A stretch of 64,000 nucleotides of DNA from a bacterium (GTDB lineage: Bacteria > Patescibacteriota > Saccharimonadia > Saccharimonadales > AWTP1-31): contig JAUHZB010000004.1 in NCBI GenBank assembly GCA_030426125.1, positions 9,253-73,252 on the forward strand, in the 5' to 3' direction. The notes under the pieces are model-generated. The model saw nothing but the letters and a program-made list of their open reading frames with translations, was not told where the DNA came from and made no database searches. This document shows positions 1 to 64,000 of this stretch, one piece after another. Position numbers and translations under genes: made by a program. How positions within the stretch are numbered: position 1 is the stretch's first letter; every line of letters starts with the position of its first letter.

Positions 1-873
1 AATACTTATGCCAAGATACGTAGCCTTGAGACGACTACCAACCAGTCAATAGACAAGGCTCTACCTTCTAGCCCGGTAATTATTTCTGGCTTTAAAGCAC
101 TACCTAAGTTCGGTGATCAGTTCCAGGTGGCAAATAACGAAAAGGAAGCTCGTCAGCTAGCTGAAAAGGCTGGTCTAGCAGGTCAAAGTGGGCCAAGAAA
201 AGGTGACATTGGTGGCGGTGAGCTAATTCGTATGATAAATCAGGCTAACGAAGTGACCGGATACCCAGTAATTATTAAAGCCGATGTGCAGGGTTCCTTA
301 ACTTCTGTTATTGATAGCATAAAGGCTCTAGACACTGATGAGGTCGCTGTAAGAGTAGTGAGCAGTGGTGTTGGATCAATTAATGAAAATGATATCCAAC
401 TTGCAAAAAGTAGTGGCGCAGTTATTTATGGGTTCAATATTCAGTTGGCTACAAACATAAAGAGACTAGCAAGCAGAGATAAGGTTGACGTAAAGATGTA
501 TAGCGTTATCTACGAATTAATTGACGACGTCAAAGCTGGACTTAGTGCTCTACTGGCACCAGATGTTGTAGAAAAAGCAAAGGGTACATTAGTTGTTAAA
601 GGAATTTTTAAGACTACTAAAACAGAGGTTATATGCGGTGGTGAGGTTAGCTCTGGAAAATTAACCGCTCCTTCGATCGCCCTAGTTTATAGGAAGAAAG
701 ATCAAATAGCAGAGGTTGAAGTTACTAACCTCAAAAAAGGACCTCAAGACGTTAAAGAGGTTGTCGAGGGTGAAATGTGCGGGGTAAATATTGCTACTAC
801 CTCAAAAGTTGAACTACAAGAGGGTGATGAAATTCGCTTTATATCCAGGGAGACAATAGCCAGGTCGCTGTAG
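1..873 (+). CDS. infB: Translation initiation factor IF-2, C-terminal part (5' end lies outside the window)
   Basis: Frame 1 is open from base 1 and runs into ORF 127..873. The text (VIIKADVQGSLTSVIDSI, VRVVSSGVGSINENDIQLA, VEGEMCGV) resembles the IF-2 C-terminal domains. Confidence 0.85.
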   Translation, partial: NTYAKIRSLETTTNQSIDKALPSSPVIISGFKALPKFGDQFQVANNEKEARQLAEKAGLAGQSGPRKGDIGGGELIRMINQANEVTGYPVIIKADVQGSLTSVIDSIKALDTDEVAVRVVSSGVGSINENDIQLAKSSGAVIYGFNIQLATNIKRLASRDKVDVKMYSVIYELIDDVKAGLSALLAPDVVEKAKGTLVVKGIFKTTKTEVICGGEVSSGKLTAPSIALVYRKKDQIAEVEVTNLKKGPQDVKEVVEGEMCGVNIATTSKVELQEGDEIRFISRETIARSL

Positions 874-892
874 ACAGGAAAGGGTACAGATA

Positions 893-2371
893 ATGGAAGA
901 AATGCCAAACATTAACCCCAACCAACACAAAGAAGAGGATGAGCAGCAAGAAGATCAATCTATATCGCGTCGCGAATTATTCGGTGATTCTTGGAGGCGT
1001 TTTAGGGATAGATTTAGAGAGCCGGGGGTTGAAATAGCAGAACAAGTTCAATTTAGTGAAGAGCAAGAAAACATTAAGCATGAAAAAGACAAAGATGACG
1101 ATGACGAGGATGATCTAATTACTTCCGAATCCGATCAACAAACAAAGAAAACTAAATCTAAAAAGAGCTCTAAATCTACTTTAAAGAAAAACAAAGTTGA
1201 CGACATCGAATCCGACATCAGCACAGGACGGAAAGTAGATAGTGCAGATCAAGAGGATAGTTCTTCCGATGATGATAGTGAGAATAGTATTGATGATGAA
1301 CACCAGATAGAAGTTCAAGAAATACCGCACCAAAAGGAGGCTAGTCAAGAGGAGACCAATTTATTGGACTTAGACAGACCTCTAGAGCTGTTTAATCGAC
1401 AAAATGAAGGAAGTGACAGTCAGGGTCAGGGTCTAGATGATGTCGAGCAAATGCAAAGTATCGACCGAGGAGACGACCAGAAACAAGCTGATGATAGTTT
1501 AACTCCGATATCTCAGGTTATACGGAATAAGCCTTCTCTAAAAAGGGCTAGAGGGTACAGTAGCAATATTGCTACTACTACGCCAGAAGATACTGGATTC
1601 TCCCAGACTAGAAATAATAAACATAATAATAGGATTGAATCGTCACCCCGGCATAGGCATCATCGCCTGATAGCCCTAGACATATTAAATTATGGTTTAG
1701 CTTTAAGGCGGGATAACAAAAACCGGCGACTTAGTGATCGAAAAATGCAGAGACTTTCCGAGGAAGTTAAGAAACAATTTAGGCGAGCTGAACAACCAAA
1801 ATCCTCAGCCCAAACAACAGAGAATGCTAAAATAAACAATATTTATCACAACGAAACAGTGGTAGTAAGTGAAAGTGTGGATCCAATTAGACATACACAA
1901 ACTGTTGATAAACTAACAATAGAAGAAAACATTAATCGTATTAATTCTGAACAAACTAATGATCAACTTGAATCCAGTAAGCCTTCAATTTTTAGGTCTT
2001 CAGAAATTCCACAATCTCAATTAGGGGCAACCAGTAGTCCGGAGGTAGCAATTGAGAGAACGGACGCAAGAGTTGAAGAGGTGGTTGTAAATGATGAAAT
2101 TGAGAAGATTAGAGCTGAGTACAAAAAACTCCTTAAAACCAACGATGTCAGTTATAGCAACCAGGTTTGGGACTACGGTTCTCCAACGGCTCCTCCAAAC
2201 CAACAAAGTCCAGGTAGCCAGCAACTATCTAGTGGCGTAAATATTCCTCCAGCAACTGGCGCCGGTAAGCAGCCAACCAACGATTACAAACAGCTGGTTG
2301 TGCCTAGTCTGAGTGGGGCAATTGCTGGTATTGTGGTGTTTATAATATTATATGTGATAAGTGCGCTGTAA
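893..2371 (+). CDS. Hypothetical highly acidic, low-complexity protein with a single C-terminal transmembrane helix (tail-anchor-like)
   Basis: 492-aa ORF rich in D/E/S/Q/K with no signal peptide. The only hydrophobic stretch is the last ~24 aa (LSGAIAGIVVFIILYVISAL). No recognisable catalytic motif. Confidence 0.6.
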   Translation: MEEMPNINPNQHKEEDEQQEDQSISRRELFGDSWRRFRDRFREPGVEIAEQVQFSEEQENIKHEKDKDDDDEDDLITSESDQQTKKTKSKKSSKSTLKKNKVDDIESDISTGRKVDSADQEDSSSDDDSENSIDDEHQIEVQEIPHQKEASQEETNLLDLDRPLELFNRQNEGSDSQGQGLDDVEQMQSIDRGDDQKQADDSLTPISQVIRNKPSLKRARGYSSNIATTTPEDTGFSQTRNNKHNNRIESSPRHRHHRLIALDILNYGLALRRDNKNRRLSDRKMQRLSEEVKKQFRRAEQPKSSAQTTENAKINNIYHNETVVVSESVDPIRHTQTVDKLTIEENINRINSEQTNDQLESSKPSIFRSSEIPQSQLGATSSPEVAIERTDARVEEVVVNDEIEKIRAEYKKLLKTNDVSYSNQVWDYGSPTAPPNQQSPGSQQLSSGVNIPPATGAGKQPTNDYKQLVVPSLSGAIAGIVVFIILYVISAL

Positions 2372-2404
2372 TTTGCTAAACTATAACTGTAAAGGACAAA
2401 AAAT

Positions 2405-2833
2405 ATGTTTAAACTGGACGACAACTTACTAATCGAACTAGGACTAGGTTCATTACCGAACGTTGAAAAAAACCGGATGCTTAGTCATATTTATGAGACT
2501 CTAGAGATGCGGGTTGGTATGAAGCTCGCCCAACAGATGAGTAATGACCAATTGAACGAATTTGAACAGTTGATTGATCAACAGAACGAAGCTGGCGCTC
2601 TAAAATGGCTAGAGACTAACTTCCCAGACTACAAGAAAGTAGTAGCTAGCGAGCTAGAGTCCCTAAAAACTGAGATTAAAACAGAAGCACCTAAGATCAT
2701 AGCTGCTATTGAGCAGAACAATCAATTGGCTCAAAATAACCAACAAAATATTCCTGCTAATCAGCAGCAACCACCGCTAAACTCTAACCCTCAGATGCAA
2801 CAACCTGATAGTTTAAGTGGCAATCAGCAATAA
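2405..2833 (+). CDS. Hypothetical small helical protein with a Q/N/P-rich tail
   Basis: 142-aa ORF. The N-terminal half looks helical (LGSLPNVEKNRMLSHIYETLEMRVGMKLAQQMS). The C-terminus is a Q/N/P repeat-like tail. Family not confidently recognised. Confidence 0.55.
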   Translation: MFKLDDNLLIELGLGSLPNVEKNRMLSHIYETLEMRVGMKLAQQMSNDQLNEFEQLIDQQNEAGALKWLETNFPDYKKVVASELESLKTEIKTEAPKIIAAIEQNNQLAQNNQQNIPANQQQPPLNSNPQMQQPDSLSGNQQ

Positions 2834-2871
2834 GTTTAGTAGTAAGGATAATTAGCGTCGATTACTCAGGC

Positions 2872-3804
2872 TTACTTAGCAATTAGGCGTTCTTTATAGC
2901 CAGCTATAAATGATTGGCTGTCCATTTCTTTCTTTCCAGCTGGCTTTAGACTGAGAACTTTAAGAGATTGCTTTTGACAGCCAATAAATAGTTGTTTACC
3001 ATCTATCTTAATTTCGCCCGGCTGAAGTGATTGCTGACTAATTTCAGCCTCTGTAATTATTAAATCTAGCCCATTAAGCTGACATCGACTTTGAGGCCAA
3101 CCCCTGAAGGCTCTAATTTCTCTTTCGATAACTTCAGCTGGTTTATCCCAATTAATTAGGCCGTCTTGCTTGGTTAGTTTTCGAGAATATGACGGTTTAA
3201 TTCCTTTTCTTTTAGTAATGGATTCTTGATCAGTTAGCTGTATTTGTCCGGCTAGGTATTTTGGTATGTATCGGGGTAGCATACCAGCGCTAAGCTGAAC
3301 TAAGGATTCCGTTAAATGTTGTATATCTGTATCTTTAGGTATCTCATGGCTTTCTTGGGCGATAATCGGTCCCTCATCTAGTGCTTCAACTATTCGCATC
3401 AGTGATACGCCAGTAGTTTTTTGGCCAGACAGGAGGGCGAAAGTTATCGGATCGGCTCCACGCCACTCTGGTAATAAAGAAAAGTGACTGTTAACAATGC
3501 CAAATTTGAAATAATCTATTACTGATTTAGAGATAATAATACCGAAGTCAATTACTAAGCCAACCTGACTATTAAACGAATTTTCATTAAATATTTCATC
3601 TAGTTCTATTCTATTCTTAGGTGTAAAAGTGGATATATTATGTTCGTTTGCAAAGTCTAATACAGGTGCAATATTCTTTTTGATTTTCGGTTTCGTGATA
3701 ATGGCTTCGATAGTAAATTTGTCGATAATCAACTCTAGAGATCTACAGGCAACCGGTCCAGCTCCAAAGAAGACTATCGATGGCTTATCTTTCATGGTCA
3801 CCAA
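2872..3804 (-). CDS. fmt: Methionyl-tRNA formyltransferase
   Basis: FFGAGP N-terminus, the HFSLLPEWRGADPI formyltransferase motif, and the conserved priA-def-fmt order. The start may be the Met 9 nt downstream (MKDKPS). Confidence 0.9.
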   Translation of the reverse strand: MVTMKDKPSIVFFGAGPVACRSLELIIDKFTIEAIITKPKIKKNIAPVLDFANEHNISTFTPKNRIELDEIFNENSFNSQVGLVIDFGIIISKSVIDYFKFGIVNSHFSLLPEWRGADPITFALLSGQKTTGVSLMRIVEALDEGPIIAQESHEIPKDTDIQHLTESLVQLSAGMLPRYIPKYLAGQIQLTDQESITKRKGIKPSYSRKLTKQDGLINWDKPAEVIEREIRAFRGWPQSRCQLNGLDLIITEAEISQQSLQPGEIKIDGKQLFIGCQKQSLKVLSLKPAGKKEMDSQSFIAGYKERLIAK

Positions 3805-4388
3805 AGTACTTTGCTGTTTTTAACATTTTTCTGATAATCTATTTGCTCTAGTTTACCGTCTTTAGTGAGTTCGAAAAAAGCATCCGGTTCATCTTTAATA
3901 TGATCTACAAAAAGCTTACCTTGAGTATGATCAACTTCGTGCTGGAGGACTCTAGCTAGAAAACCCTCAGCCTTCATTTTAATGGTTTTGCCGTCCAGAG
4001 TTTGAGCTTTAAGTCTAATTTTTGAAGATCTAGGCACTAAACCATAGACAGACTTGATGCTTAAACAGCCCTCGTAGTCAGTTTCTATTTCACCTTCATA
4101 TTTGGTTATCTCGGGGTTAATGAGGGCGGTGTATTCAGCCGGGCTTCCGTGTTCAAAATCATCTCTAACAATAATTACTCTTAGTAGTACGTCGATTTGA
4201 ACAGCTGCTAAGGCTACGGTTACCTCATGGTCTCGACTAGCGTCCCAGTCTATAACAGCCGTAACCATATCATCAATAGTTTTTTGGATATCTTTAGTAA
4301 TGATGCCTACTTTTTTCGATTTCTTCCTTAGATCTGGGTGTGGCAGGGTGATTATGCTATCGCGGGGGTTAGTTTGTGCTTGTTTCAT
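3798..4388 (-). CDS. def: Peptide deformylase
   Basis: EGCLS and HEVDH metal-binding motifs; 196 aa; located directly upstream of fmt. Confidence 0.9.
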   Translation of the reverse strand: MKQAQTNPRDSIITLPHPDLRKKSKKVGIITKDIQKTIDDMVTAVIDWDASRDHEVTVALAAVQIDVLLRVIIVRDDFEHGSPAEYTALINPEITKYEGEIETDYEGCLSIKSVYGLVPRSSKIRLKAQTLDGKTIKMKAEGFLARVLQHEVDHTQGKLFVDHIKDEPDAFFELTKDGKLEQIDYQKNVKNSKVLW

Positions 4389-4425
4389 TGAGGAGATTAT
4401 AACAATATATCTGATCTATATATAA

Positions 4426-6381
4426 TTAAAGTAGATTTATTGGATCTAAATCATAGTTTATATTCTTTGGTAGCTTGGAAATTATGGTTAGTAGGTAAGA
4501 TCTGCTCGATGACTTTACTATTATTTGCCAGTTCAGTGACCCCATAGCATGCTCGTTAAAGCGTGGTGCCGGGCCGTTTATCTCAACGTTTAAGTTCAGG
4601 TTATCAATCGCAGTAATAATTTGCTTAGAGGTTTGTAGTATGGATTTTTCAGTCTTGCGCTGGATTATTATTTTTAAAATGTAGCAATACGGGGGTAGGT
4701 GAAAGTCGGATCTTTGCTGTAGTTGGCTATTATAGAATTCATGCCAGCTGTCAGAGGTGGCTGCTAGTAAAGAGGCTGAGGTTGGGTTTAGGGTTTGGAT
4801 CACTACTGTTCCTTTACTATGACCTCTAGAAACCCGACCAATTATTTGTTTTAGTAATTGGTAATTGTTTTCTTCAGAACGGTAATCGGGGAAGCTTAAA
4901 TTAGAATCAGCAGATATTATGCCGACCAATCCTAGTTTGGGGAGATCAAGACCTTTGGCTAGAATTTGAGTTCCAACTATTATCTGAACCTTACCAGCTT
5001 TGACTTCGGCAAAGTTGTTTTCTAATTTTTCTGATTTTGATGAATCAGTATCAAACCGTTTTATGTTTACCCCAGGGAAGGAGGCTTGCAATTGGTCGAA
5101 CAGCGATTTTGTGCCCAGCACTCGGTATGATATTTGGCTCGAACCACAGTTAGAACAATTAATAACAGCCTGCTTAGTATAGCCACAAGTATGACACCGT
5201 AGTTGATGCTTATCGTGATGAAAGGTTAAGGGTATCTGACAACTAGGACACAGCTCTATCCAGCCACAGCTATCACAGTTGACTAAGCGAGCGCTACCAC
5301 GCTTATTCAAGAAAATGAGGGATTGTTGGTTGTTTCTTAAGGCCTTTTTTATCTCAGTGATTAAGGTTGAGGATAGTTGTCTGTGACTGGGGAACTGATC
5401 TTTGTTCTTGATATCAATTATCTTGATGTCCGGTTTGTGTTGAACTCCAGTTGCTTTAGTTTGCATTTTCAAAATCGGCAGTTGTTTTGATTTAAATAGA
5501 TAGTAATCGGTGATGTTGGGGGTTGCTGAGCCCAATACTAATTTGGCGTTATGTAGCTTTGCTAAATGACCAGCGACGAATAAGGCATTATATTTTGGGA
5601 ATTGATCCTGCTTATATGATGAATCATGACACTCATCAATAACAATAAGACCGAGATTTTTAATCGGGCTAAATAGTGCTGAACGAGCGCCGATTACAAC
5701 TACAGGTTGTTTGGACCTAATGATTTTTAGCCAAATGGTTCTTTTTTGTGCTTCTGTTAGGTTGGAATGGATTACAAATATGGGGGCATCGTTTGTGTGT
5801 TTAAAATCGGATAATAATTGTGGGGTTAAGCTAATTTCAGGAGTTAGGATCAAGCAATCTTGACCTTCACGAAGCTGTTTGATTGCTAATTCAATGTATA
5901 CTCTAGTTTTCCCGGTGCCGGTTTCGCCGTGAATTAGGAATGAAGAGTGCTTAGTGTCGCTAACAATACTACTAATCACTTCGCTTTGTTCTTTAGTTAA
6001 ATTAACATTATTGGCGGGTTGTTTTTTTGCTTCAGGTTGCTTATCGGTAGTTTCTTTGGCTAGCTTAGTGGTTCTTGCTGACAGTTGTTTAGGGGTGAAT
6101 AGTGAGGCCACACTAGAAATGTTAGAAGGGTAGTAAGATGCTATCCAACTAATAAGCTTTATTTTTTGTTGGGGTAGCACTAAGTCGTCGAAGACTTCAG
6201 TAATTGGTTTTAGCTTGTAGTCTGGTTTGGCGGTGTTTTTTATCACTATTGCAGTGGTCTGTTGGTTGCGCAGTGGTACATTTACTATAGTGCCCGGAAT
6301 AATTTGTTCCGGATGGCTATAGGTAAGCGCTTCGCTCCCATGGTATTTATTACTAGTAACTAGTACCTCAAAGTAGTTCAC
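4426..6381 (-). CDS. priA: Primosomal protein N' (replication restart helicase PriA)
   Basis: Walker A GETGTGKT, DECH box, and a Cys-rich zinc-finger block (CDSCGW..CPSC..CHTCGY..CSNCGS). Confidence 0.9.
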   Translation of the reverse strand: MNYFEVLVTSNKYHGSEALTYSHPEQIIPGTIVNVPLRNQQTTAIVIKNTAKPDYKLKPITEVFDDLVLPQQKIKLISWIASYYPSNISSVASLFTPKQLSARTTKLAKETTDKQPEAKKQPANNVNLTKEQSEVISSIVSDTKHSSFLIHGETGTGKTRVYIELAIKQLREGQDCLILTPEISLTPQLLSDFKHTNDAPIFVIHSNLTEAQKRTIWLKIIRSKQPVVVIGARSALFSPIKNLGLIVIDECHDSSYKQDQFPKYNALFVAGHLAKLHNAKLVLGSATPNITDYYLFKSKQLPILKMQTKATGVQHKPDIKIIDIKNKDQFPSHRQLSSTLITEIKKALRNNQQSLIFLNKRGSARLVNCDSCGWIELCPSCQIPLTFHHDKHQLRCHTCGYTKQAVINCSNCGSSQISYRVLGTKSLFDQLQASFPGVNIKRFDTDSSKSEKLENNFAEVKAGKVQIIVGTQILAKGLDLPKLGLVGIISADSNLSFPDYRSEENNYQLLKQIIGRVSRGHSKGTVVIQTLNPTSASLLAATSDSWHEFYNSQLQQRSDFHLPPYCYILKIIIQRKTEKSILQTSKQIITAIDNLNLNVEINGPAPRFNEHAMGSLNWQIIVKSSSRSYLLTIISKLPKNINYDLDPINLL

Positions 6382-6479
6382 ATAGCTAGTATAACGACTT
6401 AGTTAATAGATTACTTGAATTTGTATTAATTAATCGCTATAATTTTGATTACGTTGTTTGAAAAACAATATTAAAGCTT

Positions 6480-6764
6480 ATGTTAGATGTATTTATAACT
6501 TCACGAGTCAGACGGAAAATCATAGTCGTATACGCAAAGTATCCCGACTTTAAAACCCATGTTAGAGGGCTAGCAAAACTCATTAAAGAGGATGCTGGAA
6601 ACATACAGAGGGAACTTAAGCGTCTGGAGAAGATTGGTTTTCTTATTTCTGAGAAACAAGGTAACACCAAGATTTACCATACTAATAAGCAGTTTGCGAT
6701 TTTTAAAGAATTGCAAAGTATTGTATTGAAATCGCAGAGATTGCATCAGAAAAAGACAAGATAA
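6480..6764 (+). CDS. Small winged-helix DNA-binding protein (putative transcriptional regulator)
   Basis: 94 aa with an HTH-wing-like text (VRGLAKLIKEDAGNIQRELKRLEKIGFLISEKQGNTKIY). Family not resolved. Confidence 0.55.
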   Translation: MLDVFITSRVRRKIIVVYAKYPDFKTHVRGLAKLIKEDAGNIQRELKRLEKIGFLISEKQGNTKIYHTNKQFAIFKELQSIVLKSQRLHQKKTR

Positions 6765-6771
6765 AATACAG

Positions 6772-6800
6772 TTGTAAAAAAGGTAAGAGTAAAGTATAAT
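6772..6800 (+). promoter_or_regulatory. Sigma-70-type promoter of rpsU, positioned for a leaderless transcript
   Basis: TTGTAA (6772-77), 17-nt spacer, TATAAT (6795-6800). The ATG at 6808 is only 7 nt downstream and there is no SD. Confidence 0.55.
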
Positions 6801-6807
6801 TTAAATA

Positions 6808-7023
6808 ATGATTCAGGTTAAACGTAAAGATTCAAAAGAGTCCTTCGAGAATTTACTGCGAAGGTTCAATAGAAAAGTCCAGCAGTCTGGTGTATTGGCT
6901 ATTGCTAAAGAGGCAAAATATTTCCAAAAACCAATTAGCAAGACTGAAAGACGAAAAAAAGCTATTATCCGCAAAGAGCGCAAAGCTATTAAGGTTAAGA
7001 AACTAAAGCTCGGTATTAGATAA
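6808..7023 (+). CDS. rpsU: 30S ribosomal protein S21
   Basis: 71-aa basic protein; ESFENLLRRFNRKVQQSGVL and the KKAIIRKERK tail are typical of S21. Confidence 0.9.
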   Translation: MIQVKRKDSKESFENLLRRFNRKVQQSGVLAIAKEAKYFQKPISKTERRKKAIIRKERKAIKVKKLKLGIR

Positions 7024-7039
7024 TAACTGTTGTTATTGC

Positions 7040-7495
7040 ATGAACATAAAGCAACGTTTGGAAAAAGACTTAAAAACAGCCATGCTGGCTGGTGATAAAT
7101 TTAAGGTAACCACACTAAGGGGTCTGAAGAGTAGTATTCTAAATGTTGAAGTAGCTGAAGGTTCAAGAGAAAACGGACTCAATAATCAACGGATTATTTC
7201 ACTGCTAAACAAAGAGGCTAAGCAGCGCCAAGAGTCTGCCGATATGTATGTTTCGGCTGGCAGTCAGCAGAAAGCAGATCAGGAACTGGCCGAAAAAAAG
7301 ATCATTAGCCAGTATCTACCGGAGCAGATGTCAGAGTCAGAGCTGAGGAGTGTAGTAGAGAAAATTGCAACCGAAGCTAACTACTCAGAAATGCGACAAA
7401 TGGGCCAACTTATTGCTGACGTCAAGGACAAGACCAAAGGCACAGCCGAGGGCTCTATGATTGCCAAACTAGCTAAGGAGTATTTGACTAAATGA
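7040..7495 (+). CDS. GatB/YqeY domain protein
   Basis: 151 aa; LKTAMLAGDKFKVTTLRGLKSSI and IISQYLPEQMSESEL match the YqeY-like pattern. Confidence 0.8.
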   Translation: MNIKQRLEKDLKTAMLAGDKFKVTTLRGLKSSILNVEVAEGSRENGLNNQRIISLLNKEAKQRQESADMYVSAGSQQKADQELAEKKIISQYLPEQMSESELRSVVEKIATEANYSEMRQMGQLIADVKDKTKGTAEGSMIAKLAKEYLTK

Positions 7496-8019
7496 TAATT
7501 CTAGCAGGTGTTCCGGGTGCTGGTAAAAGTATGCAAGGTCGGCTATTAGCTGATGAGAAGGGCTATGCCTGGATATCTACCGGTGAAATACTTAGAGTAT
7601 TAGTTACTGGTAAACGACGTCACGAAATGCAGGAAGGCAAACTACTGAGTGATGCTGAAATGATCAGAATGATAGACAAAGTATTAGATCTAATTGATCT
7701 GAACGAAGAATTCGTCCTAGATGGTTTCCCAAGAACTATAAAACAAGCTGACTGGTTGATGGATCAAGTATCAATGGGTCGTTTTAAAGTATCGGCTGTA
7801 TTTCATTTAATATCTGATCAGAAAGAGATAACTCGTCGCTTGCAGAGCAGGGGTCGAAAAGACGACACCATAGAGGCTATAAAGACCCGGTTCGATGAGT
7901 ACGAGAACGTAACGTTGCCAATATTAAAAGATTACAAAAAGCATGGCATTAATGTGTATGACATTGATGGTTCTCAGTCTCCACAACAGGTTCACAAACA
8001 AATAACAGATTGTTTGTAG
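7492..8019 (+). CDS. adk: Adenylate kinase (short-lid type)
   Basis: P-loop GVPGAGKS, ISTGEILR, GFPRTIKQA and RGRKDD motifs. There is a 4-nt ATGA overlap with the upstream gene. Confidence 0.8.
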   Translation: MIILAGVPGAGKSMQGRLLADEKGYAWISTGEILRVLVTGKRRHEMQEGKLLSDAEMIRMIDKVLDLIDLNEEFVLDGFPRTIKQADWLMDQVSMGRFKVSAVFHLISDQKEITRRLQSRGRKDDTIEAIKTRFDEYENVTLPILKDYKKHGINVYDIDGSQSPQQVHKQITDCL

Positions 8020-8034
8020 GTAGAGGTTGTTTTT

Positions 8035-8787
8035 ATGTATACAAGAGTAAAAACTACTCAAGAAATTGAGGCTATGCGCCAAGCCGGTAAACAGCTGGCA
8101 ACAGTACTTGATTATTTAAAAAAGAATATTCAGGTTGGAATGAGTACAAAAGAATTAGCTGAACTGGCTAAAAAGCGCTTAAAAGAGCTTGGCGGTAAGC
8201 CTTCATTCTTAGGATATTATGGTTTTCCTGATGTTATCTGCATATCTGTAAATGAGGAAGTTGTTCACGGTATTCCAGGCGACAGGATTATTTACGATGG
8301 TGATATTGTCAGCATGGATTTTGGGGTAACGATCGACAATATGATTACCGACTCTGCCATAAGCGTTGTTGCTGGAACAACTAAAGACAAGAAGGCTGCA
8401 GATCTATTGACCGCAACAGAGGAAGCCTTAATGGCAGGTATAAAGAAAGCTAGAGATGGTGTGCGAGTAGGTGAGATAGCTAACGCTATTGAGAAGGTGT
8501 TAAATAGACAACATTTAGGCATAGTAAAAGAGCTGGTTGGACACGGGGTGGGTCATCAACTTCATGAGGAGCCAAATATTCCAAACTATGGGAGTCCCAA
8601 TCAAGGACCAATTTTACGTAGTGGCATGACTATTGCCATTGAGCCAATGGCAACATTGGGTGGTGCTGGGGTTATTACTATGAAAGATGGTTGGACGATA
8701 GCTACTAAAGACCAGAGTCTTTCAGCTCATTTTGAACACACCATTTTAATAAAAGACAATGGTGCCGAAATTTTAACTAAAATATAG
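8035..8787 (+). CDS. map: Methionine aminopeptidase type I
   Basis: Pita-bread metal-ligand context (SMDFGV, GHGVGHQLHEEP, IAIEPM, HFEHT). Confidence 0.95.
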   Translation: MYTRVKTTQEIEAMRQAGKQLATVLDYLKKNIQVGMSTKELAELAKKRLKELGGKPSFLGYYGFPDVICISVNEEVVHGIPGDRIIYDGDIVSMDFGVTIDNMITDSAISVVAGTTKDKKAADLLTATEEALMAGIKKARDGVRVGEIANAIEKVLNRQHLGIVKELVGHGVGHQLHEEPNIPNYGSPNQGPILRSGMTIAIEPMATLGGAGVITMKDGWTIATKDQSLSAHFEHTILIKDNGAEILTKI

Positions 8788-8840
8788 ATTAGCGCTACTG
8801 CCGGTAGGTACTTGCTGTATACAAATAATTCTTAAGCAAC

Positions 8841-8869
8841 TTGTTACATAAAACGACAAGCGGTATACT
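8841..8869 (+). promoter_or_regulatory. Sigma-70-type promoter of ftsA-ftsZ, positioned for a leaderless transcript
   Basis: TTGTTA (8841-46), 17-nt spacer, TATACT (8864-69). The ATG at 8876 is 6 nt downstream and there is no SD. Confidence 0.55.
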
Positions 8870-8875
8870 GCACTT

Positions 8876-10108
8876 ATGAGCGAAAACGAAATACAGCATT
8901 TTGTTGGGCTAGACATTGGTACCAACGAAGTCAAATGCGTCGTTGGAAGCCTGGATTCCCAGGAAGATAACAGATTATCTATAATAGGGCACGGCGTCGC
9001 TAGCAATAGTGGCATGAGAAAAGGTACTGTTGTTCGGGTTGGAGATGTTATAGAGTCGGTGGTACAGGCTGTAACTGAGGCAGAAAGAATCTCCGGTTTT
9101 CGCATTAATAGAGCCACAGTTAACGTTAATGGCCCACAAGTGTTGGGCATGAACTCACGGGGTGTAATAGCAATCAGTGCTGCTAATCGAGAAATAACGG
9201 CTGAAGACCGGCTAAGAGTTGAAGAAGCCGCCACAATTGTTAAATTACCTTCGAATCGAGAGATTATCCAAGTATTCGCCAAAAATTATCGTTTAGATGG
9301 ACAAACTGGTATCAAGGATCCTCTTGGTATGAGTGGAGTTAGGCTAGAAGTCGACACCCATATAGTTACAGCTTCAACTCCTACTCTAAAGAATTTAGAC
9401 CTAGTGCTAGAGAAATCACACTTGCAAGCTAATCATCATACGGTCTCCAGTTTAGCAGCTGCTGAAGCTGTTTTAAGCAAACAGCAAAAAGATAGCGGGA
9501 CAGCTCTGATAGACATTGGGGCGGGTACTACAAATTTAGTGGTATTAGAAGAGGGTGAAGTTAGCCACGTGGCAGTGATTCCAATGGGTGGGATAAATAT
9601 TACCAATGATTTAGCCATTGGTCTGAAGACTGATTTAGATATCGCTGATCGCGTCAAGATAGAATATGGGGCACTGAATAAGAAGAATAAAAAGGCACCA
9701 ATATCTTTTATGGTTAACAAAACTCGCCATGAGTTTTCAAATGAAGAAGTAGAAATGATCATCGAAGCACGGATTGAAGAGATTTTTGAATATGTTGATA
9801 AAGAATTAAAGAAGATTCAGCGCTCCAGGAAACTACCTGGCGGTGTGGTCTTGGTCGGAGGAACGGCTAATCTTGGTGGAATTGCTGACTTTGCCAAGGA
9901 GAAACTACAGTTAGCTGCTAGAATTGGTAAAATTCAGGATATCTCAGGTCTGATAGACACTGTGCAATCACCAAAATTTGCTACTGCCGTTGGTCTTATG
10001 ATGTTGGATTTATATCTTGGTGAGTCGACAGCACCATCACAGGAAGGTCAAACCAACAGTAATTTCTTCGGCATGATTGAGGGTCTGATCAAGAGAGTTC
10101 GGAAATAG
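8876..10108 (+). CDS. ftsA: Cell division protein FtsA
   Basis: Actin-fold motifs (VGLDIGTNEVKCVVG, ALIDIGAGTTNLVV, VVLVGGTANLGGI); located directly upstream of ftsZ. Confidence 0.9.
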   Translation: MSENEIQHFVGLDIGTNEVKCVVGSLDSQEDNRLSIIGHGVASNSGMRKGTVVRVGDVIESVVQAVTEAERISGFRINRATVNVNGPQVLGMNSRGVIAISAANREITAEDRLRVEEAATIVKLPSNREIIQVFAKNYRLDGQTGIKDPLGMSGVRLEVDTHIVTASTPTLKNLDLVLEKSHLQANHHTVSSLAAAEAVLSKQQKDSGTALIDIGAGTTNLVVLEEGEVSHVAVIPMGGINITNDLAIGLKTDLDIADRVKIEYGALNKKNKKAPISFMVNKTRHEFSNEEVEMIIEARIEEIFEYVDKELKKIQRSRKLPGGVVLVGGTANLGGIADFAKEKLQLAARIGKIQDISGLIDTVQSPKFATAVGLMMLDLYLGESTAPSQEGQTNSNFFGMIEGLIKRVRK

Positions 10109-10231
10109 TAAAATTCGTTATTCAGTTTTTTATTAATTAACATGCGCTATAATTAATGATTGTTCATTGATAGTAGTAAATTATTGCTATATAATTTTAA
10201 GTATTAAAGAATTAGTTCAAGGATTGTATAT

Positions 10232-11542
10232 ATGCCACAAGTAGCACCGGAAATAGAGACATTCGCAAATATTAAGGTAGTTGGAGTTGGTGGTGCCGGC
10301 GGTGCAGCTGTTAATCGGATGATTGAAGCTGGGGTTGAGGGTGTTGAGTTTATCGTAGTTAATACTGATTCTCAAGCTCTACACTATTCAAAGGCAGATA
10401 CCAAGATACATATTGGTCAGGAGACCACCCGTGGTTTAGGTTCAGGCGCTGATCCAGAAGTAGGTGAAAAAGCAGCTATTGAGTCCCGTGATGAAATTAA
10501 AAAGGCCATAGAGGGTGCAGACATGATCTTTGTCACTATTGGTGCTGGAGGCGGTACTGGTAGCGGAGCCGGGCATGTGGTTGCTGAAGTAGCTAAAGAG
10601 CTAAAAATACTAGTTGTTGGTTTTGCCACTAAACCATTCGCTTTTGAAGGAGAGAAGCGACGCAAGAATGCCGAAATGGCTATCGAAAAGCTAAGAGCAT
10701 CAGTCGATACCCTAATAATTATCCCTAATGATAGACTACTTCAAACCATTGATAGGCAGACGCCACTGCTAGAAGCATTCAAAGTGGCTGATGATGTACT
10801 ACGGCAAGGGGTGCAGGGTATATCTGACCTGATAACTGTCCACGGCTTAATTAATCTAGACTTTGCTGACGTAAAAACAGTTATGAGTGATGCTGGCTCG
10901 GCTCTAATGGGCATTGGTCGAGCTAGCGGTGAAAACAGAGCAGTTCAAGCTGCCCAGCAAGCTATTGAATCACCATTACTGGAAGTATCTATTGATGGGG
11001 CTCGGGGAGTCTTGTTTAACGTAATTGGTGGAAATGATATATCGATGCATGAAATAAACACGGCTGCTGAAACTATTACAGCGGCGGCTGATCCGGGAGC
11101 TAATATTATATTTGGTGCCACTATTAACCAAGAACTAGATGATGAGTTGATTATTACCGTAGTAGCTACTGGTTTCGATGAGACCTATTTCAATAAGCAG
11201 CAACCGACCGCTATCAGCCAGCAAGCAACAGCCAACTCAGACAGTCAAAGTGATTCTAATAGTACTGCTAGCACTACCAGCGAAGCTGATGTCAATGGTT
11301 TAGACATGGATTTAGATAGTTCTAATGATGATGACAGTAGTAATTTCTCGAGTGAACGGGAAACTAACGTACCAAACATCTGGTCAATCGATCAAAAGGA
11401 AGATCAGCATGATTCTAGCAATAATTCTGAGGACCTAGATTCTGAAGAAGATGCTGAAATGGAAAAACCATCGTTCTTGCGAAGGCTAAAAAATCGTAAA
11501 AAACAAACAGACACTGAATCAACAGATACAAAAGAGCAATAA
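10232..11542 (+). CDS. ftsZ: Cell division protein FtsZ
   Basis: Tubulin signature GGGTGSG, NTDSQAL, a long acidic linker and a C-terminal PSFLRRL peptide. Confidence 0.95.
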
Positions 11543-11550
11543 ATGGACAC

Positions 11551-11580
11551 TGCTGTATTAAATAATACAGCAATATTTCG
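11551..11580 (+). terminator. Candidate terminator after ftsZ
   Basis: Perfect 9-bp stem tgctgtatt (11551-59) / aatacagca (11564-72) with loop aaat, followed by aTaTTT. The stem is AT-rich and the U-tract is weak. Confidence 0.4.
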
Positions 11581-11591
11581 CTTGAAAAGCG

Positions 11592-11634
11592 CTATGCATA
11601 GGGCTATTATGGTTACTACATACGCTACATATAG
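11592..11634 (+). promoter_or_regulatory. Two NrdR-box-like palindromes upstream of nrdR-nrdJ
   Basis: CTATGCATAG (11592-11601, a perfect palindrome) and CTACATATAG (11625-34). Their centres are 33 bp apart. Both resemble the core of the NrdR box as I recall it (acaCwAtATaTwGtgt). A TATAGT -10 candidate lies at 11648-53. Confidence 0.35.
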
Positions 11635-11682
11635 CATGGTGTAAACGTATAGTACGTTGATATTGAACCAAAAGGAGATGTC

Positions 11683-12156
11683 ATGAAATGCCGTAAATGC
11701 CATAAAACAGAAACAAAAGTTATCGAATCTAGAGACGTTGCTGAGGGTGATGCTATACGTAGAAGGCGCGAATGTCTTGATTGTAGCTACCGTTTTACAA
11801 CCTATGAAAGAGTGGAAAGACCACAGCTTATAGTTGTAAAGAACAACGGCACTAGAGAAATGTTTAGTAGGGAAAAGTTACTAGCCGGCCTCTATAGGGC
11901 TTGTGATAAAACAACAGTAACTAACGTCGAATTAGAAAAAGTGGCAGCTGATGTCGAGAATAGTTTATATAACTGCAGTGATCCAGAAGTAGCAACTTCG
12001 AAAATTGGGTCGATGGTTATGGATAGGTTGGGTTTGCTCGACGAAGTAGCATACGTGCGTTTCGCTAGCGTCTATCGAAGGTTCAAGGATATAGATGGAT
12101 TTGAGAAGGAATTATCGAAAATCCGTAAAATAAAAAAGGAGAGAACTAAAATTTAA
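11683..12156 (+). CDS. nrdR: Transcriptional repressor NrdR
   Basis: N-terminal zinc ribbon (CRKCH..CLDCSYRFTTYE) plus an ATP-cone; an SD (aaggag) lies upstream. Confidence 0.9.
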   Translation: MKCRKCHKTETKVIESRDVAEGDAIRRRRECLDCSYRFTTYERVERPQLIVVKNNGTREMFSREKLLAGLYRACDKTTVTNVELEKVAADVENSLYNCSDPEVATSKIGSMVMDRLGLLDEVAYVRFASVYRRFKDIDGFEKELSKIRKIKKERTKI

Positions 12157-12265
12157 AAGTTTTATTTGTTCCCACTTAACTCTTTTGTAGGGGGTTAGAT
12201 GGGAGCAAATAGCCAGTAGATGTGAGCTACTAGCTAGGTACTCTAACAAAAAATATAAAACTAAA

Positions 12266-15052
12266 GTGAGTGAGGGTAATATGGGAGAAACTACTATCCT
12301 GGGTAACAGGAGGCTGTTCACACAGCCTAATACAAAGGCTTACGAGTCGTTAAAGTGGCTGAAAACAGACTCGGTAATCGTAAATCCGATGACCGATACG
12401 CCGGTTTTTGAACAGAAAAATGTTGAGTTTCCAGAGGGTTGGTCGCTTAACGCCATTAATATAGTGGCTCAGAAATATTTTACCGGTACGCCAGGTACTA
12501 AGGGCAGAGAAAAATCTTTGAAGGATCTAATAGACCGAGTAGTTGATACGATTACCCGACACGGTCTTCAGGAAGGTTATTTTGAAGATGATGATGAAGC
12601 AAGTTCTTTTAAAGAAGAGCTAAAATACGTACTCGCTACTCAGCGGGCGGCATTTAACTCACCAGTATGGTTTAACATTGGTGCTCCAGAACGTTCACAG
12701 CAAGCTAGTGCCTGCTTTATTTTGGCTGTAGAAGACACCATGCCAGCAATACTTAATTGGTATAAAGAAGAAGGAATGATCTTTAAGGGTGGTTCAGGGG
12801 CTGGCATTAACCTGAGTTCGATCCGATCTTCAGTAGAGTCACTAGGCAAAAGTGCTGGAACAGCATCAGGTCCAATGAGCTTTATGCGTGGAGCTGACTC
12901 TTCAGCCGGAGCAATTAAAAGTGGTGGAAAGACTCGCCGAGCAGCCAAAATGGTAATTTTGAACTCTGATCACCCCGACGTTGAGGAGTTTATTTGGTCA
13001 AAAGCTATCGAAGAGCGAAAAGCTCGAGTTCTAAAAGAGAATGGCTTTGATATGAGCTTGGATGGAAAAGATTCATTCTCTGTTCAATATCAGAATGCCA
13101 ATAACTCCGTTCGCGTTTCTGATGAATTCATGGAAGCAGTAGAAAATGACGAGGAGTGGGAACTTAAGGCAGTTAAGGATGGCCGACCTGTTAAAACAGT
13201 TCGTGCTAAAGATATTTTCAGGCAAATTGCTGAAGCTGCCTGGGAGTGCGCAGATCCGGGTATGCAGTTCGATACAACCATAAATCACTGGCATACAACA
13301 CCGAATGCTGGTCGAATAAATGGTAGTAATCCATGTAGTGAATACATGCACCTAGACAACTCTGCTTGTAACCTAGCTAGCATTAACTTACTTAAGTACT
13401 TAAATGACGATCATACTTTCGACATTGAGTCTTTCAAACATACTGTTGAGTTAATCTTTACTGCTCAGGAAATATTAGTCGGATATTCTGAATATCCAAC
13501 CGAGAGTATAACCAAGAATGCTAAGGCTTATCGAGAGCTTGGTATTGGTTACGCTAACCTTGGCGCACTGCTAATGGCTCAAGGTTTGCCATATGATTCT
13601 GATGAAGGACGGGCCCAGGCAGCAGCTATTACAGCTCTATTGACTGGTCATTCATACGCAACTAGCGCTAAGCTAGCTCGTCGTGTTGGACCGTTTGCTG
13701 GATACCATAAGGACCAAGAAGGTATGATCAAGGTTCTTAAGCAACACCGAGCAGCTGTTTCAGATATTGACGCTAGTTTAGTCTCTGAAGACTTATTAAG
13801 CGCAGCTACAACTGCATGGGATGATGCTGTTGAACTTGGCCAGCTATACGGAATTCGCAACTCACAAGCTAGTGTGCTTGCACCTACTGGGACTATTGGA
13901 CTAATGATGGACTGTGATACTACCGGAATTGAACCAGATCTAGGCTTAGTTAAGGTTAAGAAATTGGTTGGTGGCGGTACTATGCATATCGTGAATCAAA
14001 CAGTACCAAGAGCTCTAGACGCCCTTGGCTACACTAAGAAGCAAAGTCAGGAAATTGTCGACTACATTGATAGCGAGAAGACTATCATTGGAGCACCTCA
14101 TCTAAAAGCCGAGCATCAAAATGTCTTTGCTTGTTCAATGGGCGATAACGCCATCCATTACTTAGGACACGTCAAGATGATGTCAGCTGTTCAGCCATTC
14201 TTATCTGGGGCAATCAGTAAAACAGTTAACATGCCAGAGTCTGCTACCGTAGAAGATATTGAGCAACTACACATTGACTCTTGGAAGATGGGCCTAAAAG
14301 CAGTGGCTGTTTACCGAGATAACTGTAAGGTCGGTCAACCACTTAGCATGGCTAAGAAAGAAGGCGCCAAAGAAGCTGCTCCTAAAGTTGAACAGGCAAC
14401 CGAAAAAGACAAGATTGTAGTTAAAGGCACCTATCGTCGACTACTTCCTAAACGACGAAAAAGTAACACCTACAAGTTCCATATAGCGGACCTAAAGGGC
14501 TTCTTTACTGTTAGTGAATACCAAGATGGTACACCTGGTGAATTGTTTATCAATGTATCTAAACAAGGTTCAACCCTATCTGGGCTAATGGACTCTTTCG
14601 CGATTAGTGTTAGCCATGGATTGCAATACGGCGTACCACTGAAGAGTTACGTAAAGACACTACGTGGTACTAGTTTCGCTCCATCTGGTATTACCGATGA
14701 TGAAGATATCCGAACTGCAAGTTCAATCACCGACTATATCGTTCGGAGGTTAGCTCTAGATTATCTATCATTTGATGATCGGCTAGAACTTGGAATGGCA
14801 GATATAGAAGATATGCCAGATGACCAAACTAGCTTACTAGAAGAAGATTCTAAAGTCGATGATTTGTCTGGCGCCGATAACCCAACCACTGAACAGGTGA
14901 TCGAAAAGCCGGTTAGCACAGCTGAAAGATCTGAAGCAAAGTCATCTAAAGATGACACTGCGCCACTTTGCTACAACTGCGGTAATCAGACGCAGAGAGC
15001 AGGCAGTTGTTATGTTTGTAGCGCTTGTGGATCAACTACTGGCTGTAGTTAG
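12266..15052 (+). CDS. nrdJ: Ribonucleotide reductase, class II (adenosylcobalamin-dependent), with a Cys-rich C-terminal tail
   Basis: RNR catalytic core text (NSPVWFN, SACFIL, NPCSEY, SNLASINL-like CNLASINL). The C-terminus is CYNCGNQTQRAGSCYVCSACGSTTGC. The start is GTG 12266 or ATG 12281. Confidence 0.9.
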   Translation: MSEGNMGETTILGNRRLFTQPNTKAYESLKWLKTDSVIVNPMTDTPVFEQKNVEFPEGWSLNAINIVAQKYFTGTPGTKGREKSLKDLIDRVVDTITRHGLQEGYFEDDDEASSFKEELKYVLATQRAAFNSPVWFNIGAPERSQQASACFILAVEDTMPAILNWYKEEGMIFKGGSGAGINLSSIRSSVESLGKSAGTASGPMSFMRGADSSAGAIKSGGKTRRAAKMVILNSDHPDVEEFIWSKAIEERKARVLKENGFDMSLDGKDSFSVQYQNANNSVRVSDEFMEAVENDEEWELKAVKDGRPVKTVRAKDIFRQIAEAAWECADPGMQFDTTINHWHTTPNAGRINGSNPCSEYMHLDNSACNLASINLLKYLNDDHTFDIESFKHTVELIFTAQEILVGYSEYPTESITKNAKAYRELGIGYANLGALLMAQGLPYDSDEGRAQAAAITALLTGHSYATSAKLARRVGPFAGYHKDQEGMIKVLKQHRAAVSDIDASLVSEDLLSAATTAWDDAVELGQLYGIRNSQASVLAPTGTIGLMMDCDTTGIEPDLGLVKVKKLVGGGTMHIVNQTVPRALDALGYTKKQSQEIVDYIDSEKTIIGAPHLKAEHQNVFACSMGDNAIHYLGHVKMMSAVQPFLSGAISKTVNMPESATVEDIEQLHIDSWKMGLKAVAVYRDNCKVGQPLSMAKKEGAKEAAPKVEQATEKDKIVVKGTYRRLLPKRRKSNTYKFHIADLKGFFTVSEYQDGTPGELFINVSKQGSTLSGLMDSFAISVSHGLQYGVPLKSYVKTLRGTSFAPSGITDDEDIRTASSITDYIVRRLALDYLSFDDRLELGMADIEDMPDDQTSLLEEDSKVDDLSGADNPTTEQVIEKPVSTAERSEAKSSKDDTAPLCYNCGNQTQRAGSCYVCSACGSTTGCS

Positions 15053-15083
15053 CAGTTAACTTGGTTGTGCTAAAATAGCAGAT

Positions 15084-15347
15084 ATGAAAGTCGCTATTTT
15101 GTATCATCCCAAGTCAGACCATGCTCGAAAGGTGGAGGACTATGCTCGTGATTTTTACCACCAGATGCACCATAAACTAGATTTAATTAGTCTTGAGTCT
15201 AGTGAAGGAGCTCATCAGGCTAAACTTTACGACATAGTCCGCTACCCAGCGGTAATGGCTCTGTCTGACAGCGGGGAGCTATTAAAAGTCTGGCAGGGGC
15301 CGGTTTTACCGCTAATGAATGAGGTCTCTTTCTATACAAAGGGCTAA
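15084..15347 (+). CDS. Hypothetical small protein, possibly a thioredoxin/NrdH-like fold lacking redox cysteines
   Basis: 87 aa. The beta-alpha-beta start (KVAILYHPKSDHARKVEDYA) and YPAV (cis-Pro position) resemble the NrdH/glutaredoxin layout, but SDHA stands where CxxC would be. Fold assignment is by eye only. Confidence 0.45.
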   Translation: MKVAILYHPKSDHARKVEDYARDFYHQMHHKLDLISLESSEGAHQAKLYDIVRYPAVMALSDSGELLKVWQGPVLPLMNEVSFYTKG

Positions 15348-15390
15348 ACTAAGCAGGTAGAAGTAGTAACCATTGATTAACACCAAGGAC

Positions 15391-15419
15391 TTGTTAGTTT
15401 ATTACTTGTGTTGTATTAT
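15391..15419 (+). promoter_or_regulatory. Sigma-70-type promoter for the ileS leader
   Basis: TTGTTA (15391-15396), 17-nt spacer, TATTAT (15414-15419). Predicted TSS is near 15426. Confidence 0.45.
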
Positions 15420-15439
15420 TGGCATATAAATGCGTTTCA

Positions 15440-15633
15440 TGTAAATGGATGAGTGACTATCAATCACGAAGCAGTAGAAAGAAATAGTGTACTTAGTAAA
15501 CCACTAGAGTAGAATCTACCGGAACAGACCGTAACCCTGACAACAAGAGCTAAAAGAATCACTTCTTTTGGAAGCCAGATGGTACCTCCCTCAAAGGGAT
15601 CTGGCAGACAGAAGAGGTGATTTTTGTTTTTTT
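15440..15633 (+). promoter_or_regulatory. T-box riboswitch leader (Ile specifier) with intrinsic terminator, controlling ileS
   Basis: The T-box core CAGAUGGUACC forms a canonical antiterminator. Helix gccaga 15574-79 pairs with tctggc 15600-05, the 7-nt bulge is UGGUACC 15580-86, and helix tccct 15587-91 pairs with aggga 15595-99. Upstream elements are a GAUGA K-turn-like motif (15448-52), a short hairpin gtga/tcac with loop CUAUCAA presenting AUC+A (15459-62), a Stem II candidate and F-box-like CCGUAA (15529-34). The terminator arms are 15557-70 and 15609-22, followed by a U-run at 15621-33. Confidence 0.8.
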
Positions 15634-15654
15634 AACTATTACAATAGGAGTAAG

Positions 15655-18585
15655 ATGAAGTTTAAAGCCGGATCTCGCAGAAAAGCACTAGAATACGAAA
15701 AGTATTGGGTTGAGCAGTGGAAAAAAGAAGATACTTTTCGGCGTTCTGTAGAAAATAGACCAAAAGACAATAGCTATGTGTTTTATGATGGTCCACCGTT
15801 TATATCTGGATCACCGCATCATGGCACATTACTTAGTTCTATCGTAAAAGACGTAATTCCTCGTTACCAAACCATGAAAGGTAAGCGAGTCGAGCGAGTT
15901 TGGGGATGGGACTGTCATGGTTTACCAGCGGAGCGGTTTACCGAGAAGAAACTTGGTATTCACTCTCGGCAGGAAGTTCTAGATTATGGTATCGAAAAGT
16001 ATATTGTTGCTACTAGAGAGAACATGATTCAGACCAGCAGTGAATGGGAAGACGTCGTTGATCGCATCGGTCGGTGGGTAGACTTCAAGGGTGCTTACAA
16101 AACCATGGATAAGGAGTATATGGAGTCAGTCTGGTGGGCTTTTAAGGAGCTTTATCAGAAAGGTAAGATCTACGAAGGTGAACGGGTTTTGATGTACTGT
16201 ACGCTTGACGGTACACCGCTGTCAAAAGCTGAAGTAACGATGGATAGTGGAGCCTATCAGGACGTTACTGATCCAAGTGTTTACGTAAAATTTAAGGTTG
16301 TAGATGAAGACTATTCACTATTAGCCTGGACTACAACTCCTTGGACTCTACCAGCCAATAGTGCTGTTGCGGTCAATAAAGAGCTAGATTACGTTAAAGT
16401 AGAGCTAGATGGTGAACGTTTGGTGTTAGCCAAAGATCTAGCGGAGAAGGTATTAACTGATGAAAAACATCAGTCGCTAGATTACAAGGTTATTACAGAG
16501 CTAAAGGGCAGTCAGTTGGTTGGAAAACGCTACCAACCACTATTCGCTGATCGCGGTGAAGGAGCTCATCAGGTTTGGGATGCCGATTATGTTAGCGCTG
16601 AGGATGGTTCTGGTATAGTTCACTTAGCTCCGGCTTACGGTGAAGAAGATTTTGAACTAGCAAATGCCCATAAAATACCAGTTATTCATGTCATTGATCA
16701 GAATGGATACTACAGTGAAGGTGACTGGAAGGGGCAGAATGTCTGGGAAGCAAACAAGCCAATTGCAAAAGAGCTGAAGCAAAGAGGTGATGTTCTTAAA
16801 ATTGACTATATCAGGCACAGTTATCCGCATTGTCATAGGTGTGGCACTCGTTTGATGTATAGGGCTCACCCTAGTTGGTTTATGAATATAGATGGTCAAC
16901 GCCATGAGATGCTAGAAAAGAATCAGCCAATTAATTGGTTTCCACCGCATGTAAAAAATGGCCGTTTTGCCAAGACGATAGAGCAGGCGCCAGATTGGAA
17001 TATCTCAAGAGATCGTTTTTGGGCTACTGGTATGCCGGTTTGGAAGGGTGTCGATAAAGACGGCAATGAACACACTAAAGTGATAGGTAGCTACCAAGAG
17101 CTAAAGGAACTATCTGGCGTAGAGTTGGATGACTACCACCGACCGTGGGTAGATGAGATTACATTTGAGATCGACGGGGTTAGCTACAAACGCATAGACA
17201 AGGTTATGGATAGCTGGTTTGAGGCTGGAAGTATGCCATTTGCCCAGTTCCACTATCCCTTCCAGAATAAGCAGAAATTTGAAGATAACTTCCCGGGTGA
17301 CTTTATCGTCGAGTATATTGGTCAAGTTAGGGCCTGGTTCTATTACATGCACGCCATGAGCGTGGCATTATTTGGTCAGAACTCTTTTAAGAACGTTATT
17401 GTTACTGGAAATGTGGCTGGTAGTGATGGTCGGAAGATGAGTAAAAGCTACGGTAATTATACCGACCCAAATGAACTTATGGACCAATTTTCAGCAGATT
17501 CACTACGCTTCCTTCTTGTGCAGAGCCCACTACTAAATGGAGAGGACTTTACACTACAAGATAAAGAGGTAGGAGATGTTGCTCGTAAGTTGAGTATGAT
17601 CTGGAATATGTATGACTTCTTTACAATGTACGCTGAAGTAGATGACTGGCAGTGGGACGGGGAGCACAAAGACCCTAGTCAGGATTGTGATAACCCCCTC
17701 GATCTTTGGATAATTAGCCGCGTTCATCAGTTGGCTGAGGAGATAGAGCAACATATTGACGGTTATGACTTGCCAAACGCAACTAAGCCAATCCTGCCTT
17801 TCATTGACGACGCTAGTAACTGGTATGTAAGGCGTTCACGGCGTCGTTTCTGGAAAAGCGGGGATGATAAGGACAAGAATAATGCCTATCGGACACTACA
17901 CTATGTTCTGACGCATCTTAGCATCATCATGGCACCGATTACTCCATTCCTCTCCGAAGAACTCTACAGCAAGCTTACAGGCGGTGAAACGTCGGTTCAT
18001 TTACTGGATTGGCCAAAATCTGGGAAAATAGATCAGACTTTGGTAAATAAGATGAAAGTGGTCAGGCACTTAATTACAATTGGGCTTGGTCTTAGAGCCC
18101 AGAATTCATTAAAAGTTAGACAGCCACTAGCTAGCGTAACCCTAAAAAGAGCTTTACCGGAAGAATTAGCAACAATCTTAAAAGAGGAGTTAAATGTTAA
18201 AAAGGTTCTAGTAAGCGATAAACACCCTGATCCTGAAAAAACCTTCCTAGAGAACATAGAAGAAGGTAATATTTCGCAGTTGTATAAGTTGGAGTTGGAC
18301 ATGGAGCTGACTCCAGAGCTCGTCGAAGAAGGGCTGGTTAGAGAAGTTATACGGCAAGTTCAGAATAACCGTAAGAAAGCTGGCTTAGAGGTTGATGATC
18401 GAATAAAGCTGGTTCTAAAATCTGAAGATCAGGGCCTAGCGCGAGCAATTAAGAACTTTAGTAATGAGATACAAGCAGAAACCTTAGCTACTAACTTATC
18501 TGAAGAAGGTAGCCTGGCTTACAGTAGTAAGCTGAAGGTAGATAGTAAAGAGTTGGTAATTGAGTTAGAAAAAGCGGAATCTTAG
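15655..18585 (+). CDS. ileS: Isoleucyl-tRNA synthetase
   Basis: HIGH-type motif (PHHGT) and KMSKS. The start is moved to ATG 15655 (SD aggag at 15646-50) because the ORF-track N-terminal extension overlies the T-box terminator. The 976-aa layout lacks a C-terminal zinc-finger region, so it is probably a type-2 IleRS. Confidence 0.95.
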   Translation: MKFKAGSRRKALEYEKYWVEQWKKEDTFRRSVENRPKDNSYVFYDGPPFISGSPHHGTLLSSIVKDVIPRYQTMKGKRVERVWGWDCHGLPAERFTEKKLGIHSRQEVLDYGIEKYIVATRENMIQTSSEWEDVVDRIGRWVDFKGAYKTMDKEYMESVWWAFKELYQKGKIYEGERVLMYCTLDGTPLSKAEVTMDSGAYQDVTDPSVYVKFKVVDEDYSLLAWTTTPWTLPANSAVAVNKELDYVKVELDGERLVLAKDLAEKVLTDEKHQSLDYKVITELKGSQLVGKRYQPLFADRGEGAHQVWDADYVSAEDGSGIVHLAPAYGEEDFELANAHKIPVIHVIDQNGYYSEGDWKGQNVWEANKPIAKELKQRGDVLKIDYIRHSYPHCHRCGTRLMYRAHPSWFMNIDGQRHEMLEKNQPINWFPPHVKNGRFAKTIEQAPDWNISRDRFWATGMPVWKGVDKDGNEHTKVIGSYQELKELSGVELDDYHRPWVDEITFEIDGVSYKRIDKVMDSWFEAGSMPFAQFHYPFQNKQKFEDNFPGDFIVEYIGQVRAWFYYMHAMSVALFGQNSFKNVIVTGNVAGSDGRKMSKSYGNYTDPNELMDQFSADSLRFLLVQSPLLNGEDFTLQDKEVGDVARKLSMIWNMYDFFTMYAEVDDWQWDGEHKDPSQDCDNPLDLWIISRVHQLAEEIEQHIDGYDLPNATKPILPFIDDASNWYVRRSRRRFWKSGDDKDKNNAYRTLHYVLTHLSIIMAPITPFLSEELYSKLTGGETSVHLLDWPKSGKIDQTLVNKMKVVRHLITIGLGLRAQNSLKVRQPLASVTLKRALPEELATILKEELNVKKVLVSDKHPDPEKTFLENIEEGNISQLYKLELDMELTPELVEEGLVREVIRQVQNNRKKAGLEVDDRIKLVLKSEDQGLARAIKNFSNEIQAETLATNLSEEGSLAYSSKLKVDSKELVIELEKAES

Positions 18586-18654
18586 GACACTTTACACTTT
18601 ACAGAGGTAGGATTATTTGGTACTATCTAATTTGTAATATTTTTAGGAAGTAAT

Positions 18655-18960
18655 ATGAAAAAAGCTGTAATAGCTAGCGGTGGAAAACAATATATCGTAT
18701 CAGAAGGCGACACTCTAGAGGTGGAGTTGTTAGCTGACGATAAAAAAACAAGCTTTAAGCCGTTACTAGTTGTAGATGGAAAAAAGACCGACATTGGTAC
18801 CCCTACTGTTGAAGGATCAACAGTAAGTGCTGAGATTGTTGAGTCTGACGTAAAAAACGAAAAAGTTACTGCAATTCGCTACAAACCAAAAAAGCGTGTT
18901 CGTAAGGTTCGTGGTCATCGCCAACATAAAACTGTTATTAAGATAACCAAAATATCCTAA
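18655..18960 (+). CDS. rplU: 50S ribosomal protein L21
   Basis: SGGKQYIVSEGDTLEVE and KVTAIRYKPKKRVRKVRGHRQ are typical of L21. Confidence 0.9.
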   Translation: MKKAVIASGGKQYIVSEGDTLEVELLADDKKTSFKPLLVVDGKKTDIGTPTVEGSTVSAEIVESDVKNEKVTAIRYKPKKRVRKVRGHRQHKTVIKITKIS

Positions 18961-19062
18961 TATAAAGCTACTAGTACTATAAGGCTAGTTGAATATATAG
19001 ATTATATAGTGTTTGGGCGTTTGTATTCAGACCAGCTTATGGTTAAATGTACATAGGGAAAA

Positions 19063-19824
19063 ATGACAAATACTATAGCTATTCTGAACCAAAAGGGGGG
19101 AGTTGGTAAGACAACCACGACTCTAAATCTTGCCGCTTACTTATCGAAGCGAGGCAAGACTGTATTGGTAGTTGATCTTGATCCACAAGGTAACGCTACT
19201 AGTGGGCTAGGGGAAGCAAAGAATAACCTAGAAACCTCTATATATGATGTACTTTTTTCTCGAGCTGCCACCCACCAGGCAATTAAAGAAACTAATTTAA
19301 AGAACCTTTATCTCCTGCCAGCTAATGCTCAGTTAGCAGCTAGTGAAGTGGAGTTAGCTGACACAACTCAGCGTGAGTTTAAATTAAAGATGGCCCTAAA
19401 GGGTCTAGATTATGACTATATTTTGATCGATTGTCCGCCTTCGCTTGGTTTGCTGAGTGTTAATGCCTTAACGGCCGCCGAATATGTACTAGTACCAGTT
19501 CAGACCGAGTACTATGCACTCGAAGGATTAGGCCAGCTTCTAGAGGTTATTCAGCGGGTGAACGCTGGATTAAATCCAGGGCTTCAACTTCTCGGGGTGG
19601 TAATGACAATGCATGACAGTAGAACTAGTTTATCCGATCAAGTAGTCGATGAGATTAAAAAACATTTTGGAAGTAAGTTAATGGATACCATAATTCCTAG
19701 GAATGTAAGATTAGCCGAGGCGCCTAGTCATGGAAAAACAATAGTAGAACATGATAAATGGTCTAAGGGCGCAAGAAGTTATAAAGCACTAGCAAAGGAG
19801 ATTGAAACACGTGTCAAAAAGTAA
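19063..19824 (+). CDS. parA: Chromosome partitioning ATPase ParA/Soj
   Basis: Deviant Walker A NQKGGVGKTTT, DLDPQGN and DCPPSLG. Confidence 0.9.
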   Translation: MTNTIAILNQKGGVGKTTTTLNLAAYLSKRGKTVLVVDLDPQGNATSGLGEAKNNLETSIYDVLFSRAATHQAIKETNLKNLYLLPANAQLAASEVELADTTQREFKLKMALKGLDYDYILIDCPPSLGLLSVNALTAAEYVLVPVQTEYYALEGLGQLLEVIQRVNAGLNPGLQLLGVVMTMHDSRTSLSDQVVDEIKKHFGSKLMDTIIPRNVRLAEAPSHGKTIVEHDKWSKGARSYKALAKEIETRVKK

Positions 19825-20692
19825 GTTAGGTAGAGGTTTTGATTCATTATTCCCAACTGATTTTGATCAGACAATTCTCGATAATCGGGAAACAATTCAA
19901 GATATTAAGGTTAATAAATTAGAACCAAATCCAGAGCAACCCCGAAAAGTGTTTGATGATAGTGAGCTAGAAGGCCTAGCTGCTTCAATAAAAGAACACG
20001 GTTTAATTCAACCTATAGTGGTAACTCCAAACGGTGACAAGTACTACATCATAGCTGGTGAGAGGCGTTGGCGTGCTTCTAAAAAATTAGGCCTAGAAAA
20101 TATTTCGGCAGTAGTTAGAACTGCCGAACAGCTACAACGCTTAGAGCTAGCTTTAGTAGAAAACGTACAACGGGTTAATCTATCGCCCTTGGAGCAGGCT
20201 GCTTCTATAAAGCACTTACGTGATCAATTTAATATGGACCATCAGACTATTGCTAAGAAGCTAGGTAAATCACCCACGGCTGTTATTAACATTCAGCGTT
20301 TACTGTCGCTGCCCAAAGAAGTAGCTGATGCTCTAAATAGTAAGAAGATAACCGAAGGGCATGCTAGAGCAATACTGGGACTTAAAGATGCTAGCAAGCA
20401 GGTTGAACTGATGAATTTAGTTATCAAGAACAATTGGTCAGTGCGTCAGACAGAACGCTACGTTGTAGCTCAGAAGCAAGGAGCCGGGGAGGTAAAAGCA
20501 GCCATAAGGAAATCTAGCGCGACTACTAAACAAACTACACTGCTAACTAAAAAGCTGAAAGCTGATGTTAGTCTTCGAAGAATGGCTAAGGGCGGGAAAA
20601 TTGAGATTAGCTACAAAAACGACAAAGACCTAGATCGAATTACTGATCTTATTGCTGGGAACGCAAAAACTACTAAGAAAACAAAAAGCTAA
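19811..20692 (+). CDS. parB: Chromosome partitioning protein ParB/Spo0J
   Basis: LGRGFDSL, PNPEQPRK, IIAGERRWRA and HTH region. GTG 19811 is preferred (SD aaggag at 19795-19800, 10 nt upstream) over the ORF-track TTG 19802. Confidence 0.88.
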   Translation: MSKSKLGRGFDSLFPTDFDQTILDNRETIQDIKVNKLEPNPEQPRKVFDDSELEGLAASIKEHGLIQPIVVTPNGDKYYIIAGERRWRASKKLGLENISAVVRTAEQLQRLELALVENVQRVNLSPLEQAASIKHLRDQFNMDHQTIAKKLGKSPTAVINIQRLLSLPKEVADALNSKKITEGHARAILGLKDASKQVELMNLVIKNNWSVRQTERYVVAQKQGAGEVKAAIRKSSATTKQTTLLTKKLKADVSLRRMAKGGKIEISYKNDKDLDRITDLIAGNAKTTKKTKS

Positions 20693-21432
20693 AAAGATTC
20701 ACCTTTACTAAAAGGGTAGACTCTTAATGAAAGCTTTCCAACAACATCATCGAGTGGAACCGGACCAAAAGCCCTAGAGTCTTGAGATTGGGGTCGATTG
20801 TCACCCATTACAAAGATTGAATTTTCAGGAATTGTTAAGTTGATATCGCCGTCAGTGTTGGTTATTACGTCGCCGTATTCCGCCTTATCTGGCTCGAAAC
20901 CGTCAGGATTTTGTTCGTTGTAAACAGTAACTTTATTATTCTTGATTCTGACCGTTTCACCAGGCAGAGCAATAACTCTCTTAATTAGCTGTCTGTCGCT
21001 AGTCCCACCTAGGCTGTAGTTGTCATGCCTAGTGAAAATTACTATTTCACCTCGTTCTGGAACGTAGGGGTTGTTAGTTATTTTGGCAATAGTTCTAGGC
21101 AATTTGTAGACGATTAAGCGATCTTTATTTTGTAGGGTTGTCTCCATGCTCGGTCCATCAACTTCATAAGATTGGAACACAAAAGCGGTTAATGCCAGAG
21201 CGATTAAAGGGGCAATAACTAGTATTGCAACTGTAGAGACAATACTTTTTAGATTATTTTTCTTGATCTCCTCGTCCGATTTTTTTTGGTTGTCTTCTGG
21301 CTGTAGTATCTCGCCAATTGGATCAATATCTGAATCGCCAGCAGGACTACCTGGGCTATCTGGCTGTGCTGGAGGCGGTACATTTGGGCTAGTCCCAGCG
21401 CTATTTTGGTCATTGTTTGTTTGCGGTGCCAT
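20689..21432 (-). CDS. lepB: Signal peptidase I
   Basis: GPSMETTL (Ser), LIKRVIALPGE (Lys) and GDNRPQSQDSR boxes. ATG at 21432 is preferred over the TTG-initiated 19-codon extension in the ORF track. Confidence 0.85.
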   Translation of the reverse strand: MAPQTNNDQNSAGTSPNVPPPAQPDSPGSPAGDSDIDPIGEILQPEDNQKKSDEEIKKNNLKSIVSTVAILVIAPLIALALTAFVFQSYEVDGPSMETTLQNKDRLIVYKLPRTIAKITNNPYVPERGEIVIFTRHDNYSLGGTSDRQLIKRVIALPGETVRIKNNKVTVYNEQNPDGFEPDKAEYGDVITNTDGDINLTIPENSIFVMGDNRPQSQDSRAFGPVPLDDVVGKLSLRVYPFSKGESF

Positions 21433-21533
21433 CGTGATTACTATACTAGAAATAGGATAATCATGCACATGTTTAATAACAATAAACAATGATGGTCAGT
21501 CCTAGCCTTGATTTGCTATAATGGAGTAATCGT

Positions 21534-22289
21534 ATGAGACAAAGATTTGCAAAATACAAACCGGCGACTGGCTACTCCCATTTAATTCATATAGCCTTAA
21601 CTTTGTTACTTCCTGCAATAATTTTTGTTATTGTTCGACTTGGTTTTTATCAACTAGAACTTGGTCTAGCGGTAATACTACTTAGTAAGTGGCGAATTTT
21701 TGCGGTTAAACCTCGTCACTGGCCAGCCAATCTGAGAGTTAATGCAGTTGATCTAATTGTCGGTCTTTCGGTCTTAGTATTTATGGTCCAATCCAGTACT
21801 CAACTACTACAGTTATTCTGGGCTATTATTTATGGTATTTGGCTGCTGTACATTAAGCCAATGTCTAATGTGCAGGGAAGTTCTATTCAGGCACTGATTG
21901 CGATGACATTTGGATTTTCGGCCTTATTTATAGCTCTTGGAGGATCGTCATTATACGTATTAGTAATTTTAGCCTGGCTGTTAGGCTACATGACTTCAAG
22001 GCACTTTTTGATTGCTTTTGAGGAGCCACTAATCAAATATCTGGCATATGTGTGGGCATATTTCTGTGCAGCTCTTACTTGGATTCTAGGTCATTGGCTA
22101 TTGTTCTATGGTCCAATAGCTCAACCAGCTCTATTAATTTCGATTCTTGGATTTGGTTTTAGTGGTATCTACTACCTACATCGATCAGATAAAAGCTCTG
22201 TTATACTAAGAAGGCAAATAGTATTTGTGGTTTTTGCGATTTTGGTTATTATTATCACTTTCTCTGACTGGGGTGATAAAGCTATTTAG
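21534..22289 (+). CDS. Hypothetical polytopic membrane protein
   Basis: 251 aa with about 7 hydrophobic segments and no recognised motif. Confidence 0.55.
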   Translation: MRQRFAKYKPATGYSHLIHIALTLLLPAIIFVIVRLGFYQLELGLAVILLSKWRIFAVKPRHWPANLRVNAVDLIVGLSVLVFMVQSSTQLLQLFWAIIYGIWLLYIKPMSNVQGSSIQALIAMTFGFSALFIALGGSSLYVLVILAWLLGYMTSRHFLIAFEEPLIKYLAYVWAYFCAALTWILGHWLLFYGPIAQPALLISILGFGFSGIYYLHRSDKSSVILRRQIVFVVFAILVIIITFSDWGDKAI

Positions 22290-22343
22290 AAGGTCAGATT
22301 AGAAACCTATAACTAAAACGACAATAATCAGACGGGAGGGTGT

Positions 22344-23618
22344 GTGAATAAGGAAGAGCCAATAAAACAGACAGAAAATAAGCCTATAGCTGAACGGTTA
22401 GCAGGGGCTAATGTAAATCGAACTACTAGTCAGCCGCCAGTATCAAAATTGACAAATAACTCTAACAAAGCCGATCGAAAGCTGAAAAAAAGCAAAACTA
22501 TGCTACTCGTTCTAGTTAGTATTGTAGCTGGCTTTATTGGCGGCTGGGCAGGTGGTCAAAATAATCAGCTTGGTTTAGCTCCCAGTAGCGATACTCAGCA
22601 ACAGATTATTGCTAGCGAAAGCCAGTTAATTAATCAGATAGCAAAAGATGTTGGGCCTAGTGTGGTGTCGGTTAATGTGTCCAGTACGGCAAGCACCAAC
22701 AGCTTCTTTGGGAGTGATTCGATAGCTCAACAATCGGCTGGAACAGGAGTAATCATCAGCAATGATGGAGTTATAATGACAAATAGACACGTAATCCCGG
22801 CTACTACTAAAAGCGTCAGCGTAACGTTGTCTGATGGTACTACTTTTGAAGACGTTGAGGTGATTGGTAGAACTAATGAAAGTGACTCGCTGGACGTTGC
22901 ATTTTTGAAAATTACCGACAGTAAGGGCAAGAAGTTATCCCCTGCAAAAATTGCTGACTCTAGTAAGGTAGAGGTTGGAGATAAAGTAGTGGCTATAGGT
23001 AATGCTCTCGGGCAGTTCCAAAATACGGTAACTAGTGGAATAATCTCTGGTTACGGGCGAGATGTTCAAGCCTCGGATGGTAGCGGTCGTTCAGTAGAGA
23101 CTCTGCAAAATCTTTTCCAAACTGACGCGGCAATTAACCAAGGTAATTCTGGTGGCCCTTTAGTGAACACAAATAGTGAAGTAATAGCTTTGAATACTGC
23201 CGTAGCTGGTGGTGATGCCCAAAACATTGGCTTTGCTATACCGATGAACGACATTTCAGGTTTAATCGATAGTGTCCTGACAGAGGGTAAACTTCTAAGA
23301 CCATACCTCGGTGTTAGATATATTAGCCTAACAGATGACATTGCCGTTCAATACGAGCTTGATGCAAAGCGGGGAGCCTACCTTGCACCTGCTAACCCTG
23401 GCACCGCGACAGTGCTACCTGATAGTCCGGCTGACAAAGCAGGTCTTCAGGAAGAGGATATAATCGTGAGTGTTGATGACGTAAAAATTGACGAGAAAAA
23501 CAGCTTAACCTCAATATTGGGCCGTAAATCAGTTGGTGATGAGGTGACCTTGAAGGTAATTAGAGGCGGTGAAGAAATATCGCTAAAAGCGACACTTGAG
23601 GCGGCCCCAGAAGAGTAA
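22344..23618 (+). CDS. htrA: HtrA/DegP-family serine protease with PDZ domain
   Basis: TM anchor; catalytic context TNRHV, DVAFLK, GNSGGPL; C-terminal PDZ (DSPADKAGLQEEDIIVSVD). Confidence 0.85.
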   Translation: MNKEEPIKQTENKPIAERLAGANVNRTTSQPPVSKLTNNSNKADRKLKKSKTMLLVLVSIVAGFIGGWAGGQNNQLGLAPSSDTQQQIIASESQLINQIAKDVGPSVVSVNVSSTASTNSFFGSDSIAQQSAGTGVIISNDGVIMTNRHVIPATTKSVSVTLSDGTTFEDVEVIGRTNESDSLDVAFLKITDSKGKKLSPAKIADSSKVEVGDKVVAIGNALGQFQNTVTSGIISGYGRDVQASDGSGRSVETLQNLFQTDAAINQGNSGGPLVNTNSEVIALNTAVAGGDAQNIGFAIPMNDISGLIDSVLTEGKLLRPYLGVRYISLTDDIAVQYELDAKRGAYLAPANPGTATVLPDSPADKAGLQEEDIIVSVDDVKIDEKNSLTSILGRKSVGDEVTLKVIRGGEEISLKATLEAAPEE

Positions 23619-23653
23619 TAGTTGGCTTAGCCAATTCGATTTACTTACTTCTG

Positions 23654-24496
23654 TTAAGTAGCTGTTCTTTGTCTGAAAAGTTGGACTAAATGATCACTGC
23701 CCATGAGGCTATAACCAATCTCTTCCATGATTTTATTTAGCTCGGCATGCTGAGATAGTAGGCTTTCGGTTAGGATGAAAGTAGGTTTAGCGATTTTTGG
23801 GCTACTCGTATTTAAACCACTTATTTGGTTAGCCAAGCCTCTATACAAGTCCAGACCATCACCATCTACAAACAATGCGGTTCTGGGTTCATAATCTAGT
23901 TCTTTTTCCACTTTCATGTCACTTGGCACGTAGGGTAGATTGGCTAGAATGATGCCATAGGAGTTGGTGGTATCTAGTAAGTTAGTTTGCTTGAATGACA
24001 CCTCGGCATTAAGCTGTTCGGCGTTGTTGCGAGCTACTTTTAAAGCCTCGGCGCTGATATCTGATAGCGTAACGTTTAGGTTAGGATGTTCTAGTTTAGC
24101 GCTGATACCAAGTATTCCTGACCCGGTTCCAATATCTAGTAGATTTCCAGTTGAGAGCCCATGTTTCTTTAACAGCTCAATGAAGCTTTCTGATTCTGGT
24201 CTAGGTATTAGGACATCAGAATTGAGGACAAACTGGCGATTGTAGAATTCTTTATGTCCCAATAGGTAGGCTATTGGTTGGCGGTTTAGGCGGCTATCTA
24301 GTAATTCGTTAAGTTTAGTAAGTTGTTTTTTGTTTAGCGGGTCATCGAGGTGGGCTAGAAGACTAGCTCGATTTATACAAAGGACCTTTTCTAGTAATAA
24401 CAGACAGTCTAGACGGCTACTTTTTACCCCAGTTTTGTTTAGCTTTTCGGTTGATCCTGTCAACCAAGATTTAAGTGTGGTATTTTCTTGTTTCAA
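23654..24496 (-). CDS. prmC: Release-factor glutamine N5-methyltransferase PrmC/HemK
   Basis: SAM motif LLDIGTGSGILG and NLPYV (an NPPY variant); located directly downstream of prfA. Confidence 0.85.
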   Translation of the reverse strand: MKQENTTLKSWLTGSTEKLNKTGVKSSRLDCLLLLEKVLCINRASLLAHLDDPLNKKQLTKLNELLDSRLNRQPIAYLLGHKEFYNRQFVLNSDVLIPRPESESFIELLKKHGLSTGNLLDIGTGSGILGISAKLEHPNLNVTLSDISAEALKVARNNAEQLNAEVSFKQTNLLDTTNSYGIILANLPYVPSDMKVEKELDYEPRTALFVDGDGLDLYRGLANQISGLNTSSPKIAKPTFILTESLLSQHAELNKIMEEIGYSLMGSDHLVQLFRQRTAT

Positions 24497-24507
24497 GATT
24501 ATTGTGC

Positions 24508-25563
24508 TTAGGATTCGTCTAATAATTTTTGGTTATATAGCTGCAGGTGCTCGTATAGATCATCTATCTCGCCATTTAAGGCACTAGGGATGTTGCTACG
24601 GCTGTAATTAATCCGGTGATCGGTGATTCTATCCTGAGGGAAGTTATAGGTTCGAATCTTTTCGCTCCTATCTCCAGAACCGATCAGGGCTTTTCGGGAG
24701 TCACTGAGTTTTTTCTGTTCTTCCTCAATCTTGTGTTGCAGTAGTCTGGAGCGGAGCACACCCATAGCCTTATCTTTGTTCTTTATTTGTGACTTTTCAT
24801 CTTGGCAGGTTACTACCAAACCACTGGGAAGGTGAGTAATACGCACTGCTGAATCAGTGGTGTTCACACTTTGACCACCGTGACCGCTGGCTCGGTAAAC
24901 ATCAATTTTAAGATCATTCTGTTTGATTTCGACATCTGTTTCTTCGGCTTCGGGTAGTACACTGACTGTGACTGTACTGGTATGTATTCGGCCCTGTGAC
25001 TCAGTAGAAGGAATTCTCTGAACCCTATGAACGCCAGCTTCAAATTTCAGGGTCTTGTATACCTCACTGCCACTAGCTGAGAAGATTACTTCTTTGTAGC
25101 CACCAACTTCGTTAGGGCTTTCACTAATTATCTCAACCTTAAAGCCTTTGTTCTCACACCAACGGGTATACATTCTAAACAGATCTCCAGCAAACAGGCT
25201 GGCTTCATCGCCTCCAGCAGCCGAACGTATTTCAATAATGGCGTTGCGATCATCGTTAGGGTCCGAAGGGATTAGAAGTAGCTTTAATTCTTGCAGGTTT
25301 TTTTCTAGCTGGCTTTCAATTTCTTCTAGTTCAGCCTTTGCTAGTTCGGCTAGTTCAGAGTTATTGTCCTGAGTTAATTTCTCTGAACTTTGTTTATTGG
25401 CTCTCAGCTCATTAATTTTGTCATAAAGATCAGTAATTTTTTCAAGTTCAGATAATCTTTTGGCTAATTTAGGATATTCCTTAGAACTGAAAATACTAGG
25501 ATCACTCAGGCGTTCCTTTAGCTCAGATAATTCTTTCCTTAGAGGTGCTTCTTTTTTTTCCAT
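24508..25563 (-). CDS. prfA: Peptide chain release factor 1
   Basis: GGQ motif ([23 protein letters not shown]) and a PST tripeptide (RF1 PxT type). Confidence 0.95.
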
Positions 25564-25639
25564 ATAGATTTCGTTTTATAAATACTCGGATATTTTAGGC
25601 AGTTTAAATAACTACCCATTAGTTAGATATTGTAAACAC

Positions 25640-25990
25640 TTATTTAGATTTAGCGACAGTTTTTTTCGGTTTTTCGACTTGGTCGGCGTTTTTGCGAACC
25701 CTGGTTTTGTTAGCCTTTTTCATAACCGCTTCTTTGCGCTTTGCAGCAGCTTCTTGGCGAGCCTTGAAACGATCTACTCGCCCTTCGATGTCGATCATCT
25801 TTTCTTGTCCAGTATAGAAGGGGTGTGATGCGCTACTGATGTGTACAGTAACTAGTGGATATTCTTTGCCATCGGTGTACTTAATGGTTTCTTTGGTAGC
25901 AACAGTCGACCTAGTTAAAAATAACTGGTCGTTGTTAAGATCTTTAAAAACCACTAGGCGGTAATTGTCGGGATGAATCTCTTTTTTCAT
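25640..25990 (-). CDS. rpmE: 50S ribosomal protein L31, type B (no CxxC), with a Lys-rich C-terminal extension
   Basis: [10 protein letters not shown].., HPFYTG. Start placed at the MKKEIHP Met, 7 codons inside the ORF-track start. Confidence 0.85.
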
Positions 25991-26043
25991 AATCAGTGCT
26001 GAATTATACACATCTGTTGCTATCTGGTCAATAGTATCATCAT

Positions 26044-26072
26044 TAAGGGGGATGTATCAGTAGTTGTAATAG
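26044..26072 (+). promoter_or_regulatory. Candidate sigma-70-type promoter for rpsB-tsf
   Basis: TTGTAA (26044-49), 17-nt spacer, TACAAT (26067-72). This implies a ~95-nt 5' UTR. Confidence 0.35.
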
Positions 26073-26201
26073 GGGCTCTAATCTGTTACAATTGGCTACA
26101 TTGTTAAATTAAACAGGTGAGTACGACAATCCTCCTGAGCTGATCTTATCTAGTAGGACAATTTCCAGGCAGTGTACTCTCCGGTGAGAAAGGATTTTAT
26201 C

Positions 26202-26924
26202 ATGGCTACAGATGTAGACATTAAAAAACTATTACAAGCCGGTGCCCATTTTGGTCATAAGACTAGCCGTTGGCACCCTAAAATGGCGCCTTATATACAC
26301 AGTAAGCGCGAAGGAACACATATTATTGACCTAACAAAAACAGTAGCCGGAATAGAAGACGCAATGACTTTTATTAGCAAAACTGTTAGTGAAGGTAAGC
26401 AAATCCTGTTGGTAGGAACTAAAAAGCAAGCTAAAGATCTAGTAAAAAAGGTAGCTGAAGACACTGGAATGCCTTATGTTACAGAGCGCTGGTTAGGTGG
26501 AATGCTAACTAACAAACAAACTATTGGTGAGCGAATTAAACACCTTAAAGATCTTGAGAGCCGGATGGCTAGCGGTCAATTGGACGCTAAATATAACAAG
26601 CTAGAAGTTCAACGCTTCCAGGAAGAAATAGATCAGATGAATAATCTTTACGGTGGCGTTAAAGATATGGCTGTTAAACCAGGCGCAGTTTTTGTTGTCG
26701 ACATAAATAATGAAATGAATGCTTTAAAAGAAGCCATTAAGTTAAACTACAAGACTATTGCAATAGCTGATACTAATACCGATCCAAGTGATGTTGACTA
26801 CGTAATCCCAGCTAACGATGATGCAATTAAAACTCTTCAGCTGATATTGGATTACATTAAGAGCGCAATTGAGGATGGGAAGTCCAAGCAAAAAGCAAAA
26901 GCTAGCGACAAGGAGGAAAAATAG
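26202..26924 (+). CDS. rpsB: 30S ribosomal protein S2
   Basis: LLQAGAHFGHKTSRWHPKM and RWLGGMLTN. Start placed at MATDV (an SD-like aaagga lies upstream). Confidence 0.95.
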   Translation: MATDVDIKKLLQAGAHFGHKTSRWHPKMAPYIHSKREGTHIIDLTKTVAGIEDAMTFISKTVSEGKQILLVGTKKQAKDLVKKVAEDTGMPYVTERWLGGMLTNKQTIGERIKHLKDLESRMASGQLDAKYNKLEVQRFQEEIDQMNNLYGGVKDMAVKPGAVFVVDINNEMNALKEAIKLNYKTIAIADTNTDPSDVDYVIPANDDAIKTLQLILDYIKSAIEDGKSKQKAKASDKEEK

Positions 26925-27521
26925 ATGAAAGTTAGTATCGAAGACGTTAAGAGACTAAAGAACCTAACTGGAGTTGGTTTAACTGATGCCAAGAAAGCTC
27001 TAGAAGAAGCTGACGGTGACTTCGATAAAGCTCTTGAAGCAATGCGTAAAAAAGGCCTAACTAAGGCTGAAAAGCGTGGTGAGCGAGAAGCTCGAGCTGG
27101 AATGGTTGGAACTTACAACCATGATGGGCGTATTGGTGTATTAGTTGAAGTAAACTGCGAAACTGACTTTGTTGCTAGAACCGATGGGTTCACTGATCTA
27201 GTGAAAGATATAGCCATGCATATTGCTGCAGCTTCGCCAGAATTCTTAAGTGTTGAAGATATCCCTGCAGAAGTTAGAGATGCAAAAAAAGCAGAGTTCA
27301 GCGAAAAGGCAAAATCTGAAGGCAAACCGGAGAAAATGCTAGAAGGAATTGTTGAAGGAATGCTGAAGAAACATTTTGCTGAAAAGTGTCTACTAAGTCA
27401 GCCATTTGTTAAAAACCCTGATATTACAGTCGCTGAATTAGTCAAGGATGGCAACGCAAAAATGGGTGAAAACATTGTGGTTCGCCGTTTCAGCAGAATT
27501 GCTCTAGGCGAAATATCCTAA
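26925..27521 (+). CDS. tsf: Elongation factor Ts
   Basis: UBA-like N-terminus (VKRLKNLTGVGLTDAKKALEEADGDFDKA), EVNCETDFVA; abuts the rpsB stop codon. Confidence 0.9.
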   Translation: MKVSIEDVKRLKNLTGVGLTDAKKALEEADGDFDKALEAMRKKGLTKAEKRGEREARAGMVGTYNHDGRIGVLVEVNCETDFVARTDGFTDLVKDIAMHIAAASPEFLSVEDIPAEVRDAKKAEFSEKAKSEGKPEKMLEGIVEGMLKKHFAEKCLLSQPFVKNPDITVAELVKDGNAKMGENIVVRRFSRIALGEIS

Positions 27522-27604
27522 TTAGCCGTCTACAGGTCTAGCTAAAGATACAGATTCTTTTTAGAAATAAATGCTATACTTTGGGGTATAGGATAGGAGT
27601 AATT

Positions 27605-28168
27605 ATGAGCCCACAACAAGTTTTAGACGAAGCAAAATCCAAACTAAAGAAAATAGATAGTCATTTTGGCGAAGAGCTAAAGAAGCTTAGGACTGGCCGA
27701 GCATCGGCTAGTATGTTGGATGGGGTTATGGCCGAGGCTTATGGGACACCTATGCCTCTAAATCAGTTGGCAACAATTACCGCACCAGAGGCTCAATTAC
27801 TACAAATTACACCTTTCGATCCCAATAATCTGCAAGTAATATCGGCTGCAATTCGCGATAATCAGTCGCTTGGTCTAAACCCAGCTGACGATGGAAGAGT
27901 AGTTCGAGTTCCTATCCCGCCATTAACTGAGGAGAGGCGTCGAGAAATAAGTAAGCAAGTTCGTGCTAAACTTGAAGACTGTCTAATTAAAATGCGCGCC
28001 GTTCGACATGAAACTCTAAATACATTTGATCAAGCTAAAAAAGATAAAGATATTAGTGAAGATCAGGCTAGTAGATTGGCTTCCCAGGTTGAAGATCTAA
28101 TGAACAGCGCCAAGCAAGACGCTGAAGCTCAAGCCAGCAAAAAAGAAAAAGAGATAATGACAGTTTAA
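27605..28168 (+). CDS. frr: Ribosome recycling factor
   Basis: LRTGRASASMLD, ITPFD, VRVPIPPLTEERR. Start placed at MSPQQ. Confidence 0.9.
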   Translation: MSPQQVLDEAKSKLKKIDSHFGEELKKLRTGRASASMLDGVMAEAYGTPMPLNQLATITAPEAQLLQITPFDPNNLQVISAAIRDNQSLGLNPADDGRVVRVPIPPLTEERRREISKQVRAKLEDCLIKMRAVRHETLNTFDQAKKDKDISEDQASRLASQVEDLMNSAKQDAEAQASKKEKEIMTV

Positions 28169-28185
28169 TAACTGTAATCTGACCT

Positions 28186-28911
28186 ATGGCATCTCTGGAG
28201 TCATCATCAAAAAATCTGCCAGTTCACCTTGGCTTAATTCTTGATGGCAATAGACGCTGGGCGAAGGAGCGCGGGTTAGCTCCGTTCAAGGGCCATAAGG
28301 CAGGATATACGAATCTAAAAGAAGTCGTTCAGGTAGCTTTTCGGCGTGGTGTTAAGTATGTCTCAGCTTATGTGTTTTCAGTTGAAAACTGGGGTCGAAG
28401 CAAGGAAGAGGTAGACTATCTAATGAAGCTACTTCTTTGGGTGGCTAAGAGTGAAGTTAATGAGTATAACAAGCAGAACATCAAGGTTGTTTTTATTGGT
28501 GAACAACAACGACTGTCAGCGGAGATAAAGAAACAGATGCGCCTAGCTGAACAGAAGACTGCAGATAATGATGGCGGAACGTTAGTTATATGTCTAAATT
28601 ATAGCGGCAAGTATGAGATTGCATCTGCATTGAAAAATATTGTAGGTAGTGGCGTAGAGACAGAAGATATTACACCTGAGCTGATAGAGGAGAATTTATA
28701 CCAGCCAGATGTGCCAGCTCTAGATCTAATTATTAGAACCTCTGGAGAACAACGGATCAGTAATTTTATGTTGTGGCGAGCTGCCTATAGTGAGTTGTAC
28801 TTCACAGATACTTATTGGCCAGACTTTAATGAAGCTGAATTAGACAAGGCGCTAACTGACTATTCAACTCGACAAAGAAGATTCGGTAAAGATTCTACTA
28901 AAGCCAAGTAA
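28186..28911 (+). CDS. uppS: Undecaprenyl diphosphate synthase
   Basis: HLGLILDGNRRWA, FSVENWGR, IRTSGEQRISNFMLW. Confidence 0.9.
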   Translation: MASLESSSKNLPVHLGLILDGNRRWAKERGLAPFKGHKAGYTNLKEVVQVAFRRGVKYVSAYVFSVENWGRSKEEVDYLMKLLLWVAKSEVNEYNKQNIKVVFIGEQQRLSAEIKKQMRLAEQKTADNDGGTLVICLNYSGKYEIASALKNIVGSGVETEDITPELIEENLYQPDVPALDLIIRTSGEQRISNFMLWRAAYSELYFTDTYWPDFNEAELDKALTDYSTRQRRFGKDSTKAK

Positions 28912-28977
28912 TTATCTGTAAAATAACAAAAAAAGTTAAGCTATATTCGCTTTCAATATCCTGTATAATAGGGGAAT

Positions 28978-30105
28978 ATGTCTATAGCATTGTTAATCTT
29001 TGGGCTGGTTATGTTTGTTGGTCTGGTGGTGGTCCACGAGTTTGGCCACTACATTGCTGCTCGGAAAAGTGGTGTTATTGTAGAAGAATTTGGTATTGGC
29101 TTTCCACCTAGAGCTTGGGGTAGAAAATTAAAAGACGGCATGTTATTCACCTTAAACTGGCTGCCGCTAGGCGGTTTTGTAAAGTTGAAAGGGGAGAATG
29201 ATTCAGCTACCAGTAAAGGTAGTTATGGTTCGGTTCGATTGAGAAATAAAGTGTTAATCATGACTGCTGGTGTTGCAATGAATCTACTAACTGCTTTTAT
29301 ACTTTTTACATTCTTAGCCCTCGTAGGTATGCCAAAACTTATTGAGAATCAGTTTAGTGTAGATAGTGATACCACAGTCAGCAATAACCAAGTATTAGTT
29401 GGTTATGTGGCCGAGGACTCTCCAGCACAGCAGGCTGGTATTCAACCTAGAGATCAAATTACTGAGCTTTCTAGCGAAGATAAAACTTATGCAGTTGAAT
29501 CAGCCGAACAACTGCCAAGCATCACTAAAGATTTGCAGGATAAAGAGGTAACAATAAGTATTGTTCGCGACGGTCAGCCTGAACAGTTGAATGCTAGTTT
29601 GCGTTCAGAAGCGGAAGTAGAAGCTAGCGCAAATAGCGATCAACCTAAAGGTTATCTTGGAGTATCGCCAACAGAGTACACTATTAGACGCTCAACCTGG
29701 TCAGCCCCAATAGTAGCCGCTGGAATAATTGAGCAGTTTACCACTGAAACCCTTAAGGGTATTGGCAATGCCTTATTTAATCTAGTCAGGGGTAACGGAG
29801 GGGCAGCCAGCAGCCAGGTGTCTGGTCCGGTTGGAATATTCGTGATTCTTAAAGACGGTAGTTTGTTGGGTTACCAGTTCGTGCTAATGATAATTGCCAT
29901 TATCTCACTTACTTTAGCGATCATGAACGTACTGCCAATACCAGCTCTGGACGGTGGTCGACTATTTGTCACGCTGTTGTATCATAAAGTGCTCAGGCGC
30001 CCACTCTCTAAAGACACCGAAGAGCGTATTCACGGCACTGGGTTTGCTGTACTGATGATATTATTCGTACTGATTACAGTAGTCGACGTTAGAAGGTTCT
30101 TTTGA
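28978..30105 (+). CDS. rseP: Site-2 (M50) intramembrane zinc metalloprotease RseP-like with PDZ
   Basis: HEFGHY motif in TM1, a central PDZ-like segment, and NVLPIPALDGG near the C-terminus. Confidence 0.85.
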   Translation: MSIALLIFGLVMFVGLVVVHEFGHYIAARKSGVIVEEFGIGFPPRAWGRKLKDGMLFTLNWLPLGGFVKLKGENDSATSKGSYGSVRLRNKVLIMTAGVAMNLLTAFILFTFLALVGMPKLIENQFSVDSDTTVSNNQVLVGYVAEDSPAQQAGIQPRDQITELSSEDKTYAVESAEQLPSITKDLQDKEVTISIVRDGQPEQLNASLRSEAEVEASANSDQPKGYLGVSPTEYTIRRSTWSAPIVAAGIIEQFTTETLKGIGNALFNLVRGNGGAASSQVSGPVGIFVILKDGSLLGYQFVLMIIAIISLTLAIMNVLPIPALDGGRLFVTLLYHKVLRRPLSKDTEERIHGTGFAVLMILFVLITVVDVRRFF

Positions 30106-30941
30106 TGCAGTTTAGCTGGATCAGCTTGCTGTATATTTTGGCAATTTACGGACTAGTTAGGTTTTTTAGCAGGACGCCGGAAGATCAACAGCCAAAAAAG
30201 GTTAATTGGTCACCGCTGGAATCTGTAGCGGTAACTCTGTTTATATATTTTTTCGGACAGTTGTTCGGCGGTCTCATAATATATGGTCTTCCTACTTTGT
30301 TTGGAATCAGCCAAGATAGCGTGGTGCAGTGGGTGGGTGATGACGCCATCGGCCAATTCATTACTATCTTAGTGGTAGATGCGATCAGTATTTTCTTGCT
30401 TCTTAGATTCTTGAAAAAACGGAATAATAGCCTCCGTACTATTGGTTTTGTGAAGAAGATCAAGCTCAGTGACTTTGGCTACGCAGTCGGCTATTACATG
30501 TTATATTTTCTGGTCTATTTACTAATAATCCAGTTAGTTATTAATTTTATTCCAGCAGTTGATGTAGATCAGAAACAGCAGATTGGTTTTGAGGCAGTTT
30601 CTCAGTGGAAGTTGCCAATTGTCTTTATTAGCTTAGTGGTATTACCATCTCTAGTAGAAGAGATCTTGGTCCGAGGATTTATGTATGGCGGACTGAGAAA
30701 TAGGGAGAAGATTCCAAAATATTTGGCAATCTTTATAACCAGTTTTGTTTTCGCTATAGCACATCTACAGTTTGGCTCCGGTGAAAAATTACTCTGGATT
30801 GCAGCAATTGATACTTTTATACTGTCTATATTTTTAATTGCTCTTAGGGAGAAAACTGGTCGACTGTGGTCACCGATATTCCTACACGCCATCAAAAACA
30901 GCATTGCCTTTATTAGTATCTTTATCTTAAAGATTAACTGA
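30102..30941 (+). CDS. CPBP-family (CAAX-type) intramembrane protease
   Basis: Polytopic protein with SLVEEILVRG (the EExxxR motif) and FAIAH / HAIKN His motifs. There is a 4-nt overlap with rseP. Confidence 0.8.
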   Translation: MMQFSWISLLYILAIYGLVRFFSRTPEDQQPKKVNWSPLESVAVTLFIYFFGQLFGGLIIYGLPTLFGISQDSVVQWVGDDAIGQFITILVVDAISIFLLLRFLKKRNNSLRTIGFVKKIKLSDFGYAVGYYMLYFLVYLLIIQLVINFIPAVDVDQKQQIGFEAVSQWKLPIVFISLVVLPSLVEEILVRGFMYGGLRNREKIPKYLAIFITSFVFAIAHLQFGSGEKLLWIAAIDTFILSIFLIALREKTGRLWSPIFLHAIKNSIAFISIFILKIN

Positions 30942-30966
30942 TTGAGTATGTTATACTATTTCAAAT

Positions 30967-31032
30967 ATGAGTAGTATAAATAAACAACTCCTATCCCCAC
31001 CCACACCTAGTCGACACCGGAGACTTGGTTAG
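30967..31032 (+). CDS. Candidate 21-codon small ORF / leader peptide (MSSINKQLLSPPTPSRHRRLG)
   Basis: The ATG lies 9 nt after an extended -10 (TGtTATACT, 30949-57), the same geometry as many bona fide genes here. The ORF end overlaps the 5' arm of an alternative hairpin. There is no conservation evidence. Confidence 0.2.
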   Translation: MSSINKQLLSPPTPSRHRRLG

Positions 31033-31056
31033 TTAGTATTCATTAGTAACAACAGC

Positions 31057-31085
31057 AAAACGGTCTCCGGACCGTTTTTTATTTT
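31057..31085 (+). terminator. Rho-independent terminator
   Basis: aaaacggtc (31057-65), loop tccg, gaccgtttt (31070-78), followed by T-run TTTTTTATTTT. Confidence 0.8.
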
Positions 31086-31105
31086 GCTGTTAGTTAGGAG
31101 AAAAC

Positions 31106-31492
31106 ATGAATCACAGATTATTAAATGACTGCCAAATACTAGTTGAACAAGGATGGACTAGAGCTAGTCAGCAAATCATATTGGGTGAGCAGGATTTTGG
31201 CTACACTGTGCAACGAGAAGGTCAGCAGTTAGCAGACTCAGTTGTCGGTCAAGAGCTTAGCATTAGGGAGCTAAGAGGTGGGGTGGCTTGGGCGAATGCT
31301 CATGACCGGGAGGTTGATCAAGTTATTGGTTCTATGGATAGTCAAAATATTTGTTTTGAAGACCAGCTACAAGCTGTAGCTCGTCGATTAGCACACCATT
31401 CCGGTCGGCTAGCGCTTGATTTAGTTGGGAGTAATCGAAAACGAGACCGCTATATTGCTAGAAGGCGTTTATTGGGTTCAGAAATGGCATAG
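31106..31492 (+). CDS. Hypothetical protein (orphan; GC appears higher than its neighbours)
   Basis: 128-aa ORF with SD aggag 6 nt upstream of the ATG. No recognisable motif. Confidence 0.45.
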   Translation: MNHRLLNDCQILVEQGWTRASQQIILGEQDFGYTVQREGQQLADSVVGQELSIRELRGGVAWANAHDREVDQVIGSMDSQNICFEDQLQAVARRLAHHSGRLALDLVGSNRKRDRYIARRRLLGSEMA

Positions 31493-31548
31493 CGGGAATA
31501 ATCCCAGTGTTAGCATAAAATTAATGATAGTATAGATGTGAGGTAAAC

Positions 31549-32796
31549 ATGAAACTAAGTAAATTATTCACTAAAACAATCAAAAATCCACCTGCGGATG
31601 AAACTGCCAAGAATGCTAAATTATTGATTCAAGCTGGCTATATTCATAAGGAAATGGCCGGGGTTTACGCCTATCTACCCCTAGGCCTTAGGGTAGTGGA
31701 AAAAATTAAAAATATTGTTCGTGAAGAGATGAATGCTATTGATGGGCAAGAGTTAATAATGACCAATCTTCAACCTAAGGATCTATGGGAGACAACTTCA
31801 AGGTGGGATGACGAGGTTGTTGATGTTTGGTTTAAAACAAAACTCAAGGATGACTCAGAGGTTGGGTTAGCTTGGTCACATGAAGAACCAATAATGCGAA
31901 TGGCTGAAAAGTACATTAGTAGCTATAAAGATCTACCAGCAAGCGTTTACCAGTTCCAAACTAAGCTGAGAAATGAACTAAGGGCCAAAAGTGGCATTAT
32001 GCGTGGTCGAGAATTCTTGATGAAGGATATGTACTCAATGCATGCTAGTGCTGAGGACTTGGACGAGTACTATGAAAAAGTAAAAGTAGCTTACCAGAAA
32101 ATATATCAGCGACTCGGTATTGGAGACGATACCTACGTTACTTTTGCTAGTGGTGGAGCTTTTACTAAGTTCAGCCATGAATTCCAGACTATCTGCGAGG
32201 CTGGCGAAGATGTACTGTACGTAAATCGAGAGCAGAACATCGCTGTTAATGAGGAGGTCTTAGAAGAGGCTATCAAAGAGTTTGGAATTAAGCGTGATCA
32301 GCTTGAGAAGGTTAAGAGCGCTGAAGTAGGTAACATCTTTAATTTTGGTGCTGATAAATCTGAAACAATGGACATTTCTTTCACTGATCAAGACGGTAGT
32401 AGCAAGCCTATTCATTTAGCTTCATACGGTATCGGTATAACTAGAGTAATGGGAGTGCTTGCGGAGAAGCTAGCTGATGAAAAAGGTATAGTCTGGCCCG
32501 AGAACGTAGCTCCTTATAGGGTAGTTATCTGTGCTCTGGGTGATGAACCAGAGGTAACTAAGCAGGCTGATGAGTTGTACGATAAGTTAGTCTCAAGCAA
32601 GGTTGAAGTGCTGTATGATGATCGTGATTTGCGTCCTGGTCAGAAATTTAGCGACGCTGATCTGCTAGGGATTCCGTACCGGCTGGTAGTGAGTAAGAAG
32701 AATCTAGACTCCGGTAAGATTGAAATAAAAAAACGTACCGAAACTGAGCCCAAAATACTGGACATTGATGATATACTAGAAGTCCTGGTGGCATAA
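31549..32796 (+). CDS. proS: Prolyl-tRNA synthetase, bacterial-type N-terminus but lacking the INS editing domain
   Basis: Class II motifs (FQTKLRNELRAKSGIMRGREFLMKDMYS; SYGIGITRVMG). It is only 415 aa, with about 50 residues where the ~180-aa INS domain normally sits. Confidence 0.9.
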   Translation: MKLSKLFTKTIKNPPADETAKNAKLLIQAGYIHKEMAGVYAYLPLGLRVVEKIKNIVREEMNAIDGQELIMTNLQPKDLWETTSRWDDEVVDVWFKTKLKDDSEVGLAWSHEEPIMRMAEKYISSYKDLPASVYQFQTKLRNELRAKSGIMRGREFLMKDMYSMHASAEDLDEYYEKVKVAYQKIYQRLGIGDDTYVTFASGGAFTKFSHEFQTICEAGEDVLYVNREQNIAVNEEVLEEAIKEFGIKRDQLEKVKSAEVGNIFNFGADKSETMDISFTDQDGSSKPIHLASYGIGITRVMGVLAEKLADEKGIVWPENVAPYRVVICALGDEPEVTKQADELYDKLVSSKVEVLYDDRDLRPGQKFSDADLLGIPYRLVVSKKNLDSGKIEIKKRTETEPKILDIDDILEVLVA

Positions 32797-32855
32797 ATTG
32801 ACCATAAACATGGAGCCAGCAAATTACCAAATCAAGAAAATTGAAGGAGAAAAAT

Positions 32856-33317
32856 ATGAAGAAACAATACTTATTAACCAAAGAAGGCATCGAAGAATTA
32901 GAGAATGAACACCAGCAATTAACTGCTCAAAGATCAGCAATCGCTGATCGAATTAAGACAGCTAGAGAGTTTGGAGACTTATCTGAAAATGCTGAGTATA
33001 GTGCTGCTCGCCAAGAGCAAGAACGAAATGAATCAAGAATTGCTGAACTGGATAATATCTTAAAAAACGCCGAAGTTATAAAGAAGCCAAAGAAGGGTGA
33101 CTCAGTTTCAGTTGGATCATGCGTAAAGCTAAAAAGTGATAAAGGTAAGGCCAAAGAATACCAGGTTGTTGGTACCGTTGAGGCGGATCCACTTGAAGGT
33201 AAGATATCTGATGAATCTCCAATCGGTAGCTCACTACTAGGCAAGTCGGTTGGCCAGAAGATTGACATTTCAACACCGAATGAGACGGTTACTTACAAAA
33301 TTATCGAGATTTGCTAA
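32856..33317 (+). CDS. greA: Transcription elongation factor GreA
   Basis: LTKEGIEELENE.., GDLSENAEYSAARQEQ, and a C-terminal FKBP-like domain. ATG 32856 has SD aggag at 32845-49. Confidence 0.9.
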   Translation: MKKQYLLTKEGIEELENEHQQLTAQRSAIADRIKTAREFGDLSENAEYSAARQEQERNESRIAELDNILKNAEVIKKPKKGDSVSVGSCVKLKSDKGKAKEYQVVGTVEADPLEGKISDESPIGSSLLGKSVGQKIDISTPNETVTYKIIEIC

Positions 33318-33377
33318 GGACATTGCTGACAAGGCAGGCTTGGTGTAATTAACGGCACTCAGGTATACTAAAGGGCG

Positions 33378-34895
33378 ATGGCAACACTAAAAGAACTGCG
33401 CGATGAGCGTCTAAGAAAATTAGAGGATTTAAAGGAGCTTGGCGTAAACCCATATCCTGCTGAATCGCGAATAAATACCGATATTGCAGAGCTAATCGAG
33501 AATTACTCTAAGTTTGAAAAGAATAAACAGCAATTAGTTGTTGCCGGTCGAATAAAAAACATTCGAAAATTTGGTAAAATTGCTTTCATTGTACTTAAAG
33601 ACAAGACACTGCAATTTCAGCTCTTTTTGAATAGCGAGCGAATTGGTGATCCGGATTACTCTAATAATTTACTAGGATTTAAAGATTTAAATTTATTAGA
33701 TAGTGGTGATTTTATAGAGGTGGTAGGCTTTATCCAGACTTCAAAAACTGGTGAAAAATCTTTAACCGTAGAAAGTCTTAAGTTGCTTTCCAAGAGTTTA
33801 CGGCCACTGCCTAGTGATCAAGATGGGTTTACCAATAAAGAAGAACGTTTGCGGCGTCGTTATGTAGATATTAATGTTAATACTGACGTTTATGAGCGGT
33901 TCGTAAGGCGCAGTAAGTTTTGGCAGGCTACGCGAGATTATCTAAACAAGCACGGCTTTATTGAAATTAATACTCCAGTGCTAGAGCATACCACTGGTGG
34001 CGCTGATGCCAACCCGTTTGTTACTCATATGGATGCTCTGGATCAAGATTTTTATTTAAGAATCAGTCATGAGCTACCTCTAAAGAGGTTGATAGGCGCT
34101 GGTTATGACCGCGTTTATGACATTGGACCACGCTTTAGGAATGAAAACTACACCGATGAGCATCTACCAGAACATGTGGCTATGGAATGGTATGCAGCCT
34201 ACTGGGACTGGAACAAAGGAATGGAATTCATGACCAAGATGTATCAGTACGTTTTAAAGGATACATTTGGCACTTTAAAGTTTGAACTTGGTGATTTTAA
34301 GATAGATCTATCTGGAGAATGGCCAAAGTGGGACTACGCTGAAGTTATACAGAAGCATTACGGACTAGATGTATTCGACTGCAGTTTGGCAGAAGTTAAA
34401 GCTGCCCTAAAGAAACATAAACTAGAGGTTGAACAAACAGAAAACAAGGCTCGTGGCATAGATAAGCTATGGAAAAATATCCGTAAAGACGTTGCTGGTC
34501 CTGTTTGGCTGATAAATACACCACTGTTTATTAGCCCACTGGCAAAAGCCAATCCAGATAATCCTAATACGGTGCAACGTTTCCAGCCAGTTATCGCTGG
34601 TAGTGAGGTCGGAAATGGGTTTAGTGAGTTAAACGACCCTATAGAGCAATTAGATCGTTTCAAAGAACAGCAAGCGATGCGTGACAGTGGTGATGATGAA
34701 GCCATGATGCTGGATATAGATTTTGTAGAAATGTTGGAGTACGGAATGCCACCGGCTTGTGGTTGGGGTTTTAGTGAGCGTGTGTTCTGGATATTTGAAG
34801 GGGTTAGCGCTCGAGAAGGAGTGCCTTTCCCTCAGCTTAGAAGCGAAGTAGATAATGTAACTAAGACTATTTACCCCGATTTAAAATTAAAATAA
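33378..34895 (+). CDS. lysS: Lysyl-tRNA synthetase, class II
   Basis: OB-fold N-terminus, RRRYVD, FRNE, and motif 3 context GMPPACGWGFSERV. Confidence 0.95.
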   Translation: MATLKELRDERLRKLEDLKELGVNPYPAESRINTDIAELIENYSKFEKNKQQLVVAGRIKNIRKFGKIAFIVLKDKTLQFQLFLNSERIGDPDYSNNLLGFKDLNLLDSGDFIEVVGFIQTSKTGEKSLTVESLKLLSKSLRPLPSDQDGFTNKEERLRRRYVDINVNTDVYERFVRRSKFWQATRDYLNKHGFIEINTPVLEHTTGGADANPFVTHMDALDQDFYLRISHELPLKRLIGAGYDRVYDIGPRFRNENYTDEHLPEHVAMEWYAAYWDWNKGMEFMTKMYQYVLKDTFGTLKFELGDFKIDLSGEWPKWDYAEVIQKHYGLDVFDCSLAEVKAALKKHKLEVEQTENKARGIDKLWKNIRKDVAGPVWLINTPLFISPLAKANPDNPNTVQRFQPVIAGSEVGNGFSELNDPIEQLDRFKEQQAMRDSGDDEAMMLDIDFVEMLEYGMPPACGWGFSERVFWIFEGVSAREGVPFPQLRSEVDNVTKTIYPDLKLK

Positions 34896-34918
34896 CTAAC
34901 ATAGTTAAGGAGTAGGAT

Positions 34919-35224
34919 ATGAAAGTTCTTTGGAAGGGCAAGCAAATCGCCGAAGCTAAGAAAGAAGACTTAATATATATAGAAGGAAATTGGTATTTTC
35001 CACCAGAGTCTCTTGATGGCGATTATCTAAAAAAGTCGGACACGCCTTACGTCTGTCCTTGGAAGGGCAAATGCCAATACTTTGACGTTGGTCAGGACGG
35101 CGACTACAGCGCTGATCACGCCTTTAGTTATCCGAAGCCAATTCCGACGGCCCTAGATCGTGTCAAAAAGGACTTCTCTAATTACTTAGTTTTCTCAGGA
35201 CAAGATATAGAAATACAGGAGTAG
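34919..35224 (+). CDS. DUF427-domain protein
   Basis: 101 aa; GNWYFP..., CPWKGKCQYFDV is typical of DUF427. Confidence 0.7.
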   Translation: MKVLWKGKQIAEAKKEDLIYIEGNWYFPPESLDGDYLKKSDTPYVCPWKGKCQYFDVGQDGDYSADHAFSYPKPIPTALDRVKKDFSNYLVFSGQDIEIQE

Positions 35225-35226
35225 AT

Positions 35227-35750
35227 ATGCATACTAGCATTGTGCTCGGAGGGGGTTGTTTCTGGTGCTTAGAGGCATCCTACCAGCTGATAAAGGGAGT
35301 GGTAGTGTTACCCCGGGATACGCCGGTGGTGATACTAAGAACCCAGATTATTACTCTGTAGGAACTAAAACCACCGGACACGCAGAAGTGGTCAAAGTAG
35401 TTTTTGATCCAGCAGTAATTCAGCTTGTAGATGTATTGGACGTGTTTTGGTTAATACATGATCCAACTTCACTGAATAAGCAGGGCAATGATGTTGGACC
35501 TCAGTATAGATCAATAATTTTATTCAAAGATGATCAGCAGAAGAAGATAATTGAGTCTTCGATAAAAAAAGTTCAACCGCTGCATAACAAAGCTATTGTT
35601 ACCGAAGTTAAGATGCTGGATAGATTTTATGAAGCTGAGCCTGAGCATCATAATTATTTTAAGAATCATCCTCAGCAGGCCTACTGTCAGCTGACAATAA
35701 ATCCAAAATTAGCTAAGCTTAGGGAGAAGTATAAGACCTTGCTTCGATAA
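35227..35750 (+). pseudogene. msrA: Peptide-methionine (S)-S-oxide reductase MsrA, interrupted by a 1-nt frameshift
   Basis: ATG 35227 opens frame A, which encodes MHTSIVLGGGCFWCLEASYQLIKGV (the catalytic GCFWC) and then runs to TAG 35359-61. The rest of MsrA (SVTPGYAGGDTKNPDY..TGHAEVVKVVFDP..) is in the -1 frame (ORF 35256..35750). The frames switch near 35299-35304. Confidence 0.8.
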
Positions 35751-35772
35751 CTAATTACCAATCGGTAGTTAT

Positions 35773-36423
35773 CTATATTTGCTTAGCTTCTACAACGTAG
35801 CGCTCAGCAGTGCTACCTAGTGGATAGCAGGTGTACATAGTTAGTTTATTCTCTACGTTGGGATCATTGTTGCGGATCTCGATTTGATCTGGAGAAACTG
35901 TTTTAGAATTAAATACCTCATAAGTATAGACCTGGTCTTGCCATTTAATATAGATCTTATCGCCGTTCTGTAATTCAGTTAGATTATAGAAATGCCCACC
36001 GTTTACAGCAGTGTATATAAAACGGTGTCCAGCCACCACTATATTGCCAGGCGTCGATGGATCAATACTGGCTGACTCTCTCCATACTCCTTGGTTTCGT
36101 CCAATAACGTTGACGTTATCACCCTCAAGAATTTCAGCATTAACGCCAATTTGCGGTAAGACAAGACGGTTTCCTTTTTGGTTATCAACCTCTGGTGAGG
36201 ATTGACCATCAGCCGCTTTCTGGTAAGGTTCGGAGTTAATTTGCGGCTTGGTCAGTAGATACCAGAGCCTTGGCAGATAGGGCATTACTAACACAAACAG
36301 ACTAATTAGAGCCACAATCGATAGAATAATTATTGATGGTTTTGGTCTTTTTTTGTCAGGACTTAGATCACTTTTTGTAGTCTTAGTAGACTGTTTCTTG
36401 AATTTATTAGGTAAGCGTTTCAT
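35773..36423 (-). CDS. Sortase-family transpeptidase
   Basis: N-terminal TM anchor, VVAGHRF (His), TMYTCYP (TLxTC Cys) and AERYVV (Arg). Confidence 0.8.
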   Translation of the reverse strand: MKRLPNKFKKQSTKTTKSDLSPDKKRPKPSIIILSIVALISLFVLVMPYLPRLWYLLTKPQINSEPYQKAADGQSSPEVDNQKGNRLVLPQIGVNAEILEGDNVNVIGRNQGVWRESASIDPSTPGNIVVAGHRFIYTAVNGGHFYNLTELQNGDKIYIKWQDQVYTYEVFNSKTVSPDQIEIRNNDPNVENKLTMYTCYPLGSTAERYVVEAKQI

Positions 36424-36528
36424 CAGAATTAAAGTATAGCACCAATTGGGTGGTTGGTGTTTAATCTTTTTTGTGGATATTTTTGTTCCTAAAACTAGTT
36501 ATTGGTTAAAGTATGCTATAGTTTGGAC

Positions 36529-37344
36529 ATGAAATTACTAAACAATTTAACTAAGAAATCTTCTAAAAAAATAACCTTGCAGTCACTAAACAAATGGAAC
36601 AAGGTTCTAGCTGGACTGCACGCCGTTCAGGCCTTAGCTATTATAATACTTAGTAGTAGTGTTGCTTGGCCGGTGGTGACCAATTTTCTAACTTTAGACA
36701 GTGTCGCTAGTGAAATTTCAGGAGAACCAGTATTAGCTAGTGCTAGTCGGGAAATTTTCTCAGTTAATCTAGGTTATCTAGTGGCCGTATTCTTTATCAT
36801 GTCGTCAATTGCTCATCTTCTGGTAGCCACAAAACTACGAAAAAGCTATGAAGCAAATCTAAAGAAGGGCATAAATAAAGTCCGCTGGATTGAGTATGCT
36901 TTCAGCGCCAGTACTATGATGGTGGCTATTGGTCTGCTTAGTGGAATTAACGATATTGCCTCCATAGTGATGCTGTTTAGCTTAGTGCTGATTATGAATC
37001 TAATGGGTCTGGTGATGGAGATAGTCAACAGTAACAAGGCCAAGATCGATTGGTTAAGCTATAACATTGGATGCTACGCCGGTATTATCCCGTGGGTTGT
37101 TTTTGCAATTTATGTATGGGGAGCAACTTTCTATGGATCTAGTGGTATTCCAACTTTCGTTTATTGGATTTATCTAAGCATCTTCCTGTTCTTTAATAGC
37201 TTTGCTGTGAATATGTACCTTCAATACAAGAAAAAAGGCAGGTGGTCTGACTATTTATACGGTGAGCGAACTTACATGATACTTAGTTTAGTAGCAAAAA
37301 GTGCACTAGCTTGGCAGGTGTTTGCTGGAACACTTCGTCCGTAG
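36529..37344 (+). CDS. Heliorhodopsin
   Basis: Seven TM helices with full-length by-eye similarity to heliorhodopsin 48C12. Matching segments are RWIEY (Glu codon 36892-94), FLFFNSFAVNMYLQYKKKGRWSDYLYGERTYMILSLVAKSALAWQVFAGTL (Lys codon 37297-99) and a basic N-terminus. Start placed at ATG 36529, 6 nt after the extended -10 TGcTATAGT. Confidence 0.85.
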   Translation: MKLLNNLTKKSSKKITLQSLNKWNKVLAGLHAVQALAIIILSSSVAWPVVTNFLTLDSVASEISGEPVLASASREIFSVNLGYLVAVFFIMSSIAHLLVATKLRKSYEANLKKGINKVRWIEYAFSASTMMVAIGLLSGINDIASIVMLFSLVLIMNLMGLVMEIVNSNKAKIDWLSYNIGCYAGIIPWVVFAIYVWGATFYGSSGIPTFVYWIYLSIFLFFNSFAVNMYLQYKKKGRWSDYLYGERTYMILSLVAKSALAWQVFAGTLRP

Positions 37345-37373
37345 TATAAGGGTTAGGTAAGTAGTATAAGTTT

Positions 37374-38075
37374 ATGAAGGTTCATCGTTTTTATACCCCT
37401 GATGTAAGCTTGGATAAAAATATATGGGTGCGCGATTCCGGTTTGTTGAAGCAATGGCTTAAGGTGTTACGCTTCAGGCTTGGGCAACAGGTTGTGCTAT
37501 TCGATGGCAAGCAGCGTGATCGGCTGTATAAAATAATTGAAATAAATTCTAATGAAGTGAACCTTGAAATGGTTACCGATTTTGAGCCTAAACTACCAAA
37601 GCGTGATATATATCTATTTTGGTCGGTACTAAAGAAAGATAAAAATGAATGGATAGCCCAAAAAACTACTGAGCTAGGCGTCTCGCACTTGGTTCCACTG
37701 ATAGCAAGCAGGTCAGAAAAAACCAATGTAAATATAGACAGATTGCGCAAAATATCTATAGAAGCTACGGAACAATGCGGTAGGAGCGATATAGTTAGTA
37801 TTAGGGAGCCACTGACAGTAGAAAAAGCCTTAGAGCAATACGCAGGTAAGCTAGATATGTTTGTTTGTGAACAAGGCGCTAGTAGCCTGAATGAAGTCGA
37901 CAGTTCAACAAGCCCAGATAATCCGTTAGGTTTGTTGGTAGGTCCAGAGGGCGGCTGGACAGAGTCGGAGTTGGAGATGTTTGATGAACGCGGAATCAAG
38001 AAGTTTGGACTCCACGACTTTACGTTGCGGGCAGAAACGGCGGCCATTTCAGCGGTTGCAGTAATGATGCAGTAA
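37374..38075 (+). CDS. rsmE: 16S rRNA (uracil1498-N3)-methyltransferase RsmE
   Basis: MKVHRFY N-terminus, PUA-like N-domain, and a C-terminal SPOUT knot (LLVGPEGGWTESE..LRAETAAI). Confidence 0.85.
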   Translation: MKVHRFYTPDVSLDKNIWVRDSGLLKQWLKVLRFRLGQQVVLFDGKQRDRLYKIIEINSNEVNLEMVTDFEPKLPKRDIYLFWSVLKKDKNEWIAQKTTELGVSHLVPLIASRSEKTNVNIDRLRKISIEATEQCGRSDIVSIREPLTVEKALEQYAGKLDMFVCEQGASSLNEVDSSTSPDNPLGLLVGPEGGWTESELEMFDERGIKKFGLHDFTLRAETAAISAVAVMMQ

Positions 38076-38147
38076 CTTGTTTTTTTAATAAATTGAAAGT
38101 TTATATAACATCAATAACATAGGCATAATACTGCTACAATACAATCT

Positions 38148-38933
38148 ATGAACTATTGGAGACAGCGCAGTAAGCCATACCAAGTTGGCCAGAAAGAAGC
38201 TTTCAAGGTTAGTCGTAGTAAGATTGAATTGTTTATGCAGTGTAAACGCTGTTTTTGGCTAGACGTCAGACTTAAAATTACTCGGCCAAACACCCCACCT
38301 TTCAACATTAATAAAGCGATCGATGAGTTATTCAAGAAAGAGTTTGATAAGCACCGCCAGCAGGGAACCCCTCATCCAATAATGGAGCAAAACGATGTTA
38401 AAGCGATTCCGATGCAACATGAACAGCTTGATGATTGGCGCTATAATTTTACCGGTGTGACTACTGTTCATAAGCTAACCAACTTACATGTTTTCGGCGC
38501 TATTGATGATCTTTGGGTGGATGATGATGGCAATATGATAGTCGTCGACTACAAGGCTACTGCTAAAGACAAACCAGTAAGTATTGATTCAGATTGGCAG
38601 ATTAGCTATAAAAGGCAAATTGAGGTGTACCAGTGGTTGTTGCGAAGCAATGGTTACAAAGTTAGCAATACTGGCTATTTTGTATATACCAACGGACGGT
38701 TGGATTTAGACGGCTTCCATGATCGTTTAGAATTCAAAACTACATTAATCCCTTATGAGGGTGATGACAGCTGGGTAGAGCCAGCATTAAAGAAGATGAA
38801 GAAGTGTATGGACGGAGACATGCCAGCTGTCGGCAAAGCTGCAATGGGCGGAGAGTGTGATTATTGTAGCTATGCAAAAAAACGCACCTTGCTAACTATA
38901 GAACACATCAAAAAGCCTAAAAAAAGATCGTAA
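38148..38933 (+). CDS. PD-(D/E)XK nuclease, Cas4/RecB-like, with Cys residues suggesting an Fe-S cluster
   Basis: N-terminal SRSKIELFMQCKRCFWL, core IVVDYKAT, QIEVYQWLL (QxxxY), and C-terminal CMDGD..GGECDYCSY. No CRISPR or cas genes are nearby. Confidence 0.7.
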   Translation: MNYWRQRSKPYQVGQKEAFKVSRSKIELFMQCKRCFWLDVRLKITRPNTPPFNINKAIDELFKKEFDKHRQQGTPHPIMEQNDVKAIPMQHEQLDDWRYNFTGVTTVHKLTNLHVFGAIDDLWVDDDGNMIVVDYKATAKDKPVSIDSDWQISYKRQIEVYQWLLRSNGYKVSNTGYFVYTNGRLDLDGFHDRLEFKTTLIPYEGDDSWVEPALKKMKKCMDGDMPAVGKAAMGGECDYCSYAKKRTLLTIEHIKKPKKRS

Positions 38934-38954
38934 ATTTAAGGTATAATTAGTTAT

Positions 38955-40250
38955 ATGTTAGATATTCAGTATATTCGAGATAACCCTAAGCTAGTAAAAG
39001 ATAAATCACAGCAAAAAGGCTACAAAGTTGACGTAGATAAACTATTGCAGCTAGATCAAGATAGGAAGAAGATCCAGTCTGAACTCCAAGACTTAAGAGC
39101 CAAGCGGAATAGTCATAGTGGGAGTCTAGCTGGTGTAAAGCCTAGCGATCAGCAGATCAGCATCGGTAAGCAATTTAAAGAAGATATTGCTAAGCTTGAG
39201 GATCTGTTAGGGCCAGTAGACCAACAATTCAATGAGCTACTTAAAACAGTACCAAACATGCCACTAGATGATGTACCAGTTGGTGACAGCGAAGAAGATA
39301 ACCAGGTGGTGAAAACAGTTGGAGAAATACCTGAGTTCGATTTCAAGCCGAAAAATCATGCCCAGATCGCTGAAGCGAAGGGCTGGCTGGATAAAACCAG
39401 AGCAGCAAAAGTAGCTGGCAGTCGTTTCGCTTATCTAAAAGGCGATTTAGTGCTACTCGACTGGGCAATGAATATGTTTGCGTTGTCTAAGTTAACTGAT
39501 CAGCAGTTCATCGCTGACCTGGTGAAGGCCAATAATCTAAATATTAGCAGTAAACCATTTGTGGCAGTACAGCCACCGGCAGTAGCCAAGACTAAGGTTT
39601 TCGAAGCTACTGGACGGTTAAACAAGGAAGAGCAAACCTATAAGCTAGAGGATGAAGATCTATGGTTAAACGCTTCGGCTGAACATGTCTTAGCGCCAAT
39701 GTTTTTAGATGAAATTGTGCCTATTGAAGAGCTACCTATAAGATTGGTCGGCTACACTACGGCCTTCAGAAGAGAGGCCGGCACTTACGGTAAGGATATG
39801 GAAGGCATTTTTAGGTTGCATCAGTTTAATAAACTGGAAATGGAAGGTTTTAGCGATTCAGAGACAGGGCTCGGTGAACACATGTTATATATCGCCATTC
39901 AGGAAAGTCTGTTTACAGCATTAGAACTACCGTATAAGTTACTTAATAAGTGTACAGCCGACATTGGTGGACCAAATGCTCGTGGTGTCGATATTGATGT
40001 TTGGCTACCGGGCCAAGGTAGGTACCGCGAATCGCATACCGCAGATTATATGACAGATTTCCAAACCAGGAGTATGAAGAGTCGTTATAGGGATGAGCAG
40101 GGAAATATTAACTTGCTTCACACTAATGATGCCACAGTCTTCTCTCAGAGACCGTTAATTGCGATTATCGAAAATTATCAAACAAAGGATGGAGATGTAG
40201 TAATTCCAAAAGTATTAAGGCCATTTATGGGCGGTAGGGAGAAAATATGA
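38955..40250 (+). CDS. serS: Seryl-tRNA synthetase
   Basis: MLDIQYIRDNP, coiled-coil arm, FRREAGTYGKDMEGIFRLHQF, TNDATVFSQRPLIA. Confidence 0.95.
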   Translation: MLDIQYIRDNPKLVKDKSQQKGYKVDVDKLLQLDQDRKKIQSELQDLRAKRNSHSGSLAGVKPSDQQISIGKQFKEDIAKLEDLLGPVDQQFNELLKTVPNMPLDDVPVGDSEEDNQVVKTVGEIPEFDFKPKNHAQIAEAKGWLDKTRAAKVAGSRFAYLKGDLVLLDWAMNMFALSKLTDQQFIADLVKANNLNISSKPFVAVQPPAVAKTKVFEATGRLNKEEQTYKLEDEDLWLNASAEHVLAPMFLDEIVPIEELPIRLVGYTTAFRREAGTYGKDMEGIFRLHQFNKLEMEGFSDSETGLGEHMLYIAIQESLFTALELPYKLLNKCTADIGGPNARGVDIDVWLPGQGRYRESHTADYMTDFQTRSMKSRYRDEQGNINLLHTNDATVFSQRPLIAIIENYQTKDGDVVIPKVLRPFMGGREKI

Positions 40251-40618
40251 TCAACAATATAACTATTAACGGTCTTCATACTGAAGTAACTGATGAGTTG
40301 AAAAAGTATATCAATAAGAAAATCGGTAAATTAGATCGTTACCTACCAGTTCATGCTCGCAAGTCGGTGCAAGTGGACGTTAAGTTGAAGGAACGAAAAA
40401 TTAAAGCCCACACTGAATGTATGGCTGAGGTCATTATGCGCTTACCAAAGGAAACAATCACTTCTAAAGAAACCACTGTTAATTTATTTGCAGCCATAGA
40501 TGTTAGTGAAGAGAAGTTAAAGAATCAGATCAAAAAATACAAGGCTAAGCATGGCCCAGGCCGGATTCATCAGAGGGTACTGGCTAGATTAAAGCGTAGA
40601 TCCCCCAAGCTTAGTTAG
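40247..40618 (+). CDS. hpf: Ribosome hibernation factor (short HPF/RaiA family)
   Basis: ITINGLHTEVTDELKKYINKKIGKLDRY matches the S30AE/sigma-54 modulation protein pattern. It is 123 aa with no C-terminal dimerisation domain. Confidence 0.8.
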   Translation: MINNITINGLHTEVTDELKKYINKKIGKLDRYLPVHARKSVQVDVKLKERKIKAHTECMAEVIMRLPKETITSKETTVNLFAAIDVSEEKLKNQIKKYKAKHGPGRIHQRVLARLKRRSPKLS

Positions 40619-40730
40619 AATTGTTGCTTCTACAGCAAACAGTAAAAATTACTTTTAAATCAGATTGCATAATGCGCTACAATGGTTGTTGTATCACGAG
40701 AGATTACCACAAGTAGATAAAGGAAGATTA

Positions 40731-43340
40731 ATGAAGACAGTTATAAAAAAGATATTAGGTGACCCTCAGGCTAAAACAGTTAAGCGACTTCGAAAGCGAG
40801 TTAAAGACATAAACGTACTTGAAGATAAGTATAAAAAAATGTCGGACAGCAAGTTAAAGCAACAGACAGCTGAATTTAAAAAACGCTTAGCTAAAGAATC
40901 GCTTGATCAAATAATGCCCGAAGCTTTTGCAGTAGTTAGAGAAGTTGCTAGCCGAACGCTGGGAATGCGGCATTTTGATGTGCAGATGATCGGTGCTATG
41001 GCCTTGCACGAGGGAAGTGTTGCTGAAATGAAAACCGGTGAAGGAAAGACTTTGGTTGCTACAGCGCCAGTATATCTAAATGCACTTGAGGGCAAGGGTG
41101 TTCACGTTGTTACCGTAAACGATTATCTAGCTCAACGTGATGCCGGATGGATGTCCGAAATCTATAGTTTCCTAGGCTTAACTACAGGGGTAATTATCGC
41201 CGATGAATCGTATATATACGACAGTAGCTACAATAATGAAAAACATGATGACCCCAGACTAAAGCATCTAAAGCCATGTACTAGGCAGGAGGCTTACCAA
41301 GCAGACATTACTTATGGCACAAACAATGAATTCGGCTTTGATTATCTACGCGATAACATGGTTAGAGAGGTTGAGCAGTTAAGGCAAAGAGAGCTAAATT
41401 ACGCGATTGTTGATGAGGTTGACTCGATTCTTATTGATGAGGCTAGGACACCGCTAATTATCTCTGCACCGGCCAGTACTAGTGGTAATGCCTATGCTCA
41501 ATTTGCTAAGGTTGCTCGAACCCTTAAACCCGATGTCCATTACGAGGTAGATGAGAAGCAGAAGGCTTCAGTTTTAACTGATGAGGGTGTTGAATTCCTA
41601 GAAAAAACACTGGGTATAGATAACCTATACGGAAGTGACAATATTCGGACTATTTACCACCTTGATCAAGCCATTAAGGCTCAGAGCTTATTCAAGAAAG
41701 ATAAAGACTACGTTATTAGTAGCGACGGAGAAATAGTAATCGTCGATGAGTTTACTGGTCGTTTGTTAAAGGGGCGTAGATATAACGAAGGGTTGCACCA
41801 GGCCATTGAAGCTAAGGAAGGTGTAGAAGTCCAAGAAGAGTCGATGACTCTAGCTACGATTAGTTTCCAGAATTACTTCCGCTTATACAATAAATTATCT
41901 GGTATGACCGGTACTGCCAAGACTGAAAGTGAAGAATTCCACCAGATATATAAACTAGATGTACTAGAAATTCCTTCCAACCGTCCGCTAGCTAGGGTTG
42001 ATAGAGCCGATAGAATCTATAAAAGCGAAGCTGGTAAGTTTAAAGCCATAGCCAAAGAGGTCAAGCTGTTGCACCAAAAAGGTCAGCCGGTACTAATTGG
42101 TACAGTATCTATCGAAAAGAACGAAGAGTTGAGTCGACTTCTAAAAAAAGCTGGTGTTCCGCATAGCATTCTTAATGCTAAGAACAATGAGAAGGAGGCA
42201 GCTACTGTAGCTAAAGCTGGTCAATCAGGAAGTGTAACCCTAGCAACTAACATTGCTGGTCGTGGTACAGATATTGTTCTTGATGAAGAGGTTAAGAAAA
42301 AGGGCGGTTTGTTTGTGCTGGGTAGCGAAAGGCATGAATCTAGACGAATCGATAACCAGTTAAGAGGTCGTTCCGGTCGTCAGGGTGATCCTGGTGTTAC
42401 TCAATTCTTTGTAAGTACTGAAGATGATCTGATGCGAATTTTTGGTGGAGACAGAATTTCGAGTGTGATGGATCGGTTAAATGTAGACGACGAAACTCCG
42501 ATTGAAAATAGGATTATATCCAAGAGCCTAGAGTCAGCTCAGAAAAAAGTTGAAGGCCATAACTTTGATCAGCGTAAGAATGTCGTTAAGTATGATGACG
42601 TTATGAACCGGCACCGTAAGGCCACCTATAGTATGAGGCGGGAAATACTAAACCAGCCGAACATTAGTAAACGAATACAAATATTGATCAAAGAAGAGGC
42701 AAAACAACTGGCTAATTCTCCATTAGCGACCTCTGAACACTTCGAAGCAATCCTAAAAGAAGTGTTCCCATTCGATGAGAAGACTTTAGATAAATTGTTC
42801 GACCAAACCGCAGAAAAATTTGAGGAAGAATTAAAAAGCCAAGCTAGCAAACTTTACTCAGAAAGAGAGAAGTTATTTGGCGCTGATGATCTTCGAAAAA
42901 TAGAGCGAGATATATATCTGCAGATCCTAGATAATCTTTGGATGCAACACCTTGAAAACATGGATCATATGCGTGAAGGTATTCACTGGATAAGTGTCGG
43001 GCAGAGAGACCCGCTTGTTGAGTACCGAAGACAGGGTCAGCGAATGTTTGAAGAGATGCAGGCAACTCTCCGGCACGATGTAGTGCGAGCTCTGTTTAAC
43101 GCTGAACCAGCCGACATTGATGAAGCCCCAGTTGAAACTGATTTGACGGTAGCTGCTCGTAAGTCGGTAGATAACGCCGATAAAATAATTGAAGCTGATG
43201 AGTTTAGCGAAGAAGATTTCGTGAAGAGTGGGCAGAAGAAGGGTGGAACCAAAAAGATAGTTTCCTCTGCTAGTCGGAAGAAAGCTAATAAAGCGGAACG
43301 CAAAAGAAGAAAAAAAGCCAAAAGATCAAAGAAGCGCTAA
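40731..43340 (+). CDS. secA: Preprotein translocase ATPase SecA
   Basis: MKTGEGKTLVA Walker A, DEVDSILIDEARTPLIIS, TNIAGRGTDI, GRSGRQGDPG. ATG 40731 has SD aaggaag; the ORF-track N-terminal extension is discounted. Confidence 0.95.
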   Translation: MKTVIKKILGDPQAKTVKRLRKRVKDINVLEDKYKKMSDSKLKQQTAEFKKRLAKESLDQIMPEAFAVVREVASRTLGMRHFDVQMIGAMALHEGSVAEMKTGEGKTLVATAPVYLNALEGKGVHVVTVNDYLAQRDAGWMSEIYSFLGLTTGVIIADESYIYDSSYNNEKHDDPRLKHLKPCTRQEAYQADITYGTNNEFGFDYLRDNMVREVEQLRQRELNYAIVDEVDSILIDEARTPLIISAPASTSGNAYAQFAKVARTLKPDVHYEVDEKQKASVLTDEGVEFLEKTLGIDNLYGSDNIRTIYHLDQAIKAQSLFKKDKDYVISSDGEIVIVDEFTGRLLKGRRYNEGLHQAIEAKEGVEVQEESMTLATISFQNYFRLYNKLSGMTGTAKTESEEFHQIYKLDVLEIPSNRPLARVDRADRIYKSEAGKFKAIAKEVKLLHQKGQPVLIGTVSIEKNEELSRLLKKAGVPHSILNAKNNEKEAATVAKAGQSGSVTLATNIAGRGTDIVLDEEVKKKGGLFVLGSERHESRRIDNQLRGRSGRQGDPGVTQFFVSTEDDLMRIFGGDRISSVMDRLNVDDETPIENRIISKSLESAQKKVEGHNFDQRKNVVKYDDVMNRHRKATYSMRREILNQPNISKRIQILIKEEAKQLANSPLATSEHFEAILKEVFPFDEKTLDKLFDQTAEKFEEELKSQASKLYSEREKLFGADDLRKIERDIYLQILDNLWMQHLENMDHMREGIHWISVGQRDPLVEYRRQGQRMFEEMQATLRHDVVRALFNAEPADIDEAPVETDLTVAARKSVDNADKIIEADEFSEEDFVKSGQKKGGTKKIVSSASRKKANKAERKRRKKAKRSKKR

Positions 43341-43346
43341 CAAGTA

Positions 43347-44678
43347 ATGAGGCATAAAGTTGAGCATATTAAACTAGCCAATGGGGCTGAGGGTTTGCTA
43401 ATAAACATACCCGGTGCTTCGGTAATGAGTTTTGACTTTAACTTTCGAGCCGGTGAGTATTTGTCTGAGCGTCATAAGTGGGAGACTGCTCACCTTATGG
43501 AGCATCTGCTACTGGGGGCTAATCAGTTATTACCTTCGGCTACTGCTTTTCATGCTGAATTCGAGAAAAACGGGGCTTACAATAACGCTTCAACTAGCAG
43601 TTATGATATTAATTATGAAGCAGAATGTGCTGACTTCGAATGGGACAGAATTCTAGGTTTACTACTAACTGCAATATCCAAACCACTATTTTTAGAAGAT
43701 GAGTTTAAGGCTGAGTTTGGCAATGTTAAAGAAGAGTTAGCGGCCCGGTCGAATAACCATTTTAGGCACCTAGGACTGGCTACTAGAGAAAGTTTTGGAT
43801 TTCTGGCAGTGACAGATCAGGAAAGGTTAAATCTAATGAATAACGTTAAGCTGAAAGACGTTATTGATCATTACCAGGCTACTCACCAAACTAGTAATCT
43901 ACGGTTTATAATCGCTGGAAATCTGAAAGTTTCGCGTAAAACAGCGATCAAGAAACTGTTAGCAAATATTGAATTACCAGTAGGTGAGGGGCGTAGACAA
44001 CTGCCGGATGAAATGCCCAGTAAATATAATAAGCCGTTATATATCCAAAACGACACTGTTGAAAATATATATTTCTATATCGACACTTTTCGCTCAACTA
44101 AGCTTAGTGACACCGAATATGATAATTTAAGCCTAATAAATACTATGCTTACCGAAAGCCTATACTCAATGATACTGGGGACGGCCCGCGAACGTGGCCT
44201 GGTTTACTCGATGAGTTCCGGCATTAGTCAGTCAAAATTATCGGCCAACTGGTGGTTTGGAGCCCAGATATCACCCAAGAACATCCCGCAACTGTTCGAT
44301 ATTATCGTTGAAAAAATTAATGACGTATTTGCCGGTAAGATTACTCAGGATGACATTAATGCAGCTAAACAGTATGCACTAGGGAAGTATCAACGTAGTG
44401 GGCAGACGGTTGGTGGAGTAGCAAATGGTTATAGTTTCCGTTATTTCTTCGATGAGACAATAGAGGACTACTATAAGATACCAGATCGTATTGAAGCAAT
44501 AACTAAGCAAGATATTGTTTACGTATCTCGGTCATTATTCACAGATAAGATTTGGGGTCTAGGGGTTCTAGGTAATGTAAGCCAAGATTTTATAGATGAT
44601 CTTAATAGTCGCATCAGCCCACTCTGGAGTTACGATAACGATAGTGATCAATCTGAGGAATCTCTAGCGAAATCCTAG
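43347..44678 (+). CDS. M16-family (pitrilysin/insulinase-like) zinc peptidase
   Basis: Inverted zinc motif HLMEH (HxxEH) near the N-terminus; 443-aa two-lobed layout. Confidence 0.75.
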   Translation: MRHKVEHIKLANGAEGLLINIPGASVMSFDFNFRAGEYLSERHKWETAHLMEHLLLGANQLLPSATAFHAEFEKNGAYNNASTSSYDINYEAECADFEWDRILGLLLTAISKPLFLEDEFKAEFGNVKEELAARSNNHFRHLGLATRESFGFLAVTDQERLNLMNNVKLKDVIDHYQATHQTSNLRFIIAGNLKVSRKTAIKKLLANIELPVGEGRRQLPDEMPSKYNKPLYIQNDTVENIYFYIDTFRSTKLSDTEYDNLSLINTMLTESLYSMILGTARERGLVYSMSSGISQSKLSANWWFGAQISPKNIPQLFDIIVEKINDVFAGKITQDDINAAKQYALGKYQRSGQTVGGVANGYSFRYFFDETIEDYYKIPDRIEAITKQDIVYVSRSLFTDKIWGLGVLGNVSQDFIDDLNSRISPLWSYDNDSDQSEESLAKS

Positions 44679-44718
44679 ATTTGTCTTCAGTATAGTTTCT
44701 AGACTATACTGCCTGAGT

Positions 44719-45804
44719 ATGGAAGGTTTAAATAAGCAGTTAACTGAGTTAAATGAAGAAATTCTAGAGTCTATTGATTTGTTAAATATTGATGCTGCTC
44801 AGAAGCAATTAAAAGAGATTGAAGATCAGGAGCGTCAGTATGATTTCTGGGAAGACAGTACCAAAGCTCAGCAGATAATGAAGCAAAAGGCTAAGCTAGA
44901 ACAGAAACTTCAACCTTGGCTTAGTCTTCGCAAGGATAGTGTTGAGGCTATTGAGCTTAGTAAGCTGAATGATCAGCAGTTAGTCGGTGAAATACAGCAG
45001 ACTGTTAAGAATATAAAACAGCGTTTTGATGAACTTAGACAGCAGTTAAAGTTCAAAGGACCATACGATGATAGCGATGTTATTATACTGTTGGCGGCTG
45101 GTGCTGGTGGAACTGATGCTCAGGATTGGACGGCAATGCTACTAAGGATGTATAGTCGTTGGGCTGAGAAAAATGAGTATAAAGTAACTCTAATCAGTGA
45201 ATCACCCGCCGAAGAAGCAGGAATAAAAGGAGCCACTTTGGAAATTAGCGGTCTTAATGCCTACGGTAAGCTAGCGGCTGAATCAGGGGTTCACAGGTTG
45301 GTTCGTCAAAGCCCTTTTAATTCAGATAATCTTCGGCAAACTAGCTTTGCCAAGATTACGGTTTTACCAAAAATTGATAGCCCTGAACAAATAGAGATAG
45401 ATCCTAAGCAGCTTAAGATTGATGTCTTTAGGGCTGGAGGTCGCGGTGGTCAGAGTGTAAATACTACAGATTCGGCTGTTCGTATTACCCATCTGCCAAC
45501 CGGAATAACGGTTTCAATCCAGAATGAGCGGTCACAATTACAGAATAAAGAGACGGCGATGAGCATTTTGAGATCTAAACTGGCAGTTTTACTTATGGAG
45601 CAACATCAAGATAAGATCGAGGCCCTAAAGGGACCTAATACTTCGGCGGAGTGGGGCAATCAGATTAGAAATTATGTACTGCATCCATACAAGTTAGTTA
45701 AAGATTTACGTAGCAAACATGAGACCAACAATGCTGATGAGGTGTTAGATGGCGATTTAAACCCCTTTATTGAGGCTAATTTGAACTTAAAAATTTCGGA
45801 ATAA
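44719..45804 (+). CDS. prfB: Peptide chain release factor 2 (single ORF, no programmed frameshift)
   Basis: SPF tripeptide (RQSPFNS) and GGQ ([23 protein letters not shown]). The full N-terminus is in the same frame. Confidence 0.95.
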   Translation: MEGLNKQLTELNEEILESIDLLNIDAAQKQLKEIEDQERQYDFWEDSTKAQQIMKQKAKLEQKLQPWLSLRKDSVEAIELSKLNDQQLVGEIQQTVKNIKQRFDELRQQLKFKGPYDDSDVIILLAAGAGGTDAQDWTAMLLRMYSRWAEKNEYKVTLISESPAEEAGIKGATLEISGLNAYGKLAAESGVHRLVRQSPFNSDNLRQTSFAKITVLPKIDSPEQIEIDPKQLKIDVFRAGGRGGQSVNTTDSAVRITHLPTGITVSIQNERSQLQNKETAMSILRSKLAVLLMEQHQDKIEALKGPNTSAEWGNQIRNYVLHPYKLVKDLRSKHETNNADEVLDGDLNPFIEANLNLKISE

Positions 45805-45858
45805 AAATAGCACTAATAAACATAAGCAAATAAGCGGTATTTTGCTATACTAGGTTAT

Positions 45859-46539
45859 ATGATTTTACTAGATCGTGTGACCAAGAAATATAACAAGAAT
45901 GCTCAGGCGTTAGAGAAGATAAGTCTTCATGTTGAGCCAAAAGAGTTTGTGATTATTGTAGGAGCTAGCGGTGCTGGTAAATCGACAATCTTAAAACTGC
46001 TTACTAGAGAAGAAAAGCCAACAACCGGTAAAATAATTGTTGGAGGACTGGATTACTCAACGCTGAAAGACAGAGAGATTCCGATACTAAGGAGAAAGAT
46101 CGGGGTAGTTTTCCAAGATTTTAAGTTACTGCCGAACCGCACCGTTTTTGAGAATGTTGCCTTCGCTCTAGAAATTGTTGGAGTTGGCAATAAAGAAATT
46201 GACCATACGGTACCTAGAGTGTTGGATATAGTGGGATTAAAGGGTAAAGAGAAGAGAATGCCACGCGAACTATCTGGTGGAGAGCTTCAAAGAGTTGCCA
46301 TCGCAAGAGCAATTGTTCGACAGCCAAGAATATTAATTGCTGATGAGCCAACCGGAAACCTGGATCCTAAGCATGCCTGGGATGTTATTCGGGTGCTGGA
46401 GAAGATTAATCGTTATGGCACTACGGTGATACTTACTACCCATAACCAAGAGATTGTTAATAAGTTAAAACGCAGGGTAATTACTATTAAAGATGGTCGG
46501 ATCGCGAGTGATAAGGCCAGTGGAGAATATCATTCATGA
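45859..46539 (+). CDS. ftsE: Cell division ABC ATPase FtsE
   Basis: Walker A GASGAGKST, signature LSGGELQRV, Walker B ILIADEPTGNLD. Confidence 0.9.
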   Translation: MILLDRVTKKYNKNAQALEKISLHVEPKEFVIIVGASGAGKSTILKLLTREEKPTTGKIIVGGLDYSTLKDREIPILRRKIGVVFQDFKLLPNRTVFENVAFALEIVGVGNKEIDHTVPRVLDIVGLKGKEKRMPRELSGGELQRVAIARAIVRQPRILIADEPTGNLDPKHAWDVIRVLEKINRYGTTVILTTHNQEIVNKLKRRVITIKDGRIASDKASGEYHS

Positions 46540-47486
46540 GAATTCGACATAACTTGATTATATTTCGGCGAATCATTAAGGCCGGTATTCTTAATTTTAT
46601 TCGTAATGCTTGGTTGGGGTTGGCTGCAATAGCTGTGATGGTTATTACTTTGACCATAATATTATTCTCGATCATCGCCAATTCAACCTTTAACTACACC
46701 ATAACCCAGATAACCGACAAGATAGACATCTCGGTATATTTAAAAGATAGTGTTGGTGTAAAAGACCGGGATCAATTAATTGAAGATCTAGAAAATCTGG
46801 ATAGCGTAAAAGAAGTTAATTATGTATCAAAAGATGAGGCTCTGGAGAGATATAAGGAGCAAAATAAGGGGAACTTAGATCTACTGCTAGCAATATCGCA
46901 AACCGACAACCCTTTGCCAGCTAGTTTACAGTTAAAACCAACTGACCCTAATAACATTGAGCCTATTAGACAGTTCCTTGAATCAGAAGAAATTAAGGAG
47001 CTACAATCCGATGAAACTTCATACTCTGGTGATCGAAAAACCGCCATCGATAAAATAACCAATGCTACTAGTTTTATTGGTAGAGCCGGAGTTGTCGGGG
47101 TGTTGGTATTTGCTTTTATCTCAATGTTGATTATCTTTAACACCATCCAGATGGCTATCTTTAACAGACGTAGTGAGTTGACTATCATGCGCCTTCTTGG
47201 AGCTAGCACTAACTACATTAGAGGTCCATTTATAGTTGAAAGTGTTCTTTATGGAATAGTATCTGGGGTGATATCGATAGCTATTGTTAATGTCTTATTT
47301 TCAGTTTCAGCTAAAGCCTTTGGGGCAAGCAGTCTAGGTATATTAGACATTGAGTTTGCCAATGTTTACTTTGCAGATAACTTCTGGCGATTCTTAGGAT
47401 TGCAGCTAGGCGTAGGTATATTAATTGGCTCAATCTCAGCATTGATTGCCACTAGAAGGTACTTGAAATTTAAGACCTCAAAATAG
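46536..47486 (+). CDS. ftsX: Cell division permease-like protein FtsX
   Basis: Four TM segments with a large first extracytoplasmic loop and a 4-nt overlap with ftsE. Confidence 0.85.
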   Translation: MRIRHNLIIFRRIIKAGILNFIRNAWLGLAAIAVMVITLTIILFSIIANSTFNYTITQITDKIDISVYLKDSVGVKDRDQLIEDLENLDSVKEVNYVSKDEALERYKEQNKGNLDLLLAISQTDNPLPASLQLKPTDPNNIEPIRQFLESEEIKELQSDETSYSGDRKTAIDKITNATSFIGRAGVVGVLVFAFISMLIIFNTIQMAIFNRRSELTIMRLLGASTNYIRGPFIVESVLYGIVSGVISIAIVNVLFSVSAKAFGASSLGILDIEFANVYFADNFWRFLGLQLGVGILIGSISALIATRRYLKFKTSK

Positions 47487-47571
47487 TATTATTAGTATTC
47501 CGCTTAAGTACAATAATTCTTAAGCTTTTTGGTTGATTATTAGGAGTAATTATGCTAGTATTAGGAAGATT

Positions 47572-48771
47572 ATGAAAAATAAAAAAATCAACATAAAAAA
47601 ATACATAAATCAGAGTAAATTACCTCTGATTGGTTTTAGTATGCTAGCAATTGTTGGTTTGGTGGCTGCTCCACTAGTAAATGCTTTAACGGCAGATGAA
47701 ATTGCTGAGCGAGCACAACTCCAGCGTGATATAGAACGACAAAGCGACCAGAAAGACGAATTATCTGTCGAAGCTTCTTCGATTAGTGAAGCGGTTAAAG
47801 AACTAGAAGCTCAAATTGCGATTTTACAGAATCAAATAACTAGAAGTCAGAAAAAAGTTGATGATCTAGAAAAAAAGATTGCAAAAGCCCAGGCTGAACT
47901 AGAAAAACAGAAAGAAGTACTTGGCAAAAACATTCGCGCAGTTTATTTAGAAGGTCAAATTTCAACTCTTGAGATGCTGGCTTCTAGTAAAGACTTGAGT
48001 GAGTTTGTAGACAAACAACAATACCGTAATTCTGTTCAGGAAAAGATTAAAGAGACTTTAGAAAAGATTACTGATCTTAAATTCCAGCTTCGAGCTCAAA
48101 AAGACGAAGTTGAGAAATACTTAAAAGACCAAGAACAGGCCAGAGACAAGGTTGCTAGCCAACGTTCTGAACAAAAAAGATTACTATCACTAAATAAAAG
48201 TGAACAAGCAGCATTGAACGCTAAGATAAAAAGTAACAGTGCCCGGGTAGCTGAGTTAAATGCTAAGCAGGTTGAAGAAAACCGCCGTGCATTAGGTGGA
48301 AATCTGCCAGCTGGTGTTCCAGGTGGTGGTGGCTACAAATATGGTAACGCTGTTTGTTTGTGGCCAGGTTACGCAGATCCACCATGCCGAGAGTATGATT
48401 GGGGCTATCCATCTTCTTCTAGTCCGCGTAACTTATACGACGAGTGGGGCTATGGATATCGTAACTGTACTAGTTGGGCAGCCTTTAGGGTAGTCCAAGT
48501 ACTAGGCTATACTCCTCCAGGATTAACTCAGTTAGGTCACGCCAAGAGCTGGCCATACAACACTAGTGCAACCGTAAATTCTAATCCTAGTGGCGGTAAC
48601 GCAACGGTAGCGGTTAGTGGTGGTACTTACGGACACGTACGTTTTGTTGAAAACGTCTATGGTGATGGATCGATTCAAGTCAGTGACTATAACTTTGGTG
48701 GTGACGGAATCTACCGGAAGTACACTTTAACTGCAGCCCAAGCCTCAGCATTAACGTATATTCACTATTAA
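47572..48771 (+). CDS. Secreted/anchored coiled-coil + CHAP-domain peptidoglycan hydrolase (PcsB-like)
   Basis: Signal/anchor segment, a ~230-aa heptad-rich region, and a C-terminal CHAP domain (NCTSWAAFRV Cys; GHVRFVENV His). It sits immediately after ftsEX. Confidence 0.8.
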   Translation: MKNKKINIKKYINQSKLPLIGFSMLAIVGLVAAPLVNALTADEIAERAQLQRDIERQSDQKDELSVEASSISEAVKELEAQIAILQNQITRSQKKVDDLEKKIAKAQAELEKQKEVLGKNIRAVYLEGQISTLEMLASSKDLSEFVDKQQYRNSVQEKIKETLEKITDLKFQLRAQKDEVEKYLKDQEQARDKVASQRSEQKRLLSLNKSEQAALNAKIKSNSARVAELNAKQVEENRRALGGNLPAGVPGGGGYKYGNAVCLWPGYADPPCREYDWGYPSSSSPRNLYDEWGYGYRNCTSWAAFRVVQVLGYTPPGLTQLGHAKSWPYNTSATVNSNPSGGNATVAVSGGTYGHVRFVENVYGDGSIQVSDYNFGGDGIYRKYTLTAAQASALTYIHY

Positions 48772-48894
48772 TAGCCGCTAATAACATTTAGAGCATTAGC
48801 CTTTTAGTATCATAAATATTGCTGGTGGGTTACAATATTTGAGTATTGAAATTAGAAATATTGTTTATTCCAAAGTTATCAAGGAGGGGATTGT

Positions 48895-50070
48895 ATGGGG
48901 AGTATTAGTTTTAAAAAAGTTCTAGCTGCTATTGTGCTGGTTAGCTTAATTTTTTTCGTTGGCGTTCAAGCTGGCAGAGGCAATGTTTCTTTTGGTGGGG
49001 TTTCAAATTCTGCTAATAGCAATCTACCGGAAGATATAGATTATTCGAGTGTTGAAGAACTCTACGACAGCCTACGCAAGCAGTACGATGGACAGTTGGA
49101 TTACCAGAAGTTATTGGATGGTTTGAAGTCTGGCTTAGCCTCAGCTAGTGGCGATCCATATACCGAATATCTAAGCAGTCAGCAAGCTGAGCAGTTTGAA
49201 GCTGACCTTAATGGAAGCTTTGAAGGAATTGGCGCAGAGCTAAGCAAGAAAGACCAATTTGTGGTAATCGTGGCACCGATAAAAGATACCCCGGCAGATA
49301 AAGCTGGCTTACGCCCAAATGACAAAATTAGTAAAATTGATGATCAAAATGCGTTTGGTATAACAATCGAAGAAGCGGTTAACAAAATACGCGGACCTAA
49401 AGGAACTAAGGTGAAACTGACAATTATTCGAGACGATAAACAACAAGATATTGAAATTGTTCGCGACACTATTAATGTACCAAGCGTGGAGAGCAGTGTT
49501 AAGGAAGGTATTGGCTATTTAACAATCTATAGATTTGCCAATGACACTTCAGCTTTAGCTAGAAAAGCAGCCAGAGAATTCAAGCAGGCTAATGTTGCGG
49601 GGGTAGTGTTAGATCTAAGGAGCAATCCAGGTGGCTATTTAGACTCTGCTGTTAATGTATCTAGTATTTGGCTTCAAGATAAGGTCGTATTGCGTGAAAA
49701 GCGTGGCGATGTGGTCATTAAAACATATAACAGCAATGGCCAAGCAACCTTGGCTGGCATTCCCACGGTTGTATTAATAAATGAGGGTAGCGCTAGTGCC
49801 AGTGAGATAACCGCAGGCGCTTTAAAGGACCATGGCGTGGCTACACTGATCGGTGAGAAGAGTTATGGTAAGGGTAGCGTTCAGCAACCAGAGCGCTTGG
49901 ACGCTGGTGGGCTACTAAAAGTGACAATAGCTCGGTGGTACACACCAAACGATAAAAACATCGACAAAGAAGGCATACAACCAGACAAGAAAGTCGAGAT
50001 AACCGAAGAGGATATTGAAGCTGGTCGCGATCCTCAGTTGCAGGCAGCAACCAAGTTTTTGCAAAAATAG
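48895..50070 (+). CDS. ctpA: Carboxy-terminal processing (S41) protease with PDZ domain
   Basis: PDZ (DTPADKAGLRPNDKISKID), GSASASEI (Ser) and SYGKGSVQ (Lys). Confidence 0.85.
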   Translation: MGSISFKKVLAAIVLVSLIFFVGVQAGRGNVSFGGVSNSANSNLPEDIDYSSVEELYDSLRKQYDGQLDYQKLLDGLKSGLASASGDPYTEYLSSQQAEQFEADLNGSFEGIGAELSKKDQFVVIVAPIKDTPADKAGLRPNDKISKIDDQNAFGITIEEAVNKIRGPKGTKVKLTIIRDDKQQDIEIVRDTINVPSVESSVKEGIGYLTIYRFANDTSALARKAAREFKQANVAGVVLDLRSNPGGYLDSAVNVSSIWLQDKVVLREKRGDVVIKTYNSNGQATLAGIPTVVLINEGSASASEITAGALKDHGVATLIGEKSYGKGSVQQPERLDAGGLLKVTIARWYTPNDKNIDKEGIQPDKKVEITEEDIEAGRDPQLQAATKFLQK

Positions 50071-50134
50071 TCTTAAAAAAGTTTAAACATTTAGGACAAT
50101 CTGCTAGTATCTAATGTATAAAGGGAGATAGGTT

Positions 50135-51739
50135 TTGGCGAAGCCAGTTAAGTACGTATTTGTTACAGGTGGAGTTCTTTCAGGATTAGGAAAGGGTATT
50201 ACCGCCGCCTCCATCGGAAACATACTTAAGGCTCGCGGACTTAAAGTAAACATCCAGAAACTTGATCCTTATCTAAATGTTGATGCTGGTACACTAAACC
50301 CTTCTGAACATGGAGAATGTTTTGTAACGAGAGACGGGGCTGAAACTGATTTAGACCTCGGTCATTATGAAAGGTTCTTAAATATTGAGCTAACTTCTAG
50401 TAGCTCGGTAATGAGTGGTAGAGTGCTACGTAATCTAATTGATGATGAGCGGCGCGGTAAATTCCTAGGTAAAACAGTCCAACTAGTTCCACATTTCACT
50501 GAAGCTATAATTGACACCGTTAAAGAAGCGGCCAAGGGTTTTGACGTACATATTGTTGAAATTGGTGGAACCGTTGGTGATTACGAGAGTCCAGCCTTTT
50601 ATGAAGCGATTCGAGAACTCGGTAGTGAAGTCGGGCCTCAAAACTGTTTGTATGTTCAAGTGGTTTACATGCCGTACCTTTCAACCAGTAAAGAAATTAA
50701 GACAAAGCCAGCCCAGAACGCAGTTCGTAGCCTAAGAAGTATGGGGATAATACCAGACGTATTGGCCGCTAGAAGTGAAATGCCAACTAATGGTCATACC
50801 AAAGAGAAGCTAAGTTCTTTTTGTGGTGTAGATAAGGAAGGAATTGCTATCCTGCCGAATGCCCGGACGGTTTATGAGGTGCCACTAACTCTTGAAGAGC
50901 AGGGTATTGGCCGCTATATTATGGAAAAATTAAACCTCAAGAATAAGAAGCCACAGTTGAACGACTGGAAGAAGATGGTTGATACTATCGTTGCCGATAG
51001 AAAGCCAAAGTATAAGATTGGGGTGGTAGCAAAATATCTGGATAACCAAGACACCTATATGTCGGTATTTGAGGCCCTAAGAGCTGCTTCATGGCGGTTT
51101 AATGCCGACGTTGAGATTATTTGGGTAGATGCTGAAAAATTAGCTAAAACACAGAGCTATGTAAGTGTATTAGATGACCTAGATGGAATTGTAGTTCCAG
51201 GTGGTTTTGGTATTCGTGGTGTTGAAGGTAAGGTTATAGCTGCAAGGTATGCACTAAAGAATAATATTCCTTACCTAGGACTATGTTTAGGTATGCAGGT
51301 GGCTGTAATTGCGGCAGCAAGAAATGCTGGTTTAAGTGAAGCTACTTCAGAAGAGTTAGATCCAACAGCTAAAGACCTTGTGATCTACACTATGGCTGAT
51401 CAAAAAGGCAAAGAAAATACTGGTGGAACTATGAGGCTAGGTAATTATGACTGTAAGCTAACTAAGGGTAGCAAGAGTGCTAAGCTGTATAAAAAGCAGC
51501 TGATAGTTGAACGACATCGACACCGTTATGAAGCAAACAACCAATACATTGATCAATATACAGATTGGGGAATCGAAGCGACTGGAAAATCTCCAGACGG
51601 TAGGCTAGTTGAAATAATAGAAGCTACAGACCACAGATTTTTTGTTGCAAGCCAATTTCATCCGGAATTTACTTCTAGACCGAATGTACCACACCCATTG
51701 TTCTTAGGATTTATTGAGAGTTTAAGTACTAAAAAGTAG
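50135..51739 (+). CDS. pyrG: CTP synthase
   Basis: KYVFVTGGVLSGLGKG, amidotransferase GLCLGMQ, HRHRYE. TTG start with SD gggag. Confidence 0.95.
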   Translation: MAKPVKYVFVTGGVLSGLGKGITAASIGNILKARGLKVNIQKLDPYLNVDAGTLNPSEHGECFVTRDGAETDLDLGHYERFLNIELTSSSSVMSGRVLRNLIDDERRGKFLGKTVQLVPHFTEAIIDTVKEAAKGFDVHIVEIGGTVGDYESPAFYEAIRELGSEVGPQNCLYVQVVYMPYLSTSKEIKTKPAQNAVRSLRSMGIIPDVLAARSEMPTNGHTKEKLSSFCGVDKEGIAILPNARTVYEVPLTLEEQGIGRYIMEKLNLKNKKPQLNDWKKMVDTIVADRKPKYKIGVVAKYLDNQDTYMSVFEALRAASWRFNADVEIIWVDAEKLAKTQSYVSVLDDLDGIVVPGGFGIRGVEGKVIAARYALKNNIPYLGLCLGMQVAVIAAARNAGLSEATSEELDPTAKDLVIYTMADQKGKENTGGTMRLGNYDCKLTKGSKSAKLYKKQLIVERHRHRYEANNQYIDQYTDWGIEATGKSPDGRLVEIIEATDHRFFVASQFHPEFTSRPNVPHPLFLGFIESLSTKK

Positions 51740-51775
51740 TTGCTAAACATTTAATTTTATACTAGGATAAGCACT

Positions 51776-52162
51776 ATGGAAGAACAAACTAAAAAGCACA
51801 AAATATTACTAGTAGAAGATGATGATGCCTTAGCTAGTGTTTACCAAACTCGTTTGCAGGCCGAAGGCTTCGATATAAAGCGAGAGCCAAATGGCGAGCA
51901 AGCACTTGATAGTGCAAAAGAATATAAGCCGGACCTAATTGTATTAGATGTAATGATGCCTAAAGTTAGCGGTTTTGACGTTCTAGATATCCTTAAAAAC
52001 ACTCCGGAGACTGCAAACATTAAGATTGTGATGCTTACAGCTCTTAGTCAGGATAGCGACAAGGAAAGAGCTCAAAGCCTAGGCGCCGATGATTACTTGG
52101 TTAAATCTCAAGTTGTTATTGCTGACGTTGTTGAGAAGATTAAGCAACATTTAGCTGCTTAA
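51776..52162 (+). CDS. Stand-alone response-regulator receiver domain (canonical)
   Basis: LLVEDDD, LIVLDVMMP (Asp acceptor), MLTAL, YLVKS. No output domain and no kinase gene adjacent. Confidence 0.85.
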   Translation: MEEQTKKHKILLVEDDDALASVYQTRLQAEGFDIKREPNGEQALDSAKEYKPDLIVLDVMMPKVSGFDVLDILKNTPETANIKIVMLTALSQDSDKERAQSLGADDYLVKSQVVIADVVEKIKQHLAA

Positions 52163-52234
52163 TATATATTGATAAATTTATAGCAGGATTCTAATTTAAT
52201 AACCCCGGGACCCAGGGCTATTTTTGTTTTCATA

Positions 52235-52263
52235 TTGACGTTTATGCTTATTCGTGCTAGAGT
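52235..52263 (+). promoter_or_regulatory. Sigma-70-type promoter for ORF 52309
   Basis: TTGACG (52235-40), 17-nt spacer, TAGAGT (52258-63). Confidence 0.5.
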
Positions 52264-52308
52264 AGTGTAGTAAATTACAAAAACAAAAATAAAAAAAAGG
52301 AAATAATT

Positions 52309-52608
52309 ATGAGTAGCGAAATGCCACCAATACAACCAGCAGATCAACAGCCTGTAGCAGACCCAAATCAGGTTGCTGAACAAGAAACACAAGGACAGCA
52401 ACCAGCCGAATATACTCCACAAGATGATGGATTAGATAGTCTTTTTGATCCTAAGCACGAGGGTAGTGTTGAAGCTGCTGCAAGAGATCCACGACCTACT
52501 CCCGATCCTGCAGCAATTGAAGCTCAGCAACAAATGGATGTATCGGCAGCTGACCGTTTAAATAGAGAAGATGCCGGTTTGGATCCAAGAGTTCATGATC
52601 TGACATAG
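52309..52608 (+). CDS. Hypothetical acidic P/Q/D/A-rich, probably disordered small protein
   Basis: 99-aa ORF with an SD-like aaggaa 7 nt upstream, its own promoter and its own terminator. No motif recognised. Confidence 0.45.
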   Translation: MSSEMPPIQPADQQPVADPNQVAEQETQGQQPAEYTPQDDGLDSLFDPKHEGSVEAAARDPRPTPDPAAIEAQQQMDVSAADRLNREDAGLDPRVHDLT

Positions 52609-52635
52609 TCGCCATCCGATAAGTGGGCACTAAAT

Positions 52636-52666
52636 AAAACCCCTAGATGATTTTCTAGGGGTTTTT
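52636..52666. terminator. Bidirectional rho-independent terminator between convergent ORF 52309 and rpmA
   Basis: AAAA-cccctaga (52640-47), loop tgattt, tctagggg (52654-61), TTTTT. A-run and T-run flanks serve both strands. Confidence 0.8.
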
Positions 52667-52690
52667 GTTTAGTTTGAGTAGTTTGAGTAT

Positions 52691-52963
52691 TTATTCTACA
52701 GTTACTTCAGTTCGCTTAACTGATTTACCGCTAAATAGTCTTACTCTTCGTTCGTTAAACTTAACGATACCGTCTTTGGCAGCGTGAATAGTGTAGTTTC
52801 GGCTTAGTTTAGTGCCTTTACCAGCTCTTTTAGTTAGACCAACTTGTCTGACGATGATTTCACCAACACTAACTTTTTGGCCACCAAATAGCTTAACACC
52901 AAGTCTTTGACCTTGGCTATCTCTGTTGTTCTTGCTAGTACCACCAGCTTTTACATGACTCAT
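52691..52963 (-). CDS. rpmA: 50S ribosomal protein L27
   Basis: MSHVKAGGTSKNNRDSQGQRLGVK..; there is no N-terminal Prp-cleaved extension. Confidence 0.95.
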   Translation of the reverse strand: MSHVKAGGTSKNNRDSQGQRLGVKLFGGQKVSVGEIIVRQVGLTKRAGKGTKLSRNYTIHAAKDGIVKFNERRVRLFSGKSVKRTEVTVE

Positions 52964-52983
52964 TGATGACCTCTAATTACTTA

Positions 52984-54183
52984 TTAATTATCTGCTTTAT
53001 TTAATATTACAAGCTCACGTCCAACTATTTGATCTTCTCGTCTGTATATCAATTTAGACTTAACGTGAACAAAACTCGCTTCAGTATACCCGATTTCCTC
53101 GAGGTGGTCAAGGACTGGAAGATGAATATATTGGTTTTTTATTCGCCACACTGGGACGGCTAGAGCCAGGGGGGTGCCAGGCTTTATTTGGCTGGCAATA
53201 TTTTCTAAGAATTTTTTATGAATATGGTTACAATCCTGGACGATTTTTTGCATTGTAGCAGTGTCAGGCTCGCTAGAAAGCGGTCTTCCAAGGTAGGTTT
53301 CACCGGCAACAACATCGAATGGTTGATCCCATCTGTCCTTCATTGCGTCTCTAAGTTCCAGGGTGAAATTTATCGGCTGATTGGTGTTATCGGCTAACCA
53401 CTCTAAGTTTTCCCGAGAATAATCTATCATTCGCTGGTCTATGTCAGTACCATAAGTTTTAAAACCCATTAAGCTGGCTTCTTGGAGTATCACACCGGTA
53501 CCACAGAAGGGGTCGAGTAGGGTTTTGGTCTCGTTGCCGGCGGGACCACGATCCGCCAGATTTACTATTGTTTGAGCTAATTTGGGTGGTAACATGCCAA
53601 CTTTGGAGTCTCTCTTTGGTCGTTGGTGGTCTCTGGCTGAATAGGCATCGATATCTTGTTCTTTTTTAGTAACTGCAATGATACTGTTTTGCTGACTGCC
53701 AATTACTATTATCTCTAGGCCCAGATCACTGGTTAATTTGTTGTATAGAACCTGGGCACTGTTTAAAGACAGAGCTTTATTAGGAATAATTCTAACTGAT
53801 CTACCGCTGTTTTTTATATCTTTTTTAAGGCTGAACATAGAGCGATTTAAGCTAGCAAGATCACAGCTGACGTTGTATATGCTAATCCCTAACTTTAGTT
53901 TACCCTCCGGTAAATTTTGAGCGTACTGTGGTATAGCTTCCTTTAATGAAGCAAGTAATTCTGGCCACCTCCTAGAGTTCACGACAGTGAGTTGCTGGGC
54001 TAGCTTGATACTTCCACCTAGACGCTGGAAGTCCACTTTTTCACACGGTAGTTCTAGCCGGGCGACATTTTCGCCGATTGGTTGCAGTTTTTCGGGTCCG
54101 TATAGTGCTTCCAGTTCGGCAATGGCTAACTGAGGTTGCCTACCTAGGATCAATATAGAGCTGTTATTATTATCCATCGCCAT
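52984..54183 (-). CDS. Putative SAM-dependent RNA methyltransferase (UPF0020/Trm11-RlmL-like)
   Basis: Motif I LDPFCGTGVILQEA and an N-terminal THUMP-like region. The motif IV position reads GETYLG instead of (D/N)PPY, so the substrate is uncertain. Confidence 0.55.
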   Translation of the reverse strand: MAMDNNNSSILILGRQPQLAIAELEALYGPEKLQPIGENVARLELPCEKVDFQRLGGSIKLAQQLTVVNSRRWPELLASLKEAIPQYAQNLPEGKLKLGISIYNVSCDLASLNRSMFSLKKDIKNSGRSVRIIPNKALSLNSAQVLYNKLTSDLGLEIIVIGSQQNSIIAVTKKEQDIDAYSARDHQRPKRDSKVGMLPPKLAQTIVNLADRGPAGNETKTLLDPFCGTGVILQEASLMGFKTYGTDIDQRMIDYSRENLEWLADNTNQPINFTLELRDAMKDRWDQPFDVVAGETYLGRPLSSEPDTATMQKIVQDCNHIHKKFLENIASQIKPGTPLALAVPVWRIKNQYIHLPVLDHLEEIGYTEASFVHVKSKLIYRREDQIVGRELVILNKADN

Positions 54184-54239
54184 CCATTATATGGAACAAG
54201 CTGTCTTCTACCTAATCTAGTATAGCTTGCGGTAGATTT

Positions 54240-55313
54240 ATGGCCTCGATCGTCTTGGTGTATAGTTTATATATACTTATGAGCAAACAAACCAAGGCCA
54301 GATGGAAGATAATATTTAATTTAGTGATTTTTTTTGGGTTTATCGGTTTAATTTATGCGCTCAGAGAACAAATAGTAGACAGTATTCAACAGATAGATAA
54401 GGTCGATTGGCGAGTATTACTGCTTTTGCCAGTCTGGCAGGCCTTAAACTACCACGCCTATGCCAAACAGAACCAGCAATTATTTGCTATTTTGGGCTAC
54501 CACATAAAGTATAAGTTTCTGTACCGGGTGAATCTTGAGCTCAATTTTGTAAATCTAGTATTACCTAGTGGTGGGTTATCCGGTTTTTCCTATTTTAGTC
54601 TTCGAATGAAAGACCGAAAAGTTAGCGGTACTAGCGCTTCCTTGGTAAATTTACTTAGATTTGTGCTAGTTTTCATTACTTTCCAGGTCATTTTATTCTT
54701 AGCGCTAATAATGCTTAGTTTTAGTGGGCAGGTTAACGGATTTATCCTGTTAGTTGGTGGTTCATTGTCGACGTTAATAATGGTTGGTACGCTTATCGTC
54801 GGTTTTATCATTGGTAGCAATCGCCGGATAAACTTATTCTTTGGCTTCATTACCAAGGTTTTGAATCGCTTAATTCATTTCTTTAGACCAAAACATCCGG
54901 AAACTATCAATGTGGCTAGAGCCAAGCAGGCTTTTGAGGATTTACATAATAATTACTTGATAGTTAAGCGCAACTATATGGATCTTAAGATGCCTATTAT
55001 TTGGTCGTTGGTGGCAAATATAACCGAAATATTAACAATCTATAGCGTATACATAGCTTTCGGTCAGTGGGTGAATCCGGGCGCGGTAATCCTAGCCTTT
55101 GCAGTAGCTAATTTTGCTGGTTTTTTGTCAGTTCTACCGAGTGGGCTAGGTGTTTACGAAGCCTTAATGACTGCCGTACTAGCTGTTGGTGGTATCCCGC
55201 CAAGCCTCAGTATTCCGGTAACTGTAATGTATCGAGTTCTTAGTATTGGAATTCAGGTTATTCCAGGGTATTACTTGTACTATACTCGCAAGAAATCCGT
55301 TCAGGCTAAATAG
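54240..55313 (+). CDS. Polytopic membrane protein, flippase-like / lysyl-PG synthase TM-region (UPF0104)-like
   Basis: About 8 TM segments. The pattern SVLPSGLGVYEALM near the C-terminus resembles UPF0104. The start may be an internal Met at 54279. Confidence 0.5.
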   Translation: MASIVLVYSLYILMSKQTKARWKIIFNLVIFFGFIGLIYALREQIVDSIQQIDKVDWRVLLLLPVWQALNYHAYAKQNQQLFAILGYHIKYKFLYRVNLELNFVNLVLPSGGLSGFSYFSLRMKDRKVSGTSASLVNLLRFVLVFITFQVILFLALIMLSFSGQVNGFILLVGGSLSTLIMVGTLIVGFIIGSNRRINLFFGFITKVLNRLIHFFRPKHPETINVARAKQAFEDLHNNYLIVKRNYMDLKMPIIWSLVANITEILTIYSVYIAFGQWVNPGAVILAFAVANFAGFLSVLPSGLGVYEALMTAVLAVGGIPPSLSIPVTVMYRVLSIGIQVIPGYYLYYTRKKSVQAK

Positions 55314-55316
55314 TTT

Positions 55317-56447
55317 ATGCAAGAAGAGATTGTATTCCAAGTTAGCGATTTCGTAGATGTGTTTAATCAGACGATTGAGTACGCTTATCCGTCAGTAGTT
55401 ATTGAAGGTGAGGTGGCTAATTTCAAAGTTAGTAAGGGCAAATGGGTATACTTCGACCTCAAAGATGAGTTTTCTTCGGTGAAATTCTTTGGCTCCCTGT
55501 ATAATCTGCCGGGCCCGATCGAAGACGGATTAATGGTCAAAGTATTAGGTAGCCCCAGGCTGCATAATCTGTTTGGATTTAGTGTTAATTTTCGGGTGAT
55601 TAGTGCGGTTGGTGAGGGTAGTATTAAGAAAGCATCCGATCTGCTAAGGGCTAAACTGGAAAAAGAAGGTCTATTTGAAGCCGATAGAAAACGACCACTT
55701 AGTCGTTATCCGCAAAGGATTGGCCTGATAACCTCCTTAGAGTCAGCTGCTTATAAAGATTTTATCAAGGTATTAGATAACCGTTGGGTGGGTTTAGAGA
55801 TCGAGGTATACAATGTTGGTGTTCAGGGTTTGGCGGCTGTTGAACAAAACATAAAAGCCATTGAATATTTTAATAACCAGCAAACTGAATATGATGTCTT
55901 GGTGATCACTAGGGGCGGGGGTAGTAAAGACGATCTAAGCGTTTATGATGACGAAAGCTTAGTAAGGGCTGTAGCTAACAGCAAGATTGCAACTATGGTC
56001 GCCGTGGGTCATGAGGTTGACATCAGTCTGGCAGAACTAGTGGCTGATAAGCGAGCTAGCACTCCAAGCAATGCAGCCGAGCTATTAGTTCCGGATAAAA
56101 GAGAGCTGATAAGCGATATTCAGCTAACTCGCAAACAACTTGATAGCACACTGAAATTGCAAATTACCAACAAGCTCCAAGAGCTAGTGCAAATAAGACA
56201 AGGCTTAAATCAAGCTATTAATTCTAAATTGGCTAGTCTGCGAGCTGAGCAAGATAGTAATAGACGTCTTTTAGAGGCTCTTGACCCAACAAATGTGCTC
56301 CGTCGGGGGTTTGCTATAGTTCGAGCTGGGGGCAAAGTTGTCAGGGGCTTAGAAAGCCTAAACCAGCAACAAAAGATTGCTATTGAATTAGCTGATGGTG
56401 AAATCGAGGCAACAATAAATAAGATCAACCTAAGAAAGAAGGGATAA
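55317..56447 (+). CDS. xseA: Exodeoxyribonuclease VII large subunit
   Basis: N-terminal OB fold (VSDFVDVFNQTIE..VVIEGEVANFK), ITRGGGSKDDL, and a coiled C-terminus. Confidence 0.85.
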   Translation: MQEEIVFQVSDFVDVFNQTIEYAYPSVVIEGEVANFKVSKGKWVYFDLKDEFSSVKFFGSLYNLPGPIEDGLMVKVLGSPRLHNLFGFSVNFRVISAVGEGSIKKASDLLRAKLEKEGLFEADRKRPLSRYPQRIGLITSLESAAYKDFIKVLDNRWVGLEIEVYNVGVQGLAAVEQNIKAIEYFNNQQTEYDVLVITRGGGSKDDLSVYDDESLVRAVANSKIATMVAVGHEVDISLAELVADKRASTPSNAAELLVPDKRELISDIQLTRKQLDSTLKLQITNKLQELVQIRQGLNQAINSKLASLRAEQDSNRRLLEALDPTNVLRRGFAIVRAGGKVVRGLESLNQQQKIAIELADGEIEATINKINLRKKG

Positions 56448-56449
56448 CT

Positions 56450-56659
56450 ATGGCCAAGAAAAAAATTAATTACCAGGAGACGCAAGCTAAACTACAGAGT
56501 TTGTTAGCTGAGCTGCAAGGTGACCAGCTTTCTATTGATGAGCATCTTGAAAAATACCAGGAAGCCCATCGTCTAGTCGATGAATTAGAAGATTATTTAC
56601 TGCAAAGTAAAAATAAAATAACTGAAATAATTGATAAGCAGGCTAAAAATAACCAATAA
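56450..56659 (+). CDS. xseB: Exodeoxyribonuclease VII small subunit
   Basis: 69-aa helical protein (LQSLLAELQGDQLSIDEHLEKYQEA) directly after xseA. Confidence 0.8.
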   Translation: MAKKKINYQETQAKLQSLLAELQGDQLSIDEHLEKYQEAHRLVDELEDYLLQSKNKITEIIDKQAKNNQ

Positions 56660-56689
56660 AATCCTAAAAAATGTGATAACATAACCAGT

Positions 56690-57352
56690 ATGAAAAGATT
56701 AAATAACTCTGGTAAGGTTGATGTCTGGTTAATCGGTTTTATTCTGACAACTTTGCTATTTATTGGGGCCTCTAGCTTTGCCGTCTGGGCCTATATGGGT
56801 CGTCAGGACTACAAGGATAACGTCGATCAGAAAATTAGCGTGGCGGTTAAAGAGGCTAATGAAGAGCTTGAAGCTAAAAAAGAAGCCGAGTTTATCGAGC
56901 GAGAGAAGAAACCACTTAGAACCTATAACGGTCCGGCTGCTTACGGTAGTTTAACTGTAAAGTATCCAAAAACCTGGTCTGTTTACGCTGATGAGACAGG
57001 CAGTGGTGGTACAGCTGTAAGTGGCTATATGCAGCCGAAATTTGTTCCGGGCATTAAATCTGGTAATAACTACGCGCTACGCTTTGAGGTCGTGGAGCGA
57101 GATTATGCATCTGAGGTGAAGAAGCTAGCTGACGGAGTTAAAAAGGGCACAGTTAGAGCAAAACCTTATCGTTCCAAGAGTGATCCCAGCAGTATTGGAA
57201 TGCGCTACGAAGGTGAGATTGCTAAAGACAAGCAAGGTGTACTGATACTATTACCACTTAGAGATAAAACTATTAGATTGTGGACCGAAGCCAATCAGTT
57301 TGTAGGTGATTACAATACAATAATCTTGCCGAACTTTAGTTACATTCCTTAG
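56690..57352 (+). CDS. Hypothetical N-terminally membrane-anchored extracytoplasmic protein
   Basis: One TM segment (VWLIGFILTTLLFIGASSFAVWAY) followed by a ~180-aa soluble domain with no recognised motif. Confidence 0.55.
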   Translation: MKRLNNSGKVDVWLIGFILTTLLFIGASSFAVWAYMGRQDYKDNVDQKISVAVKEANEELEAKKEAEFIEREKKPLRTYNGPAAYGSLTVKYPKTWSVYADETGSGGTAVSGYMQPKFVPGIKSGNNYALRFEVVERDYASEVKKLADGVKKGTVRAKPYRSKSDPSSIGMRYEGEIAKDKQGVLILLPLRDKTIRLWTEANQFVGDYNTIILPNFSYIP

Positions 57353-57473
57353 GTCAGTTAACTCGTCACAAAACAATAAATTACAATAGCTTAGCTGCGC
57401 CTAAATGCTATACTACCCAGTACACACGAGATGTAAGCACAATATAACCAAAGATAATGGGGCAGAGGGATTT

Positions 57474-58220
57474 ATGGATCAACTAGCTAAGAGTAAATGG
57501 CTAAATGAACAAAAAATGTATTCAGCTTCAAACGATGCTTCATTACCGATATTTACCTATATAGCTGAGAATCTGCGCAGTGAACTCCACAAGTTTAGCT
57601 CTGGTGTCGAATATGCCCAGATTACAGGGGATCTCAAGGGGTTAGATGGGCCAAAATACTCCGCTCAAGCAATGCTTAAATTGATAGAATGTTATCTAGA
57701 TTACATCGATCAAGTGGAGTCTTTTAAGCAAACAGAACCAGTTTCATTATCTGCTTTATTATCTTCTGTTATGTCGTCTATGAGTGGTTTTGCTAATTGG
57801 CAACAGTGTGATTTAGATCTGCAGGTTATGGGAAAATATCAGCCTGTTATGGCAAATCGGGAAGTATTAAAGACAGTGTTAACTAGCTTGAGCAGTATAT
57901 TAATACTGGCGCAGAGTGAGATCGTCCACCGCACAAGACCAGTAGTAACTTTTGTAGTCAGAAAGACAAAAGCAGGCATTTCAGCTGGCATCTATTCCAG
58001 TGTCAATGCAATCGATAGTAAAACTTTAAAAACAGCTCGCCAGCTTTACGGCAAACCAGGCAATCCAACTAGTAAGTCGCTTAGTAATGGCAGTGCCGGG
58101 CTGTTTATGGCTGATTCATTGCTGGGAAAAATGTCAAATGGGCTAAAGGTATCGAAGTTTAATAATATGCAAGGGCTATCTGCTAATTTTGAAGTAAGTC
58201 AGCAGATTGCTTTAGTGTAG
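57474..58220 (+). CDS. Cytoplasmic histidine-kinase-like protein with degenerate H-box and ATP-binding boxes (putative pseudokinase)
   Basis: IAENLRSEL aligns by eye with the H-box SHELRTPL (Glu-Asn in place of Ser-His). ANREVLKTVLTSLSSIL aligns with the N-box but has no Asn. NGSAGLFMADSLLGKMSNG resembles a G2 box. ATG 57474 has SD gaggga. Weak, by-eye call. Confidence 0.4.
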   Translation: MDQLAKSKWLNEQKMYSASNDASLPIFTYIAENLRSELHKFSSGVEYAQITGDLKGLDGPKYSAQAMLKLIECYLDYIDQVESFKQTEPVSLSALLSSVMSSMSGFANWQQCDLDLQVMGKYQPVMANREVLKTVLTSLSSILILAQSEIVHRTRPVVTFVVRKTKAGISAGIYSSVNAIDSKTLKTARQLYGKPGNPTSKSLSNGSAGLFMADSLLGKMSNGLKVSKFNNMQGLSANFEVSQQIALV

Positions 58221-58225
58221 TTACT

Positions 58226-58600
58226 ATGAAAAAGATACTGATCGTGGAACCAGATAATGAACTAGGTAAACAGTATCAAAGTTTAGTTATCGGGCAGGGT
58301 TACCAAGCAAAGCTGGCTCAAAGTTCTGATGATGCTCTGAGTCTGATCGATAGCTATTCTCCGGATGTAGTTGTTTTGGAACTGCAGATGATTGAGCACA
58401 ATGGCTTGGAGCTACTATATGAGCTCAGGTCATACGTGGACTGGGATGATATCAAGATAGTATTGAATACCTCCGTGAAACAGTCTTTACTAAAAAAGTC
58501 GCCAGTTTACAGTCGGCTAAATATAGCCAAATACCTGTATAAACCCGACACCCCGCCCAGCAAATTATTAAGCGCTATCGAATCGGTTGTTAGTAGTTAG
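58226..58600 (+). CDS. Stand-alone receiver-domain protein with Glu at the phospho-acceptor position (pseudo-receiver)
   Basis: The CheY-like fold text is conserved (ILIVEPDN; NGLELLYELR; IVLNTS; YLYKP), but the acceptor site reads VVVLELQM (D to E). Confidence 0.75.
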   Translation: MKKILIVEPDNELGKQYQSLVIGQGYQAKLAQSSDDALSLIDSYSPDVVVLELQMIEHNGLELLYELRSYVDWDDIKIVLNTSVKQSLLKKSPVYSRLNIAKYLYKPDTPPSKLLSAIESVVSS

Positions 58601-58602
58601 TT

Positions 58603-59289
58603 ATGGATAGACTAAGTGACAGAGCAATTATTTTATCTCGTACCAATTATCGTGAGGCTGATCGTATTTTAACGGTTATTACAAAAGAGGGAGAGAAGCT
58701 GACTATTATTGCTAAAGGGGTGCGTAAGCTAAAAAGCAAGTTAGCCGGCGGTATAGAGTTGTTCTCGGAATCGGAGCTTGGCTACCTTAAGGGTCGTGGC
58801 CAGATGGTTACTCTGCTTTCGGCCAGGACGATAAAGCAATATAAAGAGATAGTGAAAGATATAAATCGAACGATGTTCGGCTATGAGGTCTTGAAGCTAG
58901 TTAACAGGGTTACCGAAGATCACTCCATAGGTGAATATTACGATCTTATGTCTAGTGCATTGGCTGGCCTAGATGATATAGCGCTTGATCTGAATCTAGT
59001 CAAAAGCTGGACCTATTATAAGTTACTGGTCCTTTACGGCCATCAGCCCAATATCTACCGAGATAGTAGTGGGGCAAAGCTCAGCGAAGGCTTGAATTAT
59101 GACTTTGATATTTCTAGTATGTCATTAGTTGAGGCTGACAAAGGTGTATATGACTCCAAGTTTATTAAACTACTTAGATTTATTGATAGAGTAGAAGATA
59201 GTACAAAACTAAAAGCCCTTAGTGGGGTGCAGGCGGAGTCACTCCTAGCAGCGCAGTTACTACATAAAATGATAAAATTCAATCTATAG
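58603..59289 (+). CDS. recO: DNA repair protein RecO
   Basis: AIILSRTNYREADRILTVITKEGEKLTIIAKGVRKLKSKL is a typical RecO OB-fold N-terminus. Confidence 0.85.
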   Translation: MDRLSDRAIILSRTNYREADRILTVITKEGEKLTIIAKGVRKLKSKLAGGIELFSESELGYLKGRGQMVTLLSARTIKQYKEIVKDINRTMFGYEVLKLVNRVTEDHSIGEYYDLMSSALAGLDDIALDLNLVKSWTYYKLLVLYGHQPNIYRDSSGAKLSEGLNYDFDISSMSLVEADKGVYDSKFIKLLRFIDRVEDSTKLKALSGVQAESLLAAQLLHKMIKFNL

Positions 59290-59314
59290 CTTCAGAGGTG
59301 TTATAATTAGGCAT

Positions 59315-60646
59315 ATGAGTACAGTAAAATTAGAAGAAATCGTTAGCCTGGCTAAACGAAGAGGTTTTGTTTTTCAAGCTTCAGAGATTTATGGTGGATT
59401 AGCTGGTTTTTGGGATTATGGCCCTTTGGGCGTAGAGTTAGCCAACAGAATAAAGGCTGAATGGTGGTCGGCAATGGTCACTGATAAGGACAATGTATTT
59501 GGTATTGATGGGGCAATAATTCAAAACCCTAATTTATGGAAAGCAAGTGGTCATGTTGCTGGATTTACCGATCCGCTAGTGGATTGCACGAACTGCGGCG
59601 CAAGGCACCGGGCTGATCATTTAGCTGACACCGATTCAACTGATCTAGAAGAGTTAACAGAACTACTCAAGGGCAAGTCTTGTCCAAAATGCGGTAAACA
59701 GAGTCTAACGAAGCCAAGAACCTACAACATGATGATGAAGACTTGGGTTGGTCCTATCGAAGATGCTTCATCGGTAGCATATCTAAGGCCAGAGACTGCT
59801 GGTTCAATTTTTATCAATTACGAGAATGTGCGAGAAACGATGCGGGCTAAGTTACCATTTGGTATTGCTCAGATAGGAAAAGCTTTTCGGAATGAGATTT
59901 CACCGCGTGATTTTATTTTTAGAGCTCGTGAATTTGAGCAAATGGAGATGCAGTACTTTATCAATCCAGATGATCAAGAAAAGAGCTATCAAGATTGGCG
60001 TGATTTTGCCTGGAAATTCCTAACTGCTAGCTTAGGCATTAAAGCTGATAGCTTGGAATGGCATCAACATGCTGAAAATGAGAGAGCCCATTATGCAGCC
60101 AATGCTCATGATATATACTTTAAATTCCCATTCGGATCGAAGGAATTATGGGGTACACATAACCGAACTGATTTTGACCTGTCAAACCACTCAAAAGAAA
60201 GCAAGAAAGACCTCAGTTATTTCGACGAGCAAACAAAAAGCAGATTTATTCCTTACGTTATTGAATCTTCGGTTGGATTGGATAGGATGTTCCTAGCTGT
60301 CCTGACTGATGCTTATCATGAGGAGGAAATAAATGGCGAGAAGCGGGTTGTTTTGAAACTAAAACCAGAACTTGCGCCATATCGCTTTGCGGTTAGCCCA
60401 CTGCTGAAAAATAAAGCAGAATTAGTTGAAAAAGCTTCAGAGTTATTTAAAGCACTAAAGAAAAAACACGGTAATGTAATCTGGGATGATAACGGCAACA
60501 TCGGTAAACGTTATCGTCGTCAGGATGAAATAGGCACACCGAACTGTATTACCGTAGATTTCCAGAGCTTAGAAGATGACACCGTTACCATAAGAGATCG
60601 TGATACCACTGAGCAGAAAAGAATTTCAATAAGTGAGTTAATATAA
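59315..60646 (+). CDS. glyQS: Glycyl-tRNA synthetase (alpha2 homodimeric type)
   Basis: RRGFVFQASEIYGGLAGFWDYGPLG, GKAFRNEISPRDFIFRAREFEQME, ESSVGLDR, and a C-terminal anticodon-binding domain. Confidence 0.95.
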   Translation: MSTVKLEEIVSLAKRRGFVFQASEIYGGLAGFWDYGPLGVELANRIKAEWWSAMVTDKDNVFGIDGAIIQNPNLWKASGHVAGFTDPLVDCTNCGARHRADHLADTDSTDLEELTELLKGKSCPKCGKQSLTKPRTYNMMMKTWVGPIEDASSVAYLRPETAGSIFINYENVRETMRAKLPFGIAQIGKAFRNEISPRDFIFRAREFEQMEMQYFINPDDQEKSYQDWRDFAWKFLTASLGIKADSLEWHQHAENERAHYAANAHDIYFKFPFGSKELWGTHNRTDFDLSNHSKESKKDLSYFDEQTKSRFIPYVIESSVGLDRMFLAVLTDAYHEEEINGEKRVVLKLKPELAPYRFAVSPLLKNKAELVEKASELFKALKKKHGNVIWDDNGNIGKRYRRQDEIGTPNCITVDFQSLEDDTVTIRDRDTTEQKRISISELI

Positions 60647-61216
60647 ATGGTTCAGTTTAGCAAAAAGGGCAATTACGCATTTATAGATAACCAAAATCTA
60701 AACTTGGGTATCCAGAAATTGGGCTGGAAGATGGACTGGCGAAAATTTCGCCGGTACTTAAAAGATAATTTTAATGTTTCCGAGGCTTTTATGTTTATCG
60801 GTCATATGCCAGAACATGAAGAAATGTATTTACAGCTTCATGATGCTGGATATCTAATCGTATTAAAACCAACTTTTGATATGAGTGACCCAAAAAACAT
60901 TAGTCTGTCTACCGGCTCCTCGAGTGACGATAAGAATGACGACAAGAAACCTATTAAAGGAAATGTTGATGCAGAGTTGGTGTTGTGGGCTGTTAAAGAA
61001 ATGAAGAATTACGATAAGGCTGTAATTGTCAGCGGTGATGGGGATTTCTATAGCCTAGTAGAATATCTAGAACAGCAGAATAAGCTCCTTAATATTCTGG
61101 CACCAAACAGTCATTATTCAAGGCTATACAACAAGTACGACAGTTTTGTAGAACGAATCGATAAACAGCGAAAAATTCTAGCTTACCGAAAATCACGAAA
61201 TAAAAAGCCTCAGTAG
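60647..61216 (+). CDS. NYN-domain (LabA/DUF88-like) putative RNase
   Basis: YAFIDNQNLNLG, GNVDAELV, VIVSGDGDFYSLVEYL. The ATG directly abuts the glyQS stop codon. Confidence 0.7.
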   Translation: MVQFSKKGNYAFIDNQNLNLGIQKLGWKMDWRKFRRYLKDNFNVSEAFMFIGHMPEHEEMYLQLHDAGYLIVLKPTFDMSDPKNISLSTGSSSDDKNDDKKPIKGNVDAELVLWAVKEMKNYDKAVIVSGDGDFYSLVEYLEQQNKLLNILAPNSHYSRLYNKYDSFVERIDKQRKILAYRKSRNKKPQ

Positions 61217-61221
61217 TTGTC

Positions 61222-61653
61222 ATGAAATTACAGTTTAGCCCCCAGCTAACACCAAAAGAGATGTTAGATCTAGGAGTGTTTGGCGGAAATTATTTTCCTC
61301 ATATACCAGAAGAATTTCCAGCAGAATGGTTTAGTAACGCTCGGCTAAGTAGTGATGGTAAAGCGCACAGTGAACTCAATTTCTTCGAGGTGGTGGCCAG
61401 TCAACCGCGGAGTGTCTGGCTGGCCAAAGGCTGGATTGATGAAGTTGACCCTTTAGGATGGTTCCAGTGGTACTGTCGTTACTTTCAGGGTAGGCGAATT
61501 CCAGAGATAGATAATAAACAGATTAAACGTTGGAAGGCGATGCGCCGGCATATTGCTCAGATTACAAAAAACTGCCAGAAGCAAGATTTAACATGTCGTC
61601 GACGACAAAGACAGGCGTTACTTCATTGGGCCTATGACAGCCGCAAGATATAG
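61222..61653 (+). CDS. Conserved hypothetical protein
   Basis: 143 aa. GVFGGNYF.., DPLGWFQWYCRYFQGRR, QIKRW and RQRQALLHWAYD look like a widespread uncharacterised family I cannot name. Confidence 0.55.
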   Translation: MKLQFSPQLTPKEMLDLGVFGGNYFPHIPEEFPAEWFSNARLSSDGKAHSELNFFEVVASQPRSVWLAKGWIDEVDPLGWFQWYCRYFQGRRIPEIDNKQIKRWKAMRRHIAQITKNCQKQDLTCRRRQRQALLHWAYDSRKI

Positions 61654-61711
61654 CAATCTTGATATATACTCAGTCTAGGAGCATAATATTAGGCATAAAT
61701 AAGGAGGGAAT

Positions 61712-62131
61712 ATGGAAGTAGAAGTTAATTGGTTGGCAGTAGTTTTAGCTACCCTTAGTAGTATGGTGGTTGGCGCCGTTTGGTACACACCTCAGTTGTT
61801 TGGTAAAAGCTGGATGAAGCTTACCAAGGTAGATCCTAGTAAAACACCAACTAATCCTGGCAAGATCTATGGATTAACTCTACTAGCTAGTTTGTTAACT
61901 GCTTTTGTGTTGGCTCATATGTCATATATGGCGTCGCAATTCTTTGATACTTCTTTTCTATCGACTGCTGTGACTACCGCTTTTTGGCTTTGGTTGGGAT
62001 TCACAGTTAGTAGATTGTTAGTTCACGATCTATTCGAAAATCGACCGATTAAACTAACTGTTCTAAATGCTGGACACGAATTAGCTACGGTGATGGTTAT
62101 GGCCTTAATCATCGGTGGCATGGGTGTATAG
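61712..62131 (+). CDS. DUF1761-family membrane protein
   Basis: NWLAVVLATLSSMVVGAVWYTPQLFGKSWM and four TM segments; strong SD aaggaggg. Confidence 0.7.
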   Translation: MEVEVNWLAVVLATLSSMVVGAVWYTPQLFGKSWMKLTKVDPSKTPTNPGKIYGLTLLASLLTAFVLAHMSYMASQFFDTSFLSTAVTTAFWLWLGFTVSRLLVHDLFENRPIKLTVLNAGHELATVMVMALIIGGMGV

Positions 62132-62854
62132 ATGGCCGGTCAATTCGACAATTTGAATGCCTTATTCATAAATACTACGCTCAAAAAATCGCCACAGGAA
62201 AGTCATACTGACCTGTTGATCGAGATAAGCAGACAGTTGATGCATAAAAACGGGGTCAAAACAGATTTAATTCGCTCCATAGATAAAGATATCGCAAGTG
62301 GTGTATATCCAGACATGAGAGAACATGGCTGGGACTCCGACCAGTGGCCTGAAATATACAAAAAAGTTCAACAAGCAGATATTTTGGTGCTAGCTGGACC
62401 AATCTGGCTGGGCGATAACAGTAGCGAGATGAAAAAAGTGATAGAACGGCTGTATGCTAACTCTGGTGAGCTTAATAGCAAAGGTCAGTATGCATATTAC
62501 GGTAAAGTCGGCGGTTGCCTAATTACTGGTAATGAAGATGGCGTTAAACACTGTGCTATGAATGTACTATACAGTTTAGGGCACATTGGCTATACCATCC
62601 CACCTCAGGCCGATGCTGGCTGGATAGGTGAAGCTGGTCCGGGTCCGAGTTACGGAGATGAAACTGAAGATGGACAGAGCCGGGCTGGTATAGATAACGA
62701 CTTTACTAACCGAAATACTACATTCATGACCTATAACCTAATGCATCTAGCACAAATGATAAAAGATGCAGGCGGTATCCCGGCTGAAGGCAATCAGCGA
62801 ACAGAGTGGGATAATGGAAATAAGTTTGGATTTGAAAACCCTGAATACCGGTGA
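62132..62854 (+). CDS. Flavodoxin-like fold NAD(P)H-dependent FMN reductase family protein
   Basis: ALFINTTLKKSPQESHT, ADILVLAGPIWLGDNSSEMKKVIERL. Confidence 0.7.
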   Translation: MAGQFDNLNALFINTTLKKSPQESHTDLLIEISRQLMHKNGVKTDLIRSIDKDIASGVYPDMREHGWDSDQWPEIYKKVQQADILVLAGPIWLGDNSSEMKKVIERLYANSGELNSKGQYAYYGKVGGCLITGNEDGVKHCAMNVLYSLGHIGYTIPPQADAGWIGEAGPGPSYGDETEDGQSRAGIDNDFTNRNTTFMTYNLMHLAQMIKDAGGIPAEGNQRTEWDNGNKFGFENPEYR

Positions 62855-62870
62855 TGTATAATTAGCTGTA

Positions 62871-64000
62871 ATGACCAAAAATATATTTCCAGATAATTTC
62901 TTTTGGGGGGCTAGTACGGCTAGCCATCAAGTAGAAGGTAAAACCGAGAATCAGTGGTCAGTTTGGGAGCTTGAAAATGCAAATTACTTTGCCAAGCATG
63001 CAAAATCTAGACTAAAGGATCTAGATAACTGGAAAGAAATTGAGCATCAAGCCAGCAATCCATCAAACTATGTCTCTGGAAGGGGAGTAGACCATTATAG
63101 TCTGTATCAGCAAGATTTTGATATTGCCAAAAAACTTAATCTTACTGCCTTTAGATTCGGCATAGAATGGTCAAGGATTGAACCGGAAGAAGGAGTTTGG
63201 GATAAGGTCGAGATTGACCATTATAGGAGATATATTGCTGAACTAAAGAAACGGAATTTAGAGCCGTTTTTAAACATCTGGCACTGGACCATGCCAACCT
63301 GGTTTACTAATAAAGGTGGTTTTGAGAAGTTTTCTAACCTTAAATACTGGAATCGTTTTGTTGAGAAGGTGATCGGCGAACTGGGCGCCGACGTTAAGTA
63401 TGTAATCACCATAAATGAACCAAATGTTTACTCAGCTTTTAGCTATATGCTAGGGGAGTGGCCCCCGGAAACGAAGAATCCTTTTATCTGTTCCAAGGTT
63501 TATTACAACCTACTTAGGGCCCATAAGAGCGCTTATAGGATTATTAAACGAAAAAAACCCTCAATACAAATAGGGGTGGCAGCTCAGCTAGCAAATCTGC
63601 AGGCAAAAAGACCCAGGAATCTGATCGATGTAGTAACCACTCAGATCATGCGTTATCTATGGAATTGGTGGTTTTTGAATCGTATTCGAAAGTATCAAGA
63701 TTTTGTAGGATTTAATTATTATTTTACGGATTACTATCGCAACTTTAAAAAAGTGAATCCCAAAGCTCCACTGAGTGATTTAGGCTGGTATATGGAGCCA
63801 GAAGGACTGCATCCTTTATTAACCAGAGTATGGGCCCATTACAAGAAACCAATCATTGTCACTGAAAATGGATTAGCTGACAGCAAAGACGTAAATAGGC
63901 AATGGTGGATAGAGGAGACTATTGTGGCAATGGAGAGGGCTATATCGGAGGGAGTTGATCTTCGGGGGTATTTCCACTGGAGCCTGCTGGATAATTTTGA
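62871..64000 (+). CDS. Glycoside hydrolase family 1 beta-glucosidase (3' end lies outside the window)
   Basis: Not in the ORF track because it runs off the window. I translated it by hand from ATG 62871 with no stop to 64000. It contains FFWGASTASHQVEG, RFGIEWSRIEP, TINEPNVY (acid/base Glu), VTENGLAD (nucleophile Glu) and GYFHWSLLDNF. Confidence 0.9.
   Translation, partial: MTKNIFPDNFFWGASTASHQVEGKTENQWSVWELENANYFAKHAKSRLKDLDNWKEIEHQASNPSNYVSGRGVDHYSLYQQDFDIAKKLNLTAFRFGIEWSRIEPEEGVWDKVEIDHYRRYIAELKKRNLEPFLNIWHWTMPTWFTNKGGFEKFSNLKYWNRFVEKVIGELGADVKYVITINEPNVYSAFSYMLGEWPPETKNPFICSKVYYNLLRAHKSAYRIIKRKKPSIQIGVAAQLANLQAKRPRNLIDVVTTQIMRYLWNWWFLNRIRKYQDFVGFNYYFTDYYRNFKKVNPKAPLSDLGWYMEPEGLHPLLTRVWAHYKKPIIVTENGLADSKDVNRQWWIEETIVAMERAISEGVDLRGYFHWSLLDNF

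Follow-up and report, generated by a model that had tools for sequence, protein, structure and literature searches.

The stretch of DNA analyzed here (64 kb in total, hereafter the window) has a G+C content of about 41% and contains the gene ileS, which has a class II ribonucleotide reductase gene upstream and rplU downstream. An intergenic gap of 307 nt precedes ileS when read from the sequence: the upstream open reading frame ends at 15347 and the ATG of ileS is located at 15655-57. All features described below lie on the plus strand. The ileS reading frame ends at 18585, and its translation matches Pfam tRNA-synt_1 at 1e-115. A preliminary description of this DNA had regarded the listed ileS start (TTG at 15568) as wrong, and this start is indeed a listing artefact: the protein read from the ATG begins MKFK, its homologues begin at the same MKF residues, and a Shine-Dalgarno (SD) sequence, AGGAG (15646-50), precedes the ATG. 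A search with IleRS yielded 80 loci, all from Candidatus Saccharibacteria / Saccharimonadia and with 65-81% amino-acid identity, and the window genome is Saccharibacteria-like. The leader elements previously listed for the gap were all found in place when the sequence was read directly.

At the upstream end of the leader, a candidate sigma-70-type promoter (TTGTTA at 15391-96, a 17-nt spacer and TATTAT at 15414-19; scan match 9/12) would place the RNA 5′ end near 15426. The promoter sequence suggested in the preliminary description is present, and promoter-like sites matching at least 9/12 positions occur in 52 of 76 homologous leaders, but the match in the window by itself is at chance level (2 found versus 2.1 expected in 1 kb). 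In the homologous leaders with such a site, the distance from the end of the -10 element to the Stem I hairpin is either 16-20 or 28-36 nt; in the window, it is 33 nt.

Occurrence of homologous leaders was assessed in 81 sources, i.e., the window and the 80 loci. A motif scan, which had the presence of a U-run among its collection criteria, detected a leader before ileS in 78 of them. Two covariance models (R1 and R2), including a full-length model, were then built from the leaders in this analysis. In 80 of the 81 sources, a single plus-strand match was obtained, which always lay upstream of ileS and on its strand, with E-values ranging from 1e-9 to 1e-40 across the homologous leaders; neither the rest of the 64-kb window nor the 862 kb searched gave any further match. 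The sole source without a leader match (L060) is represented by a contig that ends 547 nt upstream of ileS. Matches of model R1 on the minus strand were mirror images of the same hairpins and were not counted as separate elements.

A MAFFT alignment of all 77 3′ domains placed Stem III and the terminator arms out of register between two length classes. For this reason, four other alignments were used: a gap-free seed in which 22 leaders were aligned with MAFFT, a second MAFFT alignment that comprised 40 full-length leaders and was not fitted to any structure, and two model-fitted alignments (76 and 80 leaders), which follow the structure of the model and hence lean towards it. In the model-fitted alignment of 80 leaders, each of the six ON-state helices was 95-99.8% paired and showed compensatory changes, and 97% of pair cells were maintained, compared to 36-52% pairing in slid controls; slid controls in the 40-leader MAFFT alignment were 39-47% paired. 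Covariation in orthologous leaders, which had been proposed as a check on the T-box assignment, was thus strongly positive. Such conservation and covariation in 80 of 81 sources place the leader beyond chance.

The first structured element of the leader is an ultrashort Stem I (15431..15473), which is composed of a conserved loop and a covarying 4-bp helix (GUGA at 15453-56 with UCAC at 15464-67). The 7-nt specifier loop CUAUCAA (15457-63) presents the Ile codon AUC (15459-61) followed by a conserved A (15462), in agreement with IleRS being the product of the regulated gene. The loop had the form NNAUCAN in all 76 parsable leaders, with AUC and then A throughout. The helix was 100% paired in the 40-leader MAFFT alignment (compensatory changes in three of four pairs) and 99-100% paired across alignments, with compensatory changes in all four pairs in the model-fitted alignment of 80 leaders. 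It is flanked by a GA motif on both sides (15451-52 and 15468-69); a 5′ GA was present in 52 of 76 leaders and a 3′ GAN in 66, including GAA in 45. The preliminary description had proposed a K-turn-like GAUGA at this site. The GA/GA motif flanking the helix agrees with this proposal, but a hairpin is inserted where the bulge of a K-turn would be. This 5-bp hairpin (15436-49) and a tentative base helix of Stem I (UGC at 15431-33 with GCA at 15471-73) were seen by eye. In all leaders, Stem I reaches no further than the 4-bp helix and its 7-nt specifier loop, and no distal platform (double T-loop) was found.

Stem II (15474..15519) has a covarying lower helix and near-invariant S-turn strands. 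The lower helix (GUAGA at 15474-78 with UCUAC at 15515-19) was 97.4% paired with compensatory changes in five of five pairs in the model-fitted alignment of 80 leaders, and four of its five positions were paired in 39 or 40 of the sequences in the 40-leader MAFFT alignment. Above it are the two strands of an S-turn (loop E), AAGAAA (15479-84) and GAGUAGAA (15507-14), followed by an upper helix (15485-89 with 15502-06). The consensus of the S-turn strands, AAGAA and (A/G)NUAGA, was near-invariant, and the helices on either side covaried.

Downstream of Stem II, the 15520..15540 region contains Stem IIA, in which CGG (15520-22) pairs with CCG (15529-31). This 3-bp helix was 96% paired, with compensatory changes in two of three pairs, in the model-fitted alignment of 80 leaders. 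The F-box-like sequence CCGUAA (15529-34) corresponds to a consensus NCG(U/A)NA in the 40-leader MAFFT alignment, the CG and the A being invariant. A possible IIB pseudoknot could form between CAG (15525-27) and CUG (15538-40). Complementarity of at least 4 nt between the IIA loop and the downstream linker was present in 57% of leaders versus 20% of shuffled sequences and involved several sequence pairs, which is suggestive of a IIB pairing in Saccharibacteria leaders. The linker itself carries a purine string, AAGAG (15545..15549), which matches the RRRxG motif that precedes Stem III; AAGNG was near-invariant at this site in the 40-leader MAFFT alignment. The T-box discriminator signature has been defined as RRRxG-Stem III-AA (PMC7583486), and the window contains it in the form AAGAG-Stem III-AA.

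The conserved AA of this signature (15572..15573; AA in 76 of 78 leaders) leads into a putative receptor for the tRNA 3′ end (15574..15605), the canonical 'antiterminator', whose helices covary. It consists of helix A1 (GCCAGA at 15574-79 with UCUGGC at 15600-05), the T-box bulge UGGUACC (15580-86) and helix A2 (UCCCU at 15587-91 with AGGGA at 15595-99, loop CAA). A1 was 100% paired in the 40-leader MAFFT alignment, with compensatory changes in four of six pairs both there and in the model-fitted alignment. For A2, pairing was 94.9% with compensatory changes in five of five pairs in the 40-leader MAFFT alignment, and about 95%, again five of five, when model-fitted. The bulge had the form UGGNANC in all 78 leaders (UGGUACC in 67, UGGAACC in five, and UGGCACC, UGGUAUC and UGGUAAC in two each). 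The textbook T-box antiterminator recognized previously is present in full, with A1, the 7-nt bulge and A2 conserved across 78 leaders. The fourth base of the bulge differed from U in seven of 78 leaders; this U would pair with A73, which is usual in bacterial tRNA-Ile. No tRNA-Ile gene was found in the window or in 60 loci. In known T-boxes, a conserved G-U pair that closes A2 beside the bulge acts as a steric sensor. Among the 78 leaders, A2 is closed by G-U in 41, by A-U in 14 and by U-A in 15, the window being one of the latter.

Stem III (15550..15571) consists of a 5′ arm CUAAAAGAA (15550-58), the loop UCAC (15559-62) and a 3′ arm UUCUUUUGG (15563-71). Its core, AAAAGAA (15552-58) with UUCUUUU (15563-69), extends down to C15550-G15571 to give 9 bp. 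It was 97.2% paired with compensatory changes in six of nine pairs in the 40-leader MAFFT alignment and 96.0% paired, with nine of nine, in the model-fitted alignment of 80 leaders. The same region also provides the 5′ strand of a predicted terminator. Pairing of 15557-70 with 15609-22 gives a 14-bp stem with two G-U pairs, which in the MFE fold lengthens to 17 bp. In this fold, the 5′ arm (15554..15570) is made up of the end of the Stem III 5′ arm, the loop and the 3′ arm, and the 3′ arm CAGAAGAGGUGAUUUUU (15609..15625) starts only 3 nt past the 3′ strand of A1. For 15420-15640, the MFE fold is an extended hairpin whose 17-bp lower stem is topped by A1, the bulge and A2; its energy is -55.7 kcal/mol compared to -44.2 +/- 4.3 for shuffled sequences (z = -2.68), and none of 200 shuffles was as good.

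In the model-fitted alignment of 76 leaders, the lower stem was 96.5% paired (slid controls 38-55%), and 13 of its 14 modelled pairs showed compensatory changes; in the gap-free MAFFT seed, it was 98.7% paired, and eight of the 14 pairs showed them. Duplexes between native 5′ and 3′ arms had a mean energy of -16.1 kcal/mol, whereas the means were -8.7 for cross-haplotype and -6.7 for shuffled combinations. In the divergent haplotypes L058, L073, L064, L079, L006 and L054, all three strands change coherently; for example, L073 has AUGAUG / CAUCAU / AUGGUG in place of the purine and pyrimidine runs of the window. When 77 leaders were folded individually, the lower stem had a median length of 14 bp and overlapped Stem III by a median of 10 nt, and the terminator fold was more stable than the Stem III fold by 10.6 kcal/mol on average. 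Stem III of at least 5 bp was predicted in 73 of the 77. In four divergent leaders it was weak or not predicted (L019, L070 and L072) or marginal at 5 bp (L064); L052 also fell outside the 73, as an insertion in its Stem III loop overran the folded segment, and L020 and L027 have similar insertions.

These data support the view that Stem III and the lower stem are mutually exclusive and that both are under selection. The preliminary description had pointed to a terminator that competes with Stem III, and this was upheld: the 5′ arm is formed by the loop and 3′ arm of Stem III rather than by the 3′ strands of A1 and A2, and both alternative helices covary. Its expectation that the antiterminator helix could persist inside the terminator also held, since A1 was fully paired (6/6) in 75 of 77 terminator-state folds. 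The two folds differ in Stem III alone.

The lower stem runs into the U-run UUUUUGUUUUUUU (15621..15633) of the predicted intrinsic terminator. A 12-17-bp stem directly followed by a first U-run of 4-7 nt was present in 78 of 78 leaders, the U-run being one of the criteria by which the leaders were collected. The SD (15646-50) is located 13 nt beyond the U-run and is unpaired in both folds. The combination of an ultrashort Stem I with a transcription-terminator output, which was considered unusual in the preliminary description, is in line with the AUC-plus-A loop in 76 of 76 leaders, the hairpin and U-run in all leaders and the unsequestered SD. Sequestration of the SD by the 5′ strand of A2 (CUCC/GGAG) was also considered; it would be possible in the sub-clade of the window only and was rejected. 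A simple terminator scan did not call the hairpin before ileS because a 38-nt structured apical insert takes the place of a small loop. Ordinary A-tract/hairpin/U-tract terminators were observed elsewhere in the window, at 31057-78 and 52636-65.

Existing models did not detect the leader. With RF00230 of Rfam, neither the window nor any of 13 relatives gave a match at the gathering threshold, and 15300-15720 gave none at E <= 10; three weak Rfam matches to sau-13, SOX2OT and sR58 were dismissed as chance. The preliminary description had named the lack of a covariance-model hit as an outcome that would speak against its reading, and for RF00230 this is formally the outcome obtained. Since covariation was positive and every T-box feature that can be checked by hand is present, we read the miss as a limit of the model. 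The TBDB paper (PMC7778990) describes applying the class II model solely to Actinobacteria and to class I matches with a truncated Stem I, and this route would not have reached the Saccharibacteria leaders. Among the papers covered, none combined a T-box with Saccharibacteria, Patescibacteria, the candidate phyla radiation or TM7, and an earlier description is possible.

Judged by its sequence and covariation, the leader is a strongly conserved T-box riboswitch upstream of Saccharibacteria ileS, with a predicted regulatory function. Its closest counterpart in published descriptions is the ileS T-box of Actinobacteria (M. tuberculosis/smegmatis and Nocardia farcinica; TBDB 'class II'; PDB 6UFG and 6UFM), a likeness that is drawn from those descriptions rather than from sequence alignment and that carries no claim of common descent. 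Both precede the same gene and use the same AUC specifier. They also have the same domain order, with a short Stem I that lacks an elbow-binding platform, a Stem II S-turn, IIA/B with an F-box (CCGUCA in Nocardia versus CCGUAA in the window, where IIB is a candidate), a purine linker, Stem III and an A1-UGGN bulge-A2 unit, and both tolerate insertions in Stem III and A2. The two differ in the host phylum, which is Saccharibacteria here, and in the output, an SD sequestrator in Actinobacteria versus a hairpin and U-run in the present leaders. In addition, the M. tuberculosis sequestrator requires a large-scale rearrangement of the antisequestrator, whereas here the competing helix would take Stem III and leave A1/A2 intact.

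Canonical transcriptional T-boxes (Bacillus subtilis tyrS/glyQS; RF00230, 'class I') resemble the Saccharibacteria leaders in other respects. Both would sense tRNA through a specifier and a UGGN bulge, and both have a discriminator composed of Stem III, A1 and A2 and an intrinsic terminator that is more stable than the ON fold; tRNA sensing and termination are predictions in the present case. However, where the Saccharibacteria leaders have a 4-bp helix, Stem I of class I is long and bears a distal double T-loop platform, and the class I terminator uses the 3′ strands of A1 and A2 as the 5′ strand, whereas the loop and 3′ arm of Stem III serve here. Features specific to either class, namely the long Stem I platform and the A1/A2-built terminator of class I and the SD sequestration of class II, were accordingly not found in the leader. 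Like three-strand attenuators (trp leader, 2:3 versus 3:4), it has a middle strand common to an early helix and a later terminator; unlike in those systems, where a stalled ribosome or a protein acts, the early helix would be held by a docked tRNA.

Taken together, we consider it quite likely that the leader is a tRNA-Ile-responsive T-box that controls ileS by transcription attenuation through a rewired expression platform, with tRNA binding and termination both predicted from the conserved structure. In the proposed co-transcriptional order, Stem III would fold first, followed by the A1-bulge-A2 hairpin. The strand 15609-25, whose sequence complements the Stem III loop and 3′ arm, would emerge 3 nt later. 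In the absence of tRNA, or with charged tRNA, this strand would zip from the base of Stem III and displace its 5′ arm. The resulting 14-17-bp stem directly before the U-run would cause RNA polymerase to terminate, and in this OFF state A1 and A2 would stay as the top of the terminator hairpin. Uncharged tRNA would instead lock Stem III onto the discriminator and deny the terminator its 5′ strand. With the base of Stem III protected, nucleation of the terminator would be blocked and ileS transcribed.

The protective role proposed for Stem III docking may be viewed in the light of characterized T-boxes. The T-box discriminator comprises Stem III and A1/A2, and an antiterminator without Stem III binds no appreciable tRNA (PMC7583486). 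In the ileS T-box of M. tuberculosis, uncharged tRNA keeps Stem III coaxially stacked, whereas a charged-tRNA mimic still pairs with the bulge but leaves the GAG linker undocked and Stem III displaced (PMC12647780). On the other hand, transcriptional T-boxes are said to need a long Stem I and an elbow-binding platform for fast capture of tRNA (PMC7583486), and kinetic control looks difficult in the present leaders because this platform is absent. The variable closing pair of A2 and the four divergent leaders with a weak, marginal or missing Stem III also count against the proposed mechanism.

Several other explanations were weighed against attenuation through Stem III. The leader might switch in the canonical manner, the OFF state breaking A1/A2 by a pairing that was not found and the lower stem being merely accessory. 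In canonical T-boxes, the terminator takes its 5′ strand from the 3′ strands of A1 and A2; all characterized T-boxes are described in this way (PMC7583486), and MFE predictions can overlook alternative folds. However, the A1/A2 3′ strand AGGGAUCUGGC has no downstream complement, as the U-run follows directly after the lower-stem strand. Together with covariation of the lower stem in 13 of 14 pairs and an intact A1 in 75 of 77 terminator folds, this makes a canonical switch very improbable. An unlikely, though somewhat more credible, explanation is that the decoding and discriminator domains form a functional T-box whose hairpin and U-run affect not transcription termination but mRNA stability, processing or translation, or that a protein factor or Rho is required. 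The ultrashort-Stem-I T-boxes characterized so far are translational, terminator use by the Saccharibacteria RNA polymerase is uncharacterized, and the hairpin escaped the terminator scan. Against such an output, the SD is free in both folds and located 13 nt downstream of the U-run, the 12-17-bp stem with 4-7 U is present in 78 of 78 leaders, and ordinary terminators of similar form are present in the window.

We also considered that the element might no longer respond to tRNA, either as a decayed T-box relic or as a constitutive leaky attenuator. Reduced genomes lose regulation, and the G-U sensor pair of A2 is variable in these leaders. Nevertheless, the specifier AUCA, the bulge, the S-turn and the linker purines are near-invariant, and compensatory changes maintain all helices across genomes whose IleRS are 65-81% identical, which implies purifying selection on the whole device; this explanation is highly improbable, a little more so than a canonical switch. 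The idea that the resemblance to a T-box is accidental, an ordinary terminator-like hairpin in a long intergenic region, could draw on the absence of an Rfam match and on the chance-level promoter match, but it has a negligible probability and is refuted by the presence of a single homologous element in each of 80 of the 81 sources, with E-values between 1e-9 and 1e-40, and by the 97% of pair cells that are kept.

Transcription attenuation by a T-box whose terminator competes with Stem III is therefore the reading that we prefer. We also lean slightly towards the broader proposal that these leaders, which belong to the candidate phyla radiation, represent a third T-box class by architecture, in which the A1-bulge-A2 unit is a static receptor for the tRNA 3′ end nested within the terminator and aminoacylation is signalled only through docking of Stem III and its purine linker.

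T-boxes serve as a model for the recognition of RNA by RNA and have been proposed as antibiotic targets. Current models offer two possible ways in which the aminoacyl group could switch them off, and the Saccharibacteria ileS leaders naturally separate these two routes: because A1/A2 are shared by the ON and OFF states, the aminoacylation signal can be transmitted only by docking of Stem III in the proposed mechanism. Saccharibacteria are ultra-small episymbionts with few known regulators, and the present leaders extend T-box regulation, as predicted here, to these organisms. Surveys of T-boxes that rely on RF00230 or on TBDB routes likely under-count leaders of this kind. In addition, the Saccharibacteria ileS leaders challenge the rule by which a long Stem I is required in transcriptional T-boxes. 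If the proposed mechanism is true, a decoder with an ultrashort Stem I can operate a kinetic read-out based on transcription termination, an arrangement that is held to be unfavourable in current reviews.

The tRNA-Ile T-box leader preceding ileS in the window varied in several elements among related Saccharibacteria loci (designated L001 and so on, with coordinates local to each). At its base, the window Stem I (15431-15473) apparently contains a helix of 3 bp, formed by UGC (15431-15433) and GCA (15471-15473), the counterpart of which in L005 was AAC/GUU. In addition, an inserted 5-bp hairpin (15436-15449) lay at the site where a K-turn bulge would be expected; its position, but not its sequence, was conserved in relatives.

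Lineage-specific hairpin insertions were also observed in the Stem III loop of L020, L027 and L052, and long insertions at the apex of A2, one of the two helices flanking the UGGN bulge, in L012, L039, L049, L003 and L001. The helices flanking both kinds of insertion were kept intact, and the same tolerance of insertions is described in reviews for translational T-boxes. In known T-boxes, A2 is closed beside the bulge by a conserved G-U pair that acts as a steric sensor, whereas the closing pair was variable in these leaders: G-U was present in only 41 of 78 and A-U in 14, while U-A was found in the window (15587/15599) and 14 relatives.

The most divergent leader was L079 (1827-1921), from a Patescibacteria-group MAG. 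Here, the 3′ arm of the terminator does not pair with the Stem III 3′ arm; its partner is instead the 5′ arm of Stem III together with the loop (ACUACCAC), and the terminator still competes with Stem III.

Elsewhere in the window, canonical intergenic terminators (A-tract, GC-hairpin and U-tract) were located at 31057-31078 and 52636-52665, of which at least the former was symmetric and called on both strands. Upstream of the leader (12266-15347), a class II (B12-dependent) ribonucleotide reductase gene with a TSCPD domain (12266-15052) was followed by an ORF of 87 aa (15084-15347) that matched no Pfam family.

Downstream, about 33 of 78 related loci had more than 60 nt between the U-run and ileS. 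In many relatives, the T-box terminator was followed by a small acidic ORF without a Pfam match and/or a GNAT acetyltransferase gene (PF00583, 1e-14), with ileS last; intervening ORFs were located, for example, at 3790-4011 in L016 and at 3235-3474 and 3450-4004 in L030. Given their placement between terminator and ileS, the acidic ORF and the GNAT gene would therefore be co-regulated with ileS through tRNA-Ile charging.

Follow-up and report, generated by a model that had tools for sequence, protein, structure and literature searches.

A full-length heliorhodopsin gene in the conserved housekeeping backbone of a Saccharibacterial genome, beside a frameshifted msrA

The heliorhodopsin gene and its immediate neighbours

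The stretch of DNA analysed here, 64,000 nucleotides in all and hereafter called the window, carries an intact ORF that opens with an ATG at 36529 and closes with a stop codon ending at 37344, giving a protein of 271 aa (Table 1). The Pfam profile PF18761 matches this ORF over its entire length (profile positions 1-242 of 242; E 4.9e-87; 291.7 bits against a cut-off of 26.7), and so does the NCBIfam equivalog NF038020 (positions 1-244 of 244; 301 bits against a cut-off of 100). Among proteins of solved structure, it matches TaHeR (PDB 6is6, E 1.5e-66) and 48C12 (6su3, E 1.7e-51). Judged from its sequence, the ORF is a genuine, full-length and intact heliorhodopsin (HeR), a membrane protein that senses light, and the family match is far beyond chance. 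The profile searches and the alignments to TaHeR and 48C12 thus agree with the identity proposed in a sequence-only reading of this DNA, and when we re-read the DNA and its translation all the sequence details given there were confirmed, including the quoted motifs TKKSSKK, LAGLHAVQALAIIIL, RWIEY and GRWSDYLYGERTYMILSLVAKSALAWQVFAGTL. We rejected a start at TTG 36502, which would give a protein of 280 aa: this codon sits 5′ of a conserved -10 box, and the orthologues begin at an ATG 6-7 nt past that box.

Table 1. Features of the heliorhodopsin locus, in window coordinates
Feature	Position	Strand	Remarks
DUF427 protein	34919..35224	+	PF04248, E 3.4e-18
msrA (peptide methionine sulfoxide reductase), frameshifted	35227..35750	+	1-nt deletion at ~35302-35304
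Sortase, divergently transcribed	35773..36423	-	Pfam PF04203, E 2.5e-26
Sortase extended -10, TGCTATACT	36441 to 36433	-	9 nt before the sortase ATG
Heliorhodopsin extended -10, TGCTATAGT	36514..36522	+	Read from the DNA; followed by 6 nt (TTGGAC), then the ATG
Heliorhodopsin CDS	36529..37344	+	271 aa, seven TM helices, N terminus inside (predicted); Pfam, NCBIfam, PDB
His31 codon, TM1	36619..36621	+	Aligned with the conserved TM1 His of TaHeR; His in 81/82 rows
His96 codon, TM2	36814..36816	+	Aligned with the conserved TM2 His of TaHeR; His in 81/82 rows
Glu122 codon, TM3, Schiff-base counterion position, in RWIEY	36892..36894	+	Glu in 81/82 rows, Asp in one
Lateral fenestration residues Tyr178, Cys182, Gly185, Phe222, Asn223, Ala226	37060..37206	+	Ungapped alignment to 6is6
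SLVAK motif, TM7: Ser253 and retinal Schiff-base Lys257 (nt 37297-99)	37285..37299	+	Ser in 82/82 rows, Lys in 81/82
HeR-rsmE spacer, 29 bp	37345..37373	+	Second copy of direct repeat GTAGTATAAG
rsmE (16S rRNA U1498 methyltransferase)	37374..38075	+	Pfam PF04452, E 2.1e-41; NCBIfam RsmE family

The neighbours are those that had been claimed, with a sortase gene divergent on the minus strand and genes for a DUF427 protein and MsrA upstream. The sortase scores above the cut-off of the general NCBIfam sortase model and below those of the class models. In msrA, the N-terminal part, MHTSIVLGGGCFWCLEASYQLIKGV, begins at 35227 and the remainder (SVTPGYAGG...) is read in another frame, such that the catalytic GCFWC motif is cut off from the rest of the enzyme. 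The frameshift had been noticed before, and it reflects a real 1-nt deletion: the site is not a homopolymer, and the same frameshift recurs in a separate Logan assembly, built from run SRR24442557, that is identical over 3808 of 3808 nt. The matching Logan contig stops inside the heliorhodopsin gene. Sequence identical to this locus turned up in runs from two different accessions, one of which is a biofloc aquaculture sample; ERR3420974 and SRR24442557 are runs from which a genome containing the window might be recovered. We conclude that msrA is a pseudogene in this strain; with no slippery run at the site, a programmed frameshift appears unlikely.

Key residues, topology and the lateral opening

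Conservation was assessed in an alignment of 82 rows, comprising the window protein and 81 Saccharibacterial HeR ORFs. Glu122 of RWIEY aligns with Glu108 of TaHeR (RWFEY) and Glu107 of 48C12, and S253-L-V-A-K257 aligns with the SLVAK of TaHeR (K238); an acidic counterion in TM3 and a lysine in TM7 are therefore both in place, as the sequence-only reading had held. His31 and His96 occupy what we take to be the positions of His23 and His80, respectively, in 48C12. This founding member of the family comes from an actinobacterial fosmid; it is homologous to the window protein over the full length, with the counterion Glu and Schiff-base Lys aligned, and is more distant from it than TaHeR is. The PDB sequence 9ljj, essentially identical to 48C12, has ~43% identity to the window protein.

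The closest comparison is with TaHeR (Thermoplasmatales archaeon SG8-52-1; PDB 6is6, 7clj, 7u55), to which the window protein is 46% identical over 248 aligned residues. The two proteins share the Lys of SLVAK, the Glu of RW(F/I)EY, both His, and the Y, C, G, F, N and A of the fenestration. They differ in that the loop between helices 5 and 6 is five residues longer in the window protein, the loop after helix 1 is six residues longer, and the N-terminal tail is more basic; the host of TaHeR is archaeal, whereas that of the window protein is bacterial. The source organism of TaHeR has also been described as having no retinal pathway (PMC9296517). Alignment of the window protein to three solved HeR structures runs from end to end, and by this homology its fold can be taken as already settled. 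A single-sequence AlphaFold2 model contained seven long helices, but its pLDDT of 48.9 and pTM of 0.32 preclude its use in fold searches or geometric analysis.

The distribution of charge bears on how the protein is placed in the membrane. The N-terminal tail has seven K/R and no D/E, in line with the basic, inward-facing tail described earlier; the loop at 51-80 has one K/R and four D/E, and the loop at 100-118 is rich in K/R. From the positive-inside rule we predict the inverted topology, with a cytoplasmic N terminus.

All six fenestration positions are, at the sequence level, identical to the aligned TaHeR residues. In the source of this residue list, Y164, N204 and A207 are named for TaHeR and the others are in Cv06 or 48C12 numbering (bioRxiv 10.1101/2025.11.27.691015); the TaHeR numbers C168, G171 and F203 were mapped here through the 6is6 alignment. 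Five of the window residues correspond to the preprint's Y164, G171, F203, N204 and A207, and Cys182 pairs with the Cys of TaHeR in the alignment. Among the 82 rows, position 178 is Y or F, G185 is kept in 80, and F222 and A226 are each kept in 81. The window protein thus has the residues of an opening that would give external retinal access to the apoprotein pocket.

This same opening figures in two other views of what the protein does. A light-harvesting, carotenoid-antenna role has been argued for HeRs by the 2025 preprint (bioRxiv 10.1101/2025.11.27.691015), and on that model the window protein would be a "two-antenna" rhodopsin, with an external xanthophyll at the outer-leaflet fenestration and the energy serving transport or an energetic function rather than sensing. 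The six fenestration/carotenoid-site positions, equal to those of TaHeR residue for residue, agree with this model, as do the preprint's finding of the site in 91.3% of HeRs with a link to monoderm hosts and the recovery of a 100% identical 3.8-kb stretch of the locus from a biofloc aquaculture metagenome run. However, the preprint builds on docking and sequence statistics, and the opening has also been proposed as a retinal entry route (PMC9296517); we regard an antenna function as unlikely. The second view, a light-gated proton transporter like the viral V2HeR3, draws on proton transport reported for one viral HeR (eLife 2022). Because the transporting HeRs belong to subfamily 2, which is mostly viral and has no fenestration motif (bioRxiv 10.1101/2025.11.27.691015), whereas the window protein has the motif, we consider transport of this kind very improbable.

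Promoter architecture and gene order across the lineage

The extended -10 elements of the sortase and heliorhodopsin genes form an inverted pair. The last T of TGCTATAGT precedes the first base of the ATG by 7 nt, and the predicted transcription start therefore falls at or adjoining the start codon; there is no Shine-Dalgarno motif upstream of the heliorhodopsin ATG. Of 76 orthologues, 50 carry a TGnTAnnnT box 6-7 nt 5′ of their start codon (chance expectation, ~0.17%), and within the window a -10-like box is found 5-9 nt upstream of 15 of 65 genes, compared to 6.7% expected (p = 1.9e-5). The conserved placement of the box supports a leaderless heliorhodopsin mRNA, as had been proposed from this one locus. 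In the aligned upstream regions, the heliorhodopsin -10 box and the sortase-side -10 are the sole conserved blocks. A conserved operator between the two divergent promoters was accordingly rejected; a palindrome at 36440-36459 is restricted to this strain. No structured RNAs or tRNAs scored above threshold in the window.

We identified 404 relatives in species-representative genomes and used the best 80 of them to count features of orthologous loci. These 80 proteins are 56-79% identical to the window protein (the nearest species representative, L001, is 79% identical), almost all come from Ca. Saccharibacteria MAGs, and their flanking genes are syntenic with the window, which bears out the Saccharibacterial/CPR origin suggested earlier. 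A HeR of 57% identity is also encoded on OZ246413.1, a closed Saccharibacteria chromosome of 669 kb. The gene order follows a conserved backbone, UppS-RseP-Rce1-ProRS-GreA-LysRS ... HeR ... PD-(D/E)XK nuclease-SerRS-HPF-SecA-M16-RF2. The local context, previously called unusual, is therefore the standard arrangement of the lineage, with the HeR gene set in a backbone of housekeeping genes. Horizontal transfer of the gene was rejected, given its fixed syntenic position and normal GC content (39.3%, compared to 40.7% for the window). The host also appears to be monoderm, as its relatives are Saccharibacteria/Patescibacteria and a sortase is encoded next to the heliorhodopsin; no outer-membrane families were seen in the 64-kb window. 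A published survey found HeRs restricted to monoderms and has Saccharibacteria/Patescibacteria among the phyla that bear them (PMC8612252).

One survey counted 80 HeRs in Saccharimonadia and placed SLVAK among the commonest TM7 motifs of CPR HeRs (PMC9166423). The window protein shares its lineage, inverted topology and SLVAK with the HeRs of freshwater Saccharimonadia and other CPR bacteria (Chiriac et al. 2022, PMC9166423; Bulzu et al. 2021, PMC8612252). It differs from other Saccharimonadia HeRs in that an exact-sequence look-up found no record of it as a called protein, and in that the adjoining msrA is frameshifted. The window gene is typical of Saccharibacterial heliorhodopsins and is not surprising, because HeRs that borrow retinal have already been published as common in this group. 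The occurrence of the family in Saccharibacteria and its probable reliance on borrowed retinal are already in print; the gene extends the family by a single sequence and opens no new question. Its value is as a clean, compact test case, with a 271-aa HeR, a minimal promoter and an episymbiont host with a small genome; what the present analysis adds is the conserved architecture of the -10 box, the interchangeability of the downstream genes and the recurrence of an msrA of two types, in this strain with a frameshift.

The neighbours differ in how regularly they recur at the best 80 of the 404 loci. The same divergent sortase arrangement is present in 15, and DUF427 is upstream of HeR in 27, often 5′ of msrA. 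In 34, HeR is preceded on its own strand by an intact msrA of one of two sequence types. Immediately 3′ of HeR there is a HAD hydrolase gene in 22 loci, a TrmA-like methyltransferase gene in 13, rsmE in nine and other genes in about 31. RsmE follows within 32 bp in those nine loci and is kept in the backbone of relatives that have no HeR, such as L105 and L106. The rsmE gene is thus a housekeeping neighbour whose place downstream can be taken by any of several other genes, rather than a conserved partner.

Co-transcription of HeR with rsmE had been suggested on the strength of the 29-bp gap, and rsmE does begin at 37374. Read-through is possible, there being no terminator-like hairpin in the 29-bp spacer; rsmE also has a -10-like box of its own, the TAGTAT of GTAGTATAAG, 6 nt before its ATG. 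Since orthologues have different genes at this position, any such co-transcription would say nothing about function. A functional HeR-rsmE operon, by which light would govern the methylation of 16S rRNA or the maturation of ribosomes, would fit the short terminator-free spacer and the close RsmE of the nine loci. The changing downstream gene, the retention of RsmE in HeR-less L105 and L106 and the separate -10-like box of rsmE all argue against it, and we hold it to be highly unlikely.

Retinal supply and the proposed role

No crt, blh or carotenoid-oxygenase families were detected among the ~66 ORFs of the 64-kb window, in keeping with the earlier remark that the neighbourhood has no chromophore pathway. 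Of the seven window ORFs with no Pfam hit, six have no match even at E <= 1, and the ORF at 21534-22289 has a sub-threshold match to DUF6170 alone (E 0.062). In the best 80 of the 404 loci, the gene families that recur within ~4.5 kb of HeR likewise include none for retinal or carotenoids, and no retinal gene lies next to HeR in the 19 loci outside the conserved backbone. Rhodopsin-bearing Saccharibacteria without blh have been described and retinal auxotrophy with host-derived retinal proposed for them; when retinal is supplied from outside, these rhodopsins take it up within 30 s, much as heliorhodopsin does (PMC9296517). The same paper cites exogenous uptake of the TaHeR type. Judged from the 64-kb window, the episymbiont probably cannot make its own chromophore.

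These rhodopsins, the SacRs (Jaffe et al. 2022, PMC9296517), are retinal proteins from the same phylum in genomes with no blh, and fast uptake of retinal made by neighbouring Actinobacteria has been proposed for them. They differ from the window HeR in being type-1 outward proton pumps of a different family with the opposite membrane orientation; no Bac_rhodopsin domain was detected in the 64-kb window.

Because no retinal pathway was seen in the 64-kb window and the adjacent msrA is decaying in this strain, one might consider the gene an inactive relic, an apoprotein never given retinal in this organism. Against this stand an undamaged ORF, a conserved promoter element, and the retention of the Lys, the Glu, both His and the residues of the retinal pocket in 81 of 82 sequences whose overall identity is just 56-79%; a relic is thus most improbable. 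We consider it probable, with some reserve, that the gene encodes a functional, vertically inherited Saccharibacterial heliorhodopsin that uses scavenged retinal, does not pump ions, and modulates a partner after light. In this mechanism a leaderless, probably constitutive mRNA, possibly with read-through into rsmE, would be translated into an apoprotein whose N terminus stays on the cytoplasmic side of the membrane. The all-trans-retinal that it binds would not be made by the cell but acquired from its host or environment, by way of a lateral opening of the TaHeR type, and light absorption would lead not to ion pumping but to a slowly decaying state through which a partner protein is modulated.

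There are precedents for a partner of this kind. HeRs are reported to bind, and in this way regulate, glutamine synthetase, a photolyase and an ABC transporter: in AbHeR with glutamine synthetase, TfHeR with photolyase and OcHeR with the OmrDE ABC transporter, a HeR with no transducer binds a protein encoded by a neighbouring gene. In contrast to these systems, genes for glutamine synthetase, photolyase and OmrDE are not adjacent to the window HeR. Ten HeR neighbour groups have been listed, and MsrA, sortase, DUF427 and RsmE are not among them (PMC11109279).

A sensory and oxidative-stress role has been proposed for HeRs in general (PMC8612252) and for those of the CPR (PMC9166423). Because msrA recurs upstream of HeR in this lineage, the best contextual lead to the role of the HeR is that it helps to prevent or repair oxidative damage caused by light, and msrA offers a specific candidate partner in answer to the old question of what HeRs signal to. 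We found no mention of msrA together with heliorhodopsin in the searchable literature. The msrA of this strain is a pseudogene, and the HeR here therefore cannot depend on that gene.

A more specific version, in which HeR with host-derived retinal binds MsrA and in the light raises its activity or recruits it to the membrane, much as other HeRs act on glutamine synthetase or photolyase, would make the pair a photo-oxidative damage module. The presence of two MsrA types in one slot, with at least 14 state changes on the HeR tree, would then reflect selection keeping the pair together, and this strain, with its frameshifted msrA, would have lost the enzyme recently. The adjacency of msrA and HeR cannot be separated from inherited gene order. 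MsrA is absent near HeR from the 19 off-backbone loci, and among HeR-less backbones from metagenomes, with about a dozen informative loci, msrA presence differs from that beside HeR in the expected direction, not significantly. We rate this module as quite unlikely. In the 19 off-backbone loci the neighbours of HeR are heterogeneous, with DUF378 in four, HxlR in three and NUDIX in three. No histidine kinase or transducer gene adjoins the window heliorhodopsin; two receiver-only response regulators are encoded 14-21 kb from it.

Identity of the heliorhodopsin and its retinal supply

The 271-aa open reading frame that a sequence-only reading had named a heliorhodopsin (HeR) starts and stops where claimed, and profile searches identify it as a member of that family. 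Pfam PF18761, the heliorhodopsin profile, matches it over its full length (E 4.9e-87), and NF038020, the NCBIfam equivalog by which NCBI's pipeline names heliorhodopsins, scores it at 301 bits (cut-off 100). The motifs quoted in that reading (the basic tail TKKSSKK, LAGLHAVQALAIIIL, RWIEY and the C-terminal block) were each located at their coordinates. The closest solved structures are the HeR of Thermoplasmatales archaeon SG8-52-1 (TaHeR; 6is6, E 1.5e-66, 46% identity) and then the founding HeR, 48C12 (6su3, E 1.7e-51). In the alignment to TaHeR, Lys257 falls on the Schiff-base lysine and Glu122 of RWIEY on the counterion glutamate, as predicted; His31 and His96 correspond to TaHeR's two conserved histidines, and six positions of the lateral retinal-pocket opening are the same (Tyr178, Cys182, Gly185, Phe222, Asn223, Ala226). 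The N-terminal tail has seven K/R and no acidic residues and the first loop is acidic, a charge distribution that fits the proposed inverted N-in topology. A single-sequence AlphaFold model was uninformative (pLDDT 48.9). In some Saccharibacterial HeRs the cytoplasmic N-terminus is extended by 50-60 aa, with so much Lys, Ser, Thr and Ala that it resembles a histone-H1-type tail; in contrast, the window HeR has only the short TKKSSKK tail.

When 1326 CPR genomes were surveyed in 2022, 86 of them yielded 115 rhodopsins, of which 80 were heliorhodopsins in Saccharimonadia, with SLVAK among the commonest helix-7 motifs (PMC9166423); work of the same year posed the question of retinal supply in Saccharibacteria and answered part of it (PMC9296517); and standard annotation would name this protein automatically (NF038020). 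The finding is thus correct but ordinary. The additions to the searchable literature are minor: a conserved promoter of apparently leaderless type, a fixed syntenic slot that HeR occupies in some genomes and not in others, the presence of msrA near HeR, and a probable msrA pseudogene in the window strain.

The absence of crt or blh-type genes from the 64 kb was borne out by a Pfam scan of about 66 window ORFs, in which there was no phytoene synthase or desaturase, lycopene cyclase, Blh or carotenoid oxygenase. The content is housekeeping (translation factors, aminoacyl-tRNA synthetases, FtsA/FtsZ, ParAB, SecA, ribonucleotide reductase, CTP synthase), and the sole prenyl enzyme is undecaprenyl-diphosphate synthase. 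Seven ORFs (99-492 aa) lack a Pfam match; six have no match even at E <= 1, and 21534-22289 has only a sub-threshold match to DUF6170 (E 0.062). None of the recurrent HeR neighbours in 80 orthologous loci (the best 80 of 404 relatives) is retinal-related: they comprise a MacB-type ABC transporter, a zincin-like peptidase, DUF427, MsrA, sortase, HAD hydrolase, a TrmA-like methyltransferase and RsmE. Neighbours in the 19 loci off the conserved gene order are likewise unrelated to retinal. Rhodopsin-carrying Saccharibacteria lack blh; retinal added to their rhodopsins is taken up within 30 s, a rate comparable to that of heliorhodopsin, and its proposed producers are Actinobacteria that co-occur with them (PMC9296517); those same MAGs also encode heliorhodopsins (PMC9166423).

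Coordinates of features in the window and, where a locus (L) is named, in orthologous HeR loci
Feature	Position	Strand	Remark
HeR ORF	36529-37344	+	271 aa
Glu122 codon	36892-94	+	counterion
Lys257 codon	37297-99	+	Schiff base
Extended -10 box TGCTATAGT	36514-22	+	six bases before HeR ATG
Sortase	35773-36423	-	divergent from HeR
Palindrome AGCACCAATTGGGTGGTTGGTGTT	36438-36461		terminator-like, then T-rich run
DUF427	34919-35224		upstream of HeR
msrA, frameshifted	35227-35750		upstream of HeR
Direct repeat GTAGTATAAG	37341-37350; 37361-37370		exact, 10 nt
-10-like boxes	def 4389-4400; priA 6382-6395; ftsA 8860-8875; lysS 33362-33377; serS 38939-38954; prfB 44703-44718; ftsE 45843-45858; glyS-like 59299-59314
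Receiver proteins	51776-52162; 58226-58600		no output domain
ORFs without Pfam match	893-2371; 21534-22289; 31106-31492; 52309-52608; 56690-57352; 57405-58220; 61222-61653
LysRS	window 33378-34895; L019 4782-6302; L015 4985-6520		L015 contrasts with the other two
MsrA upstream of HeR	L032 9438-9956; L074 6308-6820; L009 8947-9426
Extended-tail HeRs	L036 175-1155; L041 9806-10789; L044 5467-6426; L046 9851-10810; L052 9836-10786; L055 9794-10783; L057 9818-10765
70-72 aa ORF beside HeR	L035 9761-9979; L048 8728-8943; L064 6196-6411; L066 10876-11088

Promoters around the heliorhodopsin gene

The extended -10 box reported just before the HeR start codon is present, and no Shine-Dalgarno motif lies upstream of the gene. 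Of 76 HeR orthologues, 50 have the pattern TGnTAnnnT at a distance of 6 or 7 nt upstream of the start codon (chance, about 0.17%); it is the sole conserved feature upstream of HeR, and the commonest hexamer, TATAGT, is that of the window. This conserved spacing marks ATG 36529 as the start and supports a leaderless transcript, as the sequence-only reading had proposed. Such boxes extend beyond HeR: 15 of 65 window genes have a -10-like box, similar to TATAAT or TATACT, 5-9 nt before the start (6.7% expected, p = 1.9e-5), and those inspected, among them priA, ftsA, lysS, serS, prfB and ftsE, lack a Shine-Dalgarno motif except for a weak case at 51776. Leaderless mRNAs seem common in this Saccharibacterium and not peculiar to HeR; frequent leaderless mRNAs are not described in the few papers that pair 'leaderless' with Saccharibacteria or Patescibacteria.

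The sortase gene, divergent as claimed, has its own extended -10 box, a mirror image of that of HeR. Relatives have the same back-to-back pair of boxes within 49-67 bp, and no other conserved element lies between them in the aligned sequences, which suggests simple, unregulated promoters. The spacer is about 105 bp in the window versus 49-67 bp in most orthologues, and the terminator-like palindrome lies inside this extra sequence, which the relatives lack.

Downstream, rsmE follows the HeR stop codon by the reported 29 bp. There is no terminator-like site between the two genes, so read-through into rsmE is possible, but rsmE has its own box (TAGTAT, 6 nt before its ATG), and the downstream gene varies among the best 80 loci (HAD hydrolase in 22, TrmA-like methyltransferase in 13, RsmE in only 9, and various other genes elsewhere). 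The suggested co-transcription thus stands only as possible read-through, and we see no functional link between HeR and rsmE. The first copy of an exact direct repeat overlaps the HeR stop codon, and the second supplies the rsmE -10-like box.

A fixed slot with variable occupancy

A search using one genome per species gave 404 relatives, of which the best 80 show 56-79% identity and come nearly all from Candidatus Saccharibacteria MAGs, in agreement with the source first proposed. Most of these 80 loci share the window's flanking gene order: UppS-RseP-Rce1-ProRS-GreA-LysRS and a variable stretch before HeR, then a second variable stretch and PD-(D/E)XK nuclease-SerRS-HPF-SecA-M16 peptidase-RF2. 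Recent import of HeR is ruled out by this shared order and by a GC content like that of its surroundings (39.3% versus 40.7%); the gene is, as judged from synteny and composition, an old, vertically inherited occupant of a fixed chromosomal slot. The same backbone occurs without HeR in metagenomes (for example L083, L089, L105 and L106), where LysRS is directly followed by RsmE or HAD hydrolase and msrA is mostly missing too. HeR is thus a presence/absence gene inside a stable slot and behaves as a dispensable, probably habitat-dependent one. The LysRS of this backbone is a class I enzyme in 15 loci and class II in 28, including the window, which looks like replacement in place.

Window segments 33238-37045 and 37032-44250 match, at 100% identity, Logan contigs of runs ERR3420974 and SRR24442557, the latter a metagenome from a commercial biofloc aquaculture system (PMC10582022); by this identity, the same strain was recovered under two separate accessions.

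DUF427 and a frameshifted msrA lie upstream of HeR, as had been noted. The first part of msrA, including the catalytic GCFWC, reads from 35227 in one frame and the rest in another, owing to a 1-nt deletion at about 35302-35304 in non-homopolymer sequence. Because the frameshift recurs in the independent Logan assembly of SRR24442557 (3808/3808 nt identical), msrA here is probably a genuine pseudogene rather than an artefact of assembly. In 34 of the 80 loci of the best relatives, msrA precedes HeR in the same orientation, being the immediate neighbour in 10 and separated by the divergent sortase alone in 15. Two MsrA types, about 40% identical to each other, occupy this slot (GCFWC in 19 loci, GCFWG in 14), and the character undergoes at least 14 state changes on the HeR tree. 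Of the recurrent neighbours, msrA alone is obviously connected with light, and its adjacency fits the proposed role of HeRs in defence against light-induced oxidative stress (PMC9166423, PMC8612252). The link is weak, since it is inseparable from inherited gene order, msrA is missing from loci outside the backbone, and it is broken in the window strain. No paper in the searchable literature was found to name heliorhodopsin together with methionine sulfoxide reductase.

Possible mechanism and output

From family knowledge, the apoprotein would bind all-trans-retinal at Lys257, and light would isomerise it. The Schiff-base proton would shift toward the Glu122/His region and stay inside the protein, and a long-lived intermediate would then alter the cytoplasmic surface. 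Known outputs in the family are direct binding and modulation of a neighbour-gene product (glutamine synthetase, photolyase or ABC transporter); no such partner gene adjoins the window HeR.

We see no histidine kinase in the 64-kb window. Two stand-alone response-regulator receiver proteins are encoded there, the second preceded by one of the ORFs without a Pfam match (57405-58220). In 4 of 19 off-backbone loci, a 70-72 aa ORF directly adjoins HeR; it is probably DUF378 (PF04070), which four neighbour proteins matched in a pooled scan.
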